From: an uncultured bacterium
GTDB lineage: Bacteria > Lernaellota > Lernaellaia > Lernaellales > Lernaellaceae
Assembly (NCBI GenBank): GCA_964511015.1
Contig: CAZEDX010000005.1
Span: 21,171 to 85,170, forward strand
Direction of reading: 5' to 3'
Length of the DNA stretch: 64,000 nucleotides
Below the pieces are notes generated by a model. It was not told the DNA's origin and ran no database searches. It saw only the letters and a program-made list of their open reading frames with translations. Shown piece by piece: positions 1-64,000 of the stretch (positions within the stretch are counted from its first letter, which is position 1; each line of letters begins with the position of its first letter). Position numbers and translations under genes: made by a program.

Positions 1-404
1 GTGTAGGCATGGCCATAGCCCTGGCGGATAAGCTCGGCGTTGAGCAGCGTACCATCGGGCAAGAACACATAGGCAAGAAGGCGTCCATATTTGTCTCGGT
101 GATTCGTCGCGGCGCTCGCCTGGTCGAGTTCGAGGCGCACAGTCTTGCCATCTGCCATCTTGTGAGTGAAGGCGCTCGCTTCTTTGCCGAAGTACTGGAC
201 GGGCTTCCTGGGATCGACCGTCTCCGGAGTGTCCACGCCGATGAGCCGAACCTTATCTCTCTGGCCGTCAATCTGAATCGCGAGCGTGTCGCCGTCGACT
301 GCGCGGGTGACTGTTGCGGTGAGAGAGTTGTTCGAATCCTCGGCCAAGCAAACCGAGGAGAAAAATACAAACGCCAGAAGAACAATCACGGAGGCCCGTT
401 TCAT
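1..404 (-). CDS. Secreted thermonuclease (staphylococcal-nuclease/SNase-like). Partial: the 3' end runs off the window start.
   Basis: Reverse-strand translation from the ATG at 404 gives MKRASVIVLLAFVFFSSVCLA (signal peptide), then ...TVTRAVDGDTLAIQIDGQRDKVRLIGVDTPET...DKYGRLLAYVFLPDG. These are SNase motifs (DGDT, RLxGIDTPE, DRYGRxLAYV). A GGAGG RBS sits 6 nt upstream. The gene is absent from the ORF track because no stop lies inside the window. Confidence 0.7.
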   Translation of the reverse strand, partial: MKRASVIVLLAFVFFSSVCLAEDSNNSLTATVTRAVDGDTLAIQIDGQRDKVRLIGVDTPETVDPRKPVQYFGKEASAFTHKMADGKTVRLELDQASAATNHRDKYGRLLAYVFLPDGTLLNAELIRQGYGHAY

Positions 405-562
405 CGAATACCTCCATTTTTCAGGGGCCGATCTTTTACCGACAGTTTGCCGACTACAGGGCGACTCGTCAAAGAGGATCGATTCCTCGGCGATACATAT
501 CCGAGAAAGAACCGATCAGCCGCCGAGGATTTTAGAGGACTCCATGCCGTATTTTCCGGCCC

Positions 563-1522
563 ATGAGAAAGCCCATGTACATCGAAACCCTGGAATACGG
601 ACCGGGGAAAGCCCTGAAAACATCGGACCCAGGGCTGACTCAAATTTTTCAGGAGGTCCGGACTATTTACGCACCCGCTGAATTCCCAGTCGTGATCCAG
701 GGCGAAACCGGCACCGGCAAAGAGGGCGTGGCGAGGGCCATTCATTGGCACAGTCCCCGCCGAGGCAAACCGTTCGTCGCGGTCAACTGCGGCGCGATCC
801 CAGAGGGTCTCGTCGATAGCGAATTCTTTGGGCACGAGCACGGTGCATTCTCGGGGGCTATCTCTCAGCGCAAAGGCCACTTCGAAGCTGCCAACGGCGG
901 CACGATCTTTCTGGACGAGATCGCAGAATTGCCGTTGGGTCTCCAGGCCCGGCTCCTGCGCGTGCTCCAGGAAGGAGAGATTGTCCGAGTGGGAAGCAGC
1001 AAACCAGTGCCCGTGGACATTCGAGTCGTTGCTGCAACGAACAAGGATCTCAAGGCGCTCGTCGACGATGGGAAATATCGCGTCGATCTCTACTACCGGA
1101 TCGCGGCCGCCGTGGTCCACATTCCTCCTCTCCGCGAACGACCGAGCGACATCATGATGTTGGCCAGAGCATTTATTGAAGAATGCTCACCGCCCAAGTG
1201 TCCTGGCCTTCGCATTCAACCGCTTGCCGCTCACTGCCTTCGCTCTCATACCTGGCCGGGCAATGTGCGTGAACTCCAGAGCGCCATAGTCGTCGCGTGC
1301 GCGCGGGCGGTCGCTGATAAACGATCTTCGATCGGTTTGGTTGATCTGGCTACAGAATTATCCGGCGCAAAAACAGTGAACCTGAAAAATAGTACTCTGA
1401 AACAGCGAGTGGCTGAATTCTTTGATAGAAATCCCGGCGGGTCGATCATGGAAGCCGCCCAGCACCTCGGGGTGAATTACCATGTTGCTCGCAGAGCCTT
1501 TCTGCGAACCATACAGCGGTAG
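563..1522 (+). CDS. Sigma-54-dependent transcriptional activator consisting only of the AAA+ sigma-54 interaction domain and a C-terminal Fis-type HTH (PspF-like). It has no receiver or sensory domain.
   Basis: Walker [16 protein letters not shown], a variant of the GAFTGA sigma-54 contact loop. GGTIFLDEI Walker [10 protein letters not shown] motif. C-terminal HTH ...[24 protein letters not shown]. Only ~50 aa precede the AAA+ core. Confidence 0.85.
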
Positions 1523-1532
1523 AGGTCGCGTG

Positions 1533-2429
1533 CTAGTTCGAAGTCGGAGGCTCAGCCTTGCTCGATTCATACTGAAAAGCTTTGAAATCGATTTCCGGCA
1601 AGCCAATCTCCGGCCCCTGACTTTTACGCAGTTCGACCCACGCCAAGCCGTTTTCGGTGGATCGATAGCAATTCCTTAAAGGTCCTGAAAACGCGCACTC
1701 TTTCAAAAATTTTCTCAGCACAAGCTCCATCAGATAATGAGAATTGAAATGGCGTCGATTAGAAAGCCCCACCACTCTCATCATGTCCTTGACGTTGGTT
1801 GGCTCTCGACACAGGTCAATGATCCGCGCGAGGTTGTCCCAGAGGGCCAACTGCGTTGCGCTCGGTGCTGTTCTGGTTTTCGGGTACATCTGGCTCGTGT
1901 CCTCACCCCACGAGGCCAACAGTTTTCTGGCTTCCAGGGCTAGTGGATCACGCTTGCGCACAGCAATTTGCCGAAGCACCTTTCGATCAGATTCGTCACC
2001 ACCGTGTTTTCGCATGTAGTCAAGAAGATTCTGACGGTTGGATTGATCTCCTATTCGGAGAAGACCCTCCCGCATATCAAGATCAACTACTATCTCGATG
2101 GGATCGAGGAGCGCCATCTGCTTTTTCGCCTTCGCCAGTTTTATTCGCTTGGTCGGTGTCCACCAAATTTTCTTGAACCAACATCCTCCTTGTTGATCCC
2201 ACTCATAGTTCCCATACTTCTCGTTCGTTCCATACTCACGACCGAAATCGCGAAAGAGATCTATCGCTGCGCCAAGTCGTTCCAAATCTCTGAGACCGAT
2301 GCAGCGAGTCATGAGCCAAAGATCGGTTAAAGACCCCTCAATGCCCGAATTACGTTCATGCAGTTCGATTGCGTCTTCGGTAACGGTAAGCGACAAAGTG
2401 ATTTTCATTTTCATGCGCATTTTCGACAT
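1533..2429 (-). CDS. Hypothetical protein of 298 aa with no recognisable catalytic motif. It lies between the sigma-54 activator and the exonuclease/GmrSD genes.
   Basis: Long ORF with coding-like composition. Tightly packed with the downstream exonuclease gene (3-nt gap). The C-terminal segment ...MMRVVGLSNRRHFNSHYLMELVLRKFL looks like a winged-helix-type region. Confidence 0.5.
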   Translation of the reverse strand: MSKMRMKMKITLSLTVTEDAIELHERNSGIEGSLTDLWLMTRCIGLRDLERLGAAIDLFRDFGREYGTNEKYGNYEWDQQGGCWFKKIWWTPTKRIKLAKAKKQMALLDPIEIVVDLDMREGLLRIGDQSNRQNLLDYMRKHGGDESDRKVLRQIAVRKRDPLALEARKLLASWGEDTSQMYPKTRTAPSATQLALWDNLARIIDLCREPTNVKDMMRVVGLSNRRHFNSHYLMELVLRKFLKECAFSGPLRNCYRSTENGLAWVELRKSQGPEIGLPEIDFKAFQYESSKAEPPTSN

Positions 2430-2432
2430 AAG

Positions 2433-3230
2433 TTAATCCCTTGTCGGGAATGCGCCATCAAGGGCGTTTTGAACTATCGTCTTCACCTCAAGTGAGAAAT
2501 TCGCTGACAACATCCACTGCAAATATCCCCTATCTTCCACTGCAAGGTGTCGCAGAGACGCATTGGAATTCTTTCCGAAGCTAAGGCATGCCTCTCCGTT
2601 GTCGTTCCAGAGTATCTTGCCATCCGAAGTCACGTTATTTGTATTCACATATCGGGCGACTTCGGCAAGAGTTTTCGGTAGCTCGCCATAACGGTTCAAT
2701 TGAGCAGCGAACACTCTCGCCGTGGCGTCCACATCGCTTGCCGCATCGTGGGCCTTTTCAAAATCCTCGTTGAGGTAAAATTTGACCGCTGCCTTCAAAT
2801 CGCGTTTCTCGAAGTGGAAAAAGATCTCCATGACGTCAACGACTTCCCTATCGGCAAGGGAAAAATTCTTGTCGCACCGTTTGAATTCCTCCATCAGCAA
2901 GGGAATGTCGAATTTCTTAACGTTGAAGCCGCCAAGATGTGCGCCGCCGATTAACTGCAAAATGTCCGATGCAACCATCGAGAAGATTGGCTTGTCTGCT
3001 ACATCAGCGTCGGTGATTCCATGAACGGCTGAGGCGTCAGGCGGGATCGGCTGATCGGGGTTGATTAGCAGATTCAGCCACTCCTCTGGATGGTCCAAGG
3101 ATATCTTTTTCGCCGCAAATTGAACGATCCGATCAGTGGCGAAGTTCGTCCCCGTGGTTTCAAGGTCGAAGATGACAAGTGGTTTGTCCTGCAGAAGATC
3201 GCGTAACGTCATATCTCCCTCAGCACGCAA
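2433..3230 (-). CDS. DEDDh-family 3'-5' exonuclease (DnaQ/epsilon-like) with a C-terminal extension of unknown function.
   Basis: Exo I motif VIFDLETTG. Exo II region HGITDADV. Exo III AHDAASD (H-x4-D). About 90 extra C-terminal residues. Confidence 0.8.
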   Translation of the reverse strand: MRAEGDMTLRDLLQDKPLVIFDLETTGTNFATDRIVQFAAKKISLDHPEEWLNLLINPDQPIPPDASAVHGITDADVADKPIFSMVASDILQLIGGAHLGGFNVKKFDIPLLMEEFKRCDKNFSLADREVVDVMEIFFHFEKRDLKAAVKFYLNEDFEKAHDAASDVDATARVFAAQLNRYGELPKTLAEVARYVNTNNVTSDGKILWNDNGEACLSFGKNSNASLRHLAVEDRGYLQWMLSANFSLEVKTIVQNALDGAFPTRD

Positions 3231-3268
3231 AGCGAGCGGGCCTTCTGGTTGGCCAGCTGGTATGCCGA

Positions 3269-4999
3269 TTAAAATCCATCGGCGCTGAAGCCCAGCGCGC
3301 TCTCCACTTCGGAAATGAGACGCGCTTCTCTGATTTTCAGAAATTCCCGAAACTGCCCATAGTCCAGCATTTCGCGGTCAATGAACGCCCTTTGCAAATC
3401 TTCGTCGTTCACATCGGCAAAAAATTCTTTTGGGTCCTTGGCCGATTTGTTCTGATTCTTGCCTTTGGCGAGCAACCAGAAATTTGCGAAATGATTTAGC
3501 TCGTGTTCCTCGAACTTCATGTCTCTCAGTTTCGACCGTGGGAAAATGTGATCCATTTCTAGCGCGCTTGAAGGCAGGTGGACCTTTGCGCCAGTGAATC
3601 CTTGGACCAGGCAATGGGTCAAATAGACATTGTTCTGCAAGAGACCGGGGCTCACGCGATCACACTGGAACCATGTCTTCGTCATCCATTTGACGAAAGC
3701 GCCAATTGGAAAGGAGAAGTCACCTTTGCTGATTCGCGGATACATCTCCCAAGATACGATTTTCCCAATGCGGCTATCGGCAAAACGTTGGAAGGCGCGG
3801 GTGAATCCGCACAGATAGAGAGCCTGCCGAAAAGGCTTCAAGTCCGCGTTCGGAACCTGGTGCTTGGGTAAATTGTGGAGGTAATAGACGAAAGGAACAA
3901 AGGTGTTGTTTCCGGCAAAGGCTTTGCTGCTGCTGCACCAGCAGTCTCTTTGCACGACGTCGACAAGCGAGCGGATGGCGTTGCAGCATTGGGCGAAGTT
4001 TTTCTTGAATTTCTCGATATTCACCTTATTGCGGAGAAGATCAATGTTGAGCTTCGACCCCAAACCGGAAACGGTGAAAAGGCAGCGGATCACAAAGTCA
4101 GCGTCGAACTGAAATGCATTCCCCTCGTTGATGCTATCCACGAATTCCGGGAGGGTTTCCGCTGACTCCTTCCAATCCAGTTTGAGCATCGAAAAAATCA
4201 GGTCGGATCGACTCAGCGGAGTACCTTGGCGATTGATCCTCACGAAGACTTCGAGCACGTCAGCTTCTGATTTTCGGTCGGGGCTACCAAGTGGTTTGTT
4301 CTCGTCGATGACCGAGGTTTTCAGAATGCTTTCTTCCTTGCTCATCACCTCGTCGATTCGTGCGAGATTCATGTCGAGACGGAGACTATCGTCGTCGGTG
4401 AGTTGGAGCTTCGTGGTCAAATCGCGACTCAATTTCTTTTTTTCCGAAACGGACATTCGAAAAAGGTCTTGAAACCGCATGTACCATTCCATCTGGTCGC
4501 CGTTGTTGTCGTCGGTTTTTCTTTCACTGAATGTCTTAAAGGTTTCCTCGTTGTGCTGGACATCTTCGTCGGGAGTGGAGAAGCGAAAATAGTAGACCAT
4601 CTCCCGGAGATCATTTGACTCTCGACCGGACAGCACGTCGAACGAGAGGTACTTGCCTTCATTGGAGCCGTAAAGCGCAAGGTACAAGGACTGAAGGCGC
4701 TGCTGGCCATCAAGAACCACGTTCAACCGGCGCTTACTGACGTTGTCTTTGAACGTCTGCCGATTGATCTCGCGGACGTCCTTGACGAATTCTCTGTAGC
4801 GAAGGTCGTCGTAGGTCTCCCACATCAGCACGATTCCAAGGGGATAGCCGCGCATGATCGAGTCGAGAAGCATGAAGATTTTGTCTTCGGGCCAGACGAA
4901 ATCGCGCTGGATCGCCGGGAGAACAACGTCCCCGCGATCCATCTGATTAAGCAACGTGCTGATGCTCATTGAGCCTCCTAGCGGCGACCTGAAACGCAA
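3269..4999 (-). CDS. GmrSD-family type IV (modification-dependent) restriction endonuclease-like protein, DUF262 + DUF1524.
   Basis: N-terminal DUF262/ParB-like motifs LPAIQRDFVW and LDGQQRL (DGQQR hallmark). C-terminal His-Me finger-like region ...EMDHIFPRSKLRD...HELNHFANFWLLAKGKNQNKSAKDP (DUF1524). 576 aa. An alternative start at MSISTLL is 4969. Confidence 0.8.
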   Translation of the reverse strand: MRFRSPLGGSMSISTLLNQMDRGDVVLPAIQRDFVWPEDKIFMLLDSIMRGYPLGIVLMWETYDDLRYREFVKDVREINRQTFKDNVSKRRLNVVLDGQQRLQSLYLALYGSNEGKYLSFDVLSGRESNDLREMVYYFRFSTPDEDVQHNEETFKTFSERKTDDNNGDQMEWYMRFQDLFRMSVSEKKKLSRDLTTKLQLTDDDSLRLDMNLARIDEVMSKEESILKTSVIDENKPLGSPDRKSEADVLEVFVRINRQGTPLSRSDLIFSMLKLDWKESAETLPEFVDSINEGNAFQFDADFVIRCLFTVSGLGSKLNIDLLRNKVNIEKFKKNFAQCCNAIRSLVDVVQRDCWCSSSKAFAGNNTFVPFVYYLHNLPKHQVPNADLKPFRQALYLCGFTRAFQRFADSRIGKIVSWEMYPRISKGDFSFPIGAFVKWMTKTWFQCDRVSPGLLQNNVYLTHCLVQGFTGAKVHLPSSALEMDHIFPRSKLRDMKFEEHELNHFANFWLLAKGKNQNKSAKDPKEFFADVNDEDLQRAFIDREMLDYGQFREFLKIREARLISEVESALGFSADGF

Positions 5000-5055
5000 C
5001 TCTGGAGTATTTAGAACCAGGGAAGTTCAGCACCAAAACGTACCTGAGTCAACGC

Positions 5056-5095
5056 AGGACCGCAATCTGATTTCGCGGTCCTCCTGGTTTTTATT
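5056..5095. terminator. Stem-loop AGGACCGC-N-GCGGTCCT followed by a T run on the + strand. Candidate (possibly bidirectional) terminator between comM and the GmrSD gene.
   Basis: Inverted repeat aggaccgcaatctgatttcgcggtcct followed by cctggttttt. Lies in the 196-nt gap between the comM stop and the GmrSD start. Confidence 0.4.
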
Positions 5096-5195
5096 GGCCT
5101 CGACGAACAGCGAAATCGGCTTGTGCGCATGGTGATTCAAATCCCCAAAGCTCGATCTGTAATTTACTGCCACGGATAAACACGCCGATTTGAAC

Positions 5196-6389
5196 TCACA
5201 CATGGCCGATTTCGCTTTCGGGTTGATGGCGCCTACACGGACAACGCGGAAGGAAGCGAGAGTATCCTTTATAAAACGCGACGTTGCGTTCGGATGCTTT
5301 TTGCGTGCGTTCCTGGTGCTGTTGGAGTGTGCGGCAGGGATTCATCGCGGCAATCAGAATAAACCGCGCGGGAAAGGTCGCGGTCATTGACGCCCGGCTG
5401 ATGGTTACTGTGCCGTCTTCCAAAGGTTGGCGCATCATTTCGAGTACGTCACGCCGAAACTCGGGCAGTTCGTCGAGAAACAGCACACCGTGATGCGCTA
5501 GACTGATCTGGCCCGGGCGCGGCACGATACCGCCGCCAACCAGGCCGGCATCGCTCGCCCCATGATGTGGCGCGCAGAACGGGCGCTCCGTGATCAGCCC
5601 GCGGCCGTTCAACTTGCCCGCCACGCTGTAGATCTTGCTGGTGTCGATGATCTCGCGCGTGTTCATCGGCGGCAGCAATGTCGACATGCGGCGCGCAAGC
5701 ATCGTCTTGCCGGAGCCGGGCGGACCGATCAACAGCAAGTTGTGCCCTCCCGCCGCCGCCACTTCCAACGCGCGTTTCGCCTGCTCCTGCCCGCACACAT
5801 CGGCCAGGTCGACGTCTTCCTGATGCGACGATCGGCCGCAGAGAGGTGTCGGCGGCGCGACATCGACCGCCCGCTCGCCCCGCAACCAGGCCACTATTTC
5901 GGTTAGGTGGCTGAACCCGCGCACCTCCACCCCGTCGGCGGTCGCGGCCTCGGCAACGTTATCGTGGGCCACCAATAGCCCTTCTACACTCTGTTGCTTC
6001 ATGTGATCCGCCACCACCATCGCACCGGGTACCGGCTTGATGGAACCATCGAGGCCGAGCTCCCCCAGGACCGCGTGAGAGCGCGTACGCAAGCGCGGAA
6101 TTAGCCCGTAGGCCTGCATCAGCCCGATGGCGATCGGCAGGTCGAGCGCCGCCCCTTCCTTGCGGCGATCGGCCGGAGCCAAGTTGATAACGGTGCGATT
6201 GCGCAGACACGAAAAACCGCTGGCCGAGAGCGCCGACAAAACACGCTCCTGGCTCTCGCGTACTGCCCCGGCCGGCAAGCCGACAATCCGCAGCGAAGGC
6301 AACCCACGTCCGGCGTAGACTTCGACATGCACGGTGAAGGCTTCTACCCCGACCGTCGCTCCGGAAACCACTTGGCCCAAACCGGACAT
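5196..6389 (-). pseudogene. comM: comM/yifB Mg-chelatase-like AAA+ ATPase, 3'-truncated. The ORF ends about 30 aa after the conserved AAMNPC motif, so roughly 140-160 C-terminal residues are missing.
   Basis: Start [24 protein letters not shown]... with an AGGAGG RBS 5 nt upstream of the ATG at 6389. Walker [14 protein letters not shown]. ...[13 protein letters not shown] is then followed by unrelated sequence (RTLQQHQ...[17 protein letters not shown]). Full-length ComM continues long past NPCPCG. Confidence 0.7.
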
Positions 6390-6570
6390 CGCATCCTCCT
6401 GCCCGTTCCCACGAGCAATGGACATGCCAACGGCGGACGAAAAAATGAATTCCCTTATGAATCAAGCAGTTGACCGAAAACGGCGTTGCGAAGCAGGCGA
6501 TGATGTGTTCGGAAATCGAACAGTCGTGTTCGGATTCCGAACAGTCAGAACGAACACCAAGTGTTCTTGC

Positions 6571-7743
6571 TCACTCCCGCAACCATTCCGGAGAGAAGAC
6601 AGCGAAGTCGATGCGCAGATAGGGCAGGAACGGTAACAGACCTCTCTCATACAAGCAGCCTAGCTGCCCGTCGGGCAAGACCGCCAGCGCGGAATACGCC
6701 GAACCGCCCGGGTTCAACACACGTGAAACCGGCCAGGTTTTGCCGTTGTCGGCACTGAGATAGACGGTCAAGTTGCGCCGGAGCAGTTCGCTTTCCGACG
6801 CCAGCCCTGAATACAACAGGCCGTAAGACGTGTTCAGCAGGCTGCCCATGCACGAAGGATCAAGCAATTCGTCGTCATGCGCCACGCCGGTCCAGGTTAG
6901 ACCCCGGTCCTCGCTGCGCCCCACCCAGCGCCGATGCACCGCCGACAGATCACGCGCGTTAATGACGAGACTGCCGTCGTCCAGTTCCGCCACCTGCGAT
7001 TCGTCGGAATCCGGCACCAGACTTCCTCCGATCTGCCAGGTCTCCCCGTCGTCGCTATAGATCACATGCGAGTAAGCTTCGCCGTTGGTCGCGTCGCGGT
7101 GATCGCACGGGACGATGAAACGGCCATCGGCCAACTGGATGCTGCGCCCGGGACCCGTAGCGTACCATGTCCATTCTTCTGGCTTCACCTGGGTGGTGAT
7201 GTCTAGCGGCTCGGACCAACTCGCCCCTTCGTCGCTGCTGCGGGTGATAAGTACCCGCCGGTTGGTCGGGTCGTCGGCGGGGTTGGTGCAAAAGGGCAAC
7301 AGGATGTCGCCGGTTGCGCGGTCGACGACTGGCGCCGGATTGCCGGCGGTGTCGAAACCGTTGTCGACAATGACACGCAAGGCCGACCAGGTGCGCCCGC
7401 CGTCCACACTGCGTTTCATGACCAGATCAATGTCGCCGGTATCGGCAATGCTCGGACGCCCTTCGCAAAAGGCGAGCAATGCGCCAGTGGCGGTTTCGAT
7501 AACGGCAGGAATCCGGTAGACGTCGTATCCTCCCTGCCCGCCGACAAAGACCGGGTACTCGGCGAACTCGATGGCGCCGTCATCGGTGGCGTCATCGTCG
7601 ATATCGTTGTTGGCGTCATCGTCGTCGCCGGGCGCGTTGGTGTTGTCGTCGGCTATGTTGTCGTCATCACCGGAATTTTCACATGAGATTGCCGTCAGAA
7701 CAGCCAGGAGCAATACAAGGCCTGGCAGCAGATTGCTTTTCAT
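6571..7743 (-). CDS. Exo-alpha-sialidase (GH33, BNR/Asp-box repeats) lipoprotein with an N-terminal Asp-rich tether.
   Basis: Lipobox LTAISC. D-rich linker SGDDDNIADDNTNAPGDDDDANNDIDDDATDDG. RIP motif YRIPAV. Five Asp-box SxDxGxTW repeats (SVDGGRTW, SDEGASW, SDDGETW, SEDRGLTW, SADNGKTW). Confidence 0.75.
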   Translation of the reverse strand: MKSNLLPGLVLLLAVLTAISCENSGDDDNIADDNTNAPGDDDDANNDIDDDATDDGAIEFAEYPVFVGGQGGYDVYRIPAVIETATGALLAFCEGRPSIADTGDIDLVMKRSVDGGRTWSALRVIVDNGFDTAGNPAPVVDRATGDILLPFCTNPADDPTNRRVLITRSSDEGASWSEPLDITTQVKPEEWTWYATGPGRSIQLADGRFIVPCDHRDATNGEAYSHVIYSDDGETWQIGGSLVPDSDESQVAELDDGSLVINARDLSAVHRRWVGRSEDRGLTWTGVAHDDELLDPSCMGSLLNTSYGLLYSGLASESELLRRNLTVYLSADNGKTWPVSRVLNPGGSAYSALAVLPDGQLGCLYERGLLPFLPYLRIDFAVFSPEWLRE

Positions 7744-7969
7744 CCGAGCCCCCTTCTATTTCCAGATTGTTGGGATTGGAGAGACAAGTCAAGTTATGCG
7801 ATTTTGATCGGCTTTCCGGTCACGGCGTTCAACCAATGGGCCATCGGCCGTGTCTGAACGCTGACGTACGCAACGCCGGTCAGGGTGGTGTGCGGTTTGG
7901 ACTCCATTCCAAACCTTGCACGGCTCCGGTGGACATGCTAGAAGGCTGCGAAACGGAAACGGAGCGCCG

Positions 7970-8890
7970 ATGCGCAAATTGATTGCTTGGCTTAGGGGTT
8001 TGAACTGGAAGCTGACCCTTGGCTATTGCGCCCTGTTTTTCGTGCTGTTCTTCGTTTTCTTGTACCTGACCTTTCCCTACAACTCGGTTCGCGACGCCAT
8101 CGTGCGTCAAGTTGAAAGCCTGCAAGGCGCGGAAGGCACTTCCGCGATGCGCATGCGCGTGGAAGTGGCCGATGTTTCTCCGTTCCGGTTGACCGGCGTG
8201 CGCCTGCAGGGCGTCAAACTCTCCCGGCCCGAGGATCCACGACAGGTATTGCTCAATCTGAACGAAGTGCGAATTCGCCTGCGGCCGACCCAACTTTTAC
8301 GCGGCCGGCTGTGGCTCGATTTCGACGTCTACGCCTACGACGGCGGCGCCGCGGGCTCCTACTGCAAACGCGGCCCAGTGACTGATCTGGCGTTGAACTT
8401 TGTAGGGCTGCGCCTAGCAAAATACGGCACGCGCGAACTGGTGCAGAAGTTCGGCTCGATGTCGTTGGACGGCACGTTATCCGGCCAGTTCGAGCTCCAC
8501 TTCAACCCGGCGATGCGCCGCAACAACAGTGGTGGGCTGACGTTGAACATCGACAAATTGAAGGCCACCGGCATCACCATGGTCGGCAACAAGCTGCCCG
8601 ACATGACTTTCGAACCGGGCAAGATCGTGTTGAAGATGCAGAACCAGAACTTCCAGGTCGACGAATTCAAACTGAAGAGTGACCAACTGGAAGTGGATCT
8701 GACCGGCCGCATCACGCTGGCCGATCAGATGAAGAACAGCCGCCTGTTCCTGAACTTCAGGTTCAAGCCTTCCGACGAACTTGAAACCGCCTTAGGCATG
8801 TTGATGATGACGATGAAAGAGCCGGATGACGAGGGCTTCTATTCGCTATCCATCAACGGCACGCCGGGGAATCTCCGCACCCGTCACTGA
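7970..8890 (+). CDS. Membrane-anchored periplasmic protein, possibly T2SS GspN-like. Start taken at MRKLIAW.
   Basis: N-terminal TM helix WKLTLGYCALFFVLFFVFLYL followed by a beta-rich domain. The family assignment is tentative. Confidence 0.4.
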   Translation: MRKLIAWLRGLNWKLTLGYCALFFVLFFVFLYLTFPYNSVRDAIVRQVESLQGAEGTSAMRMRVEVADVSPFRLTGVRLQGVKLSRPEDPRQVLLNLNEVRIRLRPTQLLRGRLWLDFDVYAYDGGAAGSYCKRGPVTDLALNFVGLRLAKYGTRELVQKFGSMSLDGTLSGQFELHFNPAMRRNNSGGLTLNIDKLKATGITMVGNKLPDMTFEPGKIVLKMQNQNFQVDEFKLKSDQLEVDLTGRITLADQMKNSRLFLNFRFKPSDELETALGMLMMTMKEPDDEGFYSLSINGTPGNLRTRH

Positions 8891-9390
8891 TCGTGATCTG
8901 CAGACTGCTTTTTTCTGGGTACCGTCCGGCGAGTGTCGTGGTTGAAATACCGCCGCTCCACGATGGATACAATGATCAACGCTGTAACCATGACCGTGGT
9001 GACGGCGAAGCCGAGTAACGGGTAACCGGCACCGACTAGCGCCCCGATCGCCGCCATCGTCCAAATCGTGGCAGCGGTGGTCAGCCCGCGGACCGCCATT
9101 CCCTGTTGGATGATGACGCCGGCGCCTAGGAAACCGACGCCAGTCACCACCTGCGCCGCAATGCGGGTTGGATCGACGTCTTGTCCGCTACCGCTGGCCA
9201 TCATTTCGCCGACCATGACATACAACGCCGCGCCCAAACTGATCAGCATCATCGTGCGCAAACCGGCCTCGCGATGATGGATCTCCCGCTCAAGGCCGCA
9301 GGCGATTCCGCACAGCATGGCCACGGCCAGCCGCATCCAGATGGTAACATCAAGCAACCGCGCCAAGTCGAAACCGGTTGATGCGCTCAT
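8884..9390 (-). CDS. mgtC: MgtC/SapB family membrane protein.
   Basis: MgtC signature LCGIACGLEREI and multiple TM segments. Start chosen at MSASTGF. Confidence 0.7.
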   Translation of the reverse strand: MSASTGFDLARLLDVTIWMRLAVAMLCGIACGLEREIHHREAGLRTMMLISLGAALYVMVGEMMASGSGQDVDPTRIAAQVVTGVGFLGAGVIIQQGMAVRGLTTAATIWTMAAIGALVGAGYPLLGFAVTTVMVTALIIVSIVERRYFNHDTRRTVPRKKQSADHDQ

Positions 9391-9404
9391 CCAGAATCCC
9401 CTGT

Positions 9405-10922
9405 TCAGCATCCACACGCGTCGGCATCGTCGGCGGCGGACGCTTGGTTGCTGTCATCATCCACGTCGTCGTCTAGGTCGTCGTCCTGATCGTCGTCGGC
9501 ATCATCGTCGGACAGATCGTCATCGGCGATGTCGTCGTCGGCATGGTCGTCGTCCGCAACGTCGTCATCCGCGCTGTCATCATCGACAATGTCGTGCGGT
9601 TCCAGAAAATCATAGTAGCGCCCCATCCAGTAGGCGATCAGGTAGTCGACTCCGGGCTGCACGTGCTGAGGCAGCCAGCCGTAACATTGCAAATGGTGGG
9701 GTGTGCGTTGCCACAGGTATTCCACGCGACACCGGTCGGTGATTTCCTGCGCTCCCTCGGCCTGGTATGCGAAACCGAGCAAATCGTTGAGACCCAACGA
9801 CTCGGCCAAGTCGGTCAGAAACACCGATACCGGATCGACCGGCAGTTGCGGACAGTTAATGTGAATCTCGCGGTTGGGCGGATCCTGGAAGACGGTGAGC
9901 GAGTGAAGATCGTCTTCCATGATCTCCTTCGCCCCGGCGCACTGACCCATTTTTTCACAGGCGATCAGATAGACGTAGTCGAAATAGACGTTGTGGGTCC
10001 ATTCGACCAGCCGGCGCTGTTTGCTGAACAGATCCCAATAGACCGCCAAACGTTCCGGATCGTCATCCAGCCGGAACAGGTTCAGATCGATCTGGTGCCG
10101 CAGGTTGTTGGCGAAGTACTCGGTATACCGGTTGAAAAAGGCAATGCTCGTCAACGGCAGCGTGGGCGCCAGTTTTTCGAACTGTTCGGCATACAGATCC
10201 CAATACTCTGCCGTGTCCAGAATGTGCGCCGCGATCAGGCAGAAAACGAGGCGTTTCTGGCCGTCGATCATCGGCGCCGCCGTGGTCGGCAAGCCTTCCT
10301 CGTTGAGAATCAGCCAGGCGCTGTTGCGCAGCTTGTCGATGACCTCTTTCACCATCTCGCGAATCAGGGCCCGGGTCGGGGCGTCGTCGATGAAATCGTA
10401 GGCCAGCGCGAGGCCGTGCCACCAACCCACATATTGGTCGGACGAACTGTTGGACAGATAGAAAGTGCCCAGCCACGGGCCGGTGCCGTATTCGAGCAGG
10501 TCGCTGCCGGCGTACTCCAACCAGTAGGCCGGATCGTTGACCGGGCCGACGTAACGCCCGATGTACCCGGTGGTTTGCGTCACTCGCAGGTGATCGCGCA
10601 AGGTCTCCACCGCGGCGATTGCGTTCTGCTTGGCGTCTTCGTCGCCCGTCACCGCGTAGCGGAATGATTCGGCCGCGCAGTAGGTGGCCGTCCACATCGT
10701 GGAATCGCCCTGGCCGCGGTAGTACAGCACCTTCTCCAGGTCCTCCGTTTCGAACATGATCTGGACAATGCCGCCATAGCCCGGCACGTGGTGGTCGCGG
10801 AGCCAGGTTTCGTAGTCGATGGCACGTTGAAGCAGGGCCGGGTCTTCGTCTGCCGAAACGGGCGCCGCAAACGCGATCGCCACCGCGCCCAAAAGGAATA
10901 GGACGAGCGTTCTTTTTCTCAT
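9405..10922 (-). CDS. Secreted alpha-helical protein of unknown function carrying a C-terminal poly-Asp repeat tail that ends ...DDADACGC-COOH.
   Basis: Signal peptide MRKRTLVLFLLGAVAIAFAAPVSA. C-terminal ~60 aa read DDDSADDDVADDDHADDDIADDDLSDDDADDDQDDDLDDDVDDD...ACGC, then stop. Confidence 0.6.
   Translation of the reverse strand: MRKRTLVLFLLGAVAIAFAAPVSADEDPALLQRAIDYETWLRDHHVPGYGGIVQIMFETEDLEKVLYYRGQGDSTMWTATYCAAESFRYAVTGDEDAKQNAIAAVETLRDHLRVTQTTGYIGRYVGPVNDPAYWLEYAGSDLLEYGTGPWLGTFYLSNSSSDQYVGWWHGLALAYDFIDDAPTRALIREMVKEVIDKLRNSAWLILNEEGLPTTAAPMIDGQKRLVFCLIAAHILDTAEYWDLYAEQFEKLAPTLPLTSIAFFNRYTEYFANNLRHQIDLNLFRLDDDPERLAVYWDLFSKQRRLVEWTHNVYFDYVYLIACEKMGQCAGAKEIMEDDLHSLTVFQDPPNREIHINCPQLPVDPVSVFLTDLAESLGLNDLLGFAYQAEGAQEITDRCRVEYLWQRTPHHLQCYGWLPQHVQPGVDYLIAYWMGRYYDFLEPHDIVDDDSADDDVADDDHADDDIADDDLSDDDADDDQDDDLDDDVDDDSNQASAADDADACGC
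9408..9580 (-). repeat. Tandem 12-nt repeats, (GAC)3-NNN type, encoding DDDx.
   Basis: Protein tail DDDxADDDx... read directly. Coding for the C-terminus of the 9405..10922 gene. Confidence 0.7.
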
Positions 10923-10983
10923 CGGCCGTCTCCTGAGGGGTCCCTGGGCCGGGATTCAGTGTAACGGAATCGTATGGCGGTGG

Positions 10984-12003
10984 CTAGTATTTTGCGTCTT
11001 CGAGACTGACCTTGCCGCGGAACGTGCGGTAGATCCAGTAGGTGTAGCCGAGCACCAGCGGCATGAAAACGACGGCGATGATCAACATCGTGGTCAACGT
11101 CTTCGCGCTGGAGGACGAGTTATACAACGTCAGGCTCAGCGACCCGCTTTCTGTCGACGGCACGAGGTTCGGGAACAGCGACGCGCCGGCGGTGGCCATC
11201 AGGCCGATGATGGCGCCGGCCGACGACAAAAACGCCTTTCCTGCCTCACCCCGCTGGTGGTAGTAACGCACCGAGAAAATGGCGCCCAACGCACCGAGCG
11301 GCGCCACCAGCAACAAGGGCTGATACCAGAAGTTCAAGGTCATGCGCCCTTGCGTTAACAACGTCACCGCGCCGGCCACCACAAAAAGCGCAAAATAGAG
11401 ATACCAGACCACGTCCACCCCGCGGCGAACCCGCTCGGCAAATTCGCCATCGGTCTTCATCAGCAGGTAGAGGCCGCCGTGTACGATGATCATCGCCAAA
11501 CCCAGCAGACCGATCAGCAGCGAATAGGGGTCCAACAGTCTCCAGAAACCGCCGAGATAATCGCCGCTTGGCGCCAATTCCATGCCTCCCAGGACGTTCC
11601 CGAGAGCCACGCCGAACAGCAGCGCCGGCAACACACTGCCGAGGGCGAATGTGGTGTCGAATACCCGGCGCCAACGGACGTCTTCAAGCTGGCTACGAAA
11701 CTCGATCGAAACCGCTCGCATGATGAGGCCCAACAGCACCAGAATCAGGGCCAGGTACATGCCGGAAAACACACTGGCATATACCGGTGGAAACGCGGCG
11801 AACATGGCCCCGCCGCCGGTGAGCAGCCAGACTTCATTTCCATCCCACACCGGGCCGATGGCGTTGAGCACTTTTCGCCGGTCGTCATCCTTCTTGGCAA
11901 ACAGGTGCCAGAAGCCGGCACCCAGGTCGAAACCGTCGAGCACCGCGTAGCCGGTAAGTAGCACCCCGATCAGGAAGTACCAAATGGTCTGCAACGTCAT
12001 CAT
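10984..12003 (-). CDS. cydB: Cytochrome bd ubiquinol oxidase subunit II.
   Basis: MMTLQTIWYFLIGVLLTGYAVLDGFDLGAGF... Its start overlaps the cydA stop (ATGATGA). Polytopic membrane protein. Confidence 0.85.
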   Translation of the reverse strand: MMTLQTIWYFLIGVLLTGYAVLDGFDLGAGFWHLFAKKDDDRRKVLNAIGPVWDGNEVWLLTGGGAMFAAFPPVYASVFSGMYLALILVLLGLIMRAVSIEFRSQLEDVRWRRVFDTTFALGSVLPALLFGVALGNVLGGMELAPSGDYLGGFWRLLDPYSLLIGLLGLAMIIVHGGLYLLMKTDGEFAERVRRGVDVVWYLYFALFVVAGAVTLLTQGRMTLNFWYQPLLLVAPLGALGAIFSVRYYHQRGEAGKAFLSSAGAIIGLMATAGASLFPNLVPSTESGSLSLTLYNSSSSAKTLTTMLIIAVVFMPLVLGYTYWIYRTFRGKVSLEDAKY

Positions 12004-13340
12004 GACCGCACCCCCTGCTCCAAGTTCTCGGCCAGCGGTTCCGGCCCATGCAGCACGGCCCGACGCACTAGGAAAACCCACAACGCGAACAGCATGGCGT
12101 AGATCAGCGAGAACAACACAATCGACGTCAATACTTGCGCGGCGGGCACCATGGCGGAATAGCCGTCGGAAGTGCGCAACAGCCCGTAAACGATCCACGG
12201 CTGGCGGCCGATTTCGGCGACAAACCAGCCCAATTCATTGGCGATCACCGGTGCCGGAATGGCTAACAAAGCGATCCACAAATACCAGCGGCTGTCGGCC
12301 AGCCGATTCCTTCGGGAGAGCCAGAAGCCGACCGCCGCAAACAAGACAAAAAACGCTCCCAACCCCACCATGAGGTGGAAGGAAAAGAAGGTGGGCAAGA
12401 TCGGCGGACGATCTTCGATTTCAAAGTCCTTCAGGCCTTTGACCTCGGCGTCGAACGAGCCGAAGACGCCGTAGCTAAGCAGCCCCGGCAATCGTATTTC
12501 GAACAGGTTGCGTTCCTGGGCCACGCTGGGTAGGCCGATCACCAACAGGGGCGCGTTGGCAGTGGTTTCCCACAGCCCTTCGGCGGCGGCCAATTTGCTT
12601 GGCTGCAGCTGGCCCATCTTGACCGCGCTGGCGTGGCCGGTGCCCCACTGGGCCATCGCGGCGATCAACAGCACGATCAGCGCCATGCGTGCCGTTTCCT
12701 GGGCGACTGACGTATGGCGTTTTTTGAGCAGGAACCAGGCCGACAAGCCTAGCATGTAGAGCGATCCGGCGATCAGCGCCCCCACGATGACATGGGTGAA
12801 ACGCGAGATCGTCGTCGGATTGAACACGGCCGCGGCGAAGCTGGTCAGTCGGGGGATTCCGTCGACCATTTCAAAGCCAGCTGGCGTTTGCTGCCAGGAG
12901 TTGGCCACCACGATCCAGAACGCAGACAACGTCGCACCCAAGGCCACCATCAACGACGAGAACCAGTGTGTCTTGACCGACAATCGATTCCAGCCGAACA
13001 ACAACATGCCCAAGAAACTCGATTCCAGGAAAAATGCGATCACGCCTTCCGCCGCAAGCGGCGCACCGAAAATGTCGCCGACAAACCGCGAGTAGTTGGC
13101 CCAATTGGTGCCGAACTGGAACTCCATTACGATGCCCGTGGCGACGCCAACCGCGAATCCAAGCGCATACACGTGCAACCAGAAGCGCGCCATGGTGCGG
13201 TAGATCTGTTTCCCGGTGCGCAGATAGCGCGTCATGATCCAAAAGATCATCCAGCCCATACCGATGGTAAGCTGCGGAAAAATATAGTGAAATCCAACGG
13301 TTAGTCCAAATTGCAGCCGCGACAGAAAAATGGTGTCCAC
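12000..13340 (-). CDS. cydA: Cytochrome bd ubiquinol oxidase subunit I.
   Basis: MDTIFLSRLQFGLTVGFHYIFPQLTIGMGW..., polytopic, 446 aa. Operon with cydB. Confidence 0.9.
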   Translation of the reverse strand: MDTIFLSRLQFGLTVGFHYIFPQLTIGMGWMIFWIMTRYLRTGKQIYRTMARFWLHVYALGFAVGVATGIVMEFQFGTNWANYSRFVGDIFGAPLAAEGVIAFFLESSFLGMLLFGWNRLSVKTHWFSSLMVALGATLSAFWIVVANSWQQTPAGFEMVDGIPRLTSFAAAVFNPTTISRFTHVIVGALIAGSLYMLGLSAWFLLKKRHTSVAQETARMALIVLLIAAMAQWGTGHASAVKMGQLQPSKLAAAEGLWETTANAPLLVIGLPSVAQERNLFEIRLPGLLSYGVFGSFDAEVKGLKDFEIEDRPPILPTFFSFHLMVGLGAFFVLFAAVGFWLSRRNRLADSRWYLWIALLAIPAPVIANELGWFVAEIGRQPWIVYGLLRTSDGYSAMVPAAQVLTSIVLFSLIYAMLFALWVFLVRRAVLHGPEPLAENLEQGVRS

Positions 13341-13395
13341 GGTTCACTCCCGAAATGTCGATCGCAAGGCGTTTTTTCGAATCGCTCGGTTGTGG

Positions 13396-13429
13396 CTGCC
13401 CGGCCGCGCCGTCACACGGCCGGGCAGCG
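13396..13429. other. Perfect 12-bp-stem inverted repeat GCTGCCCGGCCG-N10-CGGCCGGGCAGC between ferritin and cydA.
   Basis: Read directly from the sequence. No canonical U tract on either strand. Confidence 0.5.
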
Positions 13430-13440
13430 AATGAACTCTG

Positions 13441-13944
13441 CTAGTCTTTCGCGAACTGACGTCCCGCCAGCTTTTTGTCAAGCATGAACAGGCCGTGTGC
13501 ATGCTCTTTGATCATCTGGAATTGCTTCACCAACTCGTCGGTATTCTTCTCTTCTTCGACTTGCTCGGTGATGAACCAATCCAGGAATTTCTGCGTGGCC
13601 TTGTCGTCTTCGGCCACTGCCAGATCGTAGAGCTTGTTGATCCGTTCCGTCACTTTGCGCTCGTGCGCATAGGCTTCCTCAAAAACCGCGGTGAAGGTTT
13701 CCCAAGTCACTTTCGGCTTGTCGATCTTGTCCAGTTCGACATGCCCACCACGATCGAGGATGAACTGCTGGAACTTCATCGCGTGCACCAAAATCTCCTC
13801 GCCCGCCTGGATGCGCAACCAGTTGGCGATGCCGGGAAAATTCCGTTCCTCGGCCCACAAGGCCATCGCGAGATAGATGTAGCCCGAGTAGGTTTCGAAG
13901 TTCATCTGATCATTCAGCGCTTTCTGCACTCTGTCATTCAGCAT
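13441..13944 (-). CDS. ftn: Non-haem ferritin.
   Basis: MLNDRVQKALNDQMNFETYSGYIYLAMALWAEERNFPGIANWL... ferritin diiron ligands. 167 aa. Confidence 0.85.
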   Translation of the reverse strand: MLNDRVQKALNDQMNFETYSGYIYLAMALWAEERNFPGIANWLRIQAGEEILVHAMKFQQFILDRGGHVELDKIDKPKVTWETFTAVFEEAYAHERKVTERINKLYDLAVAEDDKATQKFLDWFITEQVEEEKNTDELVKQFQMIKEHAHGLFMLDKKLAGRQFAKD

Positions 13945-13977
13945 AGTTTTCTCCTTGGGTCGCTGTCCGGCGACCGG

Positions 13978-14157
13978 TCACTCTGTGACCTTCTCGAATT
14001 GGTCCTTCAGGGCGCCGCAGATGGGGCACACCCAGTCTTCCGGCAGTTTGTCGAACGTCGTGCCCGGCTTGACGCCGTTGTCAGGATCGCCCTTTTCCGG
14101 GTCGTAGATGTAACCGCACACCATACATTCGTACTTCACCGCTTCCTCCTGTTTCAT
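13978..14157 (-). CDS. rd: Rubredoxin. 59 aa, so below the ORF-track size cutoff.
   Basis: Reverse translation [59 protein letters not shown], with CxxCG...CPxCG rubredoxin motifs. GGAGG RBS upstream. Confidence 0.8.
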
Positions 14158-14163
14158 CGTGAA

Positions 14164-14643
14164 TCAGTCTCCCCAGACCCAAACCCCACGGTTGGTCAGG
14201 GCGTAATGTTGGTCTTCCAACACTCGCCGGTGAAGCTCTTCCTCATCGGCGATTTTGAGGAACATCTCCCGCACCGCTCCGGTCGAGCGTTCGGCGAGGT
14301 CGAGATACGTCCGCCGCGCGTTTTGCTCCGCCTTGATAGCGATGGCCAACACTTCCAGGTCGTTCCGCACTCGGTCGGCACCGGCCGCCAGCGCGGGAGT
14401 GCCCGGCGTATACGCTTGCCACGTCGTGCCGGGATAAGGAGTAAAATCGGCCTCGGACTGGGCGGCAAGCAACCGCTGCAGATGCCGGTAGTGGCTCCGT
14501 TCGAACTCGGCCAGTTGACGGAACATGTCGCAACCGCGCCCGTCGCACGCGTTCGCCGCCGCGCTGTCGTAGAAGCGCGCCGCCTCGTCTTCGGCCTGTA
14601 AGGCCAACGACACCGCATCTTGCCAGGTTTGGTTGCGATTCAT
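14164..14643 (-). CDS. Ferritin-like/rubrerythrin-family diiron four-helix-bundle protein.
   Basis: Paired ExxH-type helices (EFERSHYRHL, IKAEQNARRTY, ADEEELHRRVL). Adjacent to rubrerythrin. Confidence 0.55.
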   Translation of the reverse strand: MNRNQTWQDAVSLALQAEDEAARFYDSAAANACDGRGCDMFRQLAEFERSHYRHLQRLLAAQSEADFTPYPGTTWQAYTPGTPALAAGADRVRNDLEVLAIAIKAEQNARRTYLDLAERSTGAVREMFLKIADEEELHRRVLEDQHYALTNRGVWVWGD

Positions 14644-14645
14644 GA

Positions 14646-15221
14646 CTACCAGTTCTCCGCCAGCAGTTCAAAGAAGGCCTGTGGATGCGCGCAGAGCGGG
14701 CAAGCCGCCGGAGCGTCGAGGCCTTCGTGCAAGTAGCCGCAATTCAGGCACCGCCAAACAACCGACTGGTCTTTCTGGAAAACCTTGTTTGCTTCGACGT
14801 TGGCCAGCAGGCCGCGGTAACGTTTCTCGTGCTGCCGTTCGGCCACGCAGACCAGTTCAAACAGCTTCGCGATCGGCTCAAACCCTTCCTGGCGCGCGAT
14901 CTTCGCGGCGGCCGGGTACAGGACGGTCCATTCCAGCTTTTCGCCTTCGGCCGCGGCTTTCAGGTTGAGGCCCGTTGTCGCAATCACACCGGCCGGGTAA
15001 GCCGCGGTGATCTCGAGTTCGCCTCCTTCCAGATAGGAAAAGAAGCGCTTGGCGTGCTCTTTCTCCTGATTGGCTGTCTCGTCAAAAATGGCCGCGATCT
15101 GCTCGTAGCCTTCCTTGCGCGCCTTGCCGGCGAAATAGGTATAACGATTGCGCGCCTGGGATTCGCCCGCAAATGACGCCAACAAGTTTTTCTCTGTCTG
15201 GGTTCCTTTTACGCTCGCCAT
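14646..15221 (-). CDS. rbr: Rubrerythrin (diiron domain + C-terminal rubredoxin-like domain).
   Basis: MASVKGTQTEKNLLASFAGESQARNRYTYFA...EKEHAKRF... and C-terminal WRCLNCGY...CPLCAHPQ. Confidence 0.9.
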   Translation of the reverse strand: MASVKGTQTEKNLLASFAGESQARNRYTYFAGKARKEGYEQIAAIFDETANQEKEHAKRFFSYLEGGELEITAAYPAGVIATTGLNLKAAAEGEKLEWTVLYPAAAKIARQEGFEPIAKLFELVCVAERQHEKRYRGLLANVEANKVFQKDQSVVWRCLNCGYLHEGLDAPAACPLCAHPQAFFELLAENW

Positions 15222-15267
15222 ATTCTGCCTCCTCTTTCGACGTTAATTGACTGCTGCACGCCGTGGA

Positions 15268-15735
15268 CTACGCCTTCGTGGCCGGCGCCTGCCTCGCTTT
15301 TGACTGCTGTTCTTTGAGTTGTTCCCTTACGCACACCGGGCATATGCCGAAGAACTCGAGATGATGCCCCAACACCCGATAGCCGCCTGAATGCTCAATA
15401 TGGTATTCCACCTCGCCACCCGGTTCAATTGCTATGTCGTCAACCCGGCCGCATTGTACACAGCGAATGTGCAAGTGCTCGTGCACGGTATCATCAAACC
15501 GCATCTGCGAGCCGCTAAAGTCTATCTTGCGCAACAGCCCCTGCTCGGCCAGCAGCTCGAGGTTACGGTACACTGTGGCCAAGCTAACGTGAGGTAACTT
15601 CTGCCGGACCGCGGCATAGACCTCGTCTACCGTCGGGTGTGAGTGCATATCCTGCACAACCGCCAAAATCACCTCGCGTTGTTTGGTATTGCGGCTCATG
15701 GTTGTTTGTTCCGGGGTACTCATTATGACAACCAT
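15268..15735 (-). CDS. Fur-family metalloregulator (PerR/Fur-like).
   Basis: ...REVILAVVQDMHSHPTVDEVYAAVRQKLPHVSLATVYRNLELLAEQGLL... HEHLHIRCVQCGRV...CPVC metal sites. Confidence 0.85.
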   Translation of the reverse strand: MVVIMSTPEQTTMSRNTKQREVILAVVQDMHSHPTVDEVYAAVRQKLPHVSLATVYRNLELLAEQGLLRKIDFSGSQMRFDDTVHEHLHIRCVQCGRVDDIAIEPGGEVEYHIEHSGGYRVLGHHLEFFGICPVCVREQLKEQQSKARQAPATKA

Positions 15736-15739
15736 TGTT

Positions 15740-15758
15740 GATAATGATAATCATTACT
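15740..15758. promoter_or_regulatory. Fur box, a near-perfect match to the GATAATGATAATCATTATC consensus, immediately upstream of the Fur-family gene.
   Basis: Sequence gataatgataatcattact at 15740-15758. 18 of 19 positions match the consensus. Confidence 0.65.
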
Positions 15759-15898
15759 GATACGATGATAGTCATGTTTGAAATCGACGTCAAGAGGAAA
15801 TTTGCCATTGGTTCGGCCGTGGACAAGCTAAGAAGGACAAAGAACGATTGCCAGCCGATCGATCGGACGTACCCAGGACAATCTGGTCCTCCTGTAGT

Positions 15899-16861
15899 AT
15901 GCTGAGATACTTCCTAGGGAGGTTTCTCGTGTACCGCCGATACTTGCTGACCGCTTTGTTGGTCATTCTTGTGTTTTCCTGGCTGCCCGCCTGCTCAACC
16001 CCTCCGGTTCGGTTGCATTTCGTACAGGGCAGTTCCGACAACTACCGGGCGACGATCGACACAGTCGGGTCGCTGCGTGTGCGCAACCGTTATCAGACGG
16101 CCTTTGAGACGCACCAGGTCTTCGACCTTTCCCAAGAGGTGCTCTCGAGTCCGCGCGCCGGCGACTACCAACTGCGCGTAGCTTTCAAACGCGTCCAAAT
16201 GAGCACTGAAATGCAAGGCCGCGAGATCGTTCGCCTCGACACTGGTGTACTCACGGAGCAGTCCACGGTGTTCGATCGCGCACTAACAGTCATGCTGAAC
16301 AAGCCAATTCTGCTGAGTATCGGCACCGACGGGTTGGTCAAACAGGTGACCGGCATGTCAGCCATCATGGTGGCGATCAGACAGGAACTGTCGCGCGGAC
16401 AGGTCAGTGATGATGTGCTGAACATGTTGCAGGAACACTACGGCGAGGATTTCATCCGCAACCTGTTCGAGAGTTTCACCACGAGTTTTCCGCCGGCGGC
16501 CCTGCGGGACAACACCACTTGGCGACGCAACCGGACACTGTTCAATCCGATGATGGGTAAGCTCAAGTTCGGACAAAACTGCCGGCTGACCAATCCGGGA
16601 AACGATCCGGCGGTGATCGAATTCGACGGCGCCATTCTGCCGGCCCAACAGGAAACGCGCGCCGAAACACGCCTGCCGCAATCAGGCATGACCATGGTGT
16701 TGCTGCAAGGGCAGGTCAGCGGTTCGGTCCGCTTCGATCTTGGCGGCGGGCGCTTGGAAAGACTCGAGCAGAACGTGACCTATTTGTATGGTTTTGGCGG
16801 TCTGCAAGAACGGCTGCCGGCGCAAAAGATCACACACCAGACGCTAATGGAACGCCAGTGA
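15899..16861 (+). CDS. Hypothetical lipoprotein.
   Basis: Signal + lipobox MLRYFLGRFLVYRRYLLTALLVILVFSWLPACS. No recognisable catalytic motif. Confidence 0.45.
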   Translation: MLRYFLGRFLVYRRYLLTALLVILVFSWLPACSTPPVRLHFVQGSSDNYRATIDTVGSLRVRNRYQTAFETHQVFDLSQEVLSSPRAGDYQLRVAFKRVQMSTEMQGREIVRLDTGVLTEQSTVFDRALTVMLNKPILLSIGTDGLVKQVTGMSAIMVAIRQELSRGQVSDDVLNMLQEHYGEDFIRNLFESFTTSFPPAALRDNTTWRRNRTLFNPMMGKLKFGQNCRLTNPGNDPAVIEFDGAILPAQQETRAETRLPQSGMTMVLLQGQVSGSVRFDLGGGRLERLEQNVTYLYGFGGLQERLPAQKITHQTLMERQ

Positions 16862-16970
16862 ACGGTTGACACTGGCGCGACCTTGGTTATAGTCGTCCGC
16901 GTTATCTGCGGTGTGTTCGGCGGAACAGCCGCGATACCAATGACCTCTGGATCAGGGGAAGGGGTGGATC

Positions 16971-18251
16971 ATGGCAAAGAAGCCTACCAAAAAGACGCGT
17001 TCCGAGACGTTGAAGCAGGTGGCGTTAAAGGCGGCGAAGAAGGCGAAGCCCAAGAAAACCGCCAAGCCGGTCAAAAATACTGCCCCGAAGACCAAGCCCA
17101 CTCGTAAGCAAGCGGTGGTGCCGAAACCGGAGCCCAAAGCCAAGACCATATTCTTTACCGGCTTTCCGGGTTTTATCGGCAAGCGCTTGATCATCAAACT
17201 GCTGGAAGCCAACCCGGACCTCCGTTTTCTCGCTCTCGTGCAAGACAAGTTCCGCGAAACCGCGGAAAAAGCGGTGGAAGAACTCGCCAGCGTGGTGCCC
17301 GTGGCGCGCAACAACATCGAGTTGCTGTCCGGTGACCTGACCCTTGACGGATTGGGGCTCGATACCAGCCTGCAGGCGCGCCTGTGCCGCGAAGTAACCG
17401 AGATCTGGCATCTCGCCGCCGTGTACGATCTGGCGGTGCCCGAAAAAATCGCCTGGCAGATCAACGTCGAGGGCACGCGCCGCATTCTCGAGTTGTGCGA
17501 ACAGGCCAAGCATCTGGAACAGTTCGTCTACGTTTCGACCTGCTATGTCGCCGGCCTGCGCACCGGTCTGATCTTGGAAGAGGAATTGGACTACGGCCAG
17601 GGTTTCAAAAACCACTATGAATCGACCAAATTCGAGGCCGAAGTCCTGGTTCGCCAGCGAATGAGCCGGATCCCGACCATCATCATCCGCCCGGCCATCG
17701 TCGTCGGCGACAGCCAGACTGGCGCCACTGACAAATACGACGGACCATACATGTTCGCGCGGCTCTACGCCGACCTGGAGAATCGCAATCTGCTGCAGCA
17801 CTTCCGGGGCGTGCCGTTGCCGGCGGTCGGCCGCGGCGACGCCTATTTCAACATCGTGCCGGTCGACTATCTGGTCAACGCCATGATAGTCATTACCGCC
17901 AATCCAAAGGCCCGGGGCAAAACGTTCCAGATTGCCGATCCGGACCCCTGCACCACGCGAGAGTTGTTCGACCTAGTCGGCGAATCATTTGGTTTGAAAC
18001 CGACGCGCGGCTTCCTGCCGATCCCGCTGGTGCGGGTATTGACCAAGATACCGGCGTTGGGCGAGTTCTTGGGGTTCCCGGAGCAGAGCCTGGACTACGT
18101 TGACCACAACGCGGTGTTCGATTGCCAAAACACCCTGGATTTTATAAAAGCGGCCGGACTACGTTGTCCGTCGCCTCGCGAGTATATCCCCCGTATGGTC
18201 GAATATACGCGCGAACACCTGAAACAGCACGGCATGCGTGCGAAGTATTGA
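16971..18251 (+). CDS. SDR-family NAD(P)-dependent reductase (thioester/acyl-CoA reductase-like) with a ~60-aa N-terminal Lys/Ala/Pro-rich histone-H1-like tail.
   Basis: N-terminus [58 protein letters not shown], then Rossmann [13 protein letters not shown] and an extended SDR core. Confidence 0.7.
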
Positions 18252-18297
18252 AAAAGGAAAGACATCTACCACCGCTTGGTCTAGCAGGAGTGATTTC

Positions 18298-18543
18298 ATG
18301 CGGTATCGCACCACCAAAGTCAATCCGCGCATGGTTTTGCGCAAGAGCGTTGTCACCAACCCCCGCGAGGTCATGCAGGTCGGCCGCAATGAGCCCTGCC
18401 CTTGCGGCAGCGGCGAAAAATACAAGAACTGCTGTATCGATAAGGGCGACCCCTTCCTGCGCAAAATGGCCGCCAAAGCGCGCAAAGAGCGTGAGGGCAG
18501 CTTGTTGCGACGATTGCTGATAGGCAAGAAGAAAGAAGACTGA
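18298..18543 (+). CDS. SEC-C metal-binding motif protein.
   Basis: [18 protein letters not shown]. Confidence 0.55.
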
Positions 18544-18547
18544 GCCC

Positions 18548-19177
18548 GTGAGTCGCATACTGACCGTCATCCTGACCCTCTTGTTGCTCGGCGCATGGGT
18601 ATTGGGAGTGGTGGTAGACAGCGACTACGACGAAGCGACCGCGATCCAACTTGGCTTCCTTTGGTTCCTCGCCGCCCTGGCTCTATCGTGGAACACCAGA
18701 CGCCGCTGGCTCAAAGTCACCGCCCTGCTACTGCTGGTGGCCGTCATGCTGACGTTGGGCGTGCTGGCGCGCCGTGGGGGGGTGTACCGCACCAACGCGC
18801 GCGTTTTACTGGCCCAAAATATGCTCGAACAAGTGGCACGTTCGCTGAACACATATCGGGCAAGCGGTCAAAATCTGCCCACCGGCGATTGGATGTCGAC
18901 GGCGCAGTTGCTGCAGCAGACCGGTAGCTGGCAGATCCTGCGCATCCCCTATCAAGGGCGAACGGAAACGGCCGACTTCGCCACCATTCCACGATCCGAT
19001 CCGTGGGGATGCCGCTATCGCTATCAGGCTTCTGGTGAGCGTTTCACCTTGGCGAGTTCGGGTCCGGACCGGCGGTGGAACACACCGGACGATCTGGTGG
19101 TGAACGACGGCACTCCCCTGCCCGCCGCCCCTCGGCCACTACCAGTATTCGCGCTGTCGAAAAAAATGACGCGGTAG
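18548..19177 (+). CDS. Membrane protein with a C-terminal T2SS GspG-like pseudopilin domain but no prepilin leader.
   Basis: Three N-terminal TM helices. C-terminus ...DPWGCRYRYQASGERFTLASSGPDRRWNTPDDLVVND matches the GspG C-terminal signature (DPWGNPYxY...sGpDg...DDi). No GFTLIE-type cleavage motif. Confidence 0.5.
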   Translation: MSRILTVILTLLLLGAWVLGVVVDSDYDEATAIQLGFLWFLAALALSWNTRRRWLKVTALLLLVAVMLTLGVLARRGGVYRTNARVLLAQNMLEQVARSLNTYRASGQNLPTGDWMSTAQLLQQTGSWQILRIPYQGRTETADFATIPRSDPWGCRYRYQASGERFTLASSGPDRRWNTPDDLVVNDGTPLPAAPRPLPVFALSKKMTR

Positions 19178-19178
19178 T

Positions 19179-20816
19179 CTAGGCCTTTTTTTCATCTTCC
19201 TCGACCGGTCCAGCGAACACACAGACGCGATTGCGCCCCTGATGCTTGGCGTTGTACAGCGCCGCGTCGGCCGCGCCGATCAACTCGCGGACGCCGGCGG
19301 CGTGTTGCGGGAAGCTGGCCACGCCGAGGCTGATGGTGATCGATTGCGGCAGTCCCTCGATGCGCAGGCCTTCCACCGCCTTGCGCACGCGCTCGGCCAT
19401 GACCACCGCGCCATCGGCGTCGGTTTCCGGCAAGATCACCGCGAACTCCTCGCCGCCGAACCGGGACGGCGTGTCCATCTCGCGCGCGTTGCTGCGCAAG
19501 ACGCCGGCGACGGTCTGCAACACCACATCACCCATTTGGTGACCGTAGGTGTCGTTGACCGATTTGAAGCGGTCGAGATCGCACATGACCAACGACATCT
19601 TGTGGCCGTAGCGCTTTGAGCGACGGATTTCACCTTCCAGTTTCAGGTTGAAATAGCGCCGGATATACAAGCGCGTCAGCTCGTCGGTGATGGCCATTTC
19701 ATAGAGCTGCGCGTTGTTGATGGCGACGGCGGCTTGGTTGGCCAGAGCGGTGAGCAATTCGAGATCCTGCGGCGAGAATCCGCGCCCGCTGGCCTTGTTG
19801 GTGATGTTGATCACGCCGATCGGCTCGTCGGACGCAATCAACGGCACACAGAGAATCGACTGCACGTTGGAATCGTTGTTGCGCACGTAGCGGTCGTCAT
19901 CGTCGGTGGCGTTGGCGATGATCGGCTGCCTGGTCTGGAATACCTTGCCCGCGATGCCTTCACCCACGTCAAAGGAGCGACACGCCAGGGCGCCGGAATT
20001 GATCGCTTCCTCGGTCTTCAGGTCGGGCAAACCTTTGACCACCCGCACGACCAGACGGCCGGAGTTCTGGTCGAGCAACATCAGCGAGCCCTTTTGCGCC
20101 TCCGTCGTTTCAATGGCCTGTCCGAGAATGAATTTAAGCAGGTTTTTCAGGTCGTTGATGTGAATCAGCGCGCGACCGATGTTGTACAGAATAGAAAGAT
20201 TCTTGACCGTCTTGTCCAACTGCGCCCGATCGCGTTCGTTTTTCTCGTAGAGCATGGCGGTGGTGATGGCGACCGCCGCCTGTTCCGCCGAAACGTGCAG
20301 GAATTCGATCTCGTCGTCGCGGTACGGCTTGCCGTCGTGCTTTTCACCGACGCTGAGCAACCCCACCACCTTCCCCTGGTGGATCAGCGGCACAAAGACA
20401 ACGCTGCGTAACTGATGGAGACCGTATTGGCTGAAGGGGATCTTGTAGCGCGGCACGCCTTCGCTGTCGGCCGTGACAAACGGCTTCCCTTGCAGAATCG
20501 CCCGCCATAACAGGCCTTCCTGCCGCGGGAAGGAGAAGTCTGCCGGCAAGCTCTCAGGCAAACCGAATCCCTTGCGCAAGACGAACTGCTCGTTGGTGTC
20601 GTCGAGTGCAAATAGCGCCAATGTCGCGGCGCCGAAGCGCTCCCGGACAATACTGGCGTAAACGCTAAACAGCTCGTTGACCCCCAGCAGGTTGTCCAGC
20701 GCCCGACCGGCCTGAAGCAGGTTGGTAAGGTCAAACACGCGATGTTCCAGACCGATGATCTTCTCGGACAGCGCCGACAGTTCAGTTTGGTCAGTCAGTT
20801 TCTTTTTGGCGGGCAT
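19179..20816 (-). CDS. GAF-GAF-GGDEF diguanylate cyclase.
   Basis: C-terminal ...RFGGEEFAVILPETD... (active GGEEF). Two GAF-like regions precede it. 545 aa. Confidence 0.85.
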   Translation of the reverse strand: MPAKKKLTDQTELSALSEKIIGLEHRVFDLTNLLQAGRALDNLLGVNELFSVYASIVRERFGAATLALFALDDTNEQFVLRKGFGLPESLPADFSFPRQEGLLWRAILQGKPFVTADSEGVPRYKIPFSQYGLHQLRSVVFVPLIHQGKVVGLLSVGEKHDGKPYRDDEIEFLHVSAEQAAVAITTAMLYEKNERDRAQLDKTVKNLSILYNIGRALIHINDLKNLLKFILGQAIETTEAQKGSLMLLDQNSGRLVVRVVKGLPDLKTEEAINSGALACRSFDVGEGIAGKVFQTRQPIIANATDDDDRYVRNNDSNVQSILCVPLIASDEPIGVINITNKASGRGFSPQDLELLTALANQAAVAINNAQLYEMAITDELTRLYIRRYFNLKLEGEIRRSKRYGHKMSLVMCDLDRFKSVNDTYGHQMGDVVLQTVAGVLRSNAREMDTPSRFGGEEFAVILPETDADGAVVMAERVRKAVEGLRIEGLPQSITISLGVASFPQHAAGVRELIGAADAALYNAKHQGRNRVCVFAGPVEEDEKKA

Positions 20817-20949
20817 GAATACCTCGTTGGGTTCAATTGGTTTTTTTTATCACGTTCCGCCGTCCCGGAACAAGCAAACCCCCTGGCTTCGTTTGACAGA
20901 TACCGGCCCGGCAGTGATATTTTCAAAAAAACGGAAGTGAGGATACCCG

Positions 20950-21240
20950 ATGACCCGTACCGAAATCATATGTGCACTTGTCGCCATGTTGCTGGTACTG
21001 GTCATTGCGGCAGCGACACCCTTTTCCCCCAGGGCAGATGACCGGGCGGACGATGACACCGTCGACGACGATACGATTGACGACGACGCACTCGACGATG
21101 ACACCCTTGACGATGATACCCTCGATGACGACACCCTCGATGACGACACGGCTGACGACGACACCGCGGACGACGACACGTTGAGCGAACGGCCATATAC
21201 CCACACTCTGCAGTTGAGCGACGGCGGCTGCGGCTGCTGA
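20950..21240 (+). CDS. 96-aa secreted or membrane-tethered mini-protein that is essentially signal/TM segment + (DDDTx)n repeats + C-terminal GGCGC.
   Basis: MTRTEIICALVAMLLVLVIAAATPFSPRADDRADDDTVDDDTIDDDALDDDTLDDDTLDDDTLDDDTADDDTADDDTL...SDGGCGC*. GGAAGTGAGGA RBS 5 nt upstream. Confidence 0.65.
   Translation: MTRTEIICALVAMLLVLVIAAATPFSPRADDRADDDTVDDDTIDDDALDDDTLDDDTLDDDTLDDDTADDDTADDDTLSERPYTHTLQLSDGGCGC
21034..21190 (+). repeat. 15-nt tandem repeats encoding DDDT(L/A/I).
   Basis: gacgatgacacccttgacgatgataccctcgatgacgacaccctc... read directly. Confidence 0.8.
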
Positions 21241-21248
21241 AGCCCGCC

Positions 21249-22685
21249 CTATTCCGTCAGTTCCTCGCGGCGTTTGCCAAAAATGTATTTGATGAATTTG
21301 ATGAATGAGCCGCCGAAATAGCGCAAGTCGTCCATACTGCGCAGCAGCTTCAGTTTGCGCCACACGAAACCGGGGCGCAGGTAGATGCGCCGGTACATTC
21401 CCCGCTGCAAGCGAATCAGATCGGCGGGCGAAAAGTGATGGGTGTGCCATACCGGCTCACCGCGCACGATGTCGTATTCGTCCCAGTCCTCGCTTTCGAC
21501 CAACCCTTCCTCGGTCATGACCCGGTGCAAGTCGGTGCCCGGATACGGCACCGCCACGTAGACCATGACAAAATCGGGTTTGATCCGCAGCATCAACCGG
21601 AACGTTTGCTCCACTTCGGCCGGTGTTTCCGACGGGTGTGAGCCGATCATAACAAAAGCGCTGGTCAAAATTCCCGCCCGGTGCGCCGCCGCGAATGCCG
21701 CCTCGATTTGCTCGAGCGTGATGCGTTTGCGGACGGCTTCCAGCATTCGCGGGCTGCCGCTTTCGACGCCGAAGGCGATTTTGACGCAGCCCGAGTCGGC
21801 CATCAGTTGCAGCAGTTCCTGATCCACATTACTGACGCGGCTGTCGCAGTCCCAGGAGACACCGAGTTCATGCAACCCATGACAGATATCAATCAGCCGC
21901 TCCCGGCCGTAGGTGAAGGTGTCGTCGTCGATGGTGAAGTGGTCGACGCCGTAGCGTTCGACACATTCCCGCACTTCGTCGAGAACATGGCGCGCGGAGC
22001 GAAAGCGAACCTTGCCGCGGTGGGTGACAAACGAGCCGCAGAAGAAACAATGAACCGGGCAACCGCGGCTGGTGAACAACTCGGTGATGTTGCGCAGCTT
22101 GCTGGAAAGCCCGGGGCTCGAACTCCCCTGATAGAGCGAGAAGTCAATCAGGTCGCGCGCCGGGAACGGCAGTTGGTCGAGGTTTGCCAGCATCTCACGC
22201 ACGGGTCCCCGGCGGATGTCGCCGTCCTCGCGATACACCGTGCCCGGCACTCCGCGCAGCACCCTATCCCCTCGCTGGATCGATTGGCATAGATCGGCCA
22301 GCGCTTGTTCTCCTTCGCCGATTACTCCCACGTCAAACGCCGAGAACTCCGCCAACGTCCGTTCGGGAATGGCCGACAGGTGCGGCCCGCCGACGAGCGT
22401 CACGATGTCGCGGCTGAAGTCTTTCACCACCCCCGCGAGCCGCGCCGCGCTGTTGACGATGGGGGTCATGGCCGTGAAGCCGACCGCGTCCGGCGCGAAC
22501 CGCGCTAGTTGGGACCGCAGTTGATCGGGGTGATAGCGCATCACGCCGTAATCCCAGATCTCGACCGTGGTTCCGACACGTTCGCGCACATATGCCGCGA
22601 GTTGGGCCAGATTAATCGGATGCTGGCACACCTCGGACGCGATGGAGAGCATCGGTTCCGGCGGTCGGACAAGGGCGAGTCTCAT
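21249..22685 (-). CDS. B12-binding-domain radical SAM enzyme (class B rSAM).
   Basis: N-terminal cobalamin-binding-like domain. CxxxCxxC: TSRGCPVHCFFCGS. Start chosen at MRLALVRPP, which has a GAGGG RBS. Confidence 0.8.
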   Translation of the reverse strand: MRLALVRPPEPMLSIASEVCQHPINLAQLAAYVRERVGTTVEIWDYGVMRYHPDQLRSQLARFAPDAVGFTAMTPIVNSAARLAGVVKDFSRDIVTLVGGPHLSAIPERTLAEFSAFDVGVIGEGEQALADLCQSIQRGDRVLRGVPGTVYREDGDIRRGPVREMLANLDQLPFPARDLIDFSLYQGSSSPGLSSKLRNITELFTSRGCPVHCFFCGSFVTHRGKVRFRSARHVLDEVRECVERYGVDHFTIDDDTFTYGRERLIDICHGLHELGVSWDCDSRVSNVDQELLQLMADSGCVKIAFGVESGSPRMLEAVRKRITLEQIEAAFAAAHRAGILTSAFVMIGSHPSETPAEVEQTFRLMLRIKPDFVMVYVAVPYPGTDLHRVMTEEGLVESEDWDEYDIVRGEPVWHTHHFSPADLIRLQRGMYRRIYLRPGFVWRKLKLLRSMDDLRYFGGSFIKFIKYIFGKRREELTE

Positions 22686-22752
22686 TGGTTCCCTCGCTGT
22701 TTTCGCATAATGAGCGCGGGGGATTATAGTCGCCCGGCGCCGTTTGGCCAAA

Positions 22753-23448
22753 TCAGGTCAGCCGTACCGGACAATTCTCACAACGGGGCCGGGTCTTGCG
22801 GCAGAAATCCTTACCGACGTAGACAATCTGGGCGTGGAACTCGCCGAAGAATTCGGCGTCATGGTCCAGCGTCCGGTGAAAAAGTTCCTGCAGCGGTTGA
22901 TACGCAACGTCCTCCGCCACCGCGCCCATACGCGACAGAATGCGCCGGGTATACGCATCCACTACAAAAATCGGCTGGCGGGCGGCGTAGAGAATCATCG
23001 AGTCAGCGGTCTCCGGCCCAATGCCCTTAAGCGCCAGCAACTCGGCCCGCAGCACGTTCGTCGGCTGGCCGAGCATCGCACGCAAACTGCCCCGATGACG
23101 GCGGGCCAAATGTTGGCAAAACTCCCGCAACCGCGCCGATTTCTGGTTGTAGTACCCGGCCGGTCGCACCGCTTCGGCCAGAGCCGCCGGAGACGCTCCG
23201 AGCATGCCGCGAACGCTCAACATACGACGCGATTTGAGATTGGCGATGGCCTTCTCGACGTTGGTCCAGGCGGTGTTTTGGGTCAGAATTGCGCCGACAC
23301 AGATCTCGAAATCGGTATCGCCCGGCCACCAGCACAACGGACCGAAGTAGGCGAAGGCGGCCTCGTAGATGGCCAACAACCGCCGGCGAATCTCAACCTT
23401 TGAGCGGGGCGAGTTGATCGATGGCCAAGAAGCCGTGCAGCCATACAT
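22753..23448 (-). CDS. nth: Endonuclease III-like HhH-GPD base-excision glycosylase with an Fe-S cluster loop.
   Basis: ...ICVGAILTQNTAWTNVEKA...LKGIGPETADSMILYA... and C-terminal CRKTRPRCENCPV. The start is uncertain because it overlaps the upstream small ORF. Confidence 0.65.
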   Translation of the reverse strand: MYGCTASWPSINSPRSKVEIRRRLLAIYEAAFAYFGPLCWWPGDTDFEICVGAILTQNTAWTNVEKAIANLKSRRMLSVRGMLGASPAALAEAVRPAGYYNQKSARLREFCQHLARRHRGSLRAMLGQPTNVLRAELLALKGIGPETADSMILYAARQPIFVVDAYTRRILSRMGAVAEDVAYQPLQELFHRTLDHDAEFFGEFHAQIVYVGKDFCRKTRPRCENCPVRLT

Positions 23449-23656
23449 CGCGGATACCTGTGGCGCCGAGACAGTCCACGCACAGGCCGATTTCCTGCGG
23501 ATCGGAGAGCTGCAGGTAGACCAGCGGACCGTTGGCGTTGTCTTTCGTCTCAACCTGTTTCACCTTGCCCGTGTGCAACCGGAAGCCATCCACCCGCGCG
23601 GCGTGGTTGTTATGAACTGTATCTTCAATTTTGCGTCCGCAACGAACGCAACGCAT
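23393..23656 (-). CDS. Small Cys-rich (zinc-ribbon-like) hypothetical protein.
   Basis: MRCVRCGRKIED...CVDCLG. An 87-aa ORF on the same strand as nth, in another frame. Confidence 0.35.
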   Translation of the reverse strand: MRCVRCGRKIEDTVHNNHAARVDGFRLHTGKVKQVETKDNANGPLVYLQLSDPQEIGLCVDCLGATGIRDVWLHGFLAIDQLAPLKG

Positions 23657-23742
23657 GAAGTGCCCCGGTCAAATTTCGCCTAATATACCGGGTGGTACTG
23701 CATCTGTCACGCAGGACGGAGGCGACGGGCCTCAGGCAAGGT

Positions 23743-26262
23743 TCAGCACCCACAGCCTTCGGCGGAATGCCGGTCGTCGTCTTGATCCGCAGGCGACGAA
23801 TCGTCATCGGCCGCATCGTCATCTGACGAGTCATCGTCGTCGGCATCGTCATCGCTCGGCGGCGGCTCGTCCGCCGGTTCCACGGTCAAGGATAGCTCCC
23901 GGTACGACCAGCCGCTATCCGTCGTGGCCAGCACGATTGCCTCGTAGCGACCGGCGTGCGACGGCGTCCAGCGGATCGTGCCGCCACTGACCGTCGCTTC
24001 GGCCAACCCGTATACCGCCACTTCCGCCCCGTCGGCTACCGCATAGGTCCACTCCTCGGCCGCTTTCAAGCGGGTCGTGGACGGTTCGAGAATCGACGGC
24101 GCGGTGAAGCCCACGGCTTCGGGCGGCTGTTTGCCCAGATGCCGGCGCAGGGAATTCGTTTGCATCAGACTGAGTTGGTACCGGTCGTGGAAAAGAGCAT
24201 CCCACAACAAACGGTCTGCTTCGGCCAACGCGGCCTCGTTGGGAAGCCCACTCATCAACGAACTCAGATAGTCGAGCAATCGCAGCAAGGCCTGTCCTTC
24301 GTCGGTCAGCCGGTCGCAGGGGAACCACAGGTCATCCACCAGAGAGACATCGAGCGTGCTGTGGTGCAGACGATTCTGGGTGGTTGCCATTTCGGCGGCA
24401 ATGTGCATTAGCGCACTCCCCGCGGTGACCAGCGTTTGCCGGGAGCCGTCGGGCAACTCATCCTCCAGTTGCTCAATGGCTTCATTCATCGCACGGTTGT
24501 TGGGGAAGTTCAGGCCGTCAAACCCCAACGCCCCGTTTCCGTAGAAGGTTTCGGCCATATAGACCGCCAGTTGCCGGTCGTGTTCGGATAACGCCGCCTC
24601 TCGCGCAGCGGGACCCAGAGCGTCGTCGGGCTCGTAGTCGGCGGCATTGCGCAGATACAGCGCGTACGTGCCGAGCATAAGGCGATTGGCGGCGCCGAGG
24701 ATCATCGGGTTGGTCACGATGCCAACCACCGCGTCGACCAGATCGGCGCTGCGGTTCTGGTAAGGCGCGAGATATACCTTGCCCATGAAGCCATCGCCGC
24801 CGTCGGTGCCGTTTTCGTTGTCCCAGATGGCCGGCTCGCGCCCCAGGCGCGAAGTCACGTCGATCAGATCGGCCGCCTCAAGGGTCGGACTAAACGTGTC
24901 GGTCCCGGTCCACATCACTTCGATCTGCGGGTCGAGTTCGGCACAGACATCCAGGTATTCGGAGCCGCCCGGCCAATCGTTTTGCCGTTGGCTCGAATAC
25001 ACCGTGGGTACGACCCACAGCGCCACGTCTTCGCCGGCCATGGCGGAAAGTTCGCCCCGCAGCCAGTTGGCCAGGGCCACGTGTTGGGCGGCCAACTCAC
25101 CGTCGATCGGCACTCCGACGTCTCCTTCGATGTCATCGAGCAACAAAGTGAAATGGCGAAAACCTCCTTCGACAAACGGCTGGAGCTTAGCCAACAGGGT
25201 CGCCTTTTCCACAGGGTCGTCCATGTCCATGTCTTTGCCCGGACTGATGCCGAAAGAGAAGGTAACGCCGACCATTGCGCCCAGGTGCAGCAGTTCGACA
25301 AAGCGCGCCACCGCTTGGTCATCGTAGGGCGTGCGCCATTCGTCGCGGTGCAACGGATCGTTCTTGGGGCCGTAGATATACAGCCCCAGTCCCAGGCGAG
25401 CCAAGAACGTCATCATGGCCCGGCGCTCGGCATGCGACCACGGCCGGCCGTAAAAGCCTTCCACCACGCCGCTGTTTTCGAGCAGTGGCGCCTCGCGGCT
25501 GGGCAAATCGACAACCTGTTCCGGGCCCACCGAACCGTCCTCGGCAACCGGCACCAACACGGCTTGCATTCCGGCCGACAGCGGGAGAGGGCCGAGCCAC
25601 GCCTCCCGCGGCATGGCCGTCCCGACCAACGACCAGCGGTCGACGTCAGTATCGCCCGAGTCAACGAAATGAATCTCCACGTGATGGACATACTCGCTGG
25701 CTTGTTTCCAATCCAGGCGCAGACCCGTGGCAACTTGCCGCGCACTCACGTTCGAGATTTCCGGCAAGCCGTCGACGGGCGCGGCATACACATGGAACTC
25801 ACGGAGATTGCCCGGACCGGCATCGCGCACCTCGACCTCGACACAATACGCCTCGGCGGGCTCGCCAAAGGCCAACGGCTGATCAAGATACTTCCACACT
25901 TGCTCGACCAACACCCGGCCACCACAGTATTCGCGGGCGCGAACCGTGACCGCGCCGTTTGGTTTGGTTTCCCATTCGGCGTCGAGTTGCGCCAGATGCG
26001 GCGCTGGTCCGCCAAGCGGCGCAAAATCGAACGACAGCGTCGCAATGCCTTGACGCGGCGTCTTCCAGCCGGTGTCCGGATCGTCATCGCGCACGGTGTA
26101 TGGCGCGTCATCGGTTTCGCGCGGCCACATCAGCAAAAAGGTCGGCTGGGTACCCGAAGCGGTCACGCGTGCAAACGGGACCAGATCGAGCGGTGCGGCC
26201 TGAACGGCCGCCGCGCTCAGCACTAAGACGGCCCACACTAGCAACAAGTGTTTCATTGGCAT
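23743..26262 (-). CDS. Secreted GH84-family beta-N-acetylglucosaminidase (O-GlcNAcase/hyaluronidase-like) with a C-terminal poly-Asp tail ending EGCGC.
   Basis: Signal MKHLLLVWAVLVLSAAAVQA. GH84 catalytic block VVEGFYGRPWSHAERRAMMTFLARLGLGLYIYGPKNDPLHRDEWRTPY...FRHFTLLLDDIEG (DD catalytic pair). Tail ...SDDDADDDDSSDDDAADDDSSPADQDDDRHSAEGCGC*. Confidence 0.8.
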   Translation of the reverse strand: MPMKHLLLVWAVLVLSAAAVQAAPLDLVPFARVTASGTQPTFLLMWPRETDDAPYTVRDDDPDTGWKTPRQGIATLSFDFAPLGGPAPHLAQLDAEWETKPNGAVTVRAREYCGGRVLVEQVWKYLDQPLAFGEPAEAYCVEVEVRDAGPGNLREFHVYAAPVDGLPEISNVSARQVATGLRLDWKQASEYVHHVEIHFVDSGDTDVDRWSLVGTAMPREAWLGPLPLSAGMQAVLVPVAEDGSVGPEQVVDLPSREAPLLENSGVVEGFYGRPWSHAERRAMMTFLARLGLGLYIYGPKNDPLHRDEWRTPYDDQAVARFVELLHLGAMVGVTFSFGISPGKDMDMDDPVEKATLLAKLQPFVEGGFRHFTLLLDDIEGDVGVPIDGELAAQHVALANWLRGELSAMAGEDVALWVVPTVYSSQRQNDWPGGSEYLDVCAELDPQIEVMWTGTDTFSPTLEAADLIDVTSRLGREPAIWDNENGTDGGDGFMGKVYLAPYQNRSADLVDAVVGIVTNPMILGAANRLMLGTYALYLRNAADYEPDDALGPAAREAALSEHDRQLAVYMAETFYGNGALGFDGLNFPNNRAMNEAIEQLEDELPDGSRQTLVTAGSALMHIAAEMATTQNRLHHSTLDVSLVDDLWFPCDRLTDEGQALLRLLDYLSSLMSGLPNEAALAEADRLLWDALFHDRYQLSLMQTNSLRRHLGKQPPEAVGFTAPSILEPSTTRLKAAEEWTYAVADGAEVAVYGLAEATVSGGTIRWTPSHAGRYEAIVLATTDSGWSYRELSLTVEPADEPPPSDDDADDDDSSDDDAADDDSSPADQDDDRHSAEGCGC

Positions 26263-26315
26263 CCCCATAGAGCCAGGGGTTCGCGACGGATCGCTATTCG
26301 TCGGCAACTCTCTTC

Positions 26316-28520
26316 CTAACAGCCACAACCACCGGTGTCATCATCGTCGTCGGCCTGATCGTCATCGGCACCGGTATCGTCGTCGCTATCGTCGTCGTCG
26401 ACCGCGTCATCATCGGCGTCGTCATCGGCGACGGTGTCGTCGTCGACGTAGTCGTCGGGCTCTGGCCCCAAACCGCCGAACTTGAGATACGGTTCGTGTT
26501 TGGCCGCAAGAGCCGCAAAGGCCGGTTTGAACGTCGTGCGGTCCATGTGCGCCAAACCCATTGACTGCAGGTACGGCGCAATGAAATTCGGCAAGCCGTT
26601 CTTGGTGTACCAATTGAACACACAGAACCAGGTGGTGGCGATCAGGTTTCCCTGCGGGTTGACCTGGCCGTTCACGTCGAGCGCGGCAGTTTCGGCAAAC
26701 GCGGGCCAGGTGCCGTTAACCGTGTCCACCTGTCCTTGCGCGTCGCTATCGTCAGATTCCGACCAATAGCCGAACTCCGTGTCGATGATCGGGTGGTTCG
26801 GATACTTCTTCTGGAACTCGGTGATGAATTCGAGCGTTTCGCTGTACATGTCATCGCCGTAGAACACGCCGTAGTACATCGTCCAGCCGGCCACATCGAT
26901 TGGCGGCACCGACGCCGACATCAGTTTCCAGTTTTGCGCGGCCGGCGACTGGGTGATCATGCGTCCATCGGGGTAGTTGTCCCGGTGGTCGGCGGCCAGC
27001 ATGGCGTTGTAGTCGGCGACCTGCATTACCCACACAAACGGGCATTCGTTTTCCGTTCCCCAAAACATAACAGAGGGCCGGTTGAAATTGGATAGCACCA
27101 TTTCGCGAAACATCTGCTGGTGGATTCCGCGTGTGTTCTGGAGCGTCCAGTTCCAACCGAAGTTCCAATACACCGGAATCTCAGTCATCACCGCCATGCC
27201 CAGGCGATCGGTCAACACGTAGGTATACAAGTGGTTCGGGTAATGCCCTGTGCGCAGGAACAACGCCTTGAGATCGCGCCGCATGGTTACGATGTCGTCG
27301 CGGATGCGCTCCCAAGAGGCGGTGCGGCCGGTGTCGGGGTAGTCTTCATGGCGCGCAACGCCCGGAAAGAACGCCACGCGGCCGTTGACCAACAGCTTGC
27401 CGCCGTGCCGGGCGACGGTACGAATTCCGAATTGATTGAAATGCTCGTCGACCGCTTCGTTGTCGACTGCCAAGGTGGTCTTCATCACATAGAGGTGCGG
27501 CTCCTTTGGCGTCCATCGCAACGGACGCCGCACCCGAAGATCAAAGGAGAGTACCCGAAGTTGTCCGGCCGGCACAATAACGGCCGCTTGCGAATCACCT
27601 TCCAAGAAAGCTTCGTCGCCGATGATCGACGACGGATGTGGATCGGTCAGATAGCCCGCCGCCGCCGGGTCCGCCCGGTAGGCCGTTAAATCGACCGAAA
27701 CCTCTTCATCTGTAGCCAGGTCGTTGGCAACTACCACTTCGAGGTGCAGCGACCCGTTGTAGTCGACTGGCACTATGTTGGTTCGAACCACATGCACCGC
27801 CGGCATGCTTTCCAGGTAGAGATCCTGGATGACCCCGGTGTAGTCCCACCAATCCATCGCGATCCAAGAAGGAACGGCGTCTTGGCGCACGCCCGGGAAA
27901 GGCTTGTCGATACGAATGACCAGTAAGTTCTCGGCACCGTAGTTCAGGAACGGAGACAGATCGAAAGCAAACGGCGTGTAACCACCTTCGTGAACGCCGA
28001 CCCATTCGCCGTTGACCCAAAGGTCGAGAACATAGTTGGCGGCCAGGCAAACGAAATAGTTGGTACGGTCGGCCCAATCACTCGGGACCTCGACCACCCG
28101 ACGGTACCAAACGCCGTCATGATACGGCTCCGGCATATCCGACTCGTCACCGGGCATCGTGTTTTCTACACCCGGCAAGCGGTGCTGTGTCCAGCCGGAA
28201 TCGTCATAGCTCACAGTGTGACGCCCACCGCCGGCCGCCTCGATCGCGCCAATCGTCGTCGCATCGCGCAGTTCGAAGGTGAGATTGTGATCGAGGTGTT
28301 GGCGTTCCCGTTTCCATTGCCCAGCCAGGGAAACCACGTCATGATCCTGCGCTTCAAAATCAGGCACCGGAGCACCCGACTGGATGGGGACCATGACTCC
28401 ATCGACCTCAACGAAATCCAACGTCGTGGCCAGGGTGCCTGGTTGGCTGTCGCCTTGGGCAAGCGCAGCCGTCGTGAAACAGAACAGCAATAGAATTAGT
28501 AGTAGGCCGTCTTTTTTCAT
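26316..28520 (-). CDS. Secreted GH2-family glycosidase (beta-galactosidase/mannosidase/glucuronidase type) with a C-terminal poly-Asp tail ending GGCGC.
   Basis: Signal MKKDGLLLILLLFCFTTAALA (AAAGGAG RBS). GH2 sugar-binding domain WYRRVVEVPSDWADRTNYFVCLAANYVLDLWVNGEWVGVHEGGYTPFAFDLSPFL. Tail DDDTVADDDADDDAVDDDDSDDDTGADDDQADDDDDTGGCGC*. Confidence 0.75.
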   Translation of the reverse strand: MKKDGLLLILLLFCFTTAALAQGDSQPGTLATTLDFVEVDGVMVPIQSGAPVPDFEAQDHDVVSLAGQWKRERQHLDHNLTFELRDATTIGAIEAAGGGRHTVSYDDSGWTQHRLPGVENTMPGDESDMPEPYHDGVWYRRVVEVPSDWADRTNYFVCLAANYVLDLWVNGEWVGVHEGGYTPFAFDLSPFLNYGAENLLVIRIDKPFPGVRQDAVPSWIAMDWWDYTGVIQDLYLESMPAVHVVRTNIVPVDYNGSLHLEVVVANDLATDEEVSVDLTAYRADPAAAGYLTDPHPSSIIGDEAFLEGDSQAAVIVPAGQLRVLSFDLRVRRPLRWTPKEPHLYVMKTTLAVDNEAVDEHFNQFGIRTVARHGGKLLVNGRVAFFPGVARHEDYPDTGRTASWERIRDDIVTMRRDLKALFLRTGHYPNHLYTYVLTDRLGMAVMTEIPVYWNFGWNWTLQNTRGIHQQMFREMVLSNFNRPSVMFWGTENECPFVWVMQVADYNAMLAADHRDNYPDGRMITQSPAAQNWKLMSASVPPIDVAGWTMYYGVFYGDDMYSETLEFITEFQKKYPNHPIIDTEFGYWSESDDSDAQGQVDTVNGTWPAFAETAALDVNGQVNPQGNLIATTWFCVFNWYTKNGLPNFIAPYLQSMGLAHMDRTTFKPAFAALAAKHEPYLKFGGLGPEPDDYVDDDTVADDDADDDAVDDDDSDDDTGADDDQADDDDDTGGCGC

Positions 28521-28641
28521 CGTCGGCTCCTTTCTGTCCTTCATTGAGACATAGCCGGGGAGGTAAGTCAAGCATTATGGCACTCAGTGTCATATTGGAC
28601 GTCTTGTTTCGGGCGTCCGCTTCGGCTATCCACTGACTGCT

Positions 28642-29856
28642 ATGCAAGTTAACCGAGATTTCGACATAGCCGTCATTGGGGCGGGACCGGCGGGAACCCA
28701 TCTAGCTACACGGCTCGCTAAAGCTGGGCAGCGTGTCGCGTTGTTTGACCCCAAGGTGCCGTGGGAGAAGCCTTGCGGCGGCGGCATCACTCACAAAGCG
28801 TGGTCCCGCTTTCCGTTTCTGACCGATCCAACACTGCCGCGCAACGAGGTTTCGCGGTCGCTTCAGATTTCGAGCAACGGCCGTTTCTTCGTGATCGATC
28901 AAGGACATCCGCTGTTCATCGTGTCACGCCACGATCTCTCACGAATAATGTTGCAAAATGCTGTTAACGCGGGTGCGACCCATTACCCGCTGCCGGCCAG
29001 TCGGCTTGATACCTGGGGCCCACAAATGCGCATCAAGGCCGGACGCGATGTTTTCCAGGCGCGGACGGTGGTCGGCGCGGACGGCGTGCATTCGCTTGTT
29101 CGCAACTACTTTCTCGGACCATTGCCGCCACGCCGCACCCTTTCCGCCCTCGTGCAGTTCTTCGAAAAGGAGCCAGACGACCCGACCATGATTCAGGTCG
29201 CGCCGTTTCCCGGCTATGTCTGGTCTTTCGCGCGGCAAGATTGCCTTTGTGTTGGCGTCGGAGCGATGGAACACGGCCATGCCCTGAAACCGACGTTGGA
29301 TCAATTCATGCGACGGTTCTTTCCCGGCCGGAAACCAATCGGCGCCATACACGGCGCGCCGTTGCCATATCTCGCCGGACCTGGCGCATATACCGAACCG
29401 AGGGTCGGACCCGGTTGGGCACTGGTGGGTGACGCGGCAGGTTTCTGTGACACGTTGACCGGCGAAGGGATTCTGTACGCAATCTGGTCGGCGGATCTGC
29501 TGGCTGACGCTATTTTGCGCAATTGTCCCGGAGAATACGAAGCCGCCTGGCGCAACGAGTTCGGCGGCCATTTGCGAGCCGGCGCTTGGGCGGCAACCAG
29601 GCTGTACTCGCCCCGCAACATCGACCGCCTGTTCACGGCCATCACCGTCTGTCCGACCTTTCAGAAACAGATCATGGATTTCATCTGGAACCTGCCTCCG
29701 TACCACCAACTGGCTCGCCGGCTGCTGCGTCACGGTTGGCGGATTCACCGGGAATGGCGCCGTTTTCGAAAGAATGGCGGACAGGTGGACTTACAGGCCC
29801 TAGGGCCGTTTCAAGGGCTCGCGGACAGACTGACTTTCCGGTGGGACAAGGCTTGA
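28642..29856 (+). CDS. FAD-dependent oxidoreductase, geranylgeranyl-reductase family.
   Basis: DIAVIGAGPAGTHLATRLAKAGQRVALFD (GxGxxG)...GDAAGF. Confidence 0.8.
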   Translation: MQVNRDFDIAVIGAGPAGTHLATRLAKAGQRVALFDPKVPWEKPCGGGITHKAWSRFPFLTDPTLPRNEVSRSLQISSNGRFFVIDQGHPLFIVSRHDLSRIMLQNAVNAGATHYPLPASRLDTWGPQMRIKAGRDVFQARTVVGADGVHSLVRNYFLGPLPPRRTLSALVQFFEKEPDDPTMIQVAPFPGYVWSFARQDCLCVGVGAMEHGHALKPTLDQFMRRFFPGRKPIGAIHGAPLPYLAGPGAYTEPRVGPGWALVGDAAGFCDTLTGEGILYAIWSADLLADAILRNCPGEYEAAWRNEFGGHLRAGAWAATRLYSPRNIDRLFTAITVCPTFQKQIMDFIWNLPPYHQLARRLLRHGWRIHREWRRFRKNGGQVDLQALGPFQGLADRLTFRWDKA

Positions 29857-29925
29857 TCGCTTGACATCGACGCCGGCTCACGCGAAGCTTTTCTTTGATT
29901 CCCTGATCGATACGCCGGAGGAAAA

Positions 29926-30630
29926 GTGGACGTCTTGGACCCGCACCAACTCGCCGAACACAACGGGCAAGAAGGCAAGAAAGCCTACGTCGCCGTCGAC
30001 GGACGGGTCTACGACGTTACGGAATCCAAACGTTGGAAAAGCGGCAAGCACATGATGCGCCACAACGCCGGCGCCGACCTGTCCACGGAAATCAAAGCGG
30101 CCCCGCATGGAGCTGATGTTCTCGAACGCTTCGCGCAGGTCGCTACGCTCGCCGCCTTCGAAGGAAACAGCGGACCGCGAGTGCCTTGGCCGCTTTCGTG
30201 GATCTATGCCAAGTTCCCGATCGTCAAACGACATGCCCATCCGGTGACCGTGCATTTCCCCATCGCGTTTGCACTGGGATCGGCCCTCTTCCTGTTGCTG
30301 TTCCTGCTCACCAACGACCGCTCCTTCATTCACACGTCTCTGCACCTGATTGTCTTGACCGCCTTGACCGCCCCCGTGGCCATCGTAACCGGCTTTCAAT
30401 CATGGTGGCTGTACTACGGGCTCAAGCCGACCAAAGGCATCGTGTTCAAAATCGTGGCGGGCCTGGTCATTGTCGCCGTTGCTGTTGCCGCGTGGATGAT
30501 CTTCGCGTTTCTGCCGCTGGATGCTCGAACCGCCACCGCGGTCTATTCCTACCTGGCGCTGGTGGTGATCTGTTCCATGTTGGTGCTTATCAACGGGGCT
30601 ATCGGCGGCCAAATGACCTTTCCCGACTGA
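29926..30630 (+). CDS. Cytochrome b5-like haem-binding domain fused to a four-helix membrane domain.
   Basis: N-terminus HNGQEGKKAYVAVDGRVYDVTESKRW...HNAG (cyt-b5 fold), then four TM helices. Confidence 0.55.
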   Translation: MDVLDPHQLAEHNGQEGKKAYVAVDGRVYDVTESKRWKSGKHMMRHNAGADLSTEIKAAPHGADVLERFAQVATLAAFEGNSGPRVPWPLSWIYAKFPIVKRHAHPVTVHFPIAFALGSALFLLLFLLTNDRSFIHTSLHLIVLTALTAPVAIVTGFQSWWLYYGLKPTKGIVFKIVAGLVIVAVAVAAWMIFAFLPLDARTATAVYSYLALVVICSMLVLINGAIGGQMTFPD

Positions 30631-30642
30631 AGGGGGTCTTCC

Positions 30643-31392
30643 ATGCCCGACTATCGCGAACTCGCCCTCCGTTTCACCGAGGCCCTCGGCATGACCGGTT
30701 CGCCGGTCGGCTTCTACTACACTGATTCCAAACCAGCGAACGCCATCGGCTTCAAGGGAGTCGGCCGTGGTTCATGCATCATTTCGCTGGCCTTCAACGC
30801 TTCCAAGGGCACACCCGCCGCTTTCGACAAAGACACCCATGGCTGCCAGGGAGCCGGGCGTTTCTTGGGGTTCAAGACCGAGGTGCGCCGCTATTTCGCC
30901 GAGTTCCTATCGTGTGGTTTGGAAGGGATGGTCGAAGGCGAGCGCTACATTAAAACCCCTGCTTTGGCACAAATGAAGATCGAGCGCCAGCGGTTGCGGC
31001 CGGCGCCGGCTCGTTATGCGGTATTCGCGCCTTTGGATGCCCTGCCTGCCGGTGACGAACCTGAAGTGATCATCTTCTTCGTTACGCCGGATATACTCTC
31101 GGCCCTCGTCGTATTGGCGGACTACGACAATGCCCGCCTGGACAGCAACGTCGCCGTTATCTTCTCTTCTGGCTGCGGGCAAATCGTAGCCGAACCGTTG
31201 GCCGAACTGGCCACTCCAACCCCCCGTGCAGTACTTGGCATGTTCGACCCGTCGGCGCGCCCGCATGTGCCGCAGGACGTGCTGACCCTGTCCATTCCCC
31301 GCCCCCTCTTCTTGCGGATGGCCGACAACATTGCGGGCAGCTTTCTGGATACCGAAACCTGGCAGGTCATCAAGCGGCGAATCCAGAAATAG
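30643..31392 (+). CDS. DUF169-family protein.
   Basis: Overall similarity to the COG2043/DUF169 family, e.g. ...GSCIISLAFNASKG... and the conserved C-terminal region. Confidence 0.5.
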   Translation: MPDYRELALRFTEALGMTGSPVGFYYTDSKPANAIGFKGVGRGSCIISLAFNASKGTPAAFDKDTHGCQGAGRFLGFKTEVRRYFAEFLSCGLEGMVEGERYIKTPALAQMKIERQRLRPAPARYAVFAPLDALPAGDEPEVIIFFVTPDILSALVVLADYDNARLDSNVAVIFSSGCGQIVAEPLAELATPTPRAVLGMFDPSARPHVPQDVLTLSIPRPLFLRMADNIAGSFLDTETWQVIKRRIQK

Positions 31393-31482
31393 CTTCTTTG
31401 ACCTGTTGGCTACACCTCTTTGACGACCGCCAGAAACCCCTTAACCATTTGCTCTTAGCAACCGACTTACCAAATAGAGTCT

Positions 31483-32184
31483 ATGGCGAACGAAAAAGAC
31501 AGCCAACGTACCCAAATCAGCGGCGATGAGTTGCGCAAGCTTCTGGTCGACGCCAGTGGCCGTCGTATTCGTATTCGGCTTTTCTTTCCTCCCGAGGGAC
31601 CGGCTTTTTCCAGCAACCTGGTCCACGTCTACGATTCGCAGTTGTTGATGGACGGGGTCGGTTCGCCGGCGATTCGGCGGCTATTGGAGCAAGAAGTCCG
31701 CCTCGAAGCCGAGTTCAGTTTCCGGCGAACGGGCGTATTTCGTTTCTCCACCTACTTTGCGACGTTTAAAGACCACGTGAGCGAGCAGTTTCTGGTCGAG
31801 CTGCCGGCTGTAATCGACCATGTGCAGCGCCGCGGTGCGTATCGCGTCGAACCGAGCCGAACCTTGTCCGCCAACGTGATTTCCATCGGCGGCAAGGCCA
31901 CCCATGACCGAGTGAAAATCGAAAACGTCAGTATCAGCGGAATGTGCCTTTCCTTTCCCCAGCAGGCAGCAATCAAAGTTGGCTCGCTGTTGCGCTCGAT
32001 TCGCATTCATCTGCAGGATCTACCCGAATTCGTGGTCGACGGTGTGGTTCGCTCGATCACCCGCGGTGAAGACGGACGCTTCCGGCTGGGAGTGGAATGG
32101 TGGATGCTGGAAGTAGAACAGGAAAAGATTCTCAAACACTATATTTCGGCTTGTCAGATCATTGAGGTCAAAACGAGACACTAG
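31483..32184 (+). CDS. PilZ-domain c-di-GMP receptor, YcgR/flagellar-brake-like by context.
   Basis: PilZ motifs RRGAYRV (RxxxR) and NVSISGM (D/NxSxxG). Adjacent to flagellar genes. Confidence 0.75.
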   Translation: MANEKDSQRTQISGDELRKLLVDASGRRIRIRLFFPPEGPAFSSNLVHVYDSQLLMDGVGSPAIRRLLEQEVRLEAEFSFRRTGVFRFSTYFATFKDHVSEQFLVELPAVIDHVQRRGAYRVEPSRTLSANVISIGGKATHDRVKIENVSISGMCLSFPQQAAIKVGSLLRSIRIHLQDLPEFVVDGVVRSITRGEDGRFRLGVEWWMLEVEQEKILKHYISACQIIEVKTRH

Positions 32185-32483
32185 CCGTCAATTCGCTCGC
32201 CCTTCGTTCCACGGCCGTTCAGTTTGTAAAGGAAGGCCAATACCTCGGCCACGGCTTTGTATAGATTCGGCGGAATTTCCTCTCCGAGGGGAAGCTTCGC
32301 CAGCGCCGCCGCCAGGTCCGGGTCTTCGCGCAATGGCACATTGGCCGCCAGGGCGCGTTCGATGATTTTCTCTGCGATCGCCCCGAATCCTTTGGCGGTT
32401 ACCCGCGGCGCACGGTCTTTCTTCACATCGTACTTGACCGCAGCGGCAACCTTGCGTGGCTTATGGTCTTTTCTTTCGCTCAT
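32181..32483 (-). CDS. FlhB C-terminal-domain paralogue (YlqH/FhlB-domain protein).
   Basis: ...RAPRVTAKGFGAIAEKIIERALAANVPLREDPDLAAALAKLPLGEEIPPNLYKAVAEVLAFLYKL matches the FlhB C-terminal autocleavage-domain family. Confidence 0.8.
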   Translation of the reverse strand: MSERKDHKPRKVAAAVKYDVKKDRAPRVTAKGFGAIAEKIIERALAANVPLREDPDLAAALAKLPLGEEIPPNLYKAVAEVLAFLYKLNGRGTKGERIDG

Positions 32484-33610
32484 GCTCTCACATTGAGGGT
32501 CGAACCTTCAGCCGTCCCATACAACATCTGTGTCAGATCGGGTTCCGGCGCCTCCGTCAGGTCTTCCCGGACGGCAACCTGCGGCGACAACCCTTCCGCC
32601 TGCAACCCTTCGGTCAGTTCCGGCAAGGCCGCGCGTACGCGTTCCGCTACTTCCACTCCGCTGGTGTAGATCGTGGCGTTGACTGCCTGCCCCGTCACCG
32701 CGATCAAAGCGCGCACTTCGCCCAAGTTGGACAGACGGAGTTTGACAAAGGCGGTGCTGGTCGATGCGCTGTGTTCCGACCGCTTGGCATCGCGATCTTT
32801 GTAAATCCAGATGTCAGCCGGTTGCGCCTCTCCGTTCAGGATAAACGGCAACGACAGATAGACCGGCTGCCCGCGCGATTCCAGCAAGGCATTGAGCGCA
32901 CGGAACAAACCGATCTGTTCTTTGACCTGCGCGAACTGCCGCGTCAATTGGCCCACATCATCGGTCGACATATTGGGCGCCTCTTTCAGTACCGCCGCCC
33001 ATTCTTTCGATGACGAGGACAAAATGCGTTGCAACAACCCAGGCAGGTTGCGCCCAAGCGCCTCGCGCAGCCGTTCACCGACGGTAGCCGGCGACAGCCC
33101 AAAGAGCACCGCCAGGTTCATCAGCTTTTCGGCCAGACCCGGGCTGACGGTCAACGTCTCGGCCAAGACCGCGTGGGTGCGCGACAGCAGAGCCGCCAGA
33201 CCGCTTTTCGACCCTCCTAAGGCAGCCAACAAGCCGTTGCGGGCCAGGGTCGAAATGGCCACCGACCGTTCGGCCATTCCGCCCAACCGAGACCGCACAA
33301 CTTTGACTAGACTCGCCATTGCCGGATCGTCTTGGGTGTCCAACCTGCGCAATACGTACGACGTCCCATCGCGCTCCACCCTCACAGACATGCGATCGCC
33401 GACGTTCATCTCCCCGGTGGTTCGGGCCGTCACCGACGCGCCTTTGAGTTTAAGCAAGACGTTGCCGTCGGTGAATTTCTGTAAAACCTCTACATCGAGT
33501 CTCTCGCCGGAGCGTAAGGTGGCCAGCACACTTTCTCGGCGTGGAATCAGGACAAACGAGGTCTGCCGAATGGACGGTGTGGAAGGACCGAGATGAACCT
33601 TGGCCGGCAT
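32480..33610 (-). CDS. fliK: Flagellar hook-length control protein FliK-like.
   Basis: FliK-like C-terminal domain (...AFVKLRLSNLGEVRALIAVTGQAVNATIYTSGVEVAERVRAALPEL...) and flagellar-operon context. Confidence 0.6.
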   Translation of the reverse strand: MPAKVHLGPSTPSIRQTSFVLIPRRESVLATLRSGERLDVEVLQKFTDGNVLLKLKGASVTARTTGEMNVGDRMSVRVERDGTSYVLRRLDTQDDPAMASLVKVVRSRLGGMAERSVAISTLARNGLLAALGGSKSGLAALLSRTHAVLAETLTVSPGLAEKLMNLAVLFGLSPATVGERLREALGRNLPGLLQRILSSSSKEWAAVLKEAPNMSTDDVGQLTRQFAQVKEQIGLFRALNALLESRGQPVYLSLPFILNGEAQPADIWIYKDRDAKRSEHSASTSTAFVKLRLSNLGEVRALIAVTGQAVNATIYTSGVEVAERVRAALPELTEGLQAEGLSPQVAVREDLTEAPEPDLTQMLYGTAEGSTLNVRA

Positions 33611-33913
33611 CTATACCGTGATATTGATGTGTTTGGGCTTTTCCGCTTCTTCTTCCAACTCTTCGGACTCTTCGCTTGGCGCCAGTTCTTTCTTTGGCTT
33701 GCGGCGCCGTTGTTGCTCTTCTTCGCGCTCGCGCAAACGGACCATGTCGCGATCTTCGGAGTGCTTTACACTCTCCCGCTGGTGGGCTTGTTCCCGTGCG
33801 GCCTGCGACTCGACTTGCCGCTGCTTGGTGTCGACCTGCGTATGCGGTACATTCTGAACCTTGTCTATCAGGGCGGAACCAACGACGGTATTGACCATGC
33901 CGACCGGGCTCAT
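33611..33913 (-). CDS. Hypothetical charged protein in the flagellar operon.
   Basis: ORF start MSPVGMV overlaps the response-regulator stop (ATGA). Highly charged E/R/K-rich C-terminus. Confidence 0.4.
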   Translation of the reverse strand: MSPVGMVNTVVGSALIDKVQNVPHTQVDTKQRQVESQAAREQAHQRESVKHSEDRDMVRLREREEEQQRRRKPKKELAPSEESEELEEEAEKPKHINITV

Positions 33914-34314
33914 GATTTTCCTCCGGTCATGCCGGTCGCCCAAGCCCGGTGCAGCACATTGGCCAGGATCTCGGCATTAAACGGCTTGACCAAGACATAT
34001 CCCGCTTGACTCCGCACTTCGGCTTCATGGGATGCACATTCGCCGGGAGTCATCATCATGACAAACGGCAGGTTCGCCCAACGACTATCCTGGCGCATCG
34101 AATGAAGCATTTGCTGTCCGGAACAGTGGGGCATGGTCCAGTCAGCGATCACCATGTCGACACCATTGGGCAGTTTTTCGAGGGCATGACGGCCGTCATC
34201 GGCCTCGAAAATGTCCAATCGGCCAACGCGACGCAGCAATCGGCCCACAATTCGGCGCATAGCGGAAAAATCATCAACCACCAAAATTCTTTTATTTTCC
34301 AACTCTTGCGCCAT
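33910..34314 (-). CDS. CheY-like single-domain response regulator.
   Basis: KRILVVDDFSAMRR...DMVIADWTMP...KP receiver motifs. 134 aa. Confidence 0.85.
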   Translation of the reverse strand: MAQELENKRILVVDDFSAMRRIVGRLLRRVGRLDIFEADDGRHALEKLPNGVDMVIADWTMPHCSGQQMLHSMRQDSRWANLPFVMMMTPGECASHEAEVRSQAGYVLVKPFNAEILANVLHRAWATGMTGGKS

Positions 34315-34380
34315 AACACACCTTGTTCGGTATTTAATACCGTCTCTTATCTTGTCTATCGGTCGTTTTTCCGGATCTGA

Positions 34381-35157
34381 TTAGAGGGAATCTCGGGGGT
34401 TGCCACGCAACCGCTGTCTCAACCTAGCCTTCAGCCGCAAGACGGCCTTGTTGTGAATTTGCGACACCCGGCTTTCGGTAATTCCCAAAACCAGGCCGAT
34501 TTCCTTCATTGTTAGTTCATCGAAATAGTACATGCTCAACACAAAACGTTCATTCTTGGGCAGAGTCTCCAACGCCGTCGCAATGATATCGCGCACTTCG
34601 CGCAGATGCAGCAACGTGATCAGGTTCTCGTTATGCGGTTCCTTGTAGTACTCCAAGGCATTCCGGCGCTGCACGGAGTCCTTGCTGTAGCCCAGATCTT
34701 CAAAAGACAACAGGGTAACGCCGTTGGCCTTGTTCAACAGGTCGTGGTAATCGTCGATAGTAACACCCAATTCCTTCGCCAATTCCTCGTCGGACGCATG
34801 CCGTTTTTGCTGCAGTTCAACCCTTTCGATTGCCGCCTGCAGTTCGTGAATCTTCTGCCGAATGGAGCGCGGAACCCAGTCCAGATTGCGCAGTTCATCG
34901 AGAATTGCGCCGCGGATGCGGAACTCAGCGTAGGTTTCGAACTTGATATCCCGCGAGGGATCGAATTTCTCGATGGCGTCAATCAGCCCGAGTACACCGG
35001 TATTGATCAGGTCGTTAAGTTCGATCTGCGGTGGGAGCTTGCGGATAATTCGGTTGGCTACCAGTTTGATGAGAGGGAGGTACTGACGAATCAACACGTC
35101 GCGCATGACGAGTTGTTCGTCGGGATCAGCCTCCTTGTAGTCCCGAATATCGACCAT
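34381..35157 (-). CDS. fliA: Flagellar sigma factor sigma-28.
   Basis: Region 2 ...QYLPLIKLVANRII... and region 4 ...LTMKEIGLVLGITESRVSQIHNKAVLRLKA. Lies downstream of flhG. Confidence 0.85.
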   Translation of the reverse strand: MVDIRDYKEADPDEQLVMRDVLIRQYLPLIKLVANRIIRKLPPQIELNDLINTGVLGLIDAIEKFDPSRDIKFETYAEFRIRGAILDELRNLDWVPRSIRQKIHELQAAIERVELQQKRHASDEELAKELGVTIDDYHDLLNKANGVTLLSFEDLGYSKDSVQRRNALEYYKEPHNENLITLLHLREVRDIIATALETLPKNERFVLSMYYFDELTMKEIGLVLGITESRVSQIHNKAVLRLKARLRQRLRGNPRDSL

Positions 35158-35159
35158 CG

Positions 35160-35348
35160 CTAGCGCAACCACACCTTTTCGTAAAGCAACCCGCCGGCAA
35201 AGCCAACTACCCCGAACAGGCCCATCGCGATCACGGCCCGCTTGAGAATTGCCCAAAGCGGAACATGACCCCAGATCCCTGAGGCAACGGTGACCATACA
35301 AGCCACCACACAGAAACCGACAATGGTCTTTTTCGTCACGCGCCGCAT
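35160..35348 (-). CDS. Small two-TM membrane protein of 62 aa.
   Basis: ORF between flhG and fliA; hydrophobic. Confidence 0.3.
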   Translation of the reverse strand: MRRVTKKTIVGFCVVACMVTVASGIWGHVPLWAILKRAVIAMGLFGVVGFAGGLLYEKVWLR

Positions 35349-35361
35349 AGCGGCAGGCCCC

Positions 35362-36198
35362 TCAACCCGTCCTCAACACATGCCGCCAAAGGAACTGGAT
35401 ATTGCCTTTGGGCGACTTAGGGATTTCCAAATTTAGCACATTCCGTGCAAGTTGGGTGAACATTTTCGCCGCAGGCGAATCGGGAAACGCATCCAACAAC
35501 GCCTGACGCTGGGCGACCGCACGAGTGATGTTGAGATCGCGCGGAACATAGCCAAAAAAGTCCAACGAGATGTCCAGAAAACGCCCGCTGACCTGGGCCA
35601 GGCTACGAAACACCTCACGGGCTTGTTTTTCGTCTTTGGCCATGTTCACGAGCAACTGGAACCGCTTTTCCTGGTAGCGCGTGGAAAGCACTTTCATCAG
35701 CGCGTAGGCGTCGGTGATCGCCGTTGGCTCCGAAGTCGTGATCACCAGGATATGCTGCGCGACGACGTTGAAATACATCACGTTCGGGCCGATGCCCGCC
35801 CCGGTATCCAACAGGAGAATATCGATGCGCCGGTCCCAGTTCTCGAACTGTGCCAGCAGTTCCATGCGTTGCGATTCGCTGAGCGTGGGAACTTCGTCCA
35901 CACCGCTGTTGGCCGGAAGGATCAACAGCCCGTCCGGACCTTCCACCACCACATCGTCGATCTTTTTCTCGCCGGTGAGCACGTGGCCGATATTGTATTG
36001 CGGATTAAGACCCAGCACGATGTCGATGTTGGCTAGACCGAGATCGGTATCAAAGATCAACACCCGTTGTCCCATCCGCGCCAAGGCCAAGCCGACATTC
36101 GCGCAGATGTTCGTTTTGCCCACGCCACCTTTGCCGGAGGTAATGGACAACACGCGCACCTGTTGGCCTTCGATGTAGGGCACCCGTTCTTCGGTCAT
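35362..36198 (-). CDS. flhG: Flagellar number regulator FlhG/FleN (MinD-like ATPase).
   Basis: Deviant Walker A SGKGGVGKTNICANVGLALA. Located after flhF. Confidence 0.8.
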   Translation of the reverse strand: MTEERVPYIEGQQVRVLSITSGKGGVGKTNICANVGLALARMGQRVLIFDTDLGLANIDIVLGLNPQYNIGHVLTGEKKIDDVVVEGPDGLLILPANSGVDEVPTLSESQRMELLAQFENWDRRIDILLLDTGAGIGPNVMYFNVVAQHILVITTSEPTAITDAYALMKVLSTRYQEKRFQLLVNMAKDEKQAREVFRSLAQVSGRFLDISLDFFGYVPRDLNITRAVAQRQALLDAFPDSPAAKMFTQLARNVLNLEIPKSPKGNIQFLWRHVLRTG

Positions 36199-36277
36199 GG
36201 TCGCCTTGTTCCTGCGCTGGGACGCTCGTCGTCTCAGCACATCTGCTTGATCAACCACCTTGCCTGCCCTTCTTATT

Positions 36278-37453
36278 TCATTGCGCGCTGATTGACAACA
36301 GCAGGTCTGCCACCCGTTCGGGGGTAGCCGGCTCAATGTCGTCCGGCACACTCTGACCTACGGTAAAGAACGAAACTGGCAAACGCGTATCCTGCATCAG
36401 ATTGTACACGCCGCCGAAGCGATTTGCCTCGTCCAATTTGGAAACGATCAAACTGGATAACGGCAGGACGCGATAACGCGTGGCAATGTCAGTCAGGTCG
36501 GCATCCGCCGTGGTCGCCGATACGATCAGATGGACATCCATAGGCACGCCTGCTTGATGGACTTTGGCCAGTTCCCCGATCATTGCCGCGTCTTTCTGGC
36601 TGGCGCCGGCAGTGTCGACCAACAACATGTCTTTGTCTGCGTGGCGCCGCGCCGCTTCGACAAACTCCACCGGACTCAAACACACCTCGACTGGCACGTC
36701 GAGAATTTTTGCATAGGTTCGCAATTGGTCGATGGCGCCGATACGGTAGGTGTCTACGGTCAACAGGGCGACCGACCGATCCAGTTCAAATACTTGCTGA
36801 GCTGCCAGCTTGGCGACGGTTGTGGTTTTGCCGACACCGGTCGGGCCCACGACCATATGCACCTTTTGGCCACGTGTCGCCTGAAATGGCTGAGTCGTCC
36901 GCACGTGTTCCATGAGACGACGCGCCAAGTAGTCCAGACCGTGCGCCGTTACCGGCAAATGGCGGGCGGCCAGGTCGGCCGCGGTCTGTTCGATCAACGG
37001 CCGCGCATAACGGTCTTCCACTCCCGACGAACGCAGCCGCTCGGACAATTGCACGAAATCGTCCTTGCCTAACAGTTCGCCCTTTTCTTGGGCGCGGCCC
37101 TGCGCAACCAATAGATCGCGAATAATGCCTTTGAGCTCGCCCAATTCGGCGGTCAGTCCGTCAAGACGCGAGGTCCAGGAGTCCGGTTGCCACCGCTCTT
37201 CCAAGTCGTCGAGACGCCGGCGGATGGCACTCAAGTCCTTGCGCAGTTCGGTCATACCGTCGCTGGCCGGCATTGGTGCCGACGCCGCGGCGGGAGGTGG
37301 CGAATCCGGCAACGATGCGGTGATCTCGAGTTCCGTCTTCGCGCCGTTCGGCACGTTGCGCAACGACAGAATGACGGCATCCGGCCCCATTTCCCTCTTG
37401 ACCAGTTTAATGGCCTGACTGATGTTCGGTGCGCGGAACTTGCGAATTGGCAT
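36278..37453 (-). CDS. flhF: Flagellar biosynthesis SRP-like GTPase.
   Basis: G1 VVGPTGVGKTTTVAKLAA; ...LVDTAG...; SRP-GTPase organisation. 391 aa. Confidence 0.85.
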   Translation of the reverse strand: MPIRKFRAPNISQAIKLVKREMGPDAVILSLRNVPNGAKTELEITASLPDSPPPAAASAPMPASDGMTELRKDLSAIRRRLDDLEERWQPDSWTSRLDGLTAELGELKGIIRDLLVAQGRAQEKGELLGKDDFVQLSERLRSSGVEDRYARPLIEQTAADLAARHLPVTAHGLDYLARRLMEHVRTTQPFQATRGQKVHMVVGPTGVGKTTTVAKLAAQQVFELDRSVALLTVDTYRIGAIDQLRTYAKILDVPVEVCLSPVEFVEAARRHADKDMLLVDTAGASQKDAAMIGELAKVHQAGVPMDVHLIVSATTADADLTDIATRYRVLPLSSLIVSKLDEANRFGGVYNLMQDTRLPVSFFTVGQSVPDDIEPATPERVADLLLSISAQ

Positions 37454-37456
37454 GGC

Positions 37457-39529
37457 TTACACTCCCAGTACACCAAGCGAGTAGATTCTGGCCTTGGTAT
37501 CGATTTCGTTGTGGCTGAGCACCGCCACGTTGGGTACGAACTTGTCCAGGAATCGTTTGAGATGACCGCGGATAATCGGTGAGGTCAGCAATACCGGCCG
37601 GGCCCCGACTGCGGTGAATTTTCCCAACCCCTTTTCTGTCGCGGAAATGATGCGCTGAGCCATGTTCGGGTCCAGCGCCATGTAGGATCCCTGGTCGGTC
37701 TGCGTGATGGAATCAGTTAGCTTTTGCTCCAGTTTGCCGTCGACCGTCATCAGTGGAATCGATCCTTCCTCCGTCAGGAACTGCGCGGTTATCGCCCGCG
37801 CCAGCGATTGACGCACATATTCGGTGAGCACATCGGGGTCACGGGTAAGCGGTGCGTAGTCGGCCAACGTTTCAACGATGGTCAGCAGGTCACGAATGCT
37901 GACTTCCTCACTAAGCAGGTTTTTGAGCACCTTCTGCACCGCACCCAACGAGAGGACGGTCGGCACCAGCTCCTCAACCACCTTTGGGTTCGTCTTTTTG
38001 AGGTTTTCCAGCAGATGACTGACTTCCTGGCGGCCGAGGATCTCATGGGAATGAATGCGGAAGATCTCGGACAAGTGTGTGGTGATTACCGTGGAGAGGT
38101 CAACTACGGTATAGCCGGCGAATTGCGCCTGTTCACGTTCGCGCCGACGGATCCACACGGCAGGTAACCCAAAGGCCGGCTCGACCGTCGGAATGCCATC
38201 GATCGGGTTGTCCACCGTGCCCGGATCCATGGCCAGCAAGCGGTCGGGCATCAGGTCGCCGCTGCCGACTTCGACCCCTTTGATCATGATCCGGTATTGC
38301 CCCGGCTTGAGCTGCAAATTGTCCCGAATATGGATGGGGGGAATGATGACGCCCATCTTCTGGGCGAACTGCTTGCGAATCGCCCGCACTTTGTCCAGCA
38401 GTTCGCCGCCCTGCTCGGTATCGACCAGGTTGATGAGACCGTACCCAACTTCGAGCTCGATCAGATCCATAGCTAGGAAGTCCTCGACGGTTTCCGGCGC
38501 CGCAGGCGCGACCTCTTCCTCTCGCGGCTTGGCCGCTTCGGCTGCTCGTTGGGCATTACGGGTTTGGAAGCCAACGAAAACAATGACCATCGCCAACAAC
38601 ATGAACGGCGCGAACGGCAGGCCCGGAACCAGCGAAAAGCCGGCCAACAAACCACCGGCAATGAACAGCACCTTGGGCTTGCCCAACAACTGCCAGCCGA
38701 TTTCACCGGCCAGGTCGGCTTCGGAACTGGCGCGAGTGACAATGATACCCGCGGCGGTGGAAACGATCAGCGCCGGGATCTGGCTCACCAGGCCGTCACC
38801 AACGGACAGTAAGGTGTAGTTGCTGGCGGCGGTGGCCATGTCCATACCCGATTGGGCCACACCGATGACGAAACCGCCGATGATGTTGACCAACACAATG
38901 ATGATACCGGCAATGGCATCACCGCGGACGAACTTCGCGGCACCGTCCATGGCGCCATAGAAGTCGGCCTGCTGTTCGATTTCCTTACGGCGAGCGCGAG
39001 CGCCAGCCTCGTCAATCAACCCGGCATTCAGGTCGGCATCAATCGACATCTGTTTGCCGGGCATGGCGTCCAAGGTAAAGCGCGCCGACACTTCGGCGAT
39101 GCGCGTTGCGCCCTTGGTGATAACCACGAAGTTGATGATGATCAGAACGGTAAAGATGATCAGACCGACCACGTAGCTGCCGCCGACCACAAACTGGCCG
39201 AACGCCTGAATGACATGACCCGCCGCATCGGTTCCCTCGCTGCCATGCAACAGAATCATTCGGGTGGTCGCCACATTCAAAGACAATCGGTACAAGGTAA
39301 CGAACAGCAAGACGGTTGGAAAAGCCGAAAAGTCGAGCGGCCGCTCGGTGAACAGACTGACCAGAAGGATCAGCAACCCCAGCATGATGCTGATCGTCAA
39401 CATCACGTCGAGCAACACCGGCGGGACCGGAATGATCATCACGACAACAACGGTGACCAAGCCGATCGCGAGAAACAATTCGGTATTCCGGATCGAAGGG
39501 GGCAGCACTCGGTTGATCGCCGTCGCCAT
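37457..39529 (-). CDS. flhA: Flagellar export apparatus protein FlhA.
   Basis: 690 aa. N-terminal polytopic domain plus cytoplasmic domain. FlhA family hallmarks. Confidence 0.95.
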   Translation of the reverse strand: MATAINRVLPPSIRNTELFLAIGLVTVVVVMIIPVPPVLLDVMLTISIMLGLLILLVSLFTERPLDFSAFPTVLLFVTLYRLSLNVATTRMILLHGSEGTDAAGHVIQAFGQFVVGGSYVVGLIIFTVLIIINFVVITKGATRIAEVSARFTLDAMPGKQMSIDADLNAGLIDEAGARARRKEIEQQADFYGAMDGAAKFVRGDAIAGIIIVLVNIIGGFVIGVAQSGMDMATAASNYTLLSVGDGLVSQIPALIVSTAAGIIVTRASSEADLAGEIGWQLLGKPKVLFIAGGLLAGFSLVPGLPFAPFMLLAMVIVFVGFQTRNAQRAAEAAKPREEEVAPAAPETVEDFLAMDLIELEVGYGLINLVDTEQGGELLDKVRAIRKQFAQKMGVIIPPIHIRDNLQLKPGQYRIMIKGVEVGSGDLMPDRLLAMDPGTVDNPIDGIPTVEPAFGLPAVWIRRREREQAQFAGYTVVDLSTVITTHLSEIFRIHSHEILGRQEVSHLLENLKKTNPKVVEELVPTVLSLGAVQKVLKNLLSEEVSIRDLLTIVETLADYAPLTRDPDVLTEYVRQSLARAITAQFLTEEGSIPLMTVDGKLEQKLTDSITQTDQGSYMALDPNMAQRIISATEKGLGKFTAVGARPVLLTSPIIRGHLKRFLDKFVPNVAVLSHNEIDTKARIYSLGVLGV

Positions 39530-40600
39530 TTATGCGCTCCGCTTTTCACGCAGGTTGTACACATAGGCGAGAATCTCAGCGATCGCCTGATACAACCCGA
39601 CGGGAATCAGTTGATTCAGCTTGACCGTACGAAACAGTTCCCGCGCCAGGGCGCGACGCTCAAGGATCGGCACACCATGACGGGCGGCGATTTCACGGAT
39701 CTTTTCGGCCACTACGCCCTTTCCTTTGGCCACCAGTCGCGGCGCCGTGTCCCGCCCAACGACATACTGCAGCGCGATGGCGATCTCGGTGGGGTTGGTG
39801 ATGACCACGTCGGCTTTCGGCACCGCCTGCATCATCCGCCGCATGGCGGTCTCGCGCTGGATCGTGCGAATGCGGGCCTTGATCTTGGGATCACCTTCCA
39901 TGTGCTTGTGCTCTTCCTTGATTTCGTCGCGCGACATGCGCAACTTTTTCTCCCAATCGAAGCGCTGATAGGAATAGTCCAGAATCGCCAGAAACACCAA
40001 GACGATCAGGGTGTTCAACATGATGCGATACATCATGGTCATCATGTAGGCGAACACCGACCATGCCGGCAGGTGAATCAGACTGACCAAGGTCGCCATT
40101 TCGTCTTTTATGACCGACCACACCACGTAGCTGACAATGGCAATCTTGACTAGGCATTTGAGCGCTTCCACCCAACTGCGGATGGAGAACATGTTCTTGA
40201 CGCCGTTGATCGGGTTGAGTCGATCGAAGCTGGGCACCATCGCCTCGCCGGCATAGAGAAACCCAATTTGAGCCAGATACGAACCGACGCCCGCTATCAC
40301 CACAGCGGTCAACAACGGAAAGAAAAGAATGGCAATTTTCCAAACCAGTTCTTTCGTAATCAACCAGATGGTGAAGGTGTTGACTTCCATCTGCCCGGCC
40401 AGGCGCAAAGGCGTTTGAAAAAGGTCCGCCAGATGGTTCCACCACCAGCTCGAACCGATGGAAAACACCGCCAACGACGCCGCCAACACGGCGACACTGG
40501 GGAGTTCGCGGCTCAACGCCACGTTCCCCTTTTCGCGAGCCTGGTCGCGCTTGTGTGGTGATGCCGGCTCGTTACGTTCGGTGTCGTTCTGTTCGGACAT
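39530..40600 (-). CDS. flhB: Flagellar export apparatus protein FlhB.
   Basis: ...SPHKRDQAREKGNVALSREL... with 4 TM helices and a C-terminal domain. 356 aa. Confidence 0.9.
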   Translation of the reverse strand: MSEQNDTERNEPASPHKRDQAREKGNVALSRELPSVAVLAASLAVFSIGSSWWWNHLADLFQTPLRLAGQMEVNTFTIWLITKELVWKIAILFFPLLTAVVIAGVGSYLAQIGFLYAGEAMVPSFDRLNPINGVKNMFSIRSWVEALKCLVKIAIVSYVVWSVIKDEMATLVSLIHLPAWSVFAYMMTMMYRIMLNTLIVLVFLAILDYSYQRFDWEKKLRMSRDEIKEEHKHMEGDPKIKARIRTIQRETAMRRMMQAVPKADVVITNPTEIAIALQYVVGRDTAPRLVAKGKGVVAEKIREIAARHGVPILERRALARELFRTVKLNQLIPVGLYQAIAEILAYVYNLREKRSA

Positions 40601-40610
40601 GTTCCCCTTG

Positions 40611-41399
40611 TTACGGCTGCGGCGCCGTCTGTTGAAGGAAGAGCAACATGCGACGAAGACTCGCCGCGTAATCTTGTTGGACCCACTCGACGAAGAGCGG
40701 CATCACCGCTGCGGTCGCCAGCAACCCGACCGCGATCGTGAGCGGAAAACCGACGACAAACACATTCATTTGCGGAACCGTGCGGGCAATGATGCCCAGC
40801 ACCAATTTTGCCAGGAGCAGAGAAACGATCGGCGTGCCCGCCAATCCGATCGATGCCTTCAACGCCAAACCAACCGTTTCGGTGAATTCGCGAGCGTAGC
40901 TGGCCTTCCACACGGCCGCGCCGAGCGGTACTAGTTCGAAAGAGGTGAAAATGGCCGCTACGAACTCGCGATACAAGCCGCTCACCAGGAACACCATCAC
41001 CGCGACGCGCATTTGAAACGAAGCCGTCAAGCTGATGGAGGCACCGGTGATGGGATCGATGACGTTGACGATGGCCAAACCCATTTGGAAGCCGACCATT
41101 TGCGCCCCAATGGCGACCGCCTCGCTCACCCAATGCAACAAGTAGCCAGCCGCTAGTCCCAGTAAGAATTCACTTATTGCGGCCAGTACGTAACCACCAC
41201 CGGTAGCCGGCAGAGTCACCGGACGGCCCGAGAGGACGATGGTAGCAATCATGGCCATTGCCGCCGCTAAAGCCGCGCGCAACGGACGTGGGATTTCGGC
41301 GGAACTGAACACGGGCATGGTGATCAGGAGCCCCAGCACACGCAGATACACCAAACCGAACAATTCGATGACGTCAGTGGACAGCGTGTACAACGGCAT
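40611..41399 (-). CDS. fliR: Flagellar export apparatus protein FliR.
   Basis: Polytopic membrane protein following fliQ. Start MPLYTLSTDV. Confidence 0.85.
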   Translation of the reverse strand: MPLYTLSTDVIELFGLVYLRVLGLLITMPVFSSAEIPRPLRAALAAAMAMIATIVLSGRPVTLPATGGGYVLAAISEFLLGLAAGYLLHWVSEAVAIGAQMVGFQMGLAIVNVIDPITGASISLTASFQMRVAVMVFLVSGLYREFVAAIFTSFELVPLGAAVWKASYAREFTETVGLALKASIGLAGTPIVSLLLAKLVLGIIARTVPQMNVFVVGFPLTIAVGLLATAAVMPLFVEWVQQDYAASLRRMLLFLQQTAPQP

Positions 41400-41407
41400 C
41401 AGTCTCC

Positions 41408-41677
41408 TCAACGTAGAAACTGGTCCCAATTGGTGAAGCAGCGGGTAGTAAAAGACAACAACGCCGTCATCATCCGGTCCCAACTCAAGGCGACCGCCGC
41501 CACCGCCGCCAGAATCTTCGGAATAAAGGTCAGGGTCATTTCATGAATCTGGGTTACCGCCTGGAATACACTGATCAGGATACCGACGACCAATCCCGCC
41601 AATAGGGCCGGATACGACACTTGCCACGAAACCATCAACGCGTCTTGCGCGAGCTTGGCCAGGGCTTCGAGATTCAT
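41408..41677 (-). CDS. fliQ: Flagellar export apparatus protein FliQ.
   Basis: 89-aa two-TM protein MNLEALAKLAQDALMVSWQVSYPALLAGLVVGILISVFQAVTQIHEMTLTFIPKI. Confidence 0.9.
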   Translation of the reverse strand: MNLEALAKLAQDALMVSWQVSYPALLAGLVVGILISVFQAVTQIHEMTLTFIPKILAAVAAVALSWDRMMTALLSFTTRCFTNWDQFLR

Positions 41678-41692
41678 ACGCGGATCCTTCCG

Positions 41693-42475
41693 TTAGGTGC
41701 CGAAACTGTTGACCAGGCTGCCGATGAGCAGGTACCACCCGTCGGCCAACACAAAGATCAGCAGTTTGAACGGCAGAGAGATCATGATGGGAGGCAACAT
41801 CAACATGCCCATACTCATCAAGACTGACGAGATGACCATGTCGACGATCAAAAACGGCAGCCAAATGAGAAATCCAATCATGAAAGCGGTACGCAATTCG
41901 GAAAGGACAAACGCCGGCGCGATCACCCATGTCGGTACGTCGTCTAACGTTCTCGGTTGTGGCCGTTTTCCGATGTGCAGAAACAAGCCCAGATCCTTTT
42001 CCCGCGTCTGCTTCAACATGAAGCCGCGGAGCGGTTCCATTGTTTTCTGGAAGGCCTCCTCATAGCCGATTTGCTGGGCCATATAAGGTTTCACCGCGTT
42101 TTCGTGGATCTGAGTCCAGACTGGGAACATGATGAACACGGTCAAGAACAACGAAAGCCCGAGGACAATCTGGTTGGTTGGAGTCTGGTTGGTGCCCAAC
42201 GCCTGCCGGGCAAAGGACAATACAACGACAATGCGTGTAAAGGAGGTGAACATCAATAAGAATGACGGCACCAACGCCATCACCGTGAGGATCAGCAGCA
42301 GTTTGACTGCCGTCGAAACCTGGTCGGGCGAGTTGGCCTGCCCGACGCCGATCGTGACCTGTGGCACCACCAGGGGGCTTCCGCCGGCGGGGGCACTCTG
42401 CGCCAGCACCGGCGGGGCCCAGGCGCCGAGCAACACAATCCCTCCAACGATGACCAAGATAACCCTCATCGTCAT
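41693..42475 (-). CDS. fliP: Flagellar export apparatus protein FliP.
   Basis: ...LLMFTSFTRIVVVLSFARQALGTNQTPTNQIVLGLSLFLTVFIMFPV FliP signature. 260 aa. Confidence 0.9.
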   Translation of the reverse strand: MTMRVILVIVGGIVLLGAWAPPVLAQSAPAGGSPLVVPQVTIGVGQANSPDQVSTAVKLLLILTVMALVPSFLLMFTSFTRIVVVLSFARQALGTNQTPTNQIVLGLSLFLTVFIMFPVWTQIHENAVKPYMAQQIGYEEAFQKTMEPLRGFMLKQTREKDLGLFLHIGKRPQPRTLDDVPTWVIAPAFVLSELRTAFMIGFLIWLPFLIVDMVISSVLMSMGMLMLPPIMISLPFKLLIFVLADGWYLLIGSLVNSFGT

Positions 42476-42490
42476 CCTTTTTGCTGCGGA

Positions 42491-43600
42491 CTACAGCCTC
42501 TTCATTTCCTTCACGCGCGCGGCAATCGCCTTCAGCGTGCCGTTGTCGACGACCTCCCAGTCATTGGACGCCCGCCGCTGCTGCGCCTTCAGCCGATCGG
42601 CGAATTCTGTTTCGGCTCGACTGGGCAAGGCCTGCACCGTCTCCGCGGCCACGAAAGCCGGTTCGTCGGTGGATGCCGGCTTGACCGGCTCGTCGACATG
42701 GAGAATTCGACGTCGCGCTTCTTCCGACTCGATTTTGGTCAACATGGTGACCTCATTGCCGGCCAGCGCGACAACAATCAGTTCGCCCGCCACATCGATC
42801 ACGGCAATGCGGCGTTTCAGGTCCAGCGCCCCGGTTTGTACCACCCGAATCAGTCCGCTCTTCCCCCCGCCCATACGCGCCGGCAGTCGCAGCCGTTTGG
42901 CCAACGCCACAAGCAAAAAAAGCAGACCGAGCGCCACACACAACGCCGTCACAACCTTAACCACCGCGGACTTCCATTCAAAATCGCCGCTCACCGCGCT
43001 CGCGATGGCGGGTGCTGCTGGCGGCTTGGTTTCAGGCGCCGGCGTTGGTGCGGGAGTCGCCGGAGAATCGGCCAGCAACTGCGCCAAATTGATTTTGGCT
43101 TGTTCGTCGGCGGCGGGTGCCGTCTCGGGCGCCGGTTCGGCCGGGGCTTCGACCGCCGGAGGAACAGCCCCCGCGGGAACCTCGCCCACATACAGACGCA
43201 GGCCACCCTCAGTCGGGCGCAGAGTGAGCGACCGTTCGCCCTGGTACGAAGCGCGCAGCGTCAGCACCACTTTCACCTGGTTTTTCGTGATTTGATACGC
43301 GCGCACCCGCTCCACACAAGAACCGGCGGGTGTGATCAGAGTGCGGGTCGGTGGATCGACGTAGGTCCGCGACAGCAACACCGACACTTCCTGACCCGCG
43401 TTTTCGACCACCGCGTCGTTCAATCCCGCGCGGTCCAGAAGCTGTAGATCGATACCACACCCCTCACCAGTCACTTTGCTGGCGCCAGTCAGGTAGTTCA
43501 AATTCGGAAACAAAGGCACTTCGGCGGACGCCATCGCTGGCATCAACAACCACAGAGCGGCCATTGTCAACAGAATCGTGGTGGTTACCCTACTCTGCAT
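42491..43600 (-). CDS. fliO: FliO-like protein with a ~190-aa N-terminal signal-peptide-bearing extension and a Pro/Ala-rich linker.
   Basis: C-terminal half (TM helix VVKVVTALCVALGLLFLLVALA + ...RRIAVIDVAGELIVVALAGNEVTMLTKIE) is FliO-like and in the canonical fliN-fliO-fliP position. N-terminal half MQSRVTTTILLTMAALWLLMPAMASA... plus PAVEAPAEPAPETAPAAD linker. Confidence 0.6.
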   Translation of the reverse strand: MQSRVTTTILLTMAALWLLMPAMASAEVPLFPNLNYLTGASKVTGEGCGIDLQLLDRAGLNDAVVENAGQEVSVLLSRTYVDPPTRTLITPAGSCVERVRAYQITKNQVKVVLTLRASYQGERSLTLRPTEGGLRLYVGEVPAGAVPPAVEAPAEPAPETAPAADEQAKINLAQLLADSPATPAPTPAPETKPPAAPAIASAVSGDFEWKSAVVKVVTALCVALGLLFLLVALAKRLRLPARMGGGKSGLIRVVQTGALDLKRRIAVIDVAGELIVVALAGNEVTMLTKIESEEARRRILHVDEPVKPASTDEPAFVAAETVQALPSRAETEFADRLKAQQRRASNDWEVVDNGTLKAIAARVKEMKRL

Positions 43601-43611
43601 CGCGGCCTCCG

Positions 43612-44142
43612 CTACTTCAACGACTCAATGCGTTCAGTCTTGCTGATAACGTCCGTCAGACGGATGCCGAACTTCTCATTGACAATTACCGCTTCCCCGC
43701 GGGCCACCAGCTTGTCGTTGACGAACACCTCCAGCGGTTCGCCAGCCATCTTGGTCAATTCCACAATGCTGCCGGGTCCAAGGTTGAGCAGATCGCCGAT
43801 GGTCATGCGCGTACGTCCGACCTCGACCGTCAACAGCAGTGGAATGTCCAGCACGAATTCCAGCGACCGAGGCGCCGCAGGCATCGCCGATTCGCGGGGC
43901 AGTTCCTGGAACTGGACATCGCGTGCCGGCGACCCCGACGGAACAGGCTCTCCCTCGGCTACAGCTTCGCCGGCATGCAAATCGTCATCGGACAAGCCCC
44001 ACGCCGCCGGATCATCCATGGCCGGATCTTTCTTCTCCGCCGGCGTGGTGGGCGGAGCCGCCGGTGTCCCCGACTCTTCATTCATTTCCGCCAGCAGCTT
44101 GTCGATCTCATCCTGGCTGACCACGTTTTCGTCATCAGGCAT
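43612..44142 (-). CDS. fliN: Flagellar motor switch protein FliN/FliY.
   Basis: C-terminal SpoA domain ...LDIPLLLTVEVGRTRMTIGDLLNLGPGSIVELTKMAGEPLEVFVNDKLVARGEAVIVNEKFGIRLTDVI. Confidence 0.85.
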   Translation of the reverse strand: MPDDENVVSQDEIDKLLAEMNEESGTPAAPPTTPAEKKDPAMDDPAAWGLSDDDLHAGEAVAEGEPVPSGSPARDVQFQELPRESAMPAAPRSLEFVLDIPLLLTVEVGRTRMTIGDLLNLGPGSIVELTKMAGEPLEVFVNDKLVARGEAVIVNEKFGIRLTDVISKTERIESLK

Positions 44143-44168
44143 GGTGCCTACCCCTCTCGTTCACGAGA

Positions 44169-45179
44169 CTAGATCACCTTGATCGCCTTGTAGCCCCGTT
44201 CAATCCCGACTGTTGCTCTGAACTTGGGAATCGACTCAACCAGTACGTCCACCGGCTGGTCGCTGAATTTGTCCAACTGCAAGATTTGCCCTTCGGTCAA
44301 GGCCAATAGTTCACCGACCGTTACCCGTCCCCGACCGAACTGCGCAACCACTTCCACGGAGGCGTCGCGCGCCGCACCTTCGAACGCGTTGCGCCATAGC
44401 TTGTCGTCGTAAGCCGCGCCTTCGCCAAGGAAGCCGGAAGAAAGCTTTTCTTTGACCGGCTCGATCATGGCGTAGGGCATCACGATCTGGATCAGACCCG
44501 AATTCCCTTCCACGTCAACACTGCTTTCGATCACCAACACGATCTCGGTCGGGTGGGCGATCGACACGAACTGCGGGTTGATTTCCGTGCGTTGAAACTC
44601 AATACGCACAGGTTGAACCGGGTCCCAGGCCTTTTGGAACTCGTTGAGCGCGTTGACGACGACCTTGCGCACAATATTCAGTTCGATGGCCGTGAAGTCG
44701 CGTCCTTCCACCCGGAACCGGACTTTGCCCGACCCGCCGAGAAAAATATTCACCAGCACGAAGGTGAAATTGCTTTCGATGATCATCGCGCCCATGCCGC
44801 GGAACGGCTCCATCTTGAACAGGTTGATGGAGGTCGGCAGCGGCAGGCTGTTTAGGAATTCGCTGAATTTAATCAGTCGGATGTCGCCGACTTCCACGTC
44901 AACCACCCGCCGAAGTTCAATCGACAACGCACTACGGAAGTCGCGGCAGAATTTTTCATGGATCACCTCGAGCATCGGCATCTTGCCGCGGAAGATGCGG
45001 TCCTGACTGGTCAGGTCGTAAGGACGAACGTCACGGTCGCCGCGCTCGAACGATTCCATACGCGGCGCCGCTGCCGCCGCCGCTATTGGCGTCCGCTCCT
45101 CGGCCACCGTCTCAATAACGCCCGAGCTTACCGCCGCAAGTAGAGCGTCGACTTCGTCTTGGTTGAGAACCTGACCCAT
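44169..45179 (-). CDS. fliM: Flagellar motor switch protein FliM.
   Basis: MGQVLNQDEVDALLAAV... N-terminal CheY-P binding motif. 336 aa. Confidence 0.9.
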   Translation of the reverse strand: MGQVLNQDEVDALLAAVSSGVIETVAEERTPIAAAAAAPRMESFERGDRDVRPYDLTSQDRIFRGKMPMLEVIHEKFCRDFRSALSIELRRVVDVEVGDIRLIKFSEFLNSLPLPTSINLFKMEPFRGMGAMIIESNFTFVLVNIFLGGSGKVRFRVEGRDFTAIELNIVRKVVVNALNEFQKAWDPVQPVRIEFQRTEINPQFVSIAHPTEIVLVIESSVDVEGNSGLIQIVMPYAMIEPVKEKLSSGFLGEGAAYDDKLWRNAFEGAARDASVEVVAQFGRGRVTVGELLALTEGQILQLDKFSDQPVDVLVESIPKFRATVGIERGYKAIKVI

Positions 45180-45189
45180 TGCTTCCGCC

Positions 45190-45690
45190 TCAGGAAACGA
45201 TGAATTCGGTGAACAATACGTCGCCCACGGCGTTGGTACCTAGTATCTCGTTGAGCCGCAGGGTCAGTTCCTGCTTCAGCTTGAGCTTGCCCTTCCCGTC
45301 ACGGATCTGATCGTACGTCTTGCTGGTCAGCAAGAGAATGATCGTATCTTGGATTTTGGGTTTGAGCTTTTCCATTTGGGGTTTCAGGTTCTCACTGGTC
45401 AATTCAATGACCATCTTGACCTTCAGGTAGCGCGCCTGTTCGACATCCGCGAGATTCACCACGAACGGATCAAGATCGACCGTCGCCTTGGGCGCCTCGG
45501 GTTCCGCCGGCTTTGCCGCGTGCGCGGGGTTTTCCGGGCCATGAGCGGCCTTCTTGCCGCCGCCAATGATCCCCGTCAAAAAGAGCACTGCGACGATCAC
45601 ACCGATCGCCACGACTGCCCCGCCGCCGATGAAGATCAGCTTTTTCGAGGACTTTTTTGGCGCTTGGACTGTAGTTTCTTGCTCGGCCAT
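45190..45690 (-). CDS. fliL: Flagellar basal-body-associated protein FliL.
   Basis: Single N-terminal TM helix plus periplasmic domain, 166 aa, preceding fliM. Confidence 0.8.
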   Translation of the reverse strand: MAEQETTVQAPKKSSKKLIFIGGGAVVAIGVIVAVLFLTGIIGGGKKAAHGPENPAHAAKPAEPEAPKATVDLDPFVVNLADVEQARYLKVKMVIELTSENLKPQMEKLKPKIQDTIILLLTSKTYDQIRDGKGKLKLKQELTLRLNEILGTNAVGDVLFTEFIVS

Positions 45691-45828
45691 AGGGACTGTC
45701 TCCTGTCAAAAGGATTGCGTCGCCGACCCCTTCAGTTTGACGCCGGGAACACGCGGCAGGTTTCCCCACCCAGAGCCGCGCCGTCTTTCACACCACCCAC
45801 TCTACCACTACGGCCCGCCTTTAGGTGA

Positions 45829-45844
45829 GCAAGTGGTGTGCCAA
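45829..45844 (-). promoter_or_regulatory. Sigma-54 (-24/-12) promoter for the fliL operon.
   Basis: Minus-strand sequence TGGCACaccacTTGCt, i.e. + strand gcaagtggtgtgcca at 45829-45843. Exact TGGCAC-N5-TTGC spacing, ~140 nt upstream of the fliL ATG. Confidence 0.65.
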
Positions 45845-46147
45845 ACCGGCCCGTTCCCTGGGCCTCGAATCGAAACCGGCGTCGACATTCCGTCGAACAC
45901 ATTCCCGGGCAATATCTGTTTTACCAATAAGCGTTTACAATCCACGCCGATAGTTATCGGCATTACCTCCCGAAAGTTACAGACTAATTCCATACCCTTC
46001 GGTTGTCAAAACGAATCTGTAGTCGTCGGGATTTTGACGAATGAACTATCCGTCAAAGGCTAGTTCTTTTCGTACGATTGTCGGATTAGGCAGAAAAAAC
46101 TGACCCGCCCGACAAGGCGGATTCCGAATACTCTTGCCGACCGCCGC

Positions 46148-47452
46148 CTACCCGCTGCACCCGCCCGAGGCGTTAGAATTGCTGCCAAGAGCCGACGCAC
46201 CGTCCAAGGTGTCGTCGTCTGGGATCGTATCGTCATCAACTGTCGTGTCGTCATCAACAGTCGTGTCGTCATCGATGGTCGTGTCATCATCCACGGTCGT
46301 GTCGTCATCGATGGTCGTGTCATCATCCACGGTCGTGTCGTCGTCTACCGTGGTATCGTCGTCCACAGTTCCGTCATCGTCCGTAATTGTGTCGTCGTCT
46401 ATGATCGTATCATCGTCAACCAGATCATCGTCGTCGAACACGTCATCATCAATCGTATCATCGTCAATGGCGGTATCGTCGTCGATCAGGTCATCGTCTG
46501 GAATCGTGTCGTCATCAATCGTGTCGTCATCTGCGTTGTCATCGTCGGTGGTGTCGTCGTCACCGGGCTCTTCGACCGTGAATCCATCTGCCAATTCGGC
46601 GTATTCGTCGTCGCTGTTGATCACCCGAACAGTGTAGATACCCGGAGTAATGCCGGCGGGCACCGTCGCGGTGAGGATGTCCGAAGCAATTTGCACCACA
46701 TTTGTCGCCAGCGTGTAGCCAATCAGCACGGTCGCGTCTTCGTCGAAATTCGCCCCGGTAATGGTCACGGGAGTGTCCACATCGTTGGGGGCGTGGTTGG
46801 GTTCGATGCCGGTAACCTGCAACTCCGCAGAACTAAGGACGGTGTAACCCTCGACTAGAACGGCACTTCCTCCACCCATATTGGACACCGTCACGTCGTA
46901 GATGCCCGGCTCCAAGCCACTGGGCACCATGGCTTCAATGGTTGTCAGACTGCTGACCGTAACCGACTCCAGTGCTGTCGAGCCGATGGTAACGGTCGCG
47001 CCGTCCAAGAAGTTGGTGCCGGTAAGAACGACGGAAGTCGCCACGTTGTCGAGCCCTTGATTCGGCACGATCGACAGTAACGTCACATCCGAAGGATTGA
47101 TCACGGTATACGCTTCTGGCAGCACCGCCTGACTGAGTGTTTCGGTGATCAGGTACACATCGTAGACCCCCGCCGGGGCACCCGCCGGGATGGTCGCCGT
47201 GATCAGCTTATCGGTCACCACGGTGACCGCGGTACACTCGGTGGCACCGACCAACACGCGCGGGGTGCCGGCGAAATTGGTGCCACTGAGCACGATGTTC
47301 ACTTCGACGTTGTTGGCACCTTGGATGGGTTCGATGCTGGTCAGCGAAACCGTCGCGTTCCCGCCCGATGGATAGCGGGAAAAGTCCCGGCCGCACTGCA
47401 CCAAGATCACCAACAACAACAGGGTCGGCAGAATCGCCAGCGCTCGTTTCAT
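46148..47452 (-). CDS. Secreted IPT/TIG-repeat surface protein with a ~135-aa C-terminal poly-Asp tail ending SGGCSG.
   Basis: Signal MKRALAILPTLLLLVILVQC. Four IPT/TIG-like repeats (...GTNFAGTPRVLVGATECTAV...). Tail (DDDTTV/DDDTIx)n ...DDDTIPDDDTLDGASALGSNSNASGGCSG*. Confidence 0.7.
   Translation of the reverse strand: MKRALAILPTLLLLVILVQCGRDFSRYPSGGNATVSLTSIEPIQGANNVEVNIVLSGTNFAGTPRVLVGATECTAVTVVTDKLITATIPAGAPAGVYDVYLITETLSQAVLPEAYTVINPSDVTLLSIVPNQGLDNVATSVVLTGTNFLDGATVTIGSTALESVTVSSLTTIEAMVPSGLEPGIYDVTVSNMGGGSAVLVEGYTVLSSAELQVTGIEPNHAPNDVDTPVTITGANFDEDATVLIGYTLATNVVQIASDILTATVPAGITPGIYTVRVINSDDEYAELADGFTVEEPGDDDTTDDDNADDDTIDDDTIPDDDLIDDDTAIDDDTIDDDVFDDDDLVDDDTIIDDDTITDDDGTVDDDTTVDDDTTVDDDTTIDDDTTVDDDTTIDDDTTVDDDTTVDDDTIPDDDTLDGASALGSNSNASGGCSG
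46160..46560 (-). repeat. 18-nt and 15-nt tandem repeats encoding DDDTT(V/I).
   Basis: gtcgtgtcgtcatcaacagtcgtgtcgtcatcgatggtcgtgtcatcatccacggtcgtgtcgtc... read directly. At least 20 repeat units. Confidence 0.8.
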
Positions 47453-47464
47453 TGCCGTCCTCCG

Positions 47465-48448
47465 CTAAAACTGCCCGGCACAACCGAGCAAGAAAGCGCT
47501 TGGAGTAACATAGGGAATCAGTGTAATCCGAGTGGAATTCTCGGTGTCGCGGGCGAATTCGGCAGCCGGGTCAGTTAACAGAAGATAGGTGCCCGTACCC
47601 AGGAGAACCAGACTGGTTCCGCCGAAGATCATCCACATCCGGTCATATTCTTCCGTGTCATTCCGATAACGCACCAGATCGGCGCTCGAATCCGCGTCCT
47701 GGTATTGCTGATACGCATTGTAGCTCATGGTGAAGTAGTAGCCTGTTGTCACCGCCGAAACCGCCCCGGCCGAGAGCAAGCTGTATCCCCAGATCTGGCG
47801 TGTCGAAATCGTCGAAACCTCGACCGGGCCGTTGGCCTGGTAAATCTCATCCACGCGACCGACCGCCCCGGCGACCGCACGCTGGGCCAGCACACTAGCG
47901 GCCGGAGAGGTAACCGGCTCGCGCAAGGTCGGCGATCCACCGCGACCGATGAAGTATTCGCGCACGGACCAGATGGTTTCTGCCGAACCAACTTCGACCA
48001 TCTGAAACTCGATTTCGACTTCCGTCTGCGTCAAATTGGCTTGCAAGTAGCGGCGCATGACCCCGAAAATCACGCCGTCGACCTTGAGTTGCCGACCTAC
48101 ACGCACGGCCACTGAAGACGTGCCCTGGTACACCCAATCACGAGGCGATTCATACGACACGTTCAGCGCGTCACGAACGGCGTCTCCCGCCACCAGGTTG
48201 TACATTCGGCGTGAAGCCAATTCGGACAGGAATTGGTTTGTCACGTCGATGCTGATTTCTTCGCCGCCCTGCCCGCGCAAGTAATCCGGCACGACAATCG
48301 GCAGCACAGCCACCTTTTTAACATAATGCGAATTGATATCGTGAACCGCGAAGGGATCGATGGGAACCCGAATGATTTGCGACGTACAACCGAGTACCGC
48401 CGGCAGCAACAGAATCAACAAACAACACCAGTTGCATAGTGACTTCAT
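47465..48448 (-). CDS. Hypothetical lipoprotein.
   Basis: MKSLCNWCCLLILLLPAVLGCTS lipobox. The C-terminal third is hydrophobic, possibly membrane-embedded. Confidence 0.45.
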   Translation of the reverse strand: MKSLCNWCCLLILLLPAVLGCTSQIIRVPIDPFAVHDINSHYVKKVAVLPIVVPDYLRGQGGEEISIDVTNQFLSELASRRMYNLVAGDAVRDALNVSYESPRDWVYQGTSSVAVRVGRQLKVDGVIFGVMRRYLQANLTQTEVEIEFQMVEVGSAETIWSVREYFIGRGGSPTLREPVTSPAASVLAQRAVAGAVGRVDEIYQANGPVEVSTISTRQIWGYSLLSAGAVSAVTTGYYFTMSYNAYQQYQDADSSADLVRYRNDTEEYDRMWMIFGGTSLVLLGTGTYLLLTDPAAEFARDTENSTRITLIPYVTPSAFLLGCAGQF

Positions 48449-48482
48449 GGTTCCGTCCCTGCGGCCAGTTCCGCCTTGATCA

Positions 48483-49505
48483 TCAAATGAACTCGCTCCG
48501 AGCGGTATCGAAGACGCGTACGAACCGATCGTGCAGTTCGGCACACGCCTCTTCCGCCAGATGTAAACGCATCCTCCCCGGCTGAGCGGAGAGGTCGACT
48601 TCCTCGGGCTCCAACGCGCCGATTCCCGCCCGCCGGCACAAAGCTTCGCCGAGCGCCACAATCGGCACCACCTTTTCGTCATGTTCCAGGTCGTCCAGGC
48701 GATTCATGTAGTGAACCGTCATCGCCACGCGGTGCGGCATTGCCCACTTCTCGACCGTGAGTTCACCGACATCGACTCCGTACTGTTCGATGATTTCGTC
48801 GACAATCAACGGGGTTGGATGGAAACCAGCCCCCATCTTCCGTTGGGCTTCTTCGACGATTGTAACCGACACCATCTTGCCAATGTTGTGCATCAGGCCG
48901 CACAGAAAGGCTTCTTCCTTGTCGAAGTTTACCGCACCGGCGATGACTCGGGACGCGAAGGCCGTTCCAACCGAACGCTCCCACAACCGTTTGGCCAGTG
49001 GGCCGTACAGCCGGCTTTTAAAGATCTTCGTTTGCAGACTGATCGCCAACATGACGTTCTTAATCTCGGTCTGCCCCAACCTGACCAACGCCTGGTTGAT
49101 ATTGGTGATCTCGACGGCCGCCGCATAGACCGGGCTGTTGCAAAGCCGAATGATGCGGCTGGCGATGGTCTGGTCGGTCATGATGACTTTCGCCAGATCC
49201 TGCATGCTGCTGCCCGCATCACTGGTTAGCCGGATCACTTTAAGCGCTACGTGCGGCAGCATCGGCAGTTCGAAGTCCCGTTCGAGGATGCTTTGCACGA
49301 TCTTCTCGCGGAAGTTTTCTTCTTCCGGAGTCATTGTCCGCTCTTCTGTCGGGGGTAGAGGAGGAGCGGCAGCGGATTTTGGCGGTGGTGGCGGTGGTGT
49401 CGGCGGCGGGGCCGGCGGATTCGCGGGTTTGGGCGCTGTTACCACAAAAACCTGCTTACAATGCGGGCAGCGGACCTTGAACCGCAACGCCTCATCTTGG
49501 GCCAT
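48483..49505 (-). CDS. HDOD-domain signalling protein with an N-terminal zinc ribbon and polyproline linker.
   Basis: CPHCKQ zinc ribbon; PPAPPPTPPPPPPK linker; HDOD core ...LPMLPHVALKVIRLTSD...ASRIIRLCNSPVY...LMHNIGKM. Confidence 0.75.
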   Translation of the reverse strand: MAQDEALRFKVRCPHCKQVFVVTAPKPANPPAPPPTPPPPPPKSAAAPPLPPTEERTMTPEEENFREKIVQSILERDFELPMLPHVALKVIRLTSDAGSSMQDLAKVIMTDQTIASRIIRLCNSPVYAAAVEITNINQALVRLGQTEIKNVMLAISLQTKIFKSRLYGPLAKRLWERSVGTAFASRVIAGAVNFDKEEAFLCGLMHNIGKMVSVTIVEEAQRKMGAGFHPTPLIVDEIIEQYGVDVGELTVEKWAMPHRVAMTVHYMNRLDDLEHDEKVVPIVALGEALCRRAGIGALEPEEVDLSAQPGRMRLHLAEEACAELHDRFVRVFDTARSEFI

Positions 49506-49772
49506 TGGTCGATCCTTCCCCCGCACGCCGTTAGGCAAAGCCGAATAACCCGGATACTAGCCATCCGACGCACGGATCAAGCAAACGATGTGCCACCGTT
49601 CGAGCAAGCGAACGAAGCCTTTGATTTAACAAGGCTTGCTTGCATTGTACGACCTCGCGCCGGAATGAAGCAACGGGACAGAATTGCTTTGGTGTCAAAA
49701 AATCGACGGAACGATTCTGCCGTTCTTGCGGCGTAGCCGAAACCTCTGTTAGGTTGGCAAGAACTACTTGGA

Positions 49773-52679
49773 GTGCCTGTGCGGCGCCTTTTCATAGCCA
49801 TCGTAGCTCTTCTGTCGGTGCTGATCGGCCCCGGGTTGGCTTCGGCCTATCCCATGCGCCCGGCGGACCGCTTTCTCACCTTACGCACACCTCATTTCCG
49901 AGTCACCTATCCCTCCGAATACCGCTTCACCGCGCTCAAAACGGCAGTCATTGCCGAGGAGGTACTTCCGGAACTTTCGCGGCAACTCAAGTGGGAGCCC
50001 CGCGACATCATTGACCTGGTCCTTACCGACTACACCGATAGCGCCAATGGCAGCAGTTCGGTAACGCCGATTCCGGTTGTTAATCTCTTCATGGCCCCAC
50101 CGTTTGCCGATGATCGGCTGGACTACTGCGATGACTGGCTACGTCTGCTGATCACTCATGAACTCGCCCATTCGGTAAACCTCGACCAGGTCCGCGCCCT
50201 GCCGGCGGTCGGACGGGCCGTTTTCGGGCGGATCACACAAATTAACCAATTGCAGCCGGTGGCGTTCGTCGAAGGGACGGCCGTCCACGAGGAAACTCTG
50301 CTGACAACGCGCGGTCGCGGGCGTTCACCGGTGACGCTGATGATGCTCCGTGCCGCCGCGTTGGAAAACCGCTGGCCGACCCTCGATCAGATTTCTTCCA
50401 ACTCAACGCAATGGCCGGGTGGCGCAGGCCCATACCTATGGGGTGGGATGTTCCTCCATTTTCTTTCTCAACGGTATGGCGACACGGCGCTGGGGTTTTT
50501 CCATCGCAAACACGCAGGACAGGTGTGGCCATTTTTGTTCAATCACAACGCCAAACGGGTCTTCGGCCATTCTATGAACTGGCTCTATGCCGATTGGACC
50601 AAGCGTATGCGTCAAGGCTTCGAACAGCAAAAAGCGCGGATAGTGGCGGAAGGGATACAGGAAGGATCCCGCTTGACGAAGACAGGCTACTACCACTCGC
50701 GGCCGCGTTGGTTGGGACCGGACCGGCTCCTGTACGAGGAATACTCTGGCACACGTTCGCCGCAGATTAGGCAGATTGTCTTTACCCCCGCTGGTGTCCG
50801 CGACCAGATTCTGTTCATCACCCATGGGACCATGGGCACGGCTATCGCCGCCAACGGCGACGTGTACTATTCGGATAGTGAGCCGTGGGACCGCTGGCAT
50901 AGCGGCTTGGATATCTGGCGAAAATCGGCGGGGTCTTCGAGCCGAAAACGTCTAACAACTTTGGCCCGGGCCACGGAACCGGTCATCCTGCCTGGTCGTC
51001 CGGAAATTCTATGTATCACCCAGAAAGGCGGCCGTACTCGCCTGACCACCCTTCGCCCGGACACCGGGGAGTTGGTCAATCTGGTCGAATTCGCCAACGA
51101 TGCCGACTATGTTCAGTTCTCCAGCCCGGCCGCCGACCCTCGCGGCAATCGGATCGCTCTCAGTGTGTGGCACGACGACGGCAACCGCGACATCTTCTCT
51201 TTCGATCTGACCACCAAGGCCTTTCGTCGGCTGACGTTTGACCACGAGCAAGACCTTGATCCGTCCTTCTCTTCTGACGGTCGTTTCCTGTTCTTCAGCT
51301 CGGCACGAACTGGTATTTATAACATCTATGCGTTGGATCAGGTAACCGGCCATCTGTTTCAAGTGACGAATGTGTTGGGCGGTGCTTTTGCACCGGCGAT
51401 GGATCCGACCGGAACACGGCTGGCCTATATCGGTTACAACGGCAGTGGGTACGATGTCTATTGGATACCAGTTGACCAGGCCACCTGGCGAGAGGTCGAG
51501 CGAGAGACGATCGGCGAAGAAGCGCTGGTCGTCGGGCCGATAAGCAAACGAATCAACCAACTGGCCCGCGAAGCCGACTACCCAACGGAAGACTATGCCG
51601 CTTGGCGAACTGTGTGGCCACATTGGTGGTTGCCGGACTTCGCATTTGGCAGTGACAGTTTCTATCTGGGCTTGCAAACCAGCGGTGCCGACCCATTGCA
51701 CTACCACAATTGGGACTTCGCTGGGCAGTATAATTTCCGGCGCCAGTTCGTGATCGCCTCAGCCGACTACACCTACGCCGCATTGACGCCGCTATTGCAT
51801 GTCGGCGCCTCGCGGTCTGTGGAGAATCACGGTACCATCGCCGAAGACGACCAAGGTAATCCGACAGACTATTGGGAAGAACGCTGGCAAGGTCAGTTTG
51901 ACGTGATGTGGCCGTTGTACGCCCGACATTTTCTGATCGGCGGCTATCTGGGTGAATGGCGTGACATGCTGGAGAGTCTGTCGGACGCAAGTGATGAAGA
52001 GCCTTACACAGGCTATTGGTCGGGGTTGCGTTTCGGCTGGACTTACAGCAACGCCCGCAGCTATACACAATCGATCGACAACATCGACGGACTCTCTGCC
52101 ACCGTCTCCACCACTTTCTACGACCCGGTGTTTGGCAGCAAGTTCCGTCAGCAGATTGCCGCCGGACAATTCGCCAGTTTTATCCCTTTACCCCTGCGTA
52201 ATCACTCGCTGGTTTTCCGATTGAACACCGGCATCAGCTTCGGCGACCTGTTGCCACAGCGCACGTTTCTGCTGGGCGGCTTTTCGACCTCCAACGTCTT
52301 CGATCCGGTGGTCAACAGCGACCGCTGGGCTTTGCGCGGTTATGGCAGCGGATTCAACTCAGGCGACCGGGGGGGAACCGGTTCCGTCGAATGGCCGTTT
52401 CCCCTGTTCCGCATCAACCGGGGCATCTCCACTTGGCCAGTGTTTCTGCAAACGATCAACCTGGCTCCCTTTTATGACGTTGGATTTGTCCTTGATCGTG
52501 ACGAAGCGCTCGAAACGAAAGATCTGTTCGATAGTGTCGGAGCCACTTTCTCGCTCGACATGGTTTTCGTCTATCATTATTCTTTTCGCCTGATGACCGT
52601 CCTGGCCTACGGCTTGCGCGAGACTGACGGTGTCGGAGGTTTTCATTGGCTATTGTCAACCGGCATTCCCTACCTATGA
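49773..52679 (+). CDS. Large exported multidomain protein of 968 aa.
   Basis: Signal MPVRRLFIAIVALLSVLIGPGLASA. N-terminal domain with an HExxH metallopeptidase-like motif (LITHELAHSV). TolB-like beta-propeller region (...GIYNIYALDQVTGHLFQVTN...GTRLAYIGYNGSGYDVYW). C-terminal ~350-aa region rich in alternating aromatic/Gly beta-strands, possibly a beta-barrel. Confidence 0.55.
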   Translation: MPVRRLFIAIVALLSVLIGPGLASAYPMRPADRFLTLRTPHFRVTYPSEYRFTALKTAVIAEEVLPELSRQLKWEPRDIIDLVLTDYTDSANGSSSVTPIPVVNLFMAPPFADDRLDYCDDWLRLLITHELAHSVNLDQVRALPAVGRAVFGRITQINQLQPVAFVEGTAVHEETLLTTRGRGRSPVTLMMLRAAALENRWPTLDQISSNSTQWPGGAGPYLWGGMFLHFLSQRYGDTALGFFHRKHAGQVWPFLFNHNAKRVFGHSMNWLYADWTKRMRQGFEQQKARIVAEGIQEGSRLTKTGYYHSRPRWLGPDRLLYEEYSGTRSPQIRQIVFTPAGVRDQILFITHGTMGTAIAANGDVYYSDSEPWDRWHSGLDIWRKSAGSSSRKRLTTLARATEPVILPGRPEILCITQKGGRTRLTTLRPDTGELVNLVEFANDADYVQFSSPAADPRGNRIALSVWHDDGNRDIFSFDLTTKAFRRLTFDHEQDLDPSFSSDGRFLFFSSARTGIYNIYALDQVTGHLFQVTNVLGGAFAPAMDPTGTRLAYIGYNGSGYDVYWIPVDQATWREVERETIGEEALVVGPISKRINQLAREADYPTEDYAAWRTVWPHWWLPDFAFGSDSFYLGLQTSGADPLHYHNWDFAGQYNFRRQFVIASADYTYAALTPLLHVGASRSVENHGTIAEDDQGNPTDYWEERWQGQFDVMWPLYARHFLIGGYLGEWRDMLESLSDASDEEPYTGYWSGLRFGWTYSNARSYTQSIDNIDGLSATVSTTFYDPVFGSKFRQQIAAGQFASFIPLPLRNHSLVFRLNTGISFGDLLPQRTFLLGGFSTSNVFDPVVNSDRWALRGYGSGFNSGDRGGTGSVEWPFPLFRINRGISTWPVFLQTINLAPFYDVGFVLDRDEALETKDLFDSVGATFSLDMVFVYHYSFRLMTVLAYGLRETDGVGGFHWLLSTGIPYL

Positions 52680-54382
52680 TTGGCCGTTTTCTGGCAACCT
52701 GCACGGTCTTCGCGTTGTGCCTGGCCGCCTGCGGCGATCCGGGTTTGCCGCGGTTGGTTGACGACCAGCAAGCCGCCCGGCTGATCCAAGCGGTGCAACA
52801 GGCGGTTGACAATCAGGGACGCGACGAGACCCCGACCGGCACCGTCGCTGGTGCCATCGTCACGATCTACGACAATCACGGCAACCAGAGCAGCGCCGGG
52901 GTGTTTGGAAATGATCTCACCGCATGTGTAATCCAAGCGGCCACCCGTCTCGGGGTCACCGGAATCGAACCGACATTTGTGTCGGTCCATGTTCTCCGCG
53001 ACCTGCGGAAAGTCCGTTGGGCGCGACTGCGTGAAGCCGGCTTTGGCTATCACCGCGGACTATATGCGGTGGCGCGAGTGAGTGGCGGGAAAGCGCGCGC
53101 GTTCAGCGAGGTGGATATGCATGTGCGCGGACTGACGGTTGAGGCCGCGTTAAGCCGTCTGAACGACGGAAAAGGCACCGCACTCCATGGCAAGATGCCG
53201 GCGGACGGCGCCTATCTCGCCGCCACCGAATCGTTTACCAACGATCCCACCGGCCGACTGGTACGGTTGTATCGTGCGTCATCTCCGTTACCTTCGCTCA
53301 CCGGAAGCCAGATCGGAGCCTATCTTCTCTTGGGCGGAGACTACCTTTGCCGGCTATTGCAAGACGACAACCGCTTTGTTTACGAAGGTGATGTCGGCCG
53401 CGACACGACCACCAACAATTACAATCAGCTGCGCCATGCCGGCACCATCTATGCTCTCTACCAGCTTTACCAAGCCACCGGTGTCCCCACCTACCGCGAA
53501 ACCGCGGATCGAGCCTGGACGTGGTTGATGGCCCAGGTTCGGACCGACCGCGATTCGCGTGGCAACGTGTGCGCGTACACGGTCGAGGACGGCAAAATCA
53601 AACTCGGCTCTTCCGGACTGACCCTGATCGCACTCAGCGAGCGTTTACGCATCAATCGCAACGACGCCGATCTCGCCCTGGGGCGTCAGTTGGCCAACCA
53701 TATCTTGCGCAGTCAGCGGCCCAACGGATCACTCGCCAGCTATCACGCGTTGCCGGGGAAGAAAGCCAAACGCCAGCGCAGTATCTACTACCCCGGCGAG
53801 GCCATGTTGGGGTTGATTCGCTTCTACCAATTCGACCCCAATCCAGCCTATGTGAACGCTGTCGCCAAGGCGGCGGACTATCTGATCCACGATCGTTGGC
53901 GAGTCATCGGATTGGAGTTGTTCGTTCCGCCCGACGCCTGGTTGATGTTGGCCCTTAATGAACTGCACCAGGTTCGACCACAGGCGGACTACGCCGACTA
54001 CTGCCTCAAGCTGGCGGACGGAATGATGGCCGACCAATTGCTAGCCGATTGGCAGGTCCCCTACCCTGACTACCGAGGCGGCTATTTCCCCTATGCGCCG
54101 CAGGTCACCCCGGCCGGGTCACGCATGGAGGGTCTGACCGCCGCCTATTTGGTGGCCCAGCGGACCGGTCGCGACACCACCGCTCTTAAGCGCACCATCG
54201 CCGCGGCGGCCAGATTCCAGCTCCAATGCATGATTCGACCGGAGTTTGCCCATCTGTATCCGAAACCACAGATGGCCTTGGGCGCATTCCGCCACTCGCC
54301 GATCTCCAACCGGGTACGGATCGACTATAACCAGCACAATATTTCCGGTTTGCTGGTGGCGGCAAAAATTCTGTCGAACTAG
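52676..54382 (+). CDS. Lipoprotein with a probable alpha/alpha-toroid (terpenoid-cyclase/GH-like) fold.
   Basis: MIGRFLATCTVFALCLAACG lipobox. Start overlaps the upstream stop (ATGA). Repeated helical hairpin motifs. Function unknown. Confidence 0.45.
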   Translation: MIGRFLATCTVFALCLAACGDPGLPRLVDDQQAARLIQAVQQAVDNQGRDETPTGTVAGAIVTIYDNHGNQSSAGVFGNDLTACVIQAATRLGVTGIEPTFVSVHVLRDLRKVRWARLREAGFGYHRGLYAVARVSGGKARAFSEVDMHVRGLTVEAALSRLNDGKGTALHGKMPADGAYLAATESFTNDPTGRLVRLYRASSPLPSLTGSQIGAYLLLGGDYLCRLLQDDNRFVYEGDVGRDTTTNNYNQLRHAGTIYALYQLYQATGVPTYRETADRAWTWLMAQVRTDRDSRGNVCAYTVEDGKIKLGSSGLTLIALSERLRINRNDADLALGRQLANHILRSQRPNGSLASYHALPGKKAKRQRSIYYPGEAMLGLIRFYQFDPNPAYVNAVAKAADYLIHDRWRVIGLELFVPPDAWLMLALNELHQVRPQADYADYCLKLADGMMADQLLADWQVPYPDYRGGYFPYAPQVTPAGSRMEGLTAAYLVAQRTGRDTTALKRTIAAAARFQLQCMIRPEFAHLYPKPQMALGAFRHSPISNRVRIDYNQHNISGLLVAAKILSN

Positions 54383-54383
54383 T

Positions 54384-55700
54384 TCATTCCGGCAACGGCG
54401 AAAAGAATCGTGTTTGCCCCCAGGCAGCACATTCTTGTTCGGTCATCGTCGTTTCAGCACTGCGGTAGACGGAGAACTCGCCACCTCCCTGGCCGGCAAA
54501 CTCGGCCACCACCTCTTCGGTCTGACGATCGATGATCTGTCCAGAAATATGCGGAAACAGGATGAAGATGACATACCATTTCGTGGCGACAGTGGCATCG
54601 GACAGCATCGGTGCGTGTTCGGCTCCGACCTCGACGCTCGCTTCCACACGGTAGCGGTCGTTCTGCGCAACCACGAAGGCGTCCTTGGGTACGCACTGGC
54701 GCGCCGTGGTATTGAACATCCAGTGGTCGTGACGCCAGCCCAGTTCCCCATCCGAGGAGCGAAAATGCTCCAACTGCAGTTCGCCGTCATGATAGAAACC
54801 CAGATCGAGGTAGTCGAGATCGACCGATTCGTAGTGATAGGTCTGCCATGCCCAACTGACGCCGGCGTCGAGATCGGTGACTACCGCAAAATCCCAACCA
54901 CCCAGGTTGAACGCCCAACGGCCCCAGGAGTTCTCGCGGTAGCCGTTGCCGTCGATGATGATTTCGTCGCCGGACTGGCGATCGGTGATCGTCCCGGTCA
55001 CGCGCGTGCGTGGCCAGAGCATATCGACGTTCCACTTTTCCTCGTCCGGACGCAACACACCCACATCGTTGCCCTGTTCCGGCACAAAGGTCTGCTCTCC
55101 ATTGCTGAGCGCTTTCCACTCTTGGCTGACGCGGAGACTCCACTCGAAGTTCGTGGTGCGGCCGGCGAGAATCAAAGCGTTTTCGTCTGGCAGCGGCGTC
55201 ATGGTTCCGTAGTCGCCGGTGGCGGCGTTTTCCGCATGGAACTCGCGGAAGTCAGCCGACGCCAGAAAGCCCTCGTAACCGAAGTTGCGGTACTCGGCAA
55301 CACGTTCTCCGGAAGGCAGGCTCCCGGCAATCGCCACATTGCCCCCTTTCGGCACCAAGCTGCCGAACAAGTCCTCGCGGTTGCGCGGATTGGCGATCAG
55401 ATAGCCCACACTGCCGGTAAACGAGCCATCGGCGTTGTGGACCATAAAGTAGTCCCACTCGAAGCTCATGCCGTCGATTTCGCTTGGCGTCAGATAATCG
55501 TCACCAACGATGTGCCAGCCGGGCAGACCCCACCGGCCGGCGGCGCTGTCATCGTCGCTATCGTTATCGGCAACGGTGTCTTCATCAGCAATCGTGTCGT
55601 CGTCTGACGCTTCGGATGCGTCGTCGTCATCATCGACCGCACAGGAACCCAGACACAACGAGTAGAACAAGCACAGGACGAGCAACCATATTTTCATCAA
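54384..55700 (-). CDS. Lipoprotein with an N-terminal Asp-rich tether and a CrtC/AttH-like (lipocalin-type) domain.
   Basis: MMKIWLLVLCLFYSLCLGSC, then AVDDDDDASEASDDDTIADEDTVADNDSDDDSAAG, then ...SFEWDYFMVHNADGSF... The domain assignment is tentative. Confidence 0.5.
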   Translation of the reverse strand: MMKIWLLVLCLFYSLCLGSCAVDDDDDASEASDDDTIADEDTVADNDSDDDSAAGRWGLPGWHIVGDDYLTPSEIDGMSFEWDYFMVHNADGSFTGSVGYLIANPRNREDLFGSLVPKGGNVAIAGSLPSGERVAEYRNFGYEGFLASADFREFHAENAATGDYGTMTPLPDENALILAGRTTNFEWSLRVSQEWKALSNGEQTFVPEQGNDVGVLRPDEEKWNVDMLWPRTRVTGTITDRQSGDEIIIDGNGYRENSWGRWAFNLGGWDFAVVTDLDAGVSWAWQTYHYESVDLDYLDLGFYHDGELQLEHFRSSDGELGWRHDHWMFNTTARQCVPKDAFVVAQNDRYRVEASVEVGAEHAPMLSDATVATKWYVIFILFPHISGQIIDRQTEEVVAEFAGQGGGEFSVYRSAETTMTEQECAAWGQTRFFSPLPE

Positions 55701-55762
55701 CCCTCCGGAGAGCGGGTATGGCTCTCCTGGTCTCGCGGCCCTCGGTGGTCAAGTTCGACGCG

Positions 55763-56305
55763 TTATACGCCGTCCAGCCCCCCGCGCCCTTTTTCCTGGA
55801 ACCACGAATCAGGGCTCTCTAGATAGTATTTCATGTCGACCAGCAACTGGTGATGGCCTTTTTCTTCGTCAATCATAGCTTGAAGAAATTCCATTTCCAG
55901 TTGATCCGTTGTCCGCTTGAGCCGTTCTTCATAAAATGCCACCGCCTTGGCCTCAAAATCGATGCCGACATCCAGGGCGTCGAGATCCTTGGTTGTCGCG
56001 TGAATACTCGACCCGTGACGCTCGGCCATCTCGCGGAACAATTGGCCCAGGTCGCCGTGGCCCGGTTGATAGGCCTTCCACTCGCCGCCCCACCGGCCGG
56101 CGCTCAGCGCGTCGAAGATACGGTTGATGCGTTCCAGGTGAACCATTTCGTCATCCATCAACATCCGGAATATATCGCGGCCAAGCTGGTTCTCGGTTTT
56201 CTTGAACGCTTCTCCATAGAAGTCATGTCCCTTCTTTTCCATCGCTCGCGCCGTGTTGAGCATGTCCAACGCTTGTTCGTTCATCGCGACCATGTGGTCC
56301 TCCAT
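55763..56305 (-). CDS. Rubrerythrin-family / ferritin-like diiron protein.
   Basis: EKKGHDFY...DEMVHLERI...DFEAKAVAFY...EEKGHHQLL paired E/ExxH helices. Confidence 0.55.
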   Translation of the reverse strand: MEDHMVAMNEQALDMLNTARAMEKKGHDFYGEAFKKTENQLGRDIFRMLMDDEMVHLERINRIFDALSAGRWGGEWKAYQPGHGDLGQLFREMAERHGSSIHATTKDLDALDVGIDFEAKAVAFYEERLKRTTDQLEMEFLQAMIDEEKGHHQLLVDMKYYLESPDSWFQEKGRGGLDGV

Positions 56306-56334
56306 TCCGTCGCCGCTCGACGACGGGCGTTCAG

Positions 56335-56889
56335 TTACAATTCTTTCACAATTTCAGCGACATCCTTGCGCGTGCGCGGCTGCAATTGGATGGTGCGGGC
56401 ATAATCCGGCAGATGGCTGATGTCGTCAGACGGATAGCCGATGGCCAACGCCACCAAAGGTTGGTCGGCCGCCTCCAACCCGAAGAACTCACGAACCTTG
56501 ACCGGATCGAAACCCGACATCGGGCGGGCCACCAGATCGTGGTGGGTGGCGGCCAACATGATGTTCATCACCGACAGACCCAGGTCGAACTGATGGTAGG
56601 CGCGTCCGTCTTTGTTCACGCAATCGTTCTCTTGCCGGGTGTAGCCAAAAATCAGCAGCGGTGCGCGGGAGGCCCATTGGGCGTTGGACGCCCCCAGTGC
56701 GGCTGCCCCGGCTCGGCGAGCCTCATCGGTCAGCAAAAACAGGTAGCGCCAAGGCTGGTTGTTGAAACAGGACGGGGCCAACCTCGCGGCCTCAGCCAAC
56801 TCCGCCACGATCTCCTTGGGCAGCGGATCGGTGGCAATCGAACGTCGGGCATGTCGGCGATGGAGCAGATCCAAAACCGGGTTTGTCAT
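56335..56889 (-). CDS. Nitroreductase-family flavoprotein.
   Basis: ...RRSIATDPLPKEIVAELAEAARLAPSCFNNQPWRYLFL... Confidence 0.8.
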   Translation of the reverse strand: MTNPVLDLLHRRHARRSIATDPLPKEIVAELAEAARLAPSCFNNQPWRYLFLLTDEARRAGAAALGASNAQWASRAPLLIFGYTRQENDCVNKDGRAYHQFDLGLSVMNIMLAATHHDLVARPMSGFDPVKVREFFGLEAADQPLVALAIGYPSDDISHLPDYARTIQLQPRTRKDVAEIVKEL

Positions 56890-56923
56890 GTTTCTTCTCC
56901 TTGCAGGCGGACGCCTGCCCTTC

Positions 56924-57826
56924 TTACTCCAAGGTCAATCGGTACTTCATTTCCAGATGGTGCGGATGGTAGCTTAGTTTGGCCTTGCGTAGACCTTCCA
57001 CACCCAAGTCCTGCTCTCGATTGACAAACTCGAATCCAACCAGTGCTTGCCGGCAGAATTCCTGATTGAGCGCCTGGTAGATGCCCGGGTAGCTGCCGTC
57101 GGCCTTTTCGTAGTGAACCACGGCCACCCCAGGAGCCAATTGTTCTCCAATGGCAAATCCCAGCACCTTGTCGCCAAGAACCAGCGCTCCGCCCAACAGA
57201 TGTAATTCCGACCAGTGGTCGAGTGTTCGTTTCACCGACAGGTTCTCGTCGGCCAAGTGAGGGTTCTCATCGCACAACCGCACATCGCACCAAAAATCCT
57301 GCATGAAGGAGCACTCACGGGCAAGTGCGGCATCAATGGGTCGGTATTCCGCCGCGGCTGCTTTCCAAAATTTCTTGACCAGATTGCGTTTCCCGTCCAG
57401 ATGACGGCCGGTCAAGTCGGCCAGTTCCTGTCGGACATAGACATAGTCCGCATTGTCTCGGTCTTCCGACTCACGCCACGCCGGACCGACCGCCTGCAGT
57501 TGAGCGACGACATCCTCGGTCAAACGGCCGAAAACCGGCGTACCGCCGAGGGACTGCGCCCAAACGGCCGCTTGTTTCAGCCCTTCATCGTCAAGTGGAC
57601 CGAGCGGCGGAAGCAGAATACCTTGCTGAGTGGGACCACGCCAGAGTACAACGGTGTCGCGCCAAGCCGCCAAACGGACCGGATGGGTTTGACCCCAGGC
57701 CCACAGATTGGTGAACGTCATCTCCGACGCCCGTGGCGGACGACGCACAAGCAACTCATCCAACAGCGATTTGTGCGCCAAGTCTAAAGCTACCGACCCA
57801 GGCAGCTGTGGAAGAGTCTCGTTCAT
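56924..57826 (-). CDS. DUF2156-domain protein (MprF C-terminal-like aminoacyl-lipid synthase/GNAT fold).
   Basis: Family-level similarity (...FEFVNREQDLGVEGLRKAKLSYHP...). Tentative. Confidence 0.5.
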   Translation of the reverse strand: MNETLPQLPGSVALDLAHKSLLDELLVRRPPRASEMTFTNLWAWGQTHPVRLAAWRDTVVLWRGPTQQGILLPPLGPLDDEGLKQAAVWAQSLGGTPVFGRLTEDVVAQLQAVGPAWRESEDRDNADYVYVRQELADLTGRHLDGKRNLVKKFWKAAAAEYRPIDAALARECSFMQDFWCDVRLCDENPHLADENLSVKRTLDHWSELHLLGGALVLGDKVLGFAIGEQLAPGVAVVHYEKADGSYPGIYQALNQEFCRQALVGFEFVNREQDLGVEGLRKAKLSYHPHHLEMKYRLTLE

Positions 57827-57879
57827 CGTCCCTCCGGGGATGGCAGAAATGTAAGTCGTCGGAACCCGAAGGCAATTCT

Positions 57880-59367
57880 CTAGTACTGTATTTTTTTCGT
57901 CCAGGAGTTTTCAAACACCCGATTGCGCTGGCTGAACATCGACCATGCGGTGCGCACCGAGCGGGTCAGTTCGCGCCAGCTCTTCAACCGAGCCAGGGCT
58001 TTTAGGATATAGCGTGGTCGAAAATAGAACGCCAGGTAGGCGCGGCGCGTCCAAGCTTGGATTTCCTCTTCCGTCAGCGACGTACGTGGTCGTGGCAGAT
58101 AAATGTCTTTGCTTTCGTCCAGTATATATTCGCGCCAGTAATCGCGGCCGGTGTCCTCGACCAGCATGCGGTATAATTCGGTGGCCGGCATCGGCGTGAC
58201 CTTGGAAAACTGCGCATAATCCAACTTCAGATCGATTGCGAACTGGGTTGTACGCCGGATAGTCTCGGGCGTTTCGCCGGGCGATCCGACCATGAAGTAC
58301 CCGAACGTGTCGATCTTGTGCTTGCGGGTCAGCGCCATGACTTCTTGAATGAGCTGGATGTTGGTTTCTTTGCGTAACGTCTTGAGAATGTCGGGATCGC
58401 CGGATTCGATACCGTAGTAGATGCGTTTGCATCCGGCCTTGGCGAGCGCGGCGAGCATCTGATCGTTGACCAGATCGACTCGACTGCGAATAGCCCAATA
58501 CACGCGCACGTTGCGCCTCACGATCTCATCGCAGATATCAATCACGCGTTGTTTCTGAACGGTGAAGGAGCTATCGAAGAAATCGAATTCCCGCACTTTG
58601 AATACGTGGTAGCACTCTTCAATTTCGTTACCGACATTGACCGGACTCCGCGGCCGGAATTTCATGCCGCCTTGTTCACAGAAAATGCAACGAAAAGGAC
58701 AACCGCGGCTGGTGATCATGGGAGTGAAGTTCTGGAATTGGCTGATAAAGCTGAAATAGCGATCATTGGGCAGGTGGTGTCGGGCGGGGAACGGCGCGGA
58801 GTCGATATCCTCCAGCACCGGCGCACATTCGTTGACCACCACCCGGTCGCCGTCACGCCAGATCAAACCCGCGACCTTGCTCAAGTCGCCACCGTTGTTG
58901 ATCGCCGCAAAGAACGCCGGCAGAACGACTTCCGCCTCACCTGTGCAACCGAAGTCGATGCTGTGATGGCTGAATGTCTCGTTCGGATAGATGCCCATAT
59001 GAACGCCGCCTAGAATCGTCGGCACGGCGATCGCTTCGCGCAACGCACGCACCCAGGCGAGCGTCTGGTAGAACAAATAGGTGGTTACGGTGAAAGCCAG
59101 CATCTGCGGGCGAAAGGCCTTCACCCGACGAATCGTCTCTTCCAGACTGAGGTTCAGCGCATGGGCATCGACGAACTGGACCTCGAGGCCTTCCTTCTCC
59201 GCTACTGCCGCCACATAGGCCAGCGATAACGACGGAAAAACGCCGTAGTTTTCTTTAACCGCCCGGATGCCGGGTTCGTTCTTCACCACCCCGTACGGCG
59301 GATAAACAAAACTGATGCGCTCGATGGGTCGGCGCAGCAGTTCCGAGGTCGAACTGCCCGCGTTCAT
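57880..59367 (-). CDS. B12-binding-domain radical SAM enzyme (class B rSAM).
   Basis: N-terminal B12-like domain. TSRGCPFRCIFCEQ CxxxCxxC. 495 aa. 4-nt overlap with the upstream membrane-protein gene. Confidence 0.8.
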   Translation of the reverse strand: MNAGSSTSELLRRPIERISFVYPPYGVVKNEPGIRAVKENYGVFPSLSLAYVAAVAEKEGLEVQFVDAHALNLSLEETIRRVKAFRPQMLAFTVTTYLFYQTLAWVRALREAIAVPTILGGVHMGIYPNETFSHHSIDFGCTGEAEVVLPAFFAAINNGGDLSKVAGLIWRDGDRVVVNECAPVLEDIDSAPFPARHHLPNDRYFSFISQFQNFTPMITSRGCPFRCIFCEQGGMKFRPRSPVNVGNEIEECYHVFKVREFDFFDSSFTVQKQRVIDICDEIVRRNVRVYWAIRSRVDLVNDQMLAALAKAGCKRIYYGIESGDPDILKTLRKETNIQLIQEVMALTRKHKIDTFGYFMVGSPGETPETIRRTTQFAIDLKLDYAQFSKVTPMPATELYRMLVEDTGRDYWREYILDESKDIYLPRPRTSLTEEEIQAWTRRAYLAFYFRPRYILKALARLKSWRELTRSVRTAWSMFSQRNRVFENSWTKKIQY

Positions 59368-61373
59368 TGTCTAGCCTCGAACAATGCGCCCTCCGCAATA
59401 AAACCCGATAAAATATGGCGTCGTCGGCTGTGTTCGACGGCCATGATCGTGTTTGCCACCGGTCGCCAAGACAATAGCATGGTTTCCGCGTTTTGTCTGA
59501 TTTGCCTGCCGTAGCCAAACCAGAACTCACTCGGCAGCGAAGTGTCTTCCAACATATAGATCGACAAGGTCGCGCCGGCGAACTGCCCGACACCCTCGGA
59601 CAAAGCCCGATAGTCGGCGGGCCGTTGTTCACGCCATGCCGCATATCCGGCCAGGATTTCGGCGGGAGTCACATCGATGGCGCGCGACAAGCCGATGCCG
59701 ACGCCAACCAGGTAGTCCTGGCGATGCGCATTCTCCGCCAAGTTCACTTTTTGCATGGCCCAATCGGTCTTTTCCGGCCACGCTTCGCTCTGTCCCTCCG
59801 CCAACAGCGCGCCGGTGAAACGACCGTAACCCCGCACCAAATCGCCGACGTGGCGATCGCTGCCCTGAGGGACGATTTGCAGACCGATGCTTAGTCCGCC
59901 GTCGCCGATCTTGCCCATCAGTTCGAAAAACATGTGTTGGTAGCGCACGGGTAGCTGTTCGTACAAAGCGATCTTCTGATTGCGGCTCCAGTTGCTACGC
60001 GACAGATCGATGGCCAGACGTTCCACCACGGTCAGGTAGTAGTCGCCGCGGACTTCCAGCACATCGATGGAAAACGGCCCCCGACCTATTGCGCGGTAGT
60101 ATGGCGTCGATAGAACAAGCATGAACAACGTAGCGGCAGTTGCCAACATTAGCCGGGCGGACACACGATTGCCCAAGGCATTCCATGCCGCCTGCAACGC
60201 CATGCCCACCAGGGCAAAGGCCACTGGGAAAAGCGGCGCGAGGTAGCGGAAATGCCCGTAGTACGCGGGACTTGGCTGGGCGGGAGTCAACACGCGAAAA
60301 CCGGAGAGCAGAAAAACAACAATAAAAACAAATGCATATAGAATAGGCATCATCTGGAGCAAGCTGCGGAGACCGTCACGGCTCAGACCGCCTCGACCGA
60401 CGCCGCGGAACATCGGCACCCAGCCTTTGCGCCCGAGTACCAGCCAGGCAACAAGCGCAGCATTGACCAGTAAAAAGAATAACCACCGGGCGGTTCCGGT
60501 CGGGTAGAGAGAACTGGTAGGCAAGTCAACCAACAGCAATCGCACCAGCTTGCCGGGAATGTTCAACAGGCTCTGTTCCGTGAACAGCCGATTGACAGTG
60601 ACCAGCGCTCCTTCCGCGTAGCCGGTGTAGGTGTCGATCAAACCCATCGCCGACAAACCGAAATAGGAAGCCGACCACAACAGCGGCGCCAAGCCGGCCA
60701 ACAAACCAACAATCGCCAGCGGCACATGTCGCCGCCAGATATTGCGGCCACCGATCAATCCCATGGTCAACAACAGCAGTACCACGGCAGGAAGGCCGGA
60801 ATAGCTGAAATACACCCCTAGCCCGGCCACGAGGCCAGCAAAAAACGAGACGGCGATGTGGGGTGGATTCCCGGCGCCACGTCCATGCCAACCGTAGGCC
60901 ATCAGAAGAAACAACAGCCCGACAAACAAAGATTGCTCGGCGTGGTTGGCCCAAGCCATATGCGTCAGATGAAGCCACGTCGGCGGCGAGAAAACGTACA
61001 GCAGCCCAAAGGTGATAGCGGCAACGGGGCCGGATACGCGCCACAACGCCAACAGCCAGCACAACAAGGCCAACGATTGCAGCACCAACGGGGCACATTT
61101 CAGCGACAGCAGGTTCGGCCCTAACCACGCCCGAAATGGATACGAAAGCACGCCTTCGAGCATGGTGCCGGCGGCGAAGGGTTTGAACTGGTACGCCGGC
61201 ATCGGCAGCAACAATCCGTGTCCCAGATCGGCGGCCACGTTTCCTGTCGGCAATTCGTCGTCAACGACGCTCCAGCCGGAAGGTTGCGGATAGAACAAGA
61301 CGTGAAGGCGGACCAACAGAAACGCCAGCAGGAATAGCGGCGGAAGCAAGCGTGAGAACGACAACAGTCTCAC
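59364..61373 (-). CDS. Polytopic membrane protein of 669 aa, possibly a GT-C-fold (PMT/ArnT-like) glycosyltransferase with a C-terminal soluble domain.
   Basis: At least 11 predicted TM helices. Acidic motif VVDDELPTG in the first extracytoplasmic loop, reminiscent of the GT-C DE/DD motif. The GT assignment is inference. Confidence 0.45.
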   Translation of the reverse strand: MRLLSFSRLLPPLFLLAFLLVRLHVLFYPQPSGWSVVDDELPTGNVAADLGHGLLLPMPAYQFKPFAAGTMLEGVLSYPFRAWLGPNLLSLKCAPLVLQSLALLCWLLALWRVSGPVAAITFGLLYVFSPPTWLHLTHMAWANHAEQSLFVGLLFLLMAYGWHGRGAGNPPHIAVSFFAGLVAGLGVYFSYSGLPAVVLLLLTMGLIGGRNIWRRHVPLAIVGLLAGLAPLLWSASYFGLSAMGLIDTYTGYAEGALVTVNRLFTEQSLLNIPGKLVRLLLVDLPTSSLYPTGTARWLFFLLVNAALVAWLVLGRKGWVPMFRGVGRGGLSRDGLRSLLQMMPILYAFVFIVVFLLSGFRVLTPAQPSPAYYGHFRYLAPLFPVAFALVGMALQAAWNALGNRVSARLMLATAATLFMLVLSTPYYRAIGRGPFSIDVLEVRGDYYLTVVERLAIDLSRSNWSRNQKIALYEQLPVRYQHMFFELMGKIGDGGLSIGLQIVPQGSDRHVGDLVRGYGRFTGALLAEGQSEAWPEKTDWAMQKVNLAENAHRQDYLVGVGIGLSRAIDVTPAEILAGYAAWREQRPADYRALSEGVGQFAGATLSIYMLEDTSLPSEFWFGYGRQIRQNAETMLLSWRPVANTIMAVEHSRRRHILSGFIAEGALFEARQ

Positions 61374-61376
61374 TGT

Positions 61377-61934
61377 TTACAGCAATTCCTCAATCGTGGC
61401 CGTGAAGGCATCGACGTCGTACGCGTGCGAACTTAGACGAATGTTCAGATCGCGGTCGAGAATCATGCTGAACGGCAGCAATTCTTCCAGGAAGTACTCG
61501 TGCAACGAGTTGTCCGGATCTGGGCACACGGTGTAGTCCAAACTGAACTCGTCTTTCCACTGCTGGGCGTATTCCTGATCGGCCGGCTGGCCCTCGGGGT
61601 CCTGATAGATCAATTGGATCAGCACAAAGCCTTCTTCGCGGAATCGCTCCCAGATATCGTTCTGCAAACTTGGCGTTTCTTCTTTGCACGCCACGCACCA
61701 GCCAGCGCCAACATTGAGCAGCACAACGTTGCCGGCCAATTCGTAGAGGTCGATGGTATTTCCGTCGGTGTCGGTCCAGGTCAGATCCTTGATCTTGGTG
61801 AAGTCGTCATCGCCGCCAACACCGGTATCGTCGTCATCGCCTTCATCGGTGTCTTCACCGTCATAACGACCATGCGCGGTGCCACACGCCACGCAGACAC
61901 AAACCACCAACAGCAGAAAAAACAGGCGTCGCAT
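61377..61934 (-). CDS. TlpA/ResA-like thiol-disulfide oxidoreductase lipoprotein with an Asp-rich tether.
   Basis: MRRLFFLLLVVCVCVACG lipobox (GGAGG RBS). Tether DGEDTDEGDDDDTGVGGDDD. Thioredoxin CxxC NVGAGWCVACKEE. Confidence 0.75.
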   Translation of the reverse strand: MRRLFFLLLVVCVCVACGTAHGRYDGEDTDEGDDDDTGVGGDDDFTKIKDLTWTDTDGNTIDLYELAGNVVLLNVGAGWCVACKEETPSLQNDIWERFREEGFVLIQLIYQDPEGQPADQEYAQQWKDEFSLDYTVCPDPDNSLHEYFLEELLPFSMILDRDLNIRLSSHAYDVDAFTATIEELL

Positions 61935-61995
61935 CGAGCCTCCTTTGGGGGCCATTGTACAACGATTCGATGGTTTCGCCAGCCTTCGGCGCGAA

Positions 61996-62685
61996 CTAGA
62001 TCGGCAGTCGAACCGGGGTGAAATCGACAGCATCCGCCGCACAGAACACATAATTTATACCGTATCGCTTCCCTTGGAACGCATACTGGTGATCGTCGCC
62101 ATGCAGATGTCCATACACGCACAACTCGACCTGATGGGCCTCGAGCAGATCCGCGAAATCACGGGGACCGCGGTCACGGTAGCAAGGTGGGAAGTGTATC
62201 ATGACAACCCGGCGGGTTCCCGGCGGTGTCGAACGCAAGCTGAGTTCCAATCGCTGTCGTTCGCGCGTCAACAACCGGTCGTCCTCTTCCGCAAGCGACA
62301 GATCTGGCCGCGGGATACTCCATCCCCGCGTGCCACAGACTGCGATTTCATCGATTACCACGTGGTCGTTTTGCAGAGCGATCATGCCTGTTGGCAACAT
62401 AGCTCGCACCTTGGCCAAACTCTGCCACCAGTAGTCATGATTGCCACGAATCAACACCTTACGGCCAGGCAACTCCGCCAACAAGTTCAGATCTAGCGTC
62501 ACCTCATTCAGTTTCATAGCCCATGAAATGTCGCCGGGGACCAGAACGACATCTGCCGGTTTGACCACATTCCGCCAATTGCTGACTAAGCGTTCTTGAT
62601 GGTCACGCCAACGCTCGCCAAAAACATCCATCGGTTTGTTGACGGCCAAACCCAGGTGAAGATCGGCAAGCGCAAAAAATGCCAT
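61996..62685 (-). CDS. Calcineurin-like metallophosphoesterase.
   Basis: ADLHLG...PGDISW...GNHDYWW motifs. Confidence 0.8.
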   Translation of the reverse strand: MAFFALADLHLGLAVNKPMDVFGERWRDHQERLVSNWRNVVKPADVVLVPGDISWAMKLNEVTLDLNLLAELPGRKVLIRGNHDYWWQSLAKVRAMLPTGMIALQNDHVVIDEIAVCGTRGWSIPRPDLSLAEEDDRLLTRERQRLELSLRSTPPGTRRVVMIHFPPCYRDRGPRDFADLLEAHQVELCVYGHLHGDDHQYAFQGKRYGINYVFCAADAVDFTPVRLPI

Positions 62686-62756
62686 CTGGCAAACCTATGC
62701 ACCAAAAAGGGCCGTCGTCGGCGACAGCCCCTTGTCATTTTGAAAACGGAGGTCGA

Positions 62757-63191
62757 TCAGTTCTGGTCACCTGAGGTCGGCAATCGGTATTCCGGGCCTT
62801 GGTCGGGAGCCATCTGCACGGCCTTTTTCTTGCGCTTCAGGCCCTCCTCCAACAAGATTTTGCAGGCATCGCTCATCTTTTTTGCCTGAGTTTCCATCTG
62901 TTCCGCCTGTTCGATCAGGCGAGATCCTTCGTTGATCATTTCCTGGTCCTGCCAGATTTCGCCGCGGGTCTTAATCTGAATGCCCTTTTCTTTCAGCTTC
63001 TTCGCGGTAGCAATCATGTTTTCGCATTGAGCCATCATCTGCTGGGCAGAGTTGACCATGTCATCGCCGCAATTGCCCAGCAGCGAGCATGCCTGATCAC
63101 GGGTCATCTGTCCCTGTTCCTCGGCCAGCACCATCGTCGCCATCAACGCCACGGCGAAAAGTGCCAACGTCATGATCCTTAGTGCCTTCAT
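62757..63191 (-). CDS. Secreted helical hypothetical protein.
   Basis: Signal MKALRIMTLALFAVALMATMVLA. Coiled-coil-like Q/E/K-rich sequence with four Cys. Confidence 0.4.
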   Translation of the reverse strand: MKALRIMTLALFAVALMATMVLAEEQGQMTRDQACSLLGNCGDDMVNSAQQMMAQCENMIATAKKLKEKGIQIKTRGEIWQDQEMINEGSRLIEQAEQMETQAKKMSDACKILLEEGLKRKKKAVQMAPDQGPEYRLPTSGDQN

Positions 63192-63245
63192 CTATCGCTC
63201 CTTCTCCTTGGTGGGGTTCGGGTTCATCCGCTTGTTACCGTCAGC

Positions 63246-63995
63246 TTACAGCTTTTTTAGTTCGGCAAGCAACACGCGAGTGTCCGGCCGACTATTGATG
63301 TCATGCACATCAATGTAACGTATTACTCCTTGCCGGTCGATAACAAACAACGCGCGCTCCGAAACCCCGTTGCGCCGCAGAACGCCGTAACGGCTCGAAA
63401 CACGTCCGTGTGGGAAGAAATCGGAAGCGACGAGGAACCAGTCCATTCCCGGCCGTTGACCCATCGATATGATCCAGGAGTGCAATGCCGGCAAATTATC
63501 GGTTGAAATACCGATTAGTACGGTGTTCAATTCGACAAAGTCTTCCTTGTGTTCCGCGTACTCCGGCCACTGCGCGCTGCAATTCGGCGTCCAGGCTGCG
63601 GGGACAAATGACAACACAACGTTTTTCTTGCCCAGATAGCTCGACAACTTCACCTTCGATCCTGCCGCTCCAAGGACTGGAAGTTCGAAGTCCGGTGCTT
63701 TCTGCCCAACCTTCACCCGCAAGCGAGAATCGCGCGGTGCCATCAACGGCGCGGGGTAGACCAGTTCCGGCGGGACAACGCCCGATGCCCGGCGGTCTGT
63801 TTGTTGGTCTTCGGGCGGTTTGGCTACGTCCGGAACCGGACTGGCAACACCGACTTTTTTCAACTCCTCGTTGATGTAGTAGCGATAGTAGTCGGCCGAC
63901 CGAGGCCCCACGATTTTTACGTCGTTGACAAAGACCGTGGGGGTGTATTCCAGGGCCAAATCGTCGACGGCGAGCATAAAGTTGCTTTTGAGCAA
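63246..63995 (-). CDS. Peroxiredoxin (Bcp/AhpC-TSA family), probably N-terminally incomplete at the window edge.
   Basis: ...KVGQKAPDFELPVLG...NVVLSFVPAAWTPNCSAQ (peroxidatic Cys in the TPxC motif). The ORF reaches the end of the window. Confidence 0.7.
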   Translation of the reverse strand: MLKSNFMLAVDDLALEYTPTVFVNDVKIVGPRSADYYRYYINEELKKVGVASPVPDVAKPPEDQQTDRRASGVVPPELVYPAPLMAPRDSRLRVKVGQKAPDFELPVLGAAGSKVKLSSYLGKKNVVLSFVPAAWTPNCSAQWPEYAEHKEDFVELNTVLIGISTDNLPALHSWIISMGQRPGMDWFLVASDFFPHGRVSSRYGVLRRNGVSERALFVIDRQGVIRYIDVHDINSRPDTRVLLAELKKL

Positions 63996-64000
63996 TGGAC

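Follow-up and report, generated by a model that had tools for sequence, protein, structure and literature searches.

Why does a comM (yifB) gene, which encodes a competence helicase, stop short next to a small group of nuclease genes, and if an element has been inserted there, what kind of element is it? The locus lies at the left end of a 64-kb stretch of DNA from an uncultured member of the Lernaellota (the window, meaning the whole stretch analyzed). The splitting of comM by an element is real and is an already familiar kind of event. The inserted DNA, window positions 1-5332, is most probably the arm on the attL side of a temperate tailed phage, or of a recent derivative of one, integrated into comM by a large serine recombinase (LSR).

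The cut comM gene and its junctions

1..404, minus strand: secreted staphylococcal-nuclease-like (SNase) gene, phage backbone; N-terminal 134 aa, running off the left edge
563..1522, plus strand: PspF-type sigma-54 activator, phage backbone (Sigma54_activat, PF00158, 7.8e-65 from residue 21)
1533..2429, minus strand: gene for a 298-aa protein, cargo gene 3; 3 nt downstream of the exonuclease
2433..3230, minus strand: DEDDh (DnaQ/RNase T-like) 3'-5' exonuclease, cargo gene 2 (Pfam RNase_T, 7.3e-23)
3269..4969, minus strand: GmrSD-type nuclease (DUF262 and DUF1524/His-Me), cargo gene 1; candidate type IV restriction enzyme
5196..5332, minus strand: tail of the chimeric comM' ORF; 45 element-encoded codons and a stop, from the tail sequence
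5333..5336, minus strand: TGCC, attL core and presumed crossover region, from the junction listings of the window and relatives
5334..6389, minus strand: comM/yifB 5' fragment (comM'), codons 1-352; P0001 100% identical, supported by tblastn, Pfam and NCBIfam
6414..6429, minus strand: sigma-54-type promoter TGGCATGTCCATTGCT, 25 nt upstream of the comM ATG; perfect match to TGGCAYN5TTGCW

The minus-strand ORF at 5196..6389, which the mechanical call extends to 6425, is exactly P0001 (397 aa, 100% identity). In Pfam it has the ChlI and Mg_chelatase domains (PF13541, 1.5e-35; PF01078, 4.4e-78) and lacks Mg_chelatase_C (PF13335); in NCBIfam, the YifB model TIGR00368 matches above its cut-off (2e-122) and covers profile positions 2-370 of 499. 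The intact protein P0002 is 85% (84.7%) identical to P0001, and in tblastn residues 1-351 of its 507 align to 6389..5334, with no alignment beyond and no C-terminal coding sequence in any frame of the whole 64-kb window. Family likeness ends at ...AAMNPC, at base 5334, which leaves the protein short of about 155 residues at its C-terminus. A preliminary description had likewise noted the truncation and the loss of a C-terminal domain of ~150 aa. No C-terminus can be recovered in frame, and the unrelated tail has 45 residues rather than the 30 then claimed. ChlI remains, as does the AAA+ core as far as Walker A, Walker B and sensor-1 (...AAMNPC). Both the Mg_chelatase_C lid and the segment with the arginine finger (..SGPLLDRID..) are lost, and what the window has of comM is a fragment of the gene rather than a functional ComM/YifB member. 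Composition, proposed earlier as a check, agrees with an insertion: G+C is 0.504 at 1523-5195, 0.645 in the comM fragment and 0.583 in the remaining window. The join is not a peculiarity of one assembly, since a separate Logan contig (L001, SRR12489243) spans it from a BNR gene through comM' and the junction to the start of the GmrSD gene at 100% identity.

Could the short gene be the ancestral form? In the nearest relatives (82-85% ComM identity) comM is uninterrupted, with P0002 and P0003 intact at 506-507 aa, and in five further relatives (P0004, P0006, P0007, P0008 and P0010) it is cut after the same NPC codon, at the same nucleotide. The short proteins of the relatives (~360 aa) all end soon after this common junction and have element-derived tails. 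In the identity matrix, cut genes are interleaved with intact ones, which shows that a short ComM is not the ancestral state, and because comM of the nearest relatives is uninterrupted, the insertion is younger than the split from them. The closest intact loci have the same upstream neighbors as the window, MgtC and AsmA-like genes, and different downstream genes; one of them, L006, has HRDC and Fer4 genes downstream. A matching 3' part, perhaps from the same genome, is found elsewhere: in L008, a separate contig of a sister sample, low-G+C DNA (0.49 vs 0.625) ending ...CTCGGA TGCC precedes a comM 3' fragment (P0123) that is 82-85% identical to P0002, and 3' fragments starting at the same core occur on other contigs as well.

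Ten junctions were listed, five of them attL (the window, L002, L004, L097 and L100) and five attR (L008, L009, L010, L013 and L015), with L006 as the intact attB. TGCC is the sole sequence common to the 5' junctions (..AAYCCN TGCC, followed by the element) and the 3' junctions (the element, followed by TGCC CYTGCGG) in most of the ten, the attR of L015 having TGTC instead. The shared core is thus 4 bp, and the comM reading frame is not restored. There is no multi-base target duplication of the transposon type and no long direct repeat at attL/attR; inverted terminal repeats were not seen, the element ends reading KCAC... and ...GGA. The first ~45-60 nt of the element next to comM (about 5273-5332) are the conserved P' arm of attP: the window end is identical in register to those of L002/L100 at 22 of 41 positions, and among 19,718 control placements only 3 score as high. 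The core of the reconstructed attP is flanked by a weak dyad symmetry (12/22) that is not significant after multiple testing. The attP contains …CTCGGATGCCGCACACTCC… and the attB …AATCCCTGCCCTTGCGG….

An LSR would pair the phage attP with an attB centered on TGCC, within the Cys-Pro codons of the invariant NPCPCG. Strand exchange by the LSR inside this core would leave neither a target duplication nor long repeats, and would split comM between the AAA+ sensor-1 and the arginine-finger/lid region, so that ComM would be inactive as long as the phage remained integrated.

The arm and its prophage relatives

The genes downstream of comM' are those named in the preliminary description. The GmrSD-type gene is read from ATG 4969, preceded by AGGAGG (the mechanical ORF begins at TTG 4999), and appears to share the DUF262 and DUF1524 architecture of the GmrSD family of type IV restriction enzymes. 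It matches Pfam GmrSD_N (4.6e-28), PADLOC HEC-05 end to end (2.7e-68) and phrog_17051; the Pfam match to GmrSD_C (0.0034, 17.7 bits) is below the curated cut-off of 23, and the DGQQR and DHIFP...N motifs can be read directly in the translation. The exonuclease starts 38 nt downstream and matches PADLOC DEDDh (4.2e-29) and PDC-S48 (5.2e-24), phrog_192 (1.5e-45) and DnaQ-family models of NCBIfam. The 298-aa gene probably belongs to the same operon as the exonuclease; its product has no match in Pfam, PADLOC, NCBIfam, PHROGs or PDB sequences, and L098 has a non-homologous gene in this place. PADLOC gives the combination of the three genes no named system. Together they probably form one anti-phage operon expressed in the lysogen, which, to judge by family assignment, would defend the host.

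The regulator combines an AAA+ domain, whose loop reads GAFSGA, with an AAA_lid_14 domain and a C-terminal HTH, without an N-terminal sensor domain. It matches phrog_7998 and, without the CARF part, PADLOC RtcR_PspF2 (9.7e-98); since its match to the NCBIfam model TIGR02974 (pspF, 3e-73) is below the equivalog cut-off, the likeness to PspF is one of architecture, not orthology. The SNase has a signal peptide and matches the NCBIfam thermonuclease model (4.2e-31). In the earlier account all these genes formed one defense islet, and this holds for the GmrSD, exonuclease and 298-aa genes, which occupy a variable cargo slot, whereas the regulator and the SNase turn out to be conserved backbone.

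This backbone is known from related elements. In L100, L097, L098, L099, L002 and L102 the order is LSR, (cargo), LexA-like gene, helicase, SNase, regulator, cargo, attL and comM', the integrase-side backbone consisting of the integrase, a CI/LexA-like repressor, a Hel308-like helicase, the secreted SNase and the PspF-like activator. Only the last two fall within the window, where the order SNase, regulator, cargo, attL is that of the relatives at a similar distance to attL (for the SNase, in L002, L097, L098, L099 and L100). The window regulator is 67% identical to that of L002 (14753..15718), alike in position and orientation, and the SNase is 70.1% identical to its L002 counterpart. Because both genes match in order, orientation and attL distance, the window element is tied to the LSR-phage family.

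The LSR of the family is a 700-aa protein with Resolvase, Recombinase and Zn_ribbon_recom domains, a catalytic YSRVST motif and an extra C-terminal XRE-type HTH; it matches phrog_95 ('integrase', 6.5e-134), and its best solved-structure relative is the SPbeta integrase (2.5e-31). It occurs in L097, L098, L100, L102-L105 and L107 at 67%-100% identity to the L100 query (L098 90%; L102/L103 67%), and the L002 contig also carries it (P0241), outside the locus covered here. The related tailed prophage has a LexA/CI-like repressor, a Sak4-like/SSB/exonuclease/primase module, TerS, TerL and portal, and the same phage appears in IMG/VR as a provirus that encodes portal, primase and both terminase subunits, small and large. 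Beside attL, the accessory genes differ between the window, L002, L098 and L102. The arm would accordingly be laid out with its backbone on the integrase side and a variable cargo slot adjoining attL, and in the relatives the LSR gene is ~10 kb from attL and not immediately adjacent, a less typical arrangement among LSR phages. The family has demonstrably moved in recent times, to judge from near-identical prophages in diverged hosts: those of L002 and L100 are 95-99% identical (LSR 98%, helicase 99%), whereas the host ComM proteins are only 74.9% identical and the upstream neighborhoods differ. In L113, where a distant LSR relative (43% identity) lies in a like layout, the 10 kb read on the far side of the integrase contain no comM fragment, and given this case target choice may be clade-specific.

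By homology with these elements, the LSR and phage body of the window copy would lie left of position 1, where the preliminary description had also placed the other boundary and a possible integrase. Look-ups with the window proteins did not return a longer contig, and a scan of one genome collection returned generic sigma-54 activators only; the closest LSR homologues come from samples other than the window's.

Known comM elements and rival explanations

How much of this is new? Elements that disrupt yifB/comM, some with serine integrases, have been published, as has defense cargo in comM-disrupting elements. The TIGER study (Mageeney et al. 2020) has yifB as one of its 19 new candidates for 'regulated gene integrity'; the supplements hold several islands or prophages that disrupt the comM Mg_chelatase domain, some of them breaking near profile positions 156-169, close to the window breakpoint, and its serine-integrase tree includes the comM disruptors Aac2.24, Bca1.12 and Cno1.37 (PMC7192596). 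This likeness of site is one of profile positions. The host lineage here is different, being relatives of Candidatus Lernaellota that have been seen in metagenomes only, and the present family has its own cargo, sigma-54 circuitry and ~10-kb integrase-attL arm. Defense systems are among the cargo of comM-disrupting elements (PMC11472951). The AbaR/AbGRI islands of A. baumannii (Tn6022-type, Tn7-like) interrupt the same gene and domain, with loss of ComM, but they do so by TniQ-directed DDE transposition with a 5-bp duplication, whereas integration here would be by a serine recombinase at a 4-bp core, with no Tns genes among the ORFs scanned. As an example of the present event, the AbaR-type islands of the preliminary description thus represent the wrong mechanism, the relatives being LSR prophages.

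A variable accessory or defense slot at a fixed place beside att is also seen at the hotspots of P2/P4-type prophage and satellite ends, although the phage lineage differs. Prophages with LSRs are known to split genes in other bacteria, as SPbeta does spsM and the skin element sigK in Bacillus, and A118/phi10403S comK in Listeria, and excision of such elements can rebuild the split gene. Like these, the present element appears to be derived from a temperate phage and LSR-integrated inside a coding sequence that is not restored, and its target, like Listeria comK, is a competence gene. Phylum, target gene and att sequences differ, as does the XRE-type HTH of the LSR, and regulated excision would here be hypothetical.

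Other explanations of the locus can be weighed against this evidence. A naturally short ComM, a frameshift or an assembly chimera, with no insertion at all, might be suggested by the several relatives that also encode proteins of ~360 aa. However, these proteins end just past the common junction in element-derived tails, the C-terminal coding sequence is present in no frame, two assemblies agree at the junction, G+C drops sharply there and intact orthologues exist, which leaves this explanation with next to no chance. A Tn7-like transposon of the AbaR/Tn6022 type, directed into comM by TniQ/TnsD as in Acinetobacter baumannii, is very unlikely. Although comM is a known AbaR-type attachment site, such elements bear defense cargo (PMC11472951), and cargo at one end with transposition genes at the other would be compatible with the visible 5.3 kb, there is no TnsA/B/C or TniQ domain in the window ORFs or in the scanned ORFs of ~31 kb of related-element sequence. 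Moreover, the junctions have 4 bp in common rather than a 5-bp duplication, the ends do not read TGT...ACA and lack visible inverted repeats, and where relatives share the end sequence, their elements have an LSR and phage genes.

Could a tyrosine recombinase or another enzyme have brought in an island with the regulator/SNase module as exchangeable cargo? Unrelated elements do occupy the same comM site, namely a prim-pol/D5 element (L013) and a small-tyrosine-recombinase prophage (L015), and the TIGER supplements list comM islands missing from the serine-integrase tree file. Yet the likeness to the LSR-phage family is not limited to the cargo: the element end itself is conserved in register, and the order, orientation and attL distance of the module match that family. 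A 4-bp core without gene restoration is typical of serine integrases and not of tyrosine integrases, and we give such an island very little credence. A defective remnant of the same LSR-phage origin, fixed as a defense island beside a permanently dead comM, is improbable but deserves more attention: the sequence of the window copy ends at position 1, and the divergence of regulator and SNase from L002 (67-70%) is about that of the host ComM (71.5%), which fits a long co-residence. On the other hand, every visible gene is an intact ORF, the P' arm and core are preserved, the insertion postdates the split from relatives whose uninterrupted comM is 82-85% identical, and the sister elements are sufficiently complete to be called proviruses and are demonstrably mobile.

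Predicted sigma-54-type promoters of comM and the phage

An LSR-integrated temperate phage, or its recent derivative, would sit in a comM gene that has a conserved sigma-54-type promoter of its own. This promoter is found at the same place in L006 and L004/L100, and in L002 with a variant -12 element. It is directed through comM' to the co-oriented cargo genes, and no minus-strand terminator-like site is predicted between comM' and the GmrSD gene.

In the relatives, two divergent sigma-54-type promoters point outward from one intergenic region, one in front of the integrase operon, the other in front of the operon for early recombination and replication. The DNA between the two promoters contains five or six TGCAAAACGGAAWGG repeats, spaced by exactly 21 bp and resembling enhancer sites. 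This layout, with two divergent perfect sigma-54 promoters and an activator gene, recurs in a relative with an integrase of only 43% identity. That a phage lineage should, as it seems, depend on sigma-54 promoters and an activator of its own is the less expected point.

Might the PspF-like gene encode the master activator in a lineage of temperate phages whose switch depends on host sigma-54? We offer this tentatively, as an idea that is somewhat more open to doubt than to belief. If it is true, cargo expression and competence could both hang on one sigma factor and on reversible excision.

Truncation of comM and its missing half

ComM in the source genome is most likely a pseudogene made by a prophage, with window positions 1-5332 being horizontally acquired phage DNA. 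Reading from comM towards the left edge, the genes are those that the preliminary description had named:

5196..6389 (-): YifB/ComM homologue; ChlI and Mg_chelatase domains present, Mg_chelatase_C absent
cargo: GmrSD-type nuclease; matches PADLOC HEC-05 end to end (2.7e-68)
cargo: exonuclease; matches DEDDh and PDC-S48
cargo: 298-aa unknown protein; no match in Pfam, PADLOC, NCBIfam, PHROGs or PDB sequences
strand opposite to the cargo genes: PspF-like sigma-54 activator
left edge: SNase with a signal peptide; runs off the edge

The proposed 3' truncation of comM is borne out: the match to the YifB model TIGR00368 ends at position 370/499, and residues 1-351 of the intact homologue P0002 (507 aa, 85% identical) align to window 6389..5334, with none beyond. 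The absent C-terminal part, originally put at about 150 aa, comes to about 155 residues, and when an intact C-terminus was sought in all frames of the 64-kb window, none was found to encode it. Past ...AAMNPC, the divergent tail runs to 45 unrelated codons before the stop, not the 30 residues first counted. The comM fragment has a G+C of 0.645, but over 1523-5195 the value is down to 0.504. The same junction is found at 100% identity in an independent 3.4-kb Logan contig (L001), retrieved with P0001, the window's own truncated product.

Is the short gene ancestral, or was a longer one broken? The ComM proteins nearest to that of the window are P0002 and P0003 (82-85% identity), and both are intact. 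So are P0005, P0009, P0015 and P0012, the last from an organism that bears the name Candidatus Lernaella stagnicola (Candidatus Lernaellota at the phylum level). Five others (P0004, P0006, P0007, P0008 and P0010) stop shortly past the same NPC codon and carry related short tails (LTxGQxQGFAQ). A short ComM as the ancestral state is not borne out, since cut genes are interleaved with intact ones in the pairwise identity matrix, an arrangement that takes three or more independent events, or else excisions. The intact comM locus of a relative, L006, has MgtC and AsmA-like genes upstream, as in the window, and HRDC and ferredoxin-type genes downstream instead. The break in the window is thus an insertion, as had been proposed. 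The upstream neighborhood of L006, the closest relative, is otherwise similar but lacks the BNR/sialidase-like gene that lies between comM and the AsmA-like gene in the window (6571-7743, -), the N-terminal region of which is rich in Asp.

A profile of the missing C-terminal domain was used to search for the other halves. It recovered P0123, a 141-aa comM 3' fragment (85% identical to P0002) on the 1.2-kb contig L008, where G+C steps from 0.49 before the junction to 0.625 after it, and another such fragment, P0122, on L009. The P0123 sample is the sister of that of the window's Logan contig; a comparison of the cluster memberships of P0001 and P0123 gave no accession linking both. The case for L008 and the window coming from one genome is circumstantial.

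A serine-recombinase prophage family

What, then, was inserted? Past its cut comM, contig L002 carries two unknown genes, a regulator, an SNase, an Lcl_C protein, a Hel308-like helicase and a LexA/CI-like repressor; the regulator shares 67% identity with that of the window, and the SNase 70% with the fragment there. Querying metagenomes with the helicase yielded L097-L101. Of these, L100 encodes a 700-aa large serine recombinase (LSR) with Resolvase, Recombinase and Zn_ribbon_recom domains and a match to the phrog_95 "integrase" at 6.5e-134. The family LSR has the active-site motif YSRVST, and among solved structures the SPbeta integrase matches it best. Leftward, L100 has an early operon of PD-(D/E)XK exonuclease, Sak4-like AAA_24, DUF669/SSB, ERCC4 nuclease and RecD2-like helicase genes. 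IMG/VR lists the same phage as a provirus of 28 kb; this sequence stems from the metagenome that also gave L002 and continues with an AEP primase, a late activator, the small and large terminase subunits and a portal.

The order LSR, (cargo), LexA-like repressor, helicase, SNase, regulator, cargo and attL (the comM/element junction) is found in L097, L098, L099 and L100, and is also kept within the fetched sequence of L002 and L102. The window SNase and regulator are phage backbone genes. In order, orientation, identity and distance to attL alike, window 1-5332 agrees with the outer arm of an LSR prophage; the same comparison predicts an integrase and phage body beyond the left edge. The L002 and L100 prophages are 95-99% identical, whereas their host ComM proteins are 74.9% identical and the upstream neighbors are unlike, so this phage has reached more than one host in recent time, inserting at an identical nucleotide.

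The slot between regulator and attL holds the three cargo genes in the window, unknowns of 360 and 639 aa in L002/L100, and an ECF-sigma-like gene, a phosphoesterase, a helicase-like gene and others in L098. Between the 298-aa protein and its positional counterpart in L098 there is no homology. With gaps of only 38 nt and 3 nt, the three window genes are probably one operon, and their products may have anti-phage defense activity. A second variable slot, between LSR and LexA-like repressor, contains a KAP-family NTPase in L098 (7270-9096), and an RRM-domain protein and an HTH protein in L102 (2651-5162).

The LSR genes lie at L100 6707-8809, L098 5153-7255, L102 482-2551 and, in a distant relative, L113 10001-12142. 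Their products have an extra C-terminal XRE-type helix-turn-helix (residues ~550-610), which to our knowledge is not a feature of classical phage serine integrases and which might act as a repressor or bind repeats. Two LSR homologues, P0245 and P0244, were considered as the window's own integrase and rejected, both being from other samples. Exact-protein look-ups of the regulator and GmrSD gave no longer contig extending the window leftward, and among genome contigs the window regulator matched only generic sigma-54 activators (≤55% identity). In the source annotation of L002, the sigma-54 activator gene (14753-15718, -) is overlain by a 248-aa ORF called on the wrong strand (15134-15880, +), and the window has an equivalent shadow ORF (401-1120, -); such gene calls may be the cause of the empty look-ups for the regulator. 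No Rfam family matches window 1-8000.

Attachment sites and other elements in comM

The junctions read as follows:

5' junction (window, L002, L004, L097, L100): ..ATGAAYCCN TGCC then KCAC...
3' junction (L008, L009, likewise L010 and L013; L015 with TGTC): ...GGA TGCC then CYTGCGG
3' junction expected for the contig bearing P0123: ...CTCGGATGCC then CTTGCGG
uncut site (L006): ..AATCCG TGCC CGTGCGG
synthetic attB: GCGATGAATCCCTGCCCTTGCGGTTACCTGGG
synthetic attP: TTTCTCGGATGCCGCACACTCCAACAGC

The two junctions have only TGCC in common. They show no 5-bp duplication, no terminal inverted repeats were found at the element ends, and dyad symmetry around the core of the reconstructed attP is weak (12/22, not significant). 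Over the 41 nt of element past the core, 22 positions match the L002 element in register, a level reached by 3 of 19,718 control placements. Serine-integrase recombination at TGCC is the best-supported mechanism: the enzyme would recombine attP with attB centered on these nucleotides within the Cys-Pro codons of NPCPCG, with the crossover presumably inside the core. Genes split by LSR elements include the classical spsM (SPbeta), sigK (skin) and comK (A118). For the distant L113, no comM fragment occurs within the 10 kb fetched on the attL side.

The nucleotides for the invariant NPCPCG of ComM are a precise integration point for many unrelated elements in several phyla. For dozens of comM 3' fragments of 160-190 aa, found in Geobacter-like and other lineages, xCPCG is the exact starting point; P0127-P0233 (Geobacter/Desulfuromonadales-like and others) share a few recurrent element-derived leaders, e.g. 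MRTSAVLSGYSRERLTHP. Such starts with several leaders imply that several element families use one nucleotide position across phyla. The contents vary. In the Geobacter pelophilus copy (L010 9543-10531), oxidative-stress genes adjoin the junction. Two IMG/VR contigs ending at this site represent different elements. L013 has a prim-pol/D5 helicase directly at the junction (1760-3979); L015, a prophage of 39 kb, encodes a small tyrosine recombinase and, adjoining the junction, a nucleotidyltransferase/HEPN pair (1711-2256, 6736-9599). Upstream of its 3' junction, L009 (1-9717) has a large defense-like block of MmeI/Eco57I-type methyltransferase, 1803-aa DEAD/MZB helicase, Cap4-type nuclease and AAA_23 ATPase, indicating that the far (attR) end of comM-inserted elements also gathers defense genes.

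Elements disrupting comM are already known. In TIGER, yifB is one of the genes that integrative elements have inactivated repeatedly and independently; its supplements place comM-disrupting elements in the serine-integrase tree and also contain breakpoints near profile positions 156-169 (PMC7192596). In Acinetobacter baumannii, comM is broken by Tn7-like AbaR islands and also by elements with CBASS or Zorya (PMC11472951). The present case adds a poorly sampled phylum, a three-gene cargo unassigned to any system and possibly an unusual regulatory design.

Predicted sigma-54 signals and the probable loss of ComM

The comM promoter has a perfect sigma-54 match, TGGCATGTCCATTGCT (window 6414-6429, -), 25 nt upstream of the ATG. 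It is kept at the same place in L006 and L004/L100, and in L002 with a variant -12 element, so comM appears to be sigma-54-dependent in this lineage. The promoter is directed into the co-oriented prophage cargo, with no terminator-like site between the comM fragment and the cargo, and transcription may read through. Two more perfect matches to TGGCAYN5TTGCW lie at 45828-45843 (-) and 49580-49595 (-), all three window matches having zero mismatches. Neither sigma-54 promoters nor enhancer-type repeats turned up within window 1-5332.

In the phage family, the control region lies between early operon and LSR:

L100 6250-6720
L098 4690-5160
L102 1-480
L113 9340-10010

Two sigma-54-type promoters diverge here, TGGCACGCTCCTCGCA reading rightward and TGGCATCCCTCTTGCC reading leftward, one toward the integrase and the other toward the early operon. 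Both are kept in L098 and in L102/L103, and in L100 the pair lies at 6273-6288 and 6621-6636. Between them are five or six direct copies of TGCAAAACGGAAWGG with a spacing of exactly 21 bp. In L113 (LSR 43% identical), two perfect divergent promoters occupy the same region with different repeats (TAATCCAGCAGAAATT), a third lies past the LSR gene, and L113 has its own sigma-54 activator gene. These computationally predicted promoters and repeats suggest that the window PspF-like protein activates the phage's own promoters; no description of phage-encoded sigma-54 activators acting on phage promoters was found in the literature searched.

What does the split mean for ComM? By analogy with the MCM/Mg-chelatase AAA+ clade, we take AAMNP to be sensor-1 and ..SGPLLDRID.. 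the arginine-finger segment. The split would then remove the arginine finger, sensor-2 and lid, so that ComM should be inactive during phage residence, and excision would restore comM. Loss of ComM reduces recombination of heterologous transforming DNA, and has been proposed to shield mobile elements from curing by transformation (PMC11472951). Recurrent insertion at NPCPCG supports the idea that mobile elements gain by disabling a helicase on which the recombination of heterologous transforming DNA depends, since such DNA could cure the host of them (PMC11472951). In a little-known Candidatus Lernaellota-related lineage, the ComM pseudogene and phage arm matter for metabolic and competence inference and for contamination checks. 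The phage family itself provides a serine integrase whose natural attB is highly conserved, and may be a case of phage regulation that depends on sigma-54.

What the first reader, a model, noticed from the sequence alone, without database searches (positions are those of the whole stretch)
1533..4999. Three-gene minus-strand module: unknown 298-aa protein, DEDDh exonuclease and GmrSD-like (DUF262/DUF1524) nuclease
GmrSD-family enzymes normally act alone as type IV restriction enzymes. Here the gene is collinear and tightly spaced (3-nt and 38-nt gaps) with a DnaQ-like 3'-5' exonuclease bearing an unusual ~90-aa C-terminal extension and with a 298-aa protein lacking known motifs. A restriction endonuclease coupled to a processive exonuclease and an accessory (sensor or regulator?) protein could constitute a multi-component anti-phage system that degrades nicked foreign DNA. 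The module sits in the comM-associated islet, which is typical defense-island real estate. The secreted thermonuclease and PspF-like sigma-54 activator upstream may belong to the same element.
Basis: inference. Interest (0 to 1): 0.6.

Follow-up and report, generated by a model that had tools for sequence, protein, structure and literature searches.

The report
BrxU-like restriction gene in defence islet
The three genes are real and probably co-transcribed, but they look like a patchwork of separately mobile genes rather than a dedicated three-part anti-phage machine: a stand-alone BrxU-type restriction enzyme, a common phage-type exonuclease and a rare DNA-binding protein, all beside a broken comM gene.

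Summary
Three co-oriented minus-strand genes (1533-2429, 2433-3212/3230, 3269-4969/4999) form a low-GC islet (0.50 against 0.58 for the window) next to a truncated comM.

- **GmrSD-like gene.** It matches BrxU (PDB 7P9K; PADLOC HEC-05) along its full length and has intact DGQQR and DHIFP motifs. BrxU works alone.
- **Exonuclease.** It has an intact DEDDh pentad. Its "unusual" C-terminal extension is the known ExoX-like_C domain, shared by thousands of homologues, and at least 334 relatives were confirmed in viral contigs.
- **298-aa protein.** It is rare (about ten relatives among 1.8 billion representative proteins). It ends in a PadR/MarR-like winged helix, and its core recurs beside other nuclease genes in defence islands.

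The three-gene order recurs only in one close relative (exonuclease 86% identical). Elsewhere each gene occurs without the others:
- GmrSD at 68% identity sits inside a type I R-M operon.
- GmrSD at 67% identity has no exonuclease next to it.
- The exonuclease at 65% identity sits in the same comM/sigma-54/SNase locus, with a viperin-like gene in place of GmrSD.
- No co-occurrence was found in 80 genomic GmrSD loci, 82 viral exonuclease loci or 10 viral GmrSD loci.

A dedicated three-component system is therefore unlikely. A looser link between the winged-helix protein and nucleases remains open.

The parts
3269..4969 (-). GmrSD-family (BrxU-like) type IV restriction enzyme, 566 aa from the ATG at 4969. 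The ORF is open to a TTG at 4999.
   Evidence: PF03235 scores 4.6e-28 and PF07510 scores 0.0034. PADLOC HEC-05 scores 2.7e-68 over the full length. BrxU (PDB 7P9K) aligns over residues 12-569 with E=1e-24. Motifs QR, MLLDS@43, DGQQR@97 and DHIFP@483 are present. The RBS AGGAGG lies before the ATG.
2433..3212 (-). DEDDh 3'-5' exonuclease with an ExoX-like C-terminal domain, 259 aa from the ATG at 3212. The ORF is open to a TTG at 3230.
   Evidence: PF00929 scores 7.3e-23. phrog_192 scores 1.5e-45 and covers residues 15-249. D22, E24, D108, H161 and D166 are invariant across 46 homologues. PF20600 matches 35 of 46 homologues and scores 0.0023 on the isolated C-terminus. Homologues occur in Flavobacterium and Croceibacter phages and in at least 334 viral contigs.
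1533..2429 (-). p298, a rare 298-aa protein. It has a poorly modelled N-terminal part (1-118), a helical middle (about 119-190) and a C-terminal PadR/MarR-like winged helix (about 195-275).
4970..5350 (-). Non-coding leader and junction between the comM break and the GmrSD start. This is the presumed promoter region of the cluster.
   Evidence: Sequence read directly. It holds one imperfect 17-nt inverted repeat at 5063-5123. No sigma-70-like or sigma-54-like consensus match was found.
5196..6425 (-). Truncated comM (YifB-type Mg-chelatase-like AAA ATPase). Homology ends after ...AAMNPC near position 5350, and the frame then runs on through unrelated codons.
   Evidence: TIGR00368 model positions 2-370 of 499 are matched. 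Mg_chelatase matches positions 1-181 of 207. No 3' remainder was found in the window.
563..1522 (+). Sensor-less (PspF-like) sigma-54 activator, convergent with p298. It is a conserved neighbour of the locus, not shown to be part of the module.
   Evidence: Sigma54_activat scores 7.8e-65. It is 60% identical to the L001 counterpart in the same relative position. Its GC is 0.573, like the host.
1..404 (-). Secreted SNase (thermonuclease) gene, 5' part only because it runs off the window. It is divergent from the sigma-54 activator.
   Evidence: Translation shows a signal peptide and an SNase-like sequence. It is 47% identical to the L001 SNase (PF00565) in the same arrangement.

Best explanation
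The region is a small, compositionally foreign defence islet in a variable slot beside a broken comM gene. It is built from genes that move and function independently.

1. The 566-aa protein is a BrxU-clade GmrSD enzyme. By analogy with BrxU, its N-terminal DUF262 NTPase/sensor domain controls a C-terminal HNH (DUF1524) nuclease that cuts phage DNA carrying modified cytosines. It does this as a single polypeptide (inferred from homology, not shown here).
2. The DEDDh exonuclease with an ExoX-like_C domain belongs to a very large family that is common in phages and bacteria. It is the conserved resident of this locus. In a related genome the same comM' / exonuclease / sigma-54 activator / SNase frame holds different cargo on both sides of the exonuclease.
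3. The 298-aa protein is a fast-diverging winged-helix DNA-binding protein. Its core travels with various nuclease genes in defence islands. Its most likely role is a DNA-binding regulator or accessory of neighbouring nuclease genes (inferred).

The three genes are probably co-transcribed here, but that is a local arrangement, not a conserved three-component system.
For: - **GmrSD identity.** Full-length collinearity with BrxU and HEC-05, with intact catalytic motifs. BrxU and HEC-05 act alone (PMC8565348; 10.1101/2024.01.29.577857).
- **GmrSD mobility.** The nearest GmrSD relatives sit in unrelated contexts: between hsdS and hsdR (L105) and next to a secreted hydrolase (L015).
- **No wider association.** 0 of 80 genomic GmrSD loci have an exonuclease or a p298-like gene. 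0 of 82 viral exonuclease loci have a GmrSD-like or p298-like gene.
- **Mosaic locus.** L001 keeps the comM 5' fragment, the exonuclease (65%), the sigma-54 activator (60%) and SNase (47%) in the same order and orientation. A pVip-like radical-SAM gene and a split methyltransferase replace GmrSD, and about 5 kb of other genes replace p298. DNA similarity to L001 is confined to the exonuclease ORF itself, 3200-2434.
- **Unequal divergence.** Against L008, the exonuclease is 86% identical but p298 only 48%.
- **p298 relatives.** They lie next to a Cas4-like/DUF2779 nuclease between BREX type 2 and PDC-M27, a PDDEXK_4 nuclease, a BrxU-like GmrSD without any exonuclease (L022), and a PDC-S11-like PD-(D/E)XK protein.
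Against: - The tight spacing (3 nt between the exonuclease and p298), the shared low GC and the absence of an internal terminator would also fit a functional operon.
- The same three-gene order is kept in L008-L010.
- A p298-like gene sits directly beside a GmrSD-like gene in L022. Another sits 6 nt after a protein with a predicted 3'-5' exonuclease-clade domain (DUF2779; PMC3985635). A functional link between p298 and nucleases is therefore not excluded.
- Only about six independent p298-family contexts could be retrieved.
- No experiment bears on any of the three proteins.
Confidence: 0.6

Rival explanations
1. Two-component reading. p298 is a dedicated DNA-binding partner (regulator, adaptor or immunity factor) of nuclease effectors. 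It works here with GmrSD and/or the exonuclease, while GmrSD and the exonuclease have no mutual dependence.
For: The p298-family core lies immediately beside a nuclease gene on the same strand in four independent contexts:
- exonuclease then p298, 3 nt gap;
- Cas4-like/DUF2779 then P0123, 6 nt gap;
- PDDEXK_4 then P0124, about 60 nt gap;
- P0125 then a BrxU-like GmrSD, about 60 nt gap.

DUF2779 is placed in the 3'-5' exonuclease clade of the RNase H-like superfamily (PMC3985635). Defence-island regulators and DNA-binding partners of nucleases have precedents: RptR (PMC12255303), BrxR (PMC8565348) and KELShedu (abstract).
Against: - None of the 80 genomic BrxU-like loci or the 82 viral exonuclease loci has a p298-like gene, so neither nuclease family needs it.
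- The partner nucleases are unrelated to each other.
- Nuclease genes are common in defence islands anyway, so adjacency in six contexts is weak statistics.
- In L008-L010 the homologue stops before the winged helix.
Confidence: 0.22
2. This is an integrated three-component anti-phage system in which GmrSD nicks or cuts foreign DNA, the DEDDh exonuclease degrades it from the 3' ends, and p298 senses or regulates.
For: The layout is operon-like with shared low GC. The order is conserved in L008-L010. A loosely analogous composition (a Cas4-like endonuclease fused to an exonuclease-clade domain, plus a p298-like gene) exists in L003-L007.
Against: - The only conserved instance is a close relative (83% nucleotide identity over the GmrSD end and the exonuclease), so it reflects shared descent.
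- Relatives at 65-68% identity have lost or never had the partners.
- The counts are 0 of 80, 0 of 82 and 0 of 10 in wider samples.
- BrxU-type enzymes defend alone.
Confidence: 0.08
3. The exonuclease and p298 are leftovers of a phage or other mobile-element replication/regulation module, with no defence role. GmrSD simply landed next to them.
For: The exonuclease matches phrog_192, 'DNA polymerase exonuclease subunit'. It matches phage genes annotated as Pol III epsilon and at least 334 viral-contig relatives.
Against: - No integrase, capsid or other phage genes lie in the visible part of the locus or in L001.
- p298 has no relative in the phage, plasmid or viral collections.
- p298 relatives sit in defence islands, not prophages.
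Confidence: 0.1

Closest known systems
BrxU (Escherichia fergusonii pEFER; PDB 7P9K/7P9M), equal to PADLOC HEC-05
   Same: Same two-domain architecture over the whole length (residues 12-569 against 7-578, E=1e-24). The HEC-05 model scores 2.7e-68. The DGQQR, DHI[Y/F]P and RLFDS-like (MLLDS) motifs are present. Like BrxU and other GmrSD homologues, its close relatives are found embedded in other defence operons (L105 in a type I R-M operon; PMC11411939).
   Different: The pairwise phmmer E-value is modest (1e-24). The Pfam DUF1524 hit is below its cut-off (17.7 against 23 bits). Substrate preference is unknown. Here the gene lies beside a comM break rather than inside BREX.
TgvAB (Vibrio cholerae VPI-2), a two-protein GmrSD-like type IV system
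   Same: It is a GmrSD-family nuclease that needs a second gene product, which is the known precedent for multi-gene GmrSD systems (PMC11411939).
   Different: TgvA is itself a DUF262 protein. Neither the exonuclease nor p298 has a DUF262 domain, so this locus is not of the TgvAB type.
ExoX-type and phage DnaQ-like DEDDh exonucleases (PF00929 + PF20600; phrog_192)
   Same: It has the DEDDh pentad and the C-terminal FGK...YLxW domain. It matches phrog_192 and phage 'Pol III epsilon' genes along its full length.
   Different: The PF20600 score of the window protein itself is weak (0.0023 on the isolated C-terminus). The biological role of this roughly 260-aa family is not established.
Defence-island transcriptional regulators (BrxR/WYL, RptR) and the Fic-like_C / PadR-MarR winged helices
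   Different: There is no WYL or other known sensor domain. The N-terminal 190 residues have no detectable relatives outside the small family. No operator or DNA binding has been shown. The gene lies at the 3' end of the cluster, not upstream.

Membership tests
GmrSD family type IV restriction enzymes (BrxU clade) | N-terminal DUF262 (GmrS) domain with QR and DGQQR nucleotide-hydrolysis motifs | tested here: met
   PF03235 scores 4.6e-28. AIQRDFVW is at residue 29 and DGQQR at residue 97. Both align to the BrxU motifs.
GmrSD family type IV restriction enzymes (BrxU clade) | C-terminal DUF1524 His-Me/HNH nuclease with the DHIxP motif and downstream Asn residues | tested here: met
   DHIFP is at residue 483, followed by NHFANF at 502 and NQNKS at 515, aligned to BrxU DHIYP. 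The Pfam PF07510 hit is only 17.7 bits, below the 23-bit cut-off. Support therefore rests on the motifs and the full-length alignment.
GmrSD family type IV restriction enzymes (BrxU clade) | Cleavage depends on modified (hmC / glucosyl-hmC-type) DNA | not testable with these tools
   This needs plaque assays or in vitro cleavage of modified against unmodified DNA.
GmrSD family type IV restriction enzymes (BrxU clade) | Functions as a single polypeptide without dedicated partner genes | tested here: inconclusive
   Relatives at 28-68% identity have no conserved partner: 0 of 80 genomic loci, and L015 and L105 sit in unrelated contexts. This is comparative evidence, not functional evidence.
DEDDh (DnaQ-like) 3'-5' exonucleases with ExoX-like C-terminal domain | Catalytic D-E-D-D-H pentad in three Exo motifs | tested here: met
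   D22, E24, D108, H161 and D166 are invariant in an alignment of 46 family members and present in the window protein.
DEDDh (DnaQ-like) 3'-5' exonucleases with ExoX-like C-terminal domain | C-terminal PF20600 (ExoX-like_C) domain | tested here: met
   35 of 46 homologues match PF20600, best E-value 6.2e-12. F218, G219 and W239 are invariant. The window C-terminus alone scores 0.0023, below the cut-off.
Dedicated multi-gene defence system (GmrSD + exonuclease + p298) | Gene neighbourhood conserved across independent, divergent genomes | tested here: not met
   The trio is seen only in the close relatives L008-L010. It is absent around the relatives at 65-68% identity, in 80 genomic GmrSD loci, in 82 viral exonuclease loci and in 10 viral GmrSD loci.
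TgvAB-type two-protein GmrSD systems | A second DUF262-only protein encoded next to the DUF262-DUF1524 protein | tested here: not met
   Neither p298 nor the exonuclease has a DUF262 hit. The definition is taken from PMC11411939.
Winged-helix (PadR/MarR/Fic-like_C) DNA-binding proteins, for p298 | wHTH fold in the C-terminal domain | tested here: met
Winged-helix (PadR/MarR/Fic-like_C) DNA-binding proteins, for p298 | Sequence-specific DNA binding or transcriptional regulation | not testable with these tools
   Only one imperfect inverted repeat was found in the leader. EMSA or a reporter assay is needed.
Genomic island integrated in comM | comM interrupted, with foreign-composition DNA at the break | tested here: met
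   comM matches only positions 2-370 of 499. GC drops from 0.645 to about 0.50 at the break.
Genomic island integrated in comM | Integrase or recombinase, flanking att repeats, and the comM 3' remainder at the far end | tested here: inconclusive
   None of these lies in the visible part. The locus runs off the left edge of the window. L001 breaks comM at a different codon (about aa 60).

The most novel reading that the evidence does not exclude
The p298 family (a helical region with an RDPL...WGED motif plus a winged helix, with variable N-termini) may be a previously undescribed, modular DNA-binding partner. It would pair with unrelated nuclease effectors to form small two-gene defence modules, so the window would hold such a module. 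The effectors seen are a DEDDh exonuclease, a Cas4-like/DUF2779 protein, a PDDEXK_4 protein and a BrxU-like GmrSD.
Probability: 0.2. Interest if true: 0.55.

Novelty: new member of a known kind. Interest (0 to 1): 0.3.

Why it matters
The main component is another BrxU-type type IV restriction enzyme, so the locus adds little to what is known about GmrSD enzymes.

The useful points are mostly negative or contextual:
- A tight, operon-like trio in a defence islet is not enough to claim a multi-component system.
- The comM' / exonuclease / sigma-54 / SNase frame behaves as a hotspot that swaps defence cargo (BrxU-like here, viperin-like in a relative).
- A rare winged-helix family keeps turning up beside nucleases in defence islands. 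It is a cheap candidate to test as a regulator or adaptor.

Tried and rejected
- **Exact-sequence look-ups.** The window proteins and their database copies returned no contig, so the remaining about 27 kb of the 90.9-kb source contig could not be read.
- **Single-protein metagenome scan.** The scan with GmrSD found nothing.
- **p298 alignment scans.** The p298 alignment A1 was too divergent for pattern scans. The trimmed alignment A2 found nothing in representative genomes, only one new metagenome locus and nothing in viral contigs.
- **p298 in phages and plasmids.** There were no hits in annotated phages or plasmids.
- **Sigma-54 control.** The idea that the sigma-54 activator drives the trio was rejected. 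No -24/-12 match lies in 4970-5350 or in 404-563, and window-wide matches are at the chance level.
- **Structured RNA.** No Rfam match in 1-7000 and no tRNA in the window.
- **comM 3' remainder.** It was sought by motif and not found in the window.
- **Shared partner nuclease.** The idea that the nucleases next to p298 relatives are one family was rejected. They show no mutual similarity.


Full report
**Observation.** The three minus-strand ORFs are present exactly as described: 1533-2429 (298 aa), 2433-3230 (265 aa) and 3269-4999 (576 aa). Reading the junctions shows better starts than the longest ORFs. One is an ATG at 4969 preceded by AGGAGG for the GmrSD-like gene. The other is an ATG at 3212 preceded by GAGGGAG for the exonuclease. 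The database versions of these proteins (P0132, 566 aa; P0002, 259 aa) use the same starts. The gaps are therefore 56 nt (38 nt with the TTG start) and 3 nt. No terminator-like site lies on the minus strand within the cluster. The cluster has the lowest GC of the 64-kb window, at 0.50 against 0.58 +/- 0.024. The flanking SNase and sigma-54 activator genes have 0.575, and comM has 0.645. comM (5196-6425) matches only positions 2-370 of the 499-position YifB/ComM model and loses homology after ...AAMNPC near 5350. Its 3' remainder is not in the window. The SNase gene (minus strand, from 404, running off the window) and a sensor-less sigma-54 activator (563-1522) form a divergent pair to the left.

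**The GmrSD-like protein.**
- It has a strong DUF262 hit (4.6e-28) and a weak DUF1524 hit (0.0034, below the cut-off).
- It matches the PADLOC HEC-05 model along its full length at 2.7e-68.
- It aligns over residues 12-569 to BrxU (PDB 7P9K), E=1e-24.
- The BrxU motifs are present in the aligned positions: RLFDS (here MLLDS), DGQQR and DHIYP (here DHIFP), plus downstream Asn residues.
- HEC-05 is BrxU, and both act as single-gene defences (10.1101/2024.01.29.577857; PMC8565348; PMC11411939).
- The family is large and widely transferred. There are 2,517 hits at E<=1e-20, at about 52-57% identity across bacterial and archaeal phyla.

**The exonuclease.**
- It is RNase_T/DEDDh at 7.3e-23.
- In an alignment of 46 family members, D22, E24, D108, H161 and D166 are invariant and present here.
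- The C-terminal roughly 90 residues are not an oddity. Thousands of homologues of about 255-265 aa share them (2,782 at E<=1e-10).
- F218, G219 and W239 are invariant, and 35 of 46 members match Pfam ExoX-like_C (PF20600). The isolated window C-terminus scores 0.0023.
- The whole protein, including this domain, matches phrog_192 (1.5e-45, residues 15-249). It also matches genes annotated as Pol III epsilon in Flavobacterium and Croceibacter phages and at least 334 relatives in IMG/VR contigs.

**The 298-aa protein (p298).**
- It has no hit in Pfam, NCBIfam, PHROGs or PADLOC, and finds only itself in the 5.8-billion-protein word-indexed search.
- A full phmmer pass over 1.84 billion representatives gave ten relatives, which reveal a modular build:
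  - an N-terminal part shared with P0122 and P0126;
  - a helical middle (AVRxRDPL...WGED);
  - a C-terminal domain shared with P0123, P0124 and P0125.
- The C-terminal domain also hits proteins with strong Fic-like_C winged helices (P0127, P0131).
- The family profile hits the C-terminal wHTH of Fic protein 4RGL at E=1.4e-4.
- p298 is thus a real, conserved coding gene for a DNA-binding-type protein with an uncharacterised N-terminal half.

**Is the trio a conserved module?** One lineage keeps it. Three short metagenome contigs (L008-L010) carry the GmrSD C-terminus (72% identical over the last 29 aa), the exonuclease (86%) and a p298 homologue (48%) in the same order. These contigs are 83% identical in DNA to the window across the GmrSD end and the exonuclease, so this is shared descent, not independent assembly. 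The p298 homologue there also stops before the winged helix, and all three contigs end 65-70 nt later. Beyond that lineage the genes separate.
- The 68%-identical GmrSD (L105) lies between a type I specificity subunit and HsdR.
- The 67%-identical GmrSD (L015/L016) is followed by an unrelated ORF and preceded by a secreted hydrolase.
- In 80 GmrSD loci from representative genomes (28-57% identity, +/-6 kb), tblastn and family HMMs find no exonuclease of this family and no p298-like gene.
- In 82 viral exonuclease loci there is no GmrSD-like or p298-like gene, and in 10 viral GmrSD-like loci there is no exonuclease.

**The locus is a mosaic.** Contig L001 has the exonuclease (65%), the sigma-54 activator (60%) and SNase (47%). 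It also has a comM 5' fragment (about aa 1-60). All are in the same order and orientation as in the window.
- Between comM' and the exonuclease, L001 has a pVip-like radical-SAM gene (PADLOC 2e-19) and a split methyltransferase, both at GC 0.31-0.36, where the window has GmrSD.
- Between the exonuclease and the sigma-54 activator, L001 has about 5 kb of other genes where the window has p298.
- DNA similarity between the window and L001 covers just the exonuclease ORF (3200-2434) and the activator.

The exonuclease therefore behaves as a resident of the locus, flanked by two slots with exchangeable, defence-flavoured cargo. It does not behave as a partner specific to GmrSD.

**What p298 relatives sit next to.**
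- P0123 lies 6 nt downstream of a Cas4-like/DUF2779 protein, between PglX/PglW (BREX type 2) and a PDC-M27 candidate system. DUF2779 has been placed in the 3'-5' exonuclease clade of the RNase H-like superfamily, fused to a Cas4-like domain (PMC3985635; PMC13621843).
- P0124 follows a PDDEXK_4 nuclease.
- P0125, which has only the middle and wHTH parts, lies about 60 nt upstream of a BrxU-like GmrSD (45% identical to the window protein) with no exonuclease.
- L017 has a convergent PDC-S11-like PD-(D/E)XK protein.
- P0126, which has only the N-terminal domain, stands alone near a WYL regulator.

The partner nucleases are mutually unrelated. This recurring adjacency is the one feature that keeps a functional link between p298 and nucleases alive. 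It rests on about six contexts in gene neighbourhoods where nucleases are common anyway.

**Mechanism, as far as supported.**
- *GmrSD.* By homology to BrxU, it is a nucleotide-regulated, modification-dependent HNH endonuclease that acts alone. This is inferred; the motifs are shown.
- *Exonuclease.* It is an active-site-intact 3'-5' exonuclease of a phage-rich family. Its role here is unknown, and it could trim DNA ends produced by any nuclease. No comparative evidence ties it to GmrSD.
- *p298.* It is most likely a DNA-binding regulator or accessory protein associated with nuclease genes (inferred from fold and neighbourhoods). Regulators of defence islands such as BrxR and RptR, and DNA-binding partners of nucleases such as KELShedu, are precedents.
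- *Sigma-54 activator and SNase.* There is no evidence that they belong to the module. Their GC is host-like, they are conserved in L001 independently of the cargo, and no sigma-54 promoter lies near the cluster.

**Verdict.** The three-component interpretation is at best weakly supported. The locus is best filed as a new member of known kinds: a BrxU-type type IV enzyme in a defence hotspot, with a common exonuclease and an uncharacterised winged-helix protein as neighbours. Interest is modest. The most novel reading still open is that the p298 family is a modular DNA-binding partner of diverse nuclease effectors.

Noticed in passing
window 1-6425; L001 1300-13057: The frame comM 5' fragment / exonuclease / sigma-54 activator (opposite strand) / SNase is collinear between the window and metagenome contig L001. 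The cargo on both sides of the exonuclease differs: BrxU-like GmrSD and p298 here, against a pVip-like radical-SAM gene, a split methyltransferase and about 5 kb of other genes in L001. comM breaks at different codons, about aa 357 here and about aa 60 in L001.
   Followed up: partly
L003-L007 and L018 (for example L003 8444-10717): A Cas4-like/DUF2779 protein and the p298-like P0123 form a tight pair (6-nt gap). The pair is wedged between BREX type 2 genes (PglX, PglW) and a PADLOC PDC-M27 candidate system. It looks like an uncharacterised 'embedded' two-gene module.
   Followed up: partly
L022 729-2687: A short p298-family protein (P0125, 131 aa, middle and winged-helix parts only) lies about 60 nt upstream of a BrxU-like GmrSD gene. 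That gene is 45% identical to the window protein, and no exonuclease lies between them.
   Followed up: partly
L008 1598-1668, L009 1289-1354, L010 1060-1125: In the closest relatives the p298 homologue ends in two stop codons just before the winged-helix domain. Three contigs from different samples all end 65-70 nt later. This suggests an assembly break at a repeat or an insertion that truncated the gene.
   Followed up: no
window 563-1522 (+) and 1-404 (-): The sigma-54 activator lacks any N-terminal sensor domain. Its best PADLOC match is RtcR_PspF2, at model positions 176-430 of 481. It is divergently paired with a signal-peptide SNase, and the pair is conserved in L001. No -24/-12 promoter was found in the 160-bp space between them.
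   Followed up: partly
window 49581-49595 (-) and 45829-45843 (-): These are two exact matches to the sigma-54 consensus TGGCAC-N5-TTGC. The first lies about 45 nt upstream of the start of the minus-strand ORF 48483-49538. Overall match counts in the window are at the chance level.
   Followed up: no
window 6571-7743 (-), 9405-10922 (-); L015 820-2943 (-): These secreted or lipoprotein-like proteins carry long Asp/Asn-rich low-complexity stretches: N-terminal in the 390-aa window protein and the L015 707-aa protein, C-terminal in the 505-aa window protein. The shared style suggests that L015 comes from a related organism.
   Followed up: no
L001 13088-15691 (-): A Ski2/Hel308-like DEAD-box helicase with a C-terminal Trans_reg_C winged helix lies next to the SNase gene. 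Its best PADLOC matches are PDC-M23B and HamB (Hachiman helicase).
   Followed up: no

What the first reader, a model, noticed from the sequence alone, without database searches (positions are those of the whole stretch)
6571..7743. Asp-rich tethers immediately after the lipobox Cys in multiple lipoproteins
Three lipoproteins carry a 25 to 35-residue D-rich low-complexity linker directly after the lipidated Cys: the sialidase (6571..7743, C-ENSGDDDNIADDNTNAPGDDDDANNDIDDDATDDG), the CrtC-like lipoprotein (54384..55700, C-AVDDDDDASEASDDDTIADEDTVADNDSDDDSAAG) and the TlpA-like thioredoxin (61377..61934, CGTAHGRYDGEDTDEGDDDDTGVGGDDD). So the same chemistry, poly-Asp, is used at the N-terminus of lipid-anchored proteins and at the C-terminus of the CGC-tagged exoproteins. 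This argues for a common functional role, for example cation/mineral binding, an extended spacer to project enzymes beyond a thick surface layer, or recognition by a lipoprotein-sorting machinery. Asp at positions +2 onward could also influence Lol-type sorting.
Basis: seen in the sequence. Interest (0 to 1): 0.5.

Follow-up and report, generated by a model that had tools for sequence, protein, structure and literature searches.

The report
Poly-aspartate stalks behind lipoprotein anchors
In this uncultured bacterium (most likely candidate phylum FEN-1099/Lernaellota) and its relatives, most lipid-anchored exported proteins are joined to their anchoring cysteine by a long, floppy, very negatively charged run of aspartates: a lineage-specific version of the ordinary lipoprotein linker, mirrored at the C-terminal end of other secreted proteins.

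Summary
Three lipoproteins in the window carry a 27-35 residue Asp-rich stretch after the lipobox Cys (P about 1e-9 to 7e-6 each). It is a clade trait, not a quirk of these genes. In loci from the closest relatives, about 23 of 34 predicted lipoproteins have such a tether, against 0 of about 45 in outgroup loci. Those relatives include the fen_1099 and JAAYVF01 MAGs.

Within the clade, presence and strong negative charge are kept. Sequence is not kept, and length only loosely. AlphaFold predicts the tethers to be disordered. Asp codons are mixed GAT/GAC in the genome-wide ratio, so this is not recent slippage.

One protein family uses either lipobox + N-terminal poly-D or a plain signal peptide + C-terminal poly-D ending in ..CGC, and never both. 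Poly-D is therefore a stalk between a folded domain and a terminal Cys.

Asp at +2 is rare, so E. coli-type Lol avoidance is not supported. The consensus C-G-(D/G)-D-D-D-D resembles the motifs of T2SS/GspN-dependent surface lipoproteins. A clear GspN gene lies next to the sialidase gene.

Verdict: a new variant of a known kind (disordered lipoprotein linker, possibly also a sorting motif). Function is inferred, not shown.

The parts
6571..7743 (-). GH33/BNR sialidase lipoprotein gene (390 aa)
   Evidence: ORF. Pfam BNR_2 2.3e-36. AlphaFold beta-propeller from residue 60, mean pLDDT 85.
7684..7743 (-). Signal peptide of the sialidase (residues 1-20). The lipobox Cys21 is encoded at 7681..7683.
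   Evidence: K2, hydrophobic core and A-I-S-C fit the PROSITE-style lipobox by my reading. Predicted helix at residues 5-20. Orthologues have an aligned, invariant Cys.
7576..7680 (-). Poly-Asp tether of the sialidase (residues 22-56)
   Evidence: 15-16 D, no K or R. pLDDT below 50 and coil for residues 20-53. No tandem repeat by TRF. GAT 5 / GAC 10, interleaved.
55536..55640 (-). Poly-Asp tether of the AttH/CrtC-fold lipoprotein 54384..55700 (residues 21-55). Cys20 is encoded at 55641..55643.
   Evidence: 15 D in 35. pLDDT below 50 for residues 16-48. Orthologue P0134 (73% identical) has a 43-aa D-rich tether.
61803..61883 (-). Tether of the TlpA-like thioredoxin lipoprotein 61377..61934. A conserved GTAHGRYDGE motif comes first, then a variable poly-D insert. 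Cys17 is encoded at 61884..61886.
   Evidence: Alignment of 9 orthologues: motif conserved, D insert about 7-36 aa.
7970..8890 (+). GspN (type II secretion system protein N), divergent neighbour of the sialidase gene
   Evidence: NCBIfam TIGR04411, E 7e-48, 163.5 bits against a cut-off of 50, profile positions 1-276 of 280. Weak Pfam T2SSN and AsmA hits.
9408..9593 (-). C-terminal poly-D linker + ..DACGC end of the 505-aa secreted protein 9405..10922. Its relatives carry the poly-D at the N-terminus after a lipobox instead.
   Evidence: The stop is real and no TM/Arg segment lies downstream.
20950..21240 (+). Small ORF made only of a signal/TM segment + (DDDTx)n + ..GGCGC end
   Evidence: Imperfect repeat with a 15-nt period at 21049..21179.
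23746..23895 (-). C-terminal poly-D + ..EGCGC end of the GH84-type N-acetylglucosaminidase 23743..26328
26319..26486 (-). C-terminal poly-D + ..GGCGC end of the GH2 glycosidase 26316..28571
46151..46612 (-). C-terminal (DDDTTx)n linker of about 145 aa + ..GGCSG end of the TIG / choice-of-anchor-Z protein 46148..47452
   Evidence: Repeat with an 18-nt period.

Best explanation
The Asp-rich segments are intrinsically disordered, polyanionic stalks. Each joins an exported, folded domain to a terminal cysteine anchor. In lipoproteins that anchor is the N-terminal Cys, which would be lipid-modified; lipidation is inferred from the lipobox and not shown.

This is the ordinary disordered lipoprotein linker, built in this lineage almost entirely from Asp. 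The lineage is most likely candidate phylum FEN-1099/Lernaellota.

Shown here: presence, disorder and strong negative charge are maintained across orthologues, while sequence is free and length is only loosely held.

Inferred: a 30-45 residue chain carrying -15 to -25 charges and no hydrophobic residues stays extended. It is repelled by the anionic membrane and LPS surface, so it holds the enzyme or redox domain several nanometres away from the membrane.

More speculative: the first residues, C-[G/A/S]-[G/D]-D-D-D, probably also act as a sorting cue that steers the protein away from default Lol handling and towards GspN/T2SS-dependent surface display. This belongs to the same class as the G/S- or N/D-rich motifs described in Acinetobacter, Burkholderia and Shewanella.

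The same stalk, placed before a C-terminal ..CGC end, does the mirror-image job in proteins that have ordinary signal peptides.
For: 1. Clade trait. In loci of the closest relatives, about 23 of 34 predicted lipoproteins have at least 9 D in the 35 residues after Cys. Leaving out the genes used to fetch the loci, the figure is about 15 of 26. In Myxococcota, Bacteroidota, Planctomycetota and Verrucomicrobiota loci it is 0 of about 45 (Fisher p = 3e-12 on the earlier count of 22/31 vs 0/45). The relatives include PMZC01 'fen_1099' and JAAYVF01, which is listed as g__JAAYVF01 in f__FEN-1099 in PMC13248872.
2. Orthologues. Eleven sialidase orthologues at 54-66% whole-protein identity have unalignable tethers of 38.9 +/- 3.7 aa and net charge -19 +/- 5. 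All 9 TlpA-like orthologues keep a D insert. The CrtC-like family keeps acidic, K/R-poor tethers throughout.
3. Disorder. pLDDT is below 50 with no secondary structure in both modelled tethers.
4. Not slippage. Asp codons are GAT 36% / GAC 64% in the tethers and tags, against 39/61 genome-wide, and they are interleaved. TRF finds no repeat in the three N-terminal tethers.
5. All-or-nothing pattern. Lipoproteins without poly-D have about 10 hydrophobic residues in the 35 after Cys, so they have essentially no linker, against 2.3 in the tethered set.
6. Terminus swap. In the family of 9405..10922, 10 representatives have a plain signal peptide + C-terminal poly-D/acidic linker + small-Cys end. 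Two (plus L036 and L006) have lipobox + N-terminal poly-D and no tail. None has both.
7. Broad cargo. The tethered proteins include glycosidases (GH33, GH31, GH5), an esterase, beta-propellers, a cupredoxin, a c-type cytochrome, a flavoprotein and a thioredoxin. This fits a general linker.
8. Fit with experiment. In E. coli, linker length and disorder matter for lipoprotein trafficking and sequence does not (10.1101/2021.01.05.425367).
9. Sorting layer. G/S/D/N fill 4.5 of the 6 positions +2..+7 in tethered lipoproteins, against 1.6 in the others. GspN lies next to the sialidase. A GspN-dependent G/S- or N/D-rich motif is reported in PMC12802150.
Against: - Everything is in silico, on MAG sequence. 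Lipidation, localisation and extension are not shown.
- Gene calls and lipoprotein calls come from my own crude caller and regex, so the counts are approximate. The loci were chosen around genes already known to carry tethers.
- In the thioredoxin family the D insert varies about five-fold in length, so length constraint is weak there.
- The closest sialidase outside the species (P0014, 71% identical over the catalytic domain) has an E/T/A-rich tether of the same length, so Asp itself is dispensable.
- Between near-identical strains, substitutions concentrate in the tether. That also fits relaxed constraint.
- The GspN adjacency was not seen in the other fetched loci, and no other T2SS gene is in the window.
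- Periplasmic-type redox cargo (TlpA-like, cupredoxin) does not fit a pure surface-export signal comfortably.
Confidence: 0.65

Rival explanations
1. Primarily an address label. The acidic stretch right after the Cys is the functional element. It would be a Lol-avoidance and surface-export signal read by the T2SS through GspN, or a Bacteroidota-LES-like signal. The rest of the poly-D would be incidental.
For: - The consensus C-G-(D/G)-D-D-D-D resembles three published motifs: B. fragilis LES C-SDDDD (PMC5080379); the N/D- or G/D-rich P2'-P8' motifs of GspN-dependent lipoproteins; and the Pseudomonas 'GDD'/'GGG' Lol-avoidance signals quoted in PMC12802150.
- GspN (TIGR04411, 163 bits) lies divergently next to the sialidase gene.
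- L009 lipoproteins begin with a G/S-rich stretch and then turn D-rich.
- MYXO-CTERM proteins, whose GCGC signature the C-terminal tags resemble, also travel by T2SS (PMC11980579).
Against: - The known signals are 3-8 residues long, while these tethers are 27-45.
- In 9 of 23 tethers the first DDD starts only at +8 to +19. The thioredoxin starts with a conserved non-acidic motif.
- The same poly-D is used at C-termini and between domains, where it cannot be read next to a lipidated Cys.
- The cargo includes a TlpA-like thioredoxin, which by general knowledge normally works in the periplasm.
- The rest of the T2SS was not seen.
Confidence: 0.3
2. A cation- or mineral-binding layer. The poly-Asp tracts are there to bind Ca2+, Mg2+ or Fe, for envelope stabilisation, metal storage or control of mineral nucleation, as in eukaryotic Asp-rich biomineralisation proteins and calsequestrin.
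For: - Charge density is very high, -15 to -27 per tether.
- A domain-less secreted ORF made only of signal peptide + (DDDTx)n + GCGC (20950..21240) suggests poly-D may have value of its own.
- Asp is preferred over Glu.
Against: - No Ca-binding repeat family matched. Pfam and NCBIfam gave nothing for the tracts, and by my reading there is no regular DxDxDG or TSP3 pattern.
- The tracts always sit between a domain and a terminal Cys, which fits a linker rather than a free chelator.
- Orthologues replace Asp runs with E/T/A/S-rich or DT-repeat tethers.
- There is no experimental handle here.
Confidence: 0.1
3. Neutral low-complexity expansion. The Asp runs are tolerated junk produced by a lineage-specific mutational or compositional bias in regions free of constraint.
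For: - Tether sequences cannot be aligned between orthologues. Length varies about five-fold in the thioredoxin family.
- Substitutions between 97-99% identical strains cluster in the tethers.
- The C-terminal tags show imperfect repeats with 15- and 18-nt periods, indicating duplication.
Against: - All 8 D-rich tracts in the window are in signal-peptide proteins and lie next to a terminal Cys. Cytoplasmic linkers such as the one in FlhF are P/A/S-rich.
- Asp codons are mixed in the genome-wide ratio, so there is no pure GAC array.
- TRF finds nothing in the N-terminal tethers.
- The sialidase tether length is narrowly distributed, 32-45 aa, despite complete sequence turnover.
- The N-terminal and C-terminal forms are strictly exclusive within one family.
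- Tethers persist in orthologues down to 49-66% whole-protein identity.
Confidence: 0.12

Closest known systems
Intrinsically disordered N-terminal linkers of Gram-negative outer-membrane lipoproteins (RcsF, Pal, NlpD; El Rayes et al., 10.1101/2021.01.05.425367)
   Same: They sit directly after the lipobox Cys and sorting residues, are longer than 22 residues, and are disordered. Length and disorder matter, sequence does not. The tethers here are 27-45 residues and predicted to be disordered.
   Different: The E. coli linkers are compositionally ordinary, and an artificial GS linker works. Here a whole clade uses nearly pure Asp with -15 to -27 net charge, and uses the same material at C-termini as well. 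Dependence on Lol is unknown.
Sorting motif of T2SS/GspN-dependent surface lipoproteins (Roberts, Gura & Sandkvist 2025, PMC12802150)
   Same: A G/S-rich or N/D-rich run of more than 4 residues from P2', with a hybrid G/D motif in B. pseudomallei and S. oneidensis. It requires GspN. Here the consensus is C-G-(D/G)-D-D-D-D, some tethers start G/S-rich, and a GspN gene lies next to the sialidase.
   Different: The published motif covers about 8 residues in Proteobacteria, while these tracts run for 27-45 residues. No experimental localisation exists. GspN here is the Leptospira-type family TIGR04411. Other gsp genes were not seen in the window.
Bacteroidota lipoprotein export signal (LES; Lauber et al. 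2016, PMC5080379)
   Same: Acidic residues at +3..+6 after the lipidated Cys drive surface exposure. The B. fragilis consensus C-SDDDD and the F. johnsoniae consensus SDDFE look like the start of these tethers.
   Different: The LES is a positional signal of about 5 residues in another phylum, often with K or Q before the acidic residues. The organism here is not Bacteroidota, and the tract is many times longer.
MYXO-CTERM sorting domain (TIGR03901; Haft 2023 preprint 10.1101/2023.06.07.544157; PMC11980579)
   Same: This applies to the C-terminal counterparts. The architecture is signal peptide, domain, disordered region, then a Cys signature described as a 'generic GCGC motif'. The Cys is thought to be lipidated and the protein is taken to the surface by T2SS.
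   Different: MYXO-CTERM continues with a transmembrane helix and an Arg cluster that myxosortase removes. The window's proteins stop right after the Cys motif, with nothing downstream, so they are not members.
Ser-Asp (SD) repeat stalks of staphylococcal LPXTG adhesins such as ClfA and the Sdr proteins (from my own knowledge, not checked here)
   Same: An Asp-containing low-complexity stalk lies between a covalent cell-surface anchor and the functional domain, and its length is needed to project the domain.
   Different: Gram-positive organisms, C-terminal sortase anchoring, a strict SD dipeptide repeat that is glycosylated, and no lipobox.

Membership tests
Bacterial lipoprotein (SPase II / lipobox) precursors | N-terminal basic n-region, hydrophobic h-region, and lipobox [LVI][ASTVI][GAS]-C with the Cys at about position 15-35 | tested here: met
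   The sialidase fits fully (K2, LLLAVLTAIS-C21). The CrtC-like protein (CLGS-C20) and the thioredoxin (CVA-C17) have a Cys at -4 and -3, but their orthologues have canonical LAAC/LTAC/GC boxes with the Cys aligned.
Bacterial lipoprotein (SPase II / lipobox) precursors | Actual diacylglyceryl/acyl modification of the Cys and cleavage by LspA | not testable with these tools
   Needs mass spectrometry or globomycin sensitivity.
Disordered lipoprotein linker (El Rayes et al.) | More than 22 unstructured residues between the Cys and the first secondary-structure element of the globular domain | tested here: met
   Sialidase: coil with pLDDT below 50 for residues 20-53, first strand at residue 60. 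CrtC-like: pLDDT below 50 for residues 16-48, and no regular secondary structure before a short helical turn at about residues 62-64; the first strand is at 78.
Disordered lipoprotein linker (El Rayes et al.) | The linker is required for efficient Lol-dependent outer-membrane targeting | not testable with these tools
   No genetics is possible on a MAG. Lol genes were not examined.
E. coli-type Lol-avoidance signal | Asp at position +2 | tested here: not met
   Position +2 is G 11, A 4, S 2, E 2, D 2, Q 1, Y 1 among 23 tethered lipoproteins. The window proteins have E, A and G.
T2SS/GspN-dependent surface lipoproteins | A G/S-rich or N/D-rich motif of more than 4 residues starting at P2' | tested here: met
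   G/S/D/N occupy a mean 4.5 of 6 positions +2..+7, against 1.6 in lipoproteins without a tether. The thioredoxin is an exception.
T2SS/GspN-dependent surface lipoproteins | The genome encodes GspN together with a T2SS | tested here: inconclusive
   GspN is present at 7970..8890 (TIGR04411, 163.5 bits, cut-off 50). No gspC-M genes were identified among the window proteins I scanned, and the rest of the genome is unavailable.
T2SS/GspN-dependent surface lipoproteins | GspN- and GspD-dependent surface exposure | not testable with these tools
   Experimental only.
Bacteroidota LES | K-(D/E)2 or Q-A-(D/E)2 (or S-D-D-D-D) at +2..+6, in a member of the Bacteroidota | tested here: not met
   The acidic run at +3..+8 is similar, but there is no K/Q rule. 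The lineage is FEN-1099-like, not Bacteroidota. Bacteroidota loci fetched here show C-KK.. starts and no D tract.
MYXO-CTERM (for the C-terminal counterparts) | Cys-containing signature motif (GCGC) | tested here: met
   The ends are ..ACGC..GGCGC..EGCGC..GGCGC and ..GGCSG.
MYXO-CTERM (for the C-terminal counterparts) | A transmembrane helix and an Arg-rich cluster after the signature motif | tested here: not met
   A stop codon (TGA or TAG) follows directly, and no TM/Arg segment lies downstream in any frame. There was no TIGR03901 hit.
Calcium-binding acidic repeats (EF-hand-like DxDxDG, thrombospondin type 3) | A regular spacing of Asp and Gly ligands recognised by the family profiles | tested here: not met
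   No such Pfam or NCBIfam hit on any tether- or tag-bearing protein. The unit is DDDxx without the Gly.

The most novel reading that the evidence does not exclude
FEN-1099/Lernaellota-type bacteria have a two-ended, cysteine-based display system. Poly-Asp acts as the stalk and perhaps also as the recognition element. At the N-terminus it follows the classical lipobox Cys. At the C-terminus it precedes a new sorting or anchoring signal with no transmembrane helix, of the form small residue-Cys-Gly-Cys-stop. This would be a 'mirror lipobox' resembling the mature end of a processed MYXO-CTERM. It would be lipidated or otherwise attached without an intramembrane protease. Both forms would be delivered to the cell surface by a GspN-containing T2SS.
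Probability: 0.2. Interest if true: 0.8.

Novelty: new variant of a known kind. Interest (0 to 1): 0.5.

Why it matters
Lipoprotein linkers were long treated as inert. Recent work shows that their disorder and the residues next to the lipidated Cys decide where lipoproteins go. Here a whole uncultured lineage has pushed this region to a compositional extreme.

The same family uses the stalk at either end of the protein. That is a natural experiment showing that the stalk plus a terminal Cys is a portable display module. It gives three things:
1. A simple sequence signature for predicting anchored exoproteins in FEN-1099 MAGs.
2. A candidate for a new C-terminal anchor type.
3. A test case for whether GspN/T2SS-type lipoprotein sorting motifs extend far outside the Proteobacteria.

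Practically, poly-D stalks could serve as protease-resistant, non-sticky spacers for surface display.

Tried and rejected
- Replication slippage as the origin. TRF finds no repeat in the three N-terminal tethers, and the Asp codons are mixed in the genome-wide ratio. Rejected for the N-terminal tethers. The C-terminal tags do show old, imperfect repeats with 15- and 18-nt periods.
- Read-through or a hidden TM/Arg segment after the GCGC ends. Nothing lies downstream in any frame.
- Known C-terminal sorting domains or Ca-binding repeats. NCBIfam and Pfam scans gave nothing for the tracts. The only related hit was a 'choice-of-anchor Z' repeat in the TIG protein.
- Conserved GspN-sialidase adjacency. 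tblastn of GspN against all loci fetched up to that point (L001-L037) found nothing.
- Promoter scan of the sialidase/gspN divergent region. No sigma-70-like site was found there. The 'terminator-like' hits inside the tether DNA are artefacts of GTC/GAC repeats.
- PDB sequence search with GspN. No informative hit.
- Lernaellota literature. The describing paper (PMC9324843) does not mention lipoproteins or acidic linkers. A full-text search for Asp-rich or poly-aspartate together with lipobox found no description of such tethers.
- Taxonomy from exact-sequence cluster look-up. It gave only 'NCBI, 90,916-bp contig' with no names.
- My first lipobox regex and length-based gene caller missed the CrtC-like gene, because a longer antisense ORF won. 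I replaced it with a caller weighted by GC3-GC2.
Full report

Yes. Three ORFs on the minus strand have a signal peptide ending in Cys, followed by an Asp-rich stretch:
- 6571..7743, a BNR/GH33 sialidase of 390 aa (Pfam BNR_2 2e-36).
- 54384..55700, 438 aa with no Pfam hit.
- 61377..61934, a TlpA/ResA-like redoxin of 185 aa.

The 35 residues after the Cys hold 15, 15 and 11 Asp and almost no Lys or Arg. The window's proteins contain 6.4% Asp, so the binomial probabilities are 1e-9, 1e-9 and 7e-6. Only 1.6% of all 35-residue windows in the window's proteins reach 11 Asp.

Two details need correcting:
- In the thioredoxin the Asp run does not follow the Cys directly. It comes after a family-conserved motif, C-GTA[HK]GRYDGE.
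- The lipoboxes of the second and third proteins are slightly off-pattern, with a Cys at -4 or -3. Their orthologues have canonical boxes with the Cys aligned.

The companion claim also holds. Five proteins in the window end in poly-D followed by ..CGC or ..GGCSG. The stops are genuine and nothing resembling a membrane segment lies downstream.

The 'CrtC-like' label holds at fold level. The AlphaFold model (pLDDT 90) matches AttH, kievitone hydratase, Fsa2/Phm7 and 25-phosphosteroid lyase, all double beta-barrels that handle hydrophobic substrates.

**2. Whose genome is it?**

The exact proteins occur on a 90.9-kb NCBI MAG contig without names.

I scanned one genome per GTDB species with an alignment of sialidase orthologues. 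The best hits were unclassified 'bacterium' MAGs at 70-71% identity, a 1.1-Mb contig at 62%, and PMZC01 'Deltaproteobacteria bacterium fen_1099' at 61%. Myxococcota and more distant phyla followed.

The closest orthologue of the CrtC-like protein (73%) lies on GCA_012517325.1 = JAAYVF01. A 2026 paper lists that name as g__JAAYVF01 in p__FEN-1099; f__FEN-1099 (PMC13248872).

The organism is therefore most likely a member of candidate phylum FEN-1099 (Ca. Lernaellota). This is an inference from best hits, not a phylogeny. The paper that named the phylum describes a saccharolytic, proteolytic lifestyle and says nothing about lipoproteins or acidic linkers (PMC9324843).

**3. It is a clade trait.**

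I used a crude gene caller and lipobox rule of my own, so the counts are approximate. In the window plus ten related loci (L002-L004, L006, L009, L034, L036, L038-L040), about 23 of 34 predicted lipoproteins have at least 9 Asp in the 35 residues after the Cys. Leaving out the genes used to fetch the loci, the figure is about 15 of 26. In the outgroup loci (Myxococcota, Bacteroidota, Planctomycetota, Verrucomicrobiota and others) it is 0 of about 45. Fisher's test gives p = 3e-12 on the earlier count of 22/31 vs 0/45.

The remaining clade lipoproteins have essentially no linker: about 10 hydrophobic residues in the first 35, against 2.3 in the tethered set. In this lineage, then, a lipoprotein that has a long linker has one made of Asp.

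The cargo is broad. It includes GH33, GH31 and GH5 glycosidases, a chlorophyllase-like esterase, Big_5/SBBP and LVIVD beta-propellers, a flavin amine oxidase, a cupredoxin, a small c-type cytochrome and the TlpA-like thioredoxin.

**4. What is conserved?**

Sialidase family:
- Eleven orthologues at 54-66% whole-protein identity have tethers that cannot be aligned. Their length is nevertheless 38.9 +/- 3.7 residues (range 32-45) and their net charge -19 +/- 5.
- The closest homologue outside the species (P0014, 71% over the catalytic domain) keeps the length (43 aa) and acidity (-10) with an E/T/A-rich sequence.
- Myxococcota-type orthologues have short P/A/S linkers of 7-16 residues.

CrtC-like family:
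- Nearly all members are lipoproteins with acidic, K/R-poor tethers of 12-158 residues.
- The DDDxx style appears only in the FEN-1099 relative. Other lineages use DTDTD repeats or mixed D/E/T/S.

Thioredoxin family:
- Only nine hits were found. All keep an Asp insert, but its length ranges from about 7 to about 36 residues.

Between 97-99% identical strains, the few substitutions concentrate in the tether and the signal peptide.

AlphaFold gives pLDDT below 50 and no secondary structure for both modelled tethers, next to confidently folded domains.

At the DNA level the Asp codons are GAT 36% / GAC 64%, interleaved, against 39/61 genome-wide. TRF reports no tandem repeat in any of the three N-terminal tethers. 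The C-terminal tags show imperfect repeats with 15- and 18-nt periods.

Overall, presence, disorder and charge are maintained. Sequence is free, length is held in some families only, and the tracts are not fresh slippage products.

**5. The decisive comparison: one family, two ends.**

The secreted protein 9405..10922 has no Pfam family. In the window and in L003 it has an ordinary signal peptide and a C-terminal poly-D ending in ..CGC. Its homologue in L036 has a lipobox, an N-terminal poly-D and no tail. The 5'-truncated L006 copy likewise has the N-terminal poly-D and no tail.

I ran an exhaustive HMMER search of 1.8 billion representatives with the domain alone. Among near-full-length hits:
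- Ten have a plain signal peptide plus a 44-82 residue acidic or poly-D tail ending in a small residue-Cys motif two to five residues from the end (..DACGC, ..SGCGC, ..DGCGC, ..EACCG, ..ASCCG, ..GVCGG, ..SGCGL, ..RGCGA, ..SCGWTG).
- Two have lipobox + N-terminal poly-D and no tail.
- About seven have a lipobox with a short non-Asp linker.
- About seven have neither.
- None has both.

All eight Asp-rich tracts in the window lie in signal-peptide proteins and next to a terminal Cys. Poly-D is therefore a stalk between a folded exported domain and a terminal cysteine. The N-terminal and C-terminal versions are interchangeable.

**6. Is there also a sorting function?**

Asp at +2, the E. coli Lol-avoidance rule, is not the pattern. 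Position +2 is G/A/S in 17 of 23 and D in 2. Asp dominates from +4 to +8.

The consensus C-G-(D/G)-D-D-D-D, and the G/S-rich starts in L009, resemble three published signals:
- The Bacteroides LES, C-SDDDD (PMC5080379).
- The G/S-rich or N/D-rich motifs at P2'-P8' of lipoproteins that need GspN and the T2SS to reach the surface in Acinetobacter. This is the closer match. A hybrid G/D motif occurs in B. pseudomallei and S. oneidensis.
- 'GDD'/'GGG', cited as Lol-avoidance signals in Pseudomonas (PMC12802150).

The gene divergently adjacent to the sialidase, 7970..8890, is a clear GspN (NCBIfam TIGR04411, E 7e-48, 163.5 bits against a cut-off of 50, full length). So the lineage has the component that in Proteobacteria handles exactly this class of cargo.

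The link is circumstantial:
- The adjacency is not seen in the other loci.
- No other gsp gene is in the window.
- In 9 of 23 tethers the first DDD starts only at +8 to +19.
- The thioredoxin begins with a non-acidic conserved motif.
- The same poly-D is used at C-termini, where it cannot be read next to a lipidated N-terminal Cys.

I therefore treat sorting as a plausible second layer (about 0.3) on top of the stalk function (about 0.65).

**7. Mechanism.**

Shown:
- The architecture, disorder, charge and distribution of the tethers.
- The terminus swap within one family.
- The presence of GspN.

Inferred:
- The Cys is lipidated.
- A 30-45 residue chain with -15 to -25 charges and no hydrophobic residues behaves as an extended polyelectrolyte. 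It is repelled by the anionic membrane and LPS surface and keeps the enzyme or redox domain several nanometres away.
- It is compatible with Sec export. A non-positive early mature region favours export; this is from my own knowledge and was not checked here.
- It offers few protease sites (my own knowledge, not checked here).

Speculative:
- The first residues divert the protein from default Lol handling to GspN/T2SS.
- The tracts also bind divalent cations.

**8. Relation to known systems and novelty.**

The nearest kinds are listed here.
- The disordered lipoprotein linker of E. coli, where length and disorder matter and sequence does not.
- The acidic or G/S sorting motifs after the Cys.
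- For the C-terminal form, MYXO-CTERM. Its signature is a GCGC motif preceded by a disordered region, but it continues with a transmembrane helix and an Arg cluster that myxosortase removes.

The window's tags lack the helix and the Arg cluster, so they are not MYXO-CTERM members.

I found no description of poly-Asp lipoprotein tethers or of ..CGC-stop ends in the searched literature. The N-terminal tether, which is the finding I was given, is a new variant of a known kind. The mirrored C-terminal end is the more novel element and deserves its own follow-up.

**9. Limits.**

- All evidence is computational and comes from MAG fragments.
- Lipoprotein calls are rule-based.
- The loci were sampled around genes already known to carry tethers.
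- The taxonomic assignment rests on best hits.
- Localisation, lipidation and ion binding are untested.

Noticed in passing
window 7970..8890 (+): A full-length GspN (TIGR04411, Leptospira type, 163.5 bits against a cut-off of 50) stands alone, divergent from the sialidase lipoprotein gene. None of the window proteins I scanned matched another T2SS component. Pfam sees it only weakly, as T2SSN/AsmA.
   Followed up: partly
window 9408..9593, 21007..21237, 23746..23895, 26319..26486, 46151..46612: Five signal-peptide proteins end in poly-D plus a small residue-Cys motif (..ACGC, ..GGCGC, ..EGCGC, ..GGCGC, ..GGCSG) followed directly by a stop. They resemble the GCGC signature of MYXO-CTERM but have no transmembrane helix or Arg cluster. 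This is possibly a new C-terminal anchor type.
   Followed up: partly
window 20950..21240 (+): A 96-aa ORF consists only of a signal/TM segment, (DDDTx)n and ..SDGGCGC, with no folded domain. It lies convergent with a B12-binding radical SAM gene (21249..22751). It is unclear whether it is a free poly-Asp peptide, a matrix component or a precursor of something modified.
   Followed up: no
window 9405..10922 (-); L003:11148-12740; L036:505-2145; L006:1-1443: A family of unknown function with a domain of about 420 aa and no Pfam or NCBIfam hit. About 900 homologues at E<=1e-3 across metagenomes show three anchoring styles: C-terminal poly-D-Cys, N-terminal lipobox-poly-D, or a plain lipobox.
   Followed up: partly
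window 54384..62685 (-); L038, L039, L040: A conserved operon-like cluster: metallophosphoesterase, TlpA-like lipoprotein, 667-aa polytopic membrane protein (no family), B12-binding radical SAM, LPG_synthase_C-like (DUF2156), nitroreductase (in the relatives' gene calls; not confirmed in the window), rubrerythrin-like. In the window the AttH/CrtC-fold lipoprotein is inserted after the rubrerythrin-like gene, compared with L040. This may be a lipid or envelope modification pathway.
   Followed up: partly
window 61854..61883 (-), residues 18-27 of the thioredoxin: The motif GTA[HK]GRYDGE directly after the lipobox Cys is conserved in all nine family members, while the following poly-D varies about five-fold in length. 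It might be a docking or sorting element specific to this protein.
   Followed up: no
window 46148..47452 (-): The TIG-domain protein matches NCBIfam 'choice-of-anchor Z' repeats (65.9 bits). It has a stalk of about 145 aa, (DDDTTx)n, encoded by an imperfect repeat with an 18-nt period. Its N-terminus (..LVILVQC-GRDF) looks lipobox-like but has Q at -1, so it is unclear whether it is anchored at one end or both.
   Followed up: no
L036:12417-13856 (-): A Kelch-type beta-propeller protein in a relative ends in (DDDQP)n-GGGGGDNNPCSPFG. This is a variant acidic stalk with a single Cys six residues from the end.
   Followed up: no
window 6505..6546: Two copies of a 21-nt unit (GTGTTCGGAAACCGAACAGTC) containing an internal palindrome. 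They lie between the end of the sialidase gene and the ComM/Mg-chelatase-like gene, and may be a terminator or a protein-binding site.
   Followed up: no
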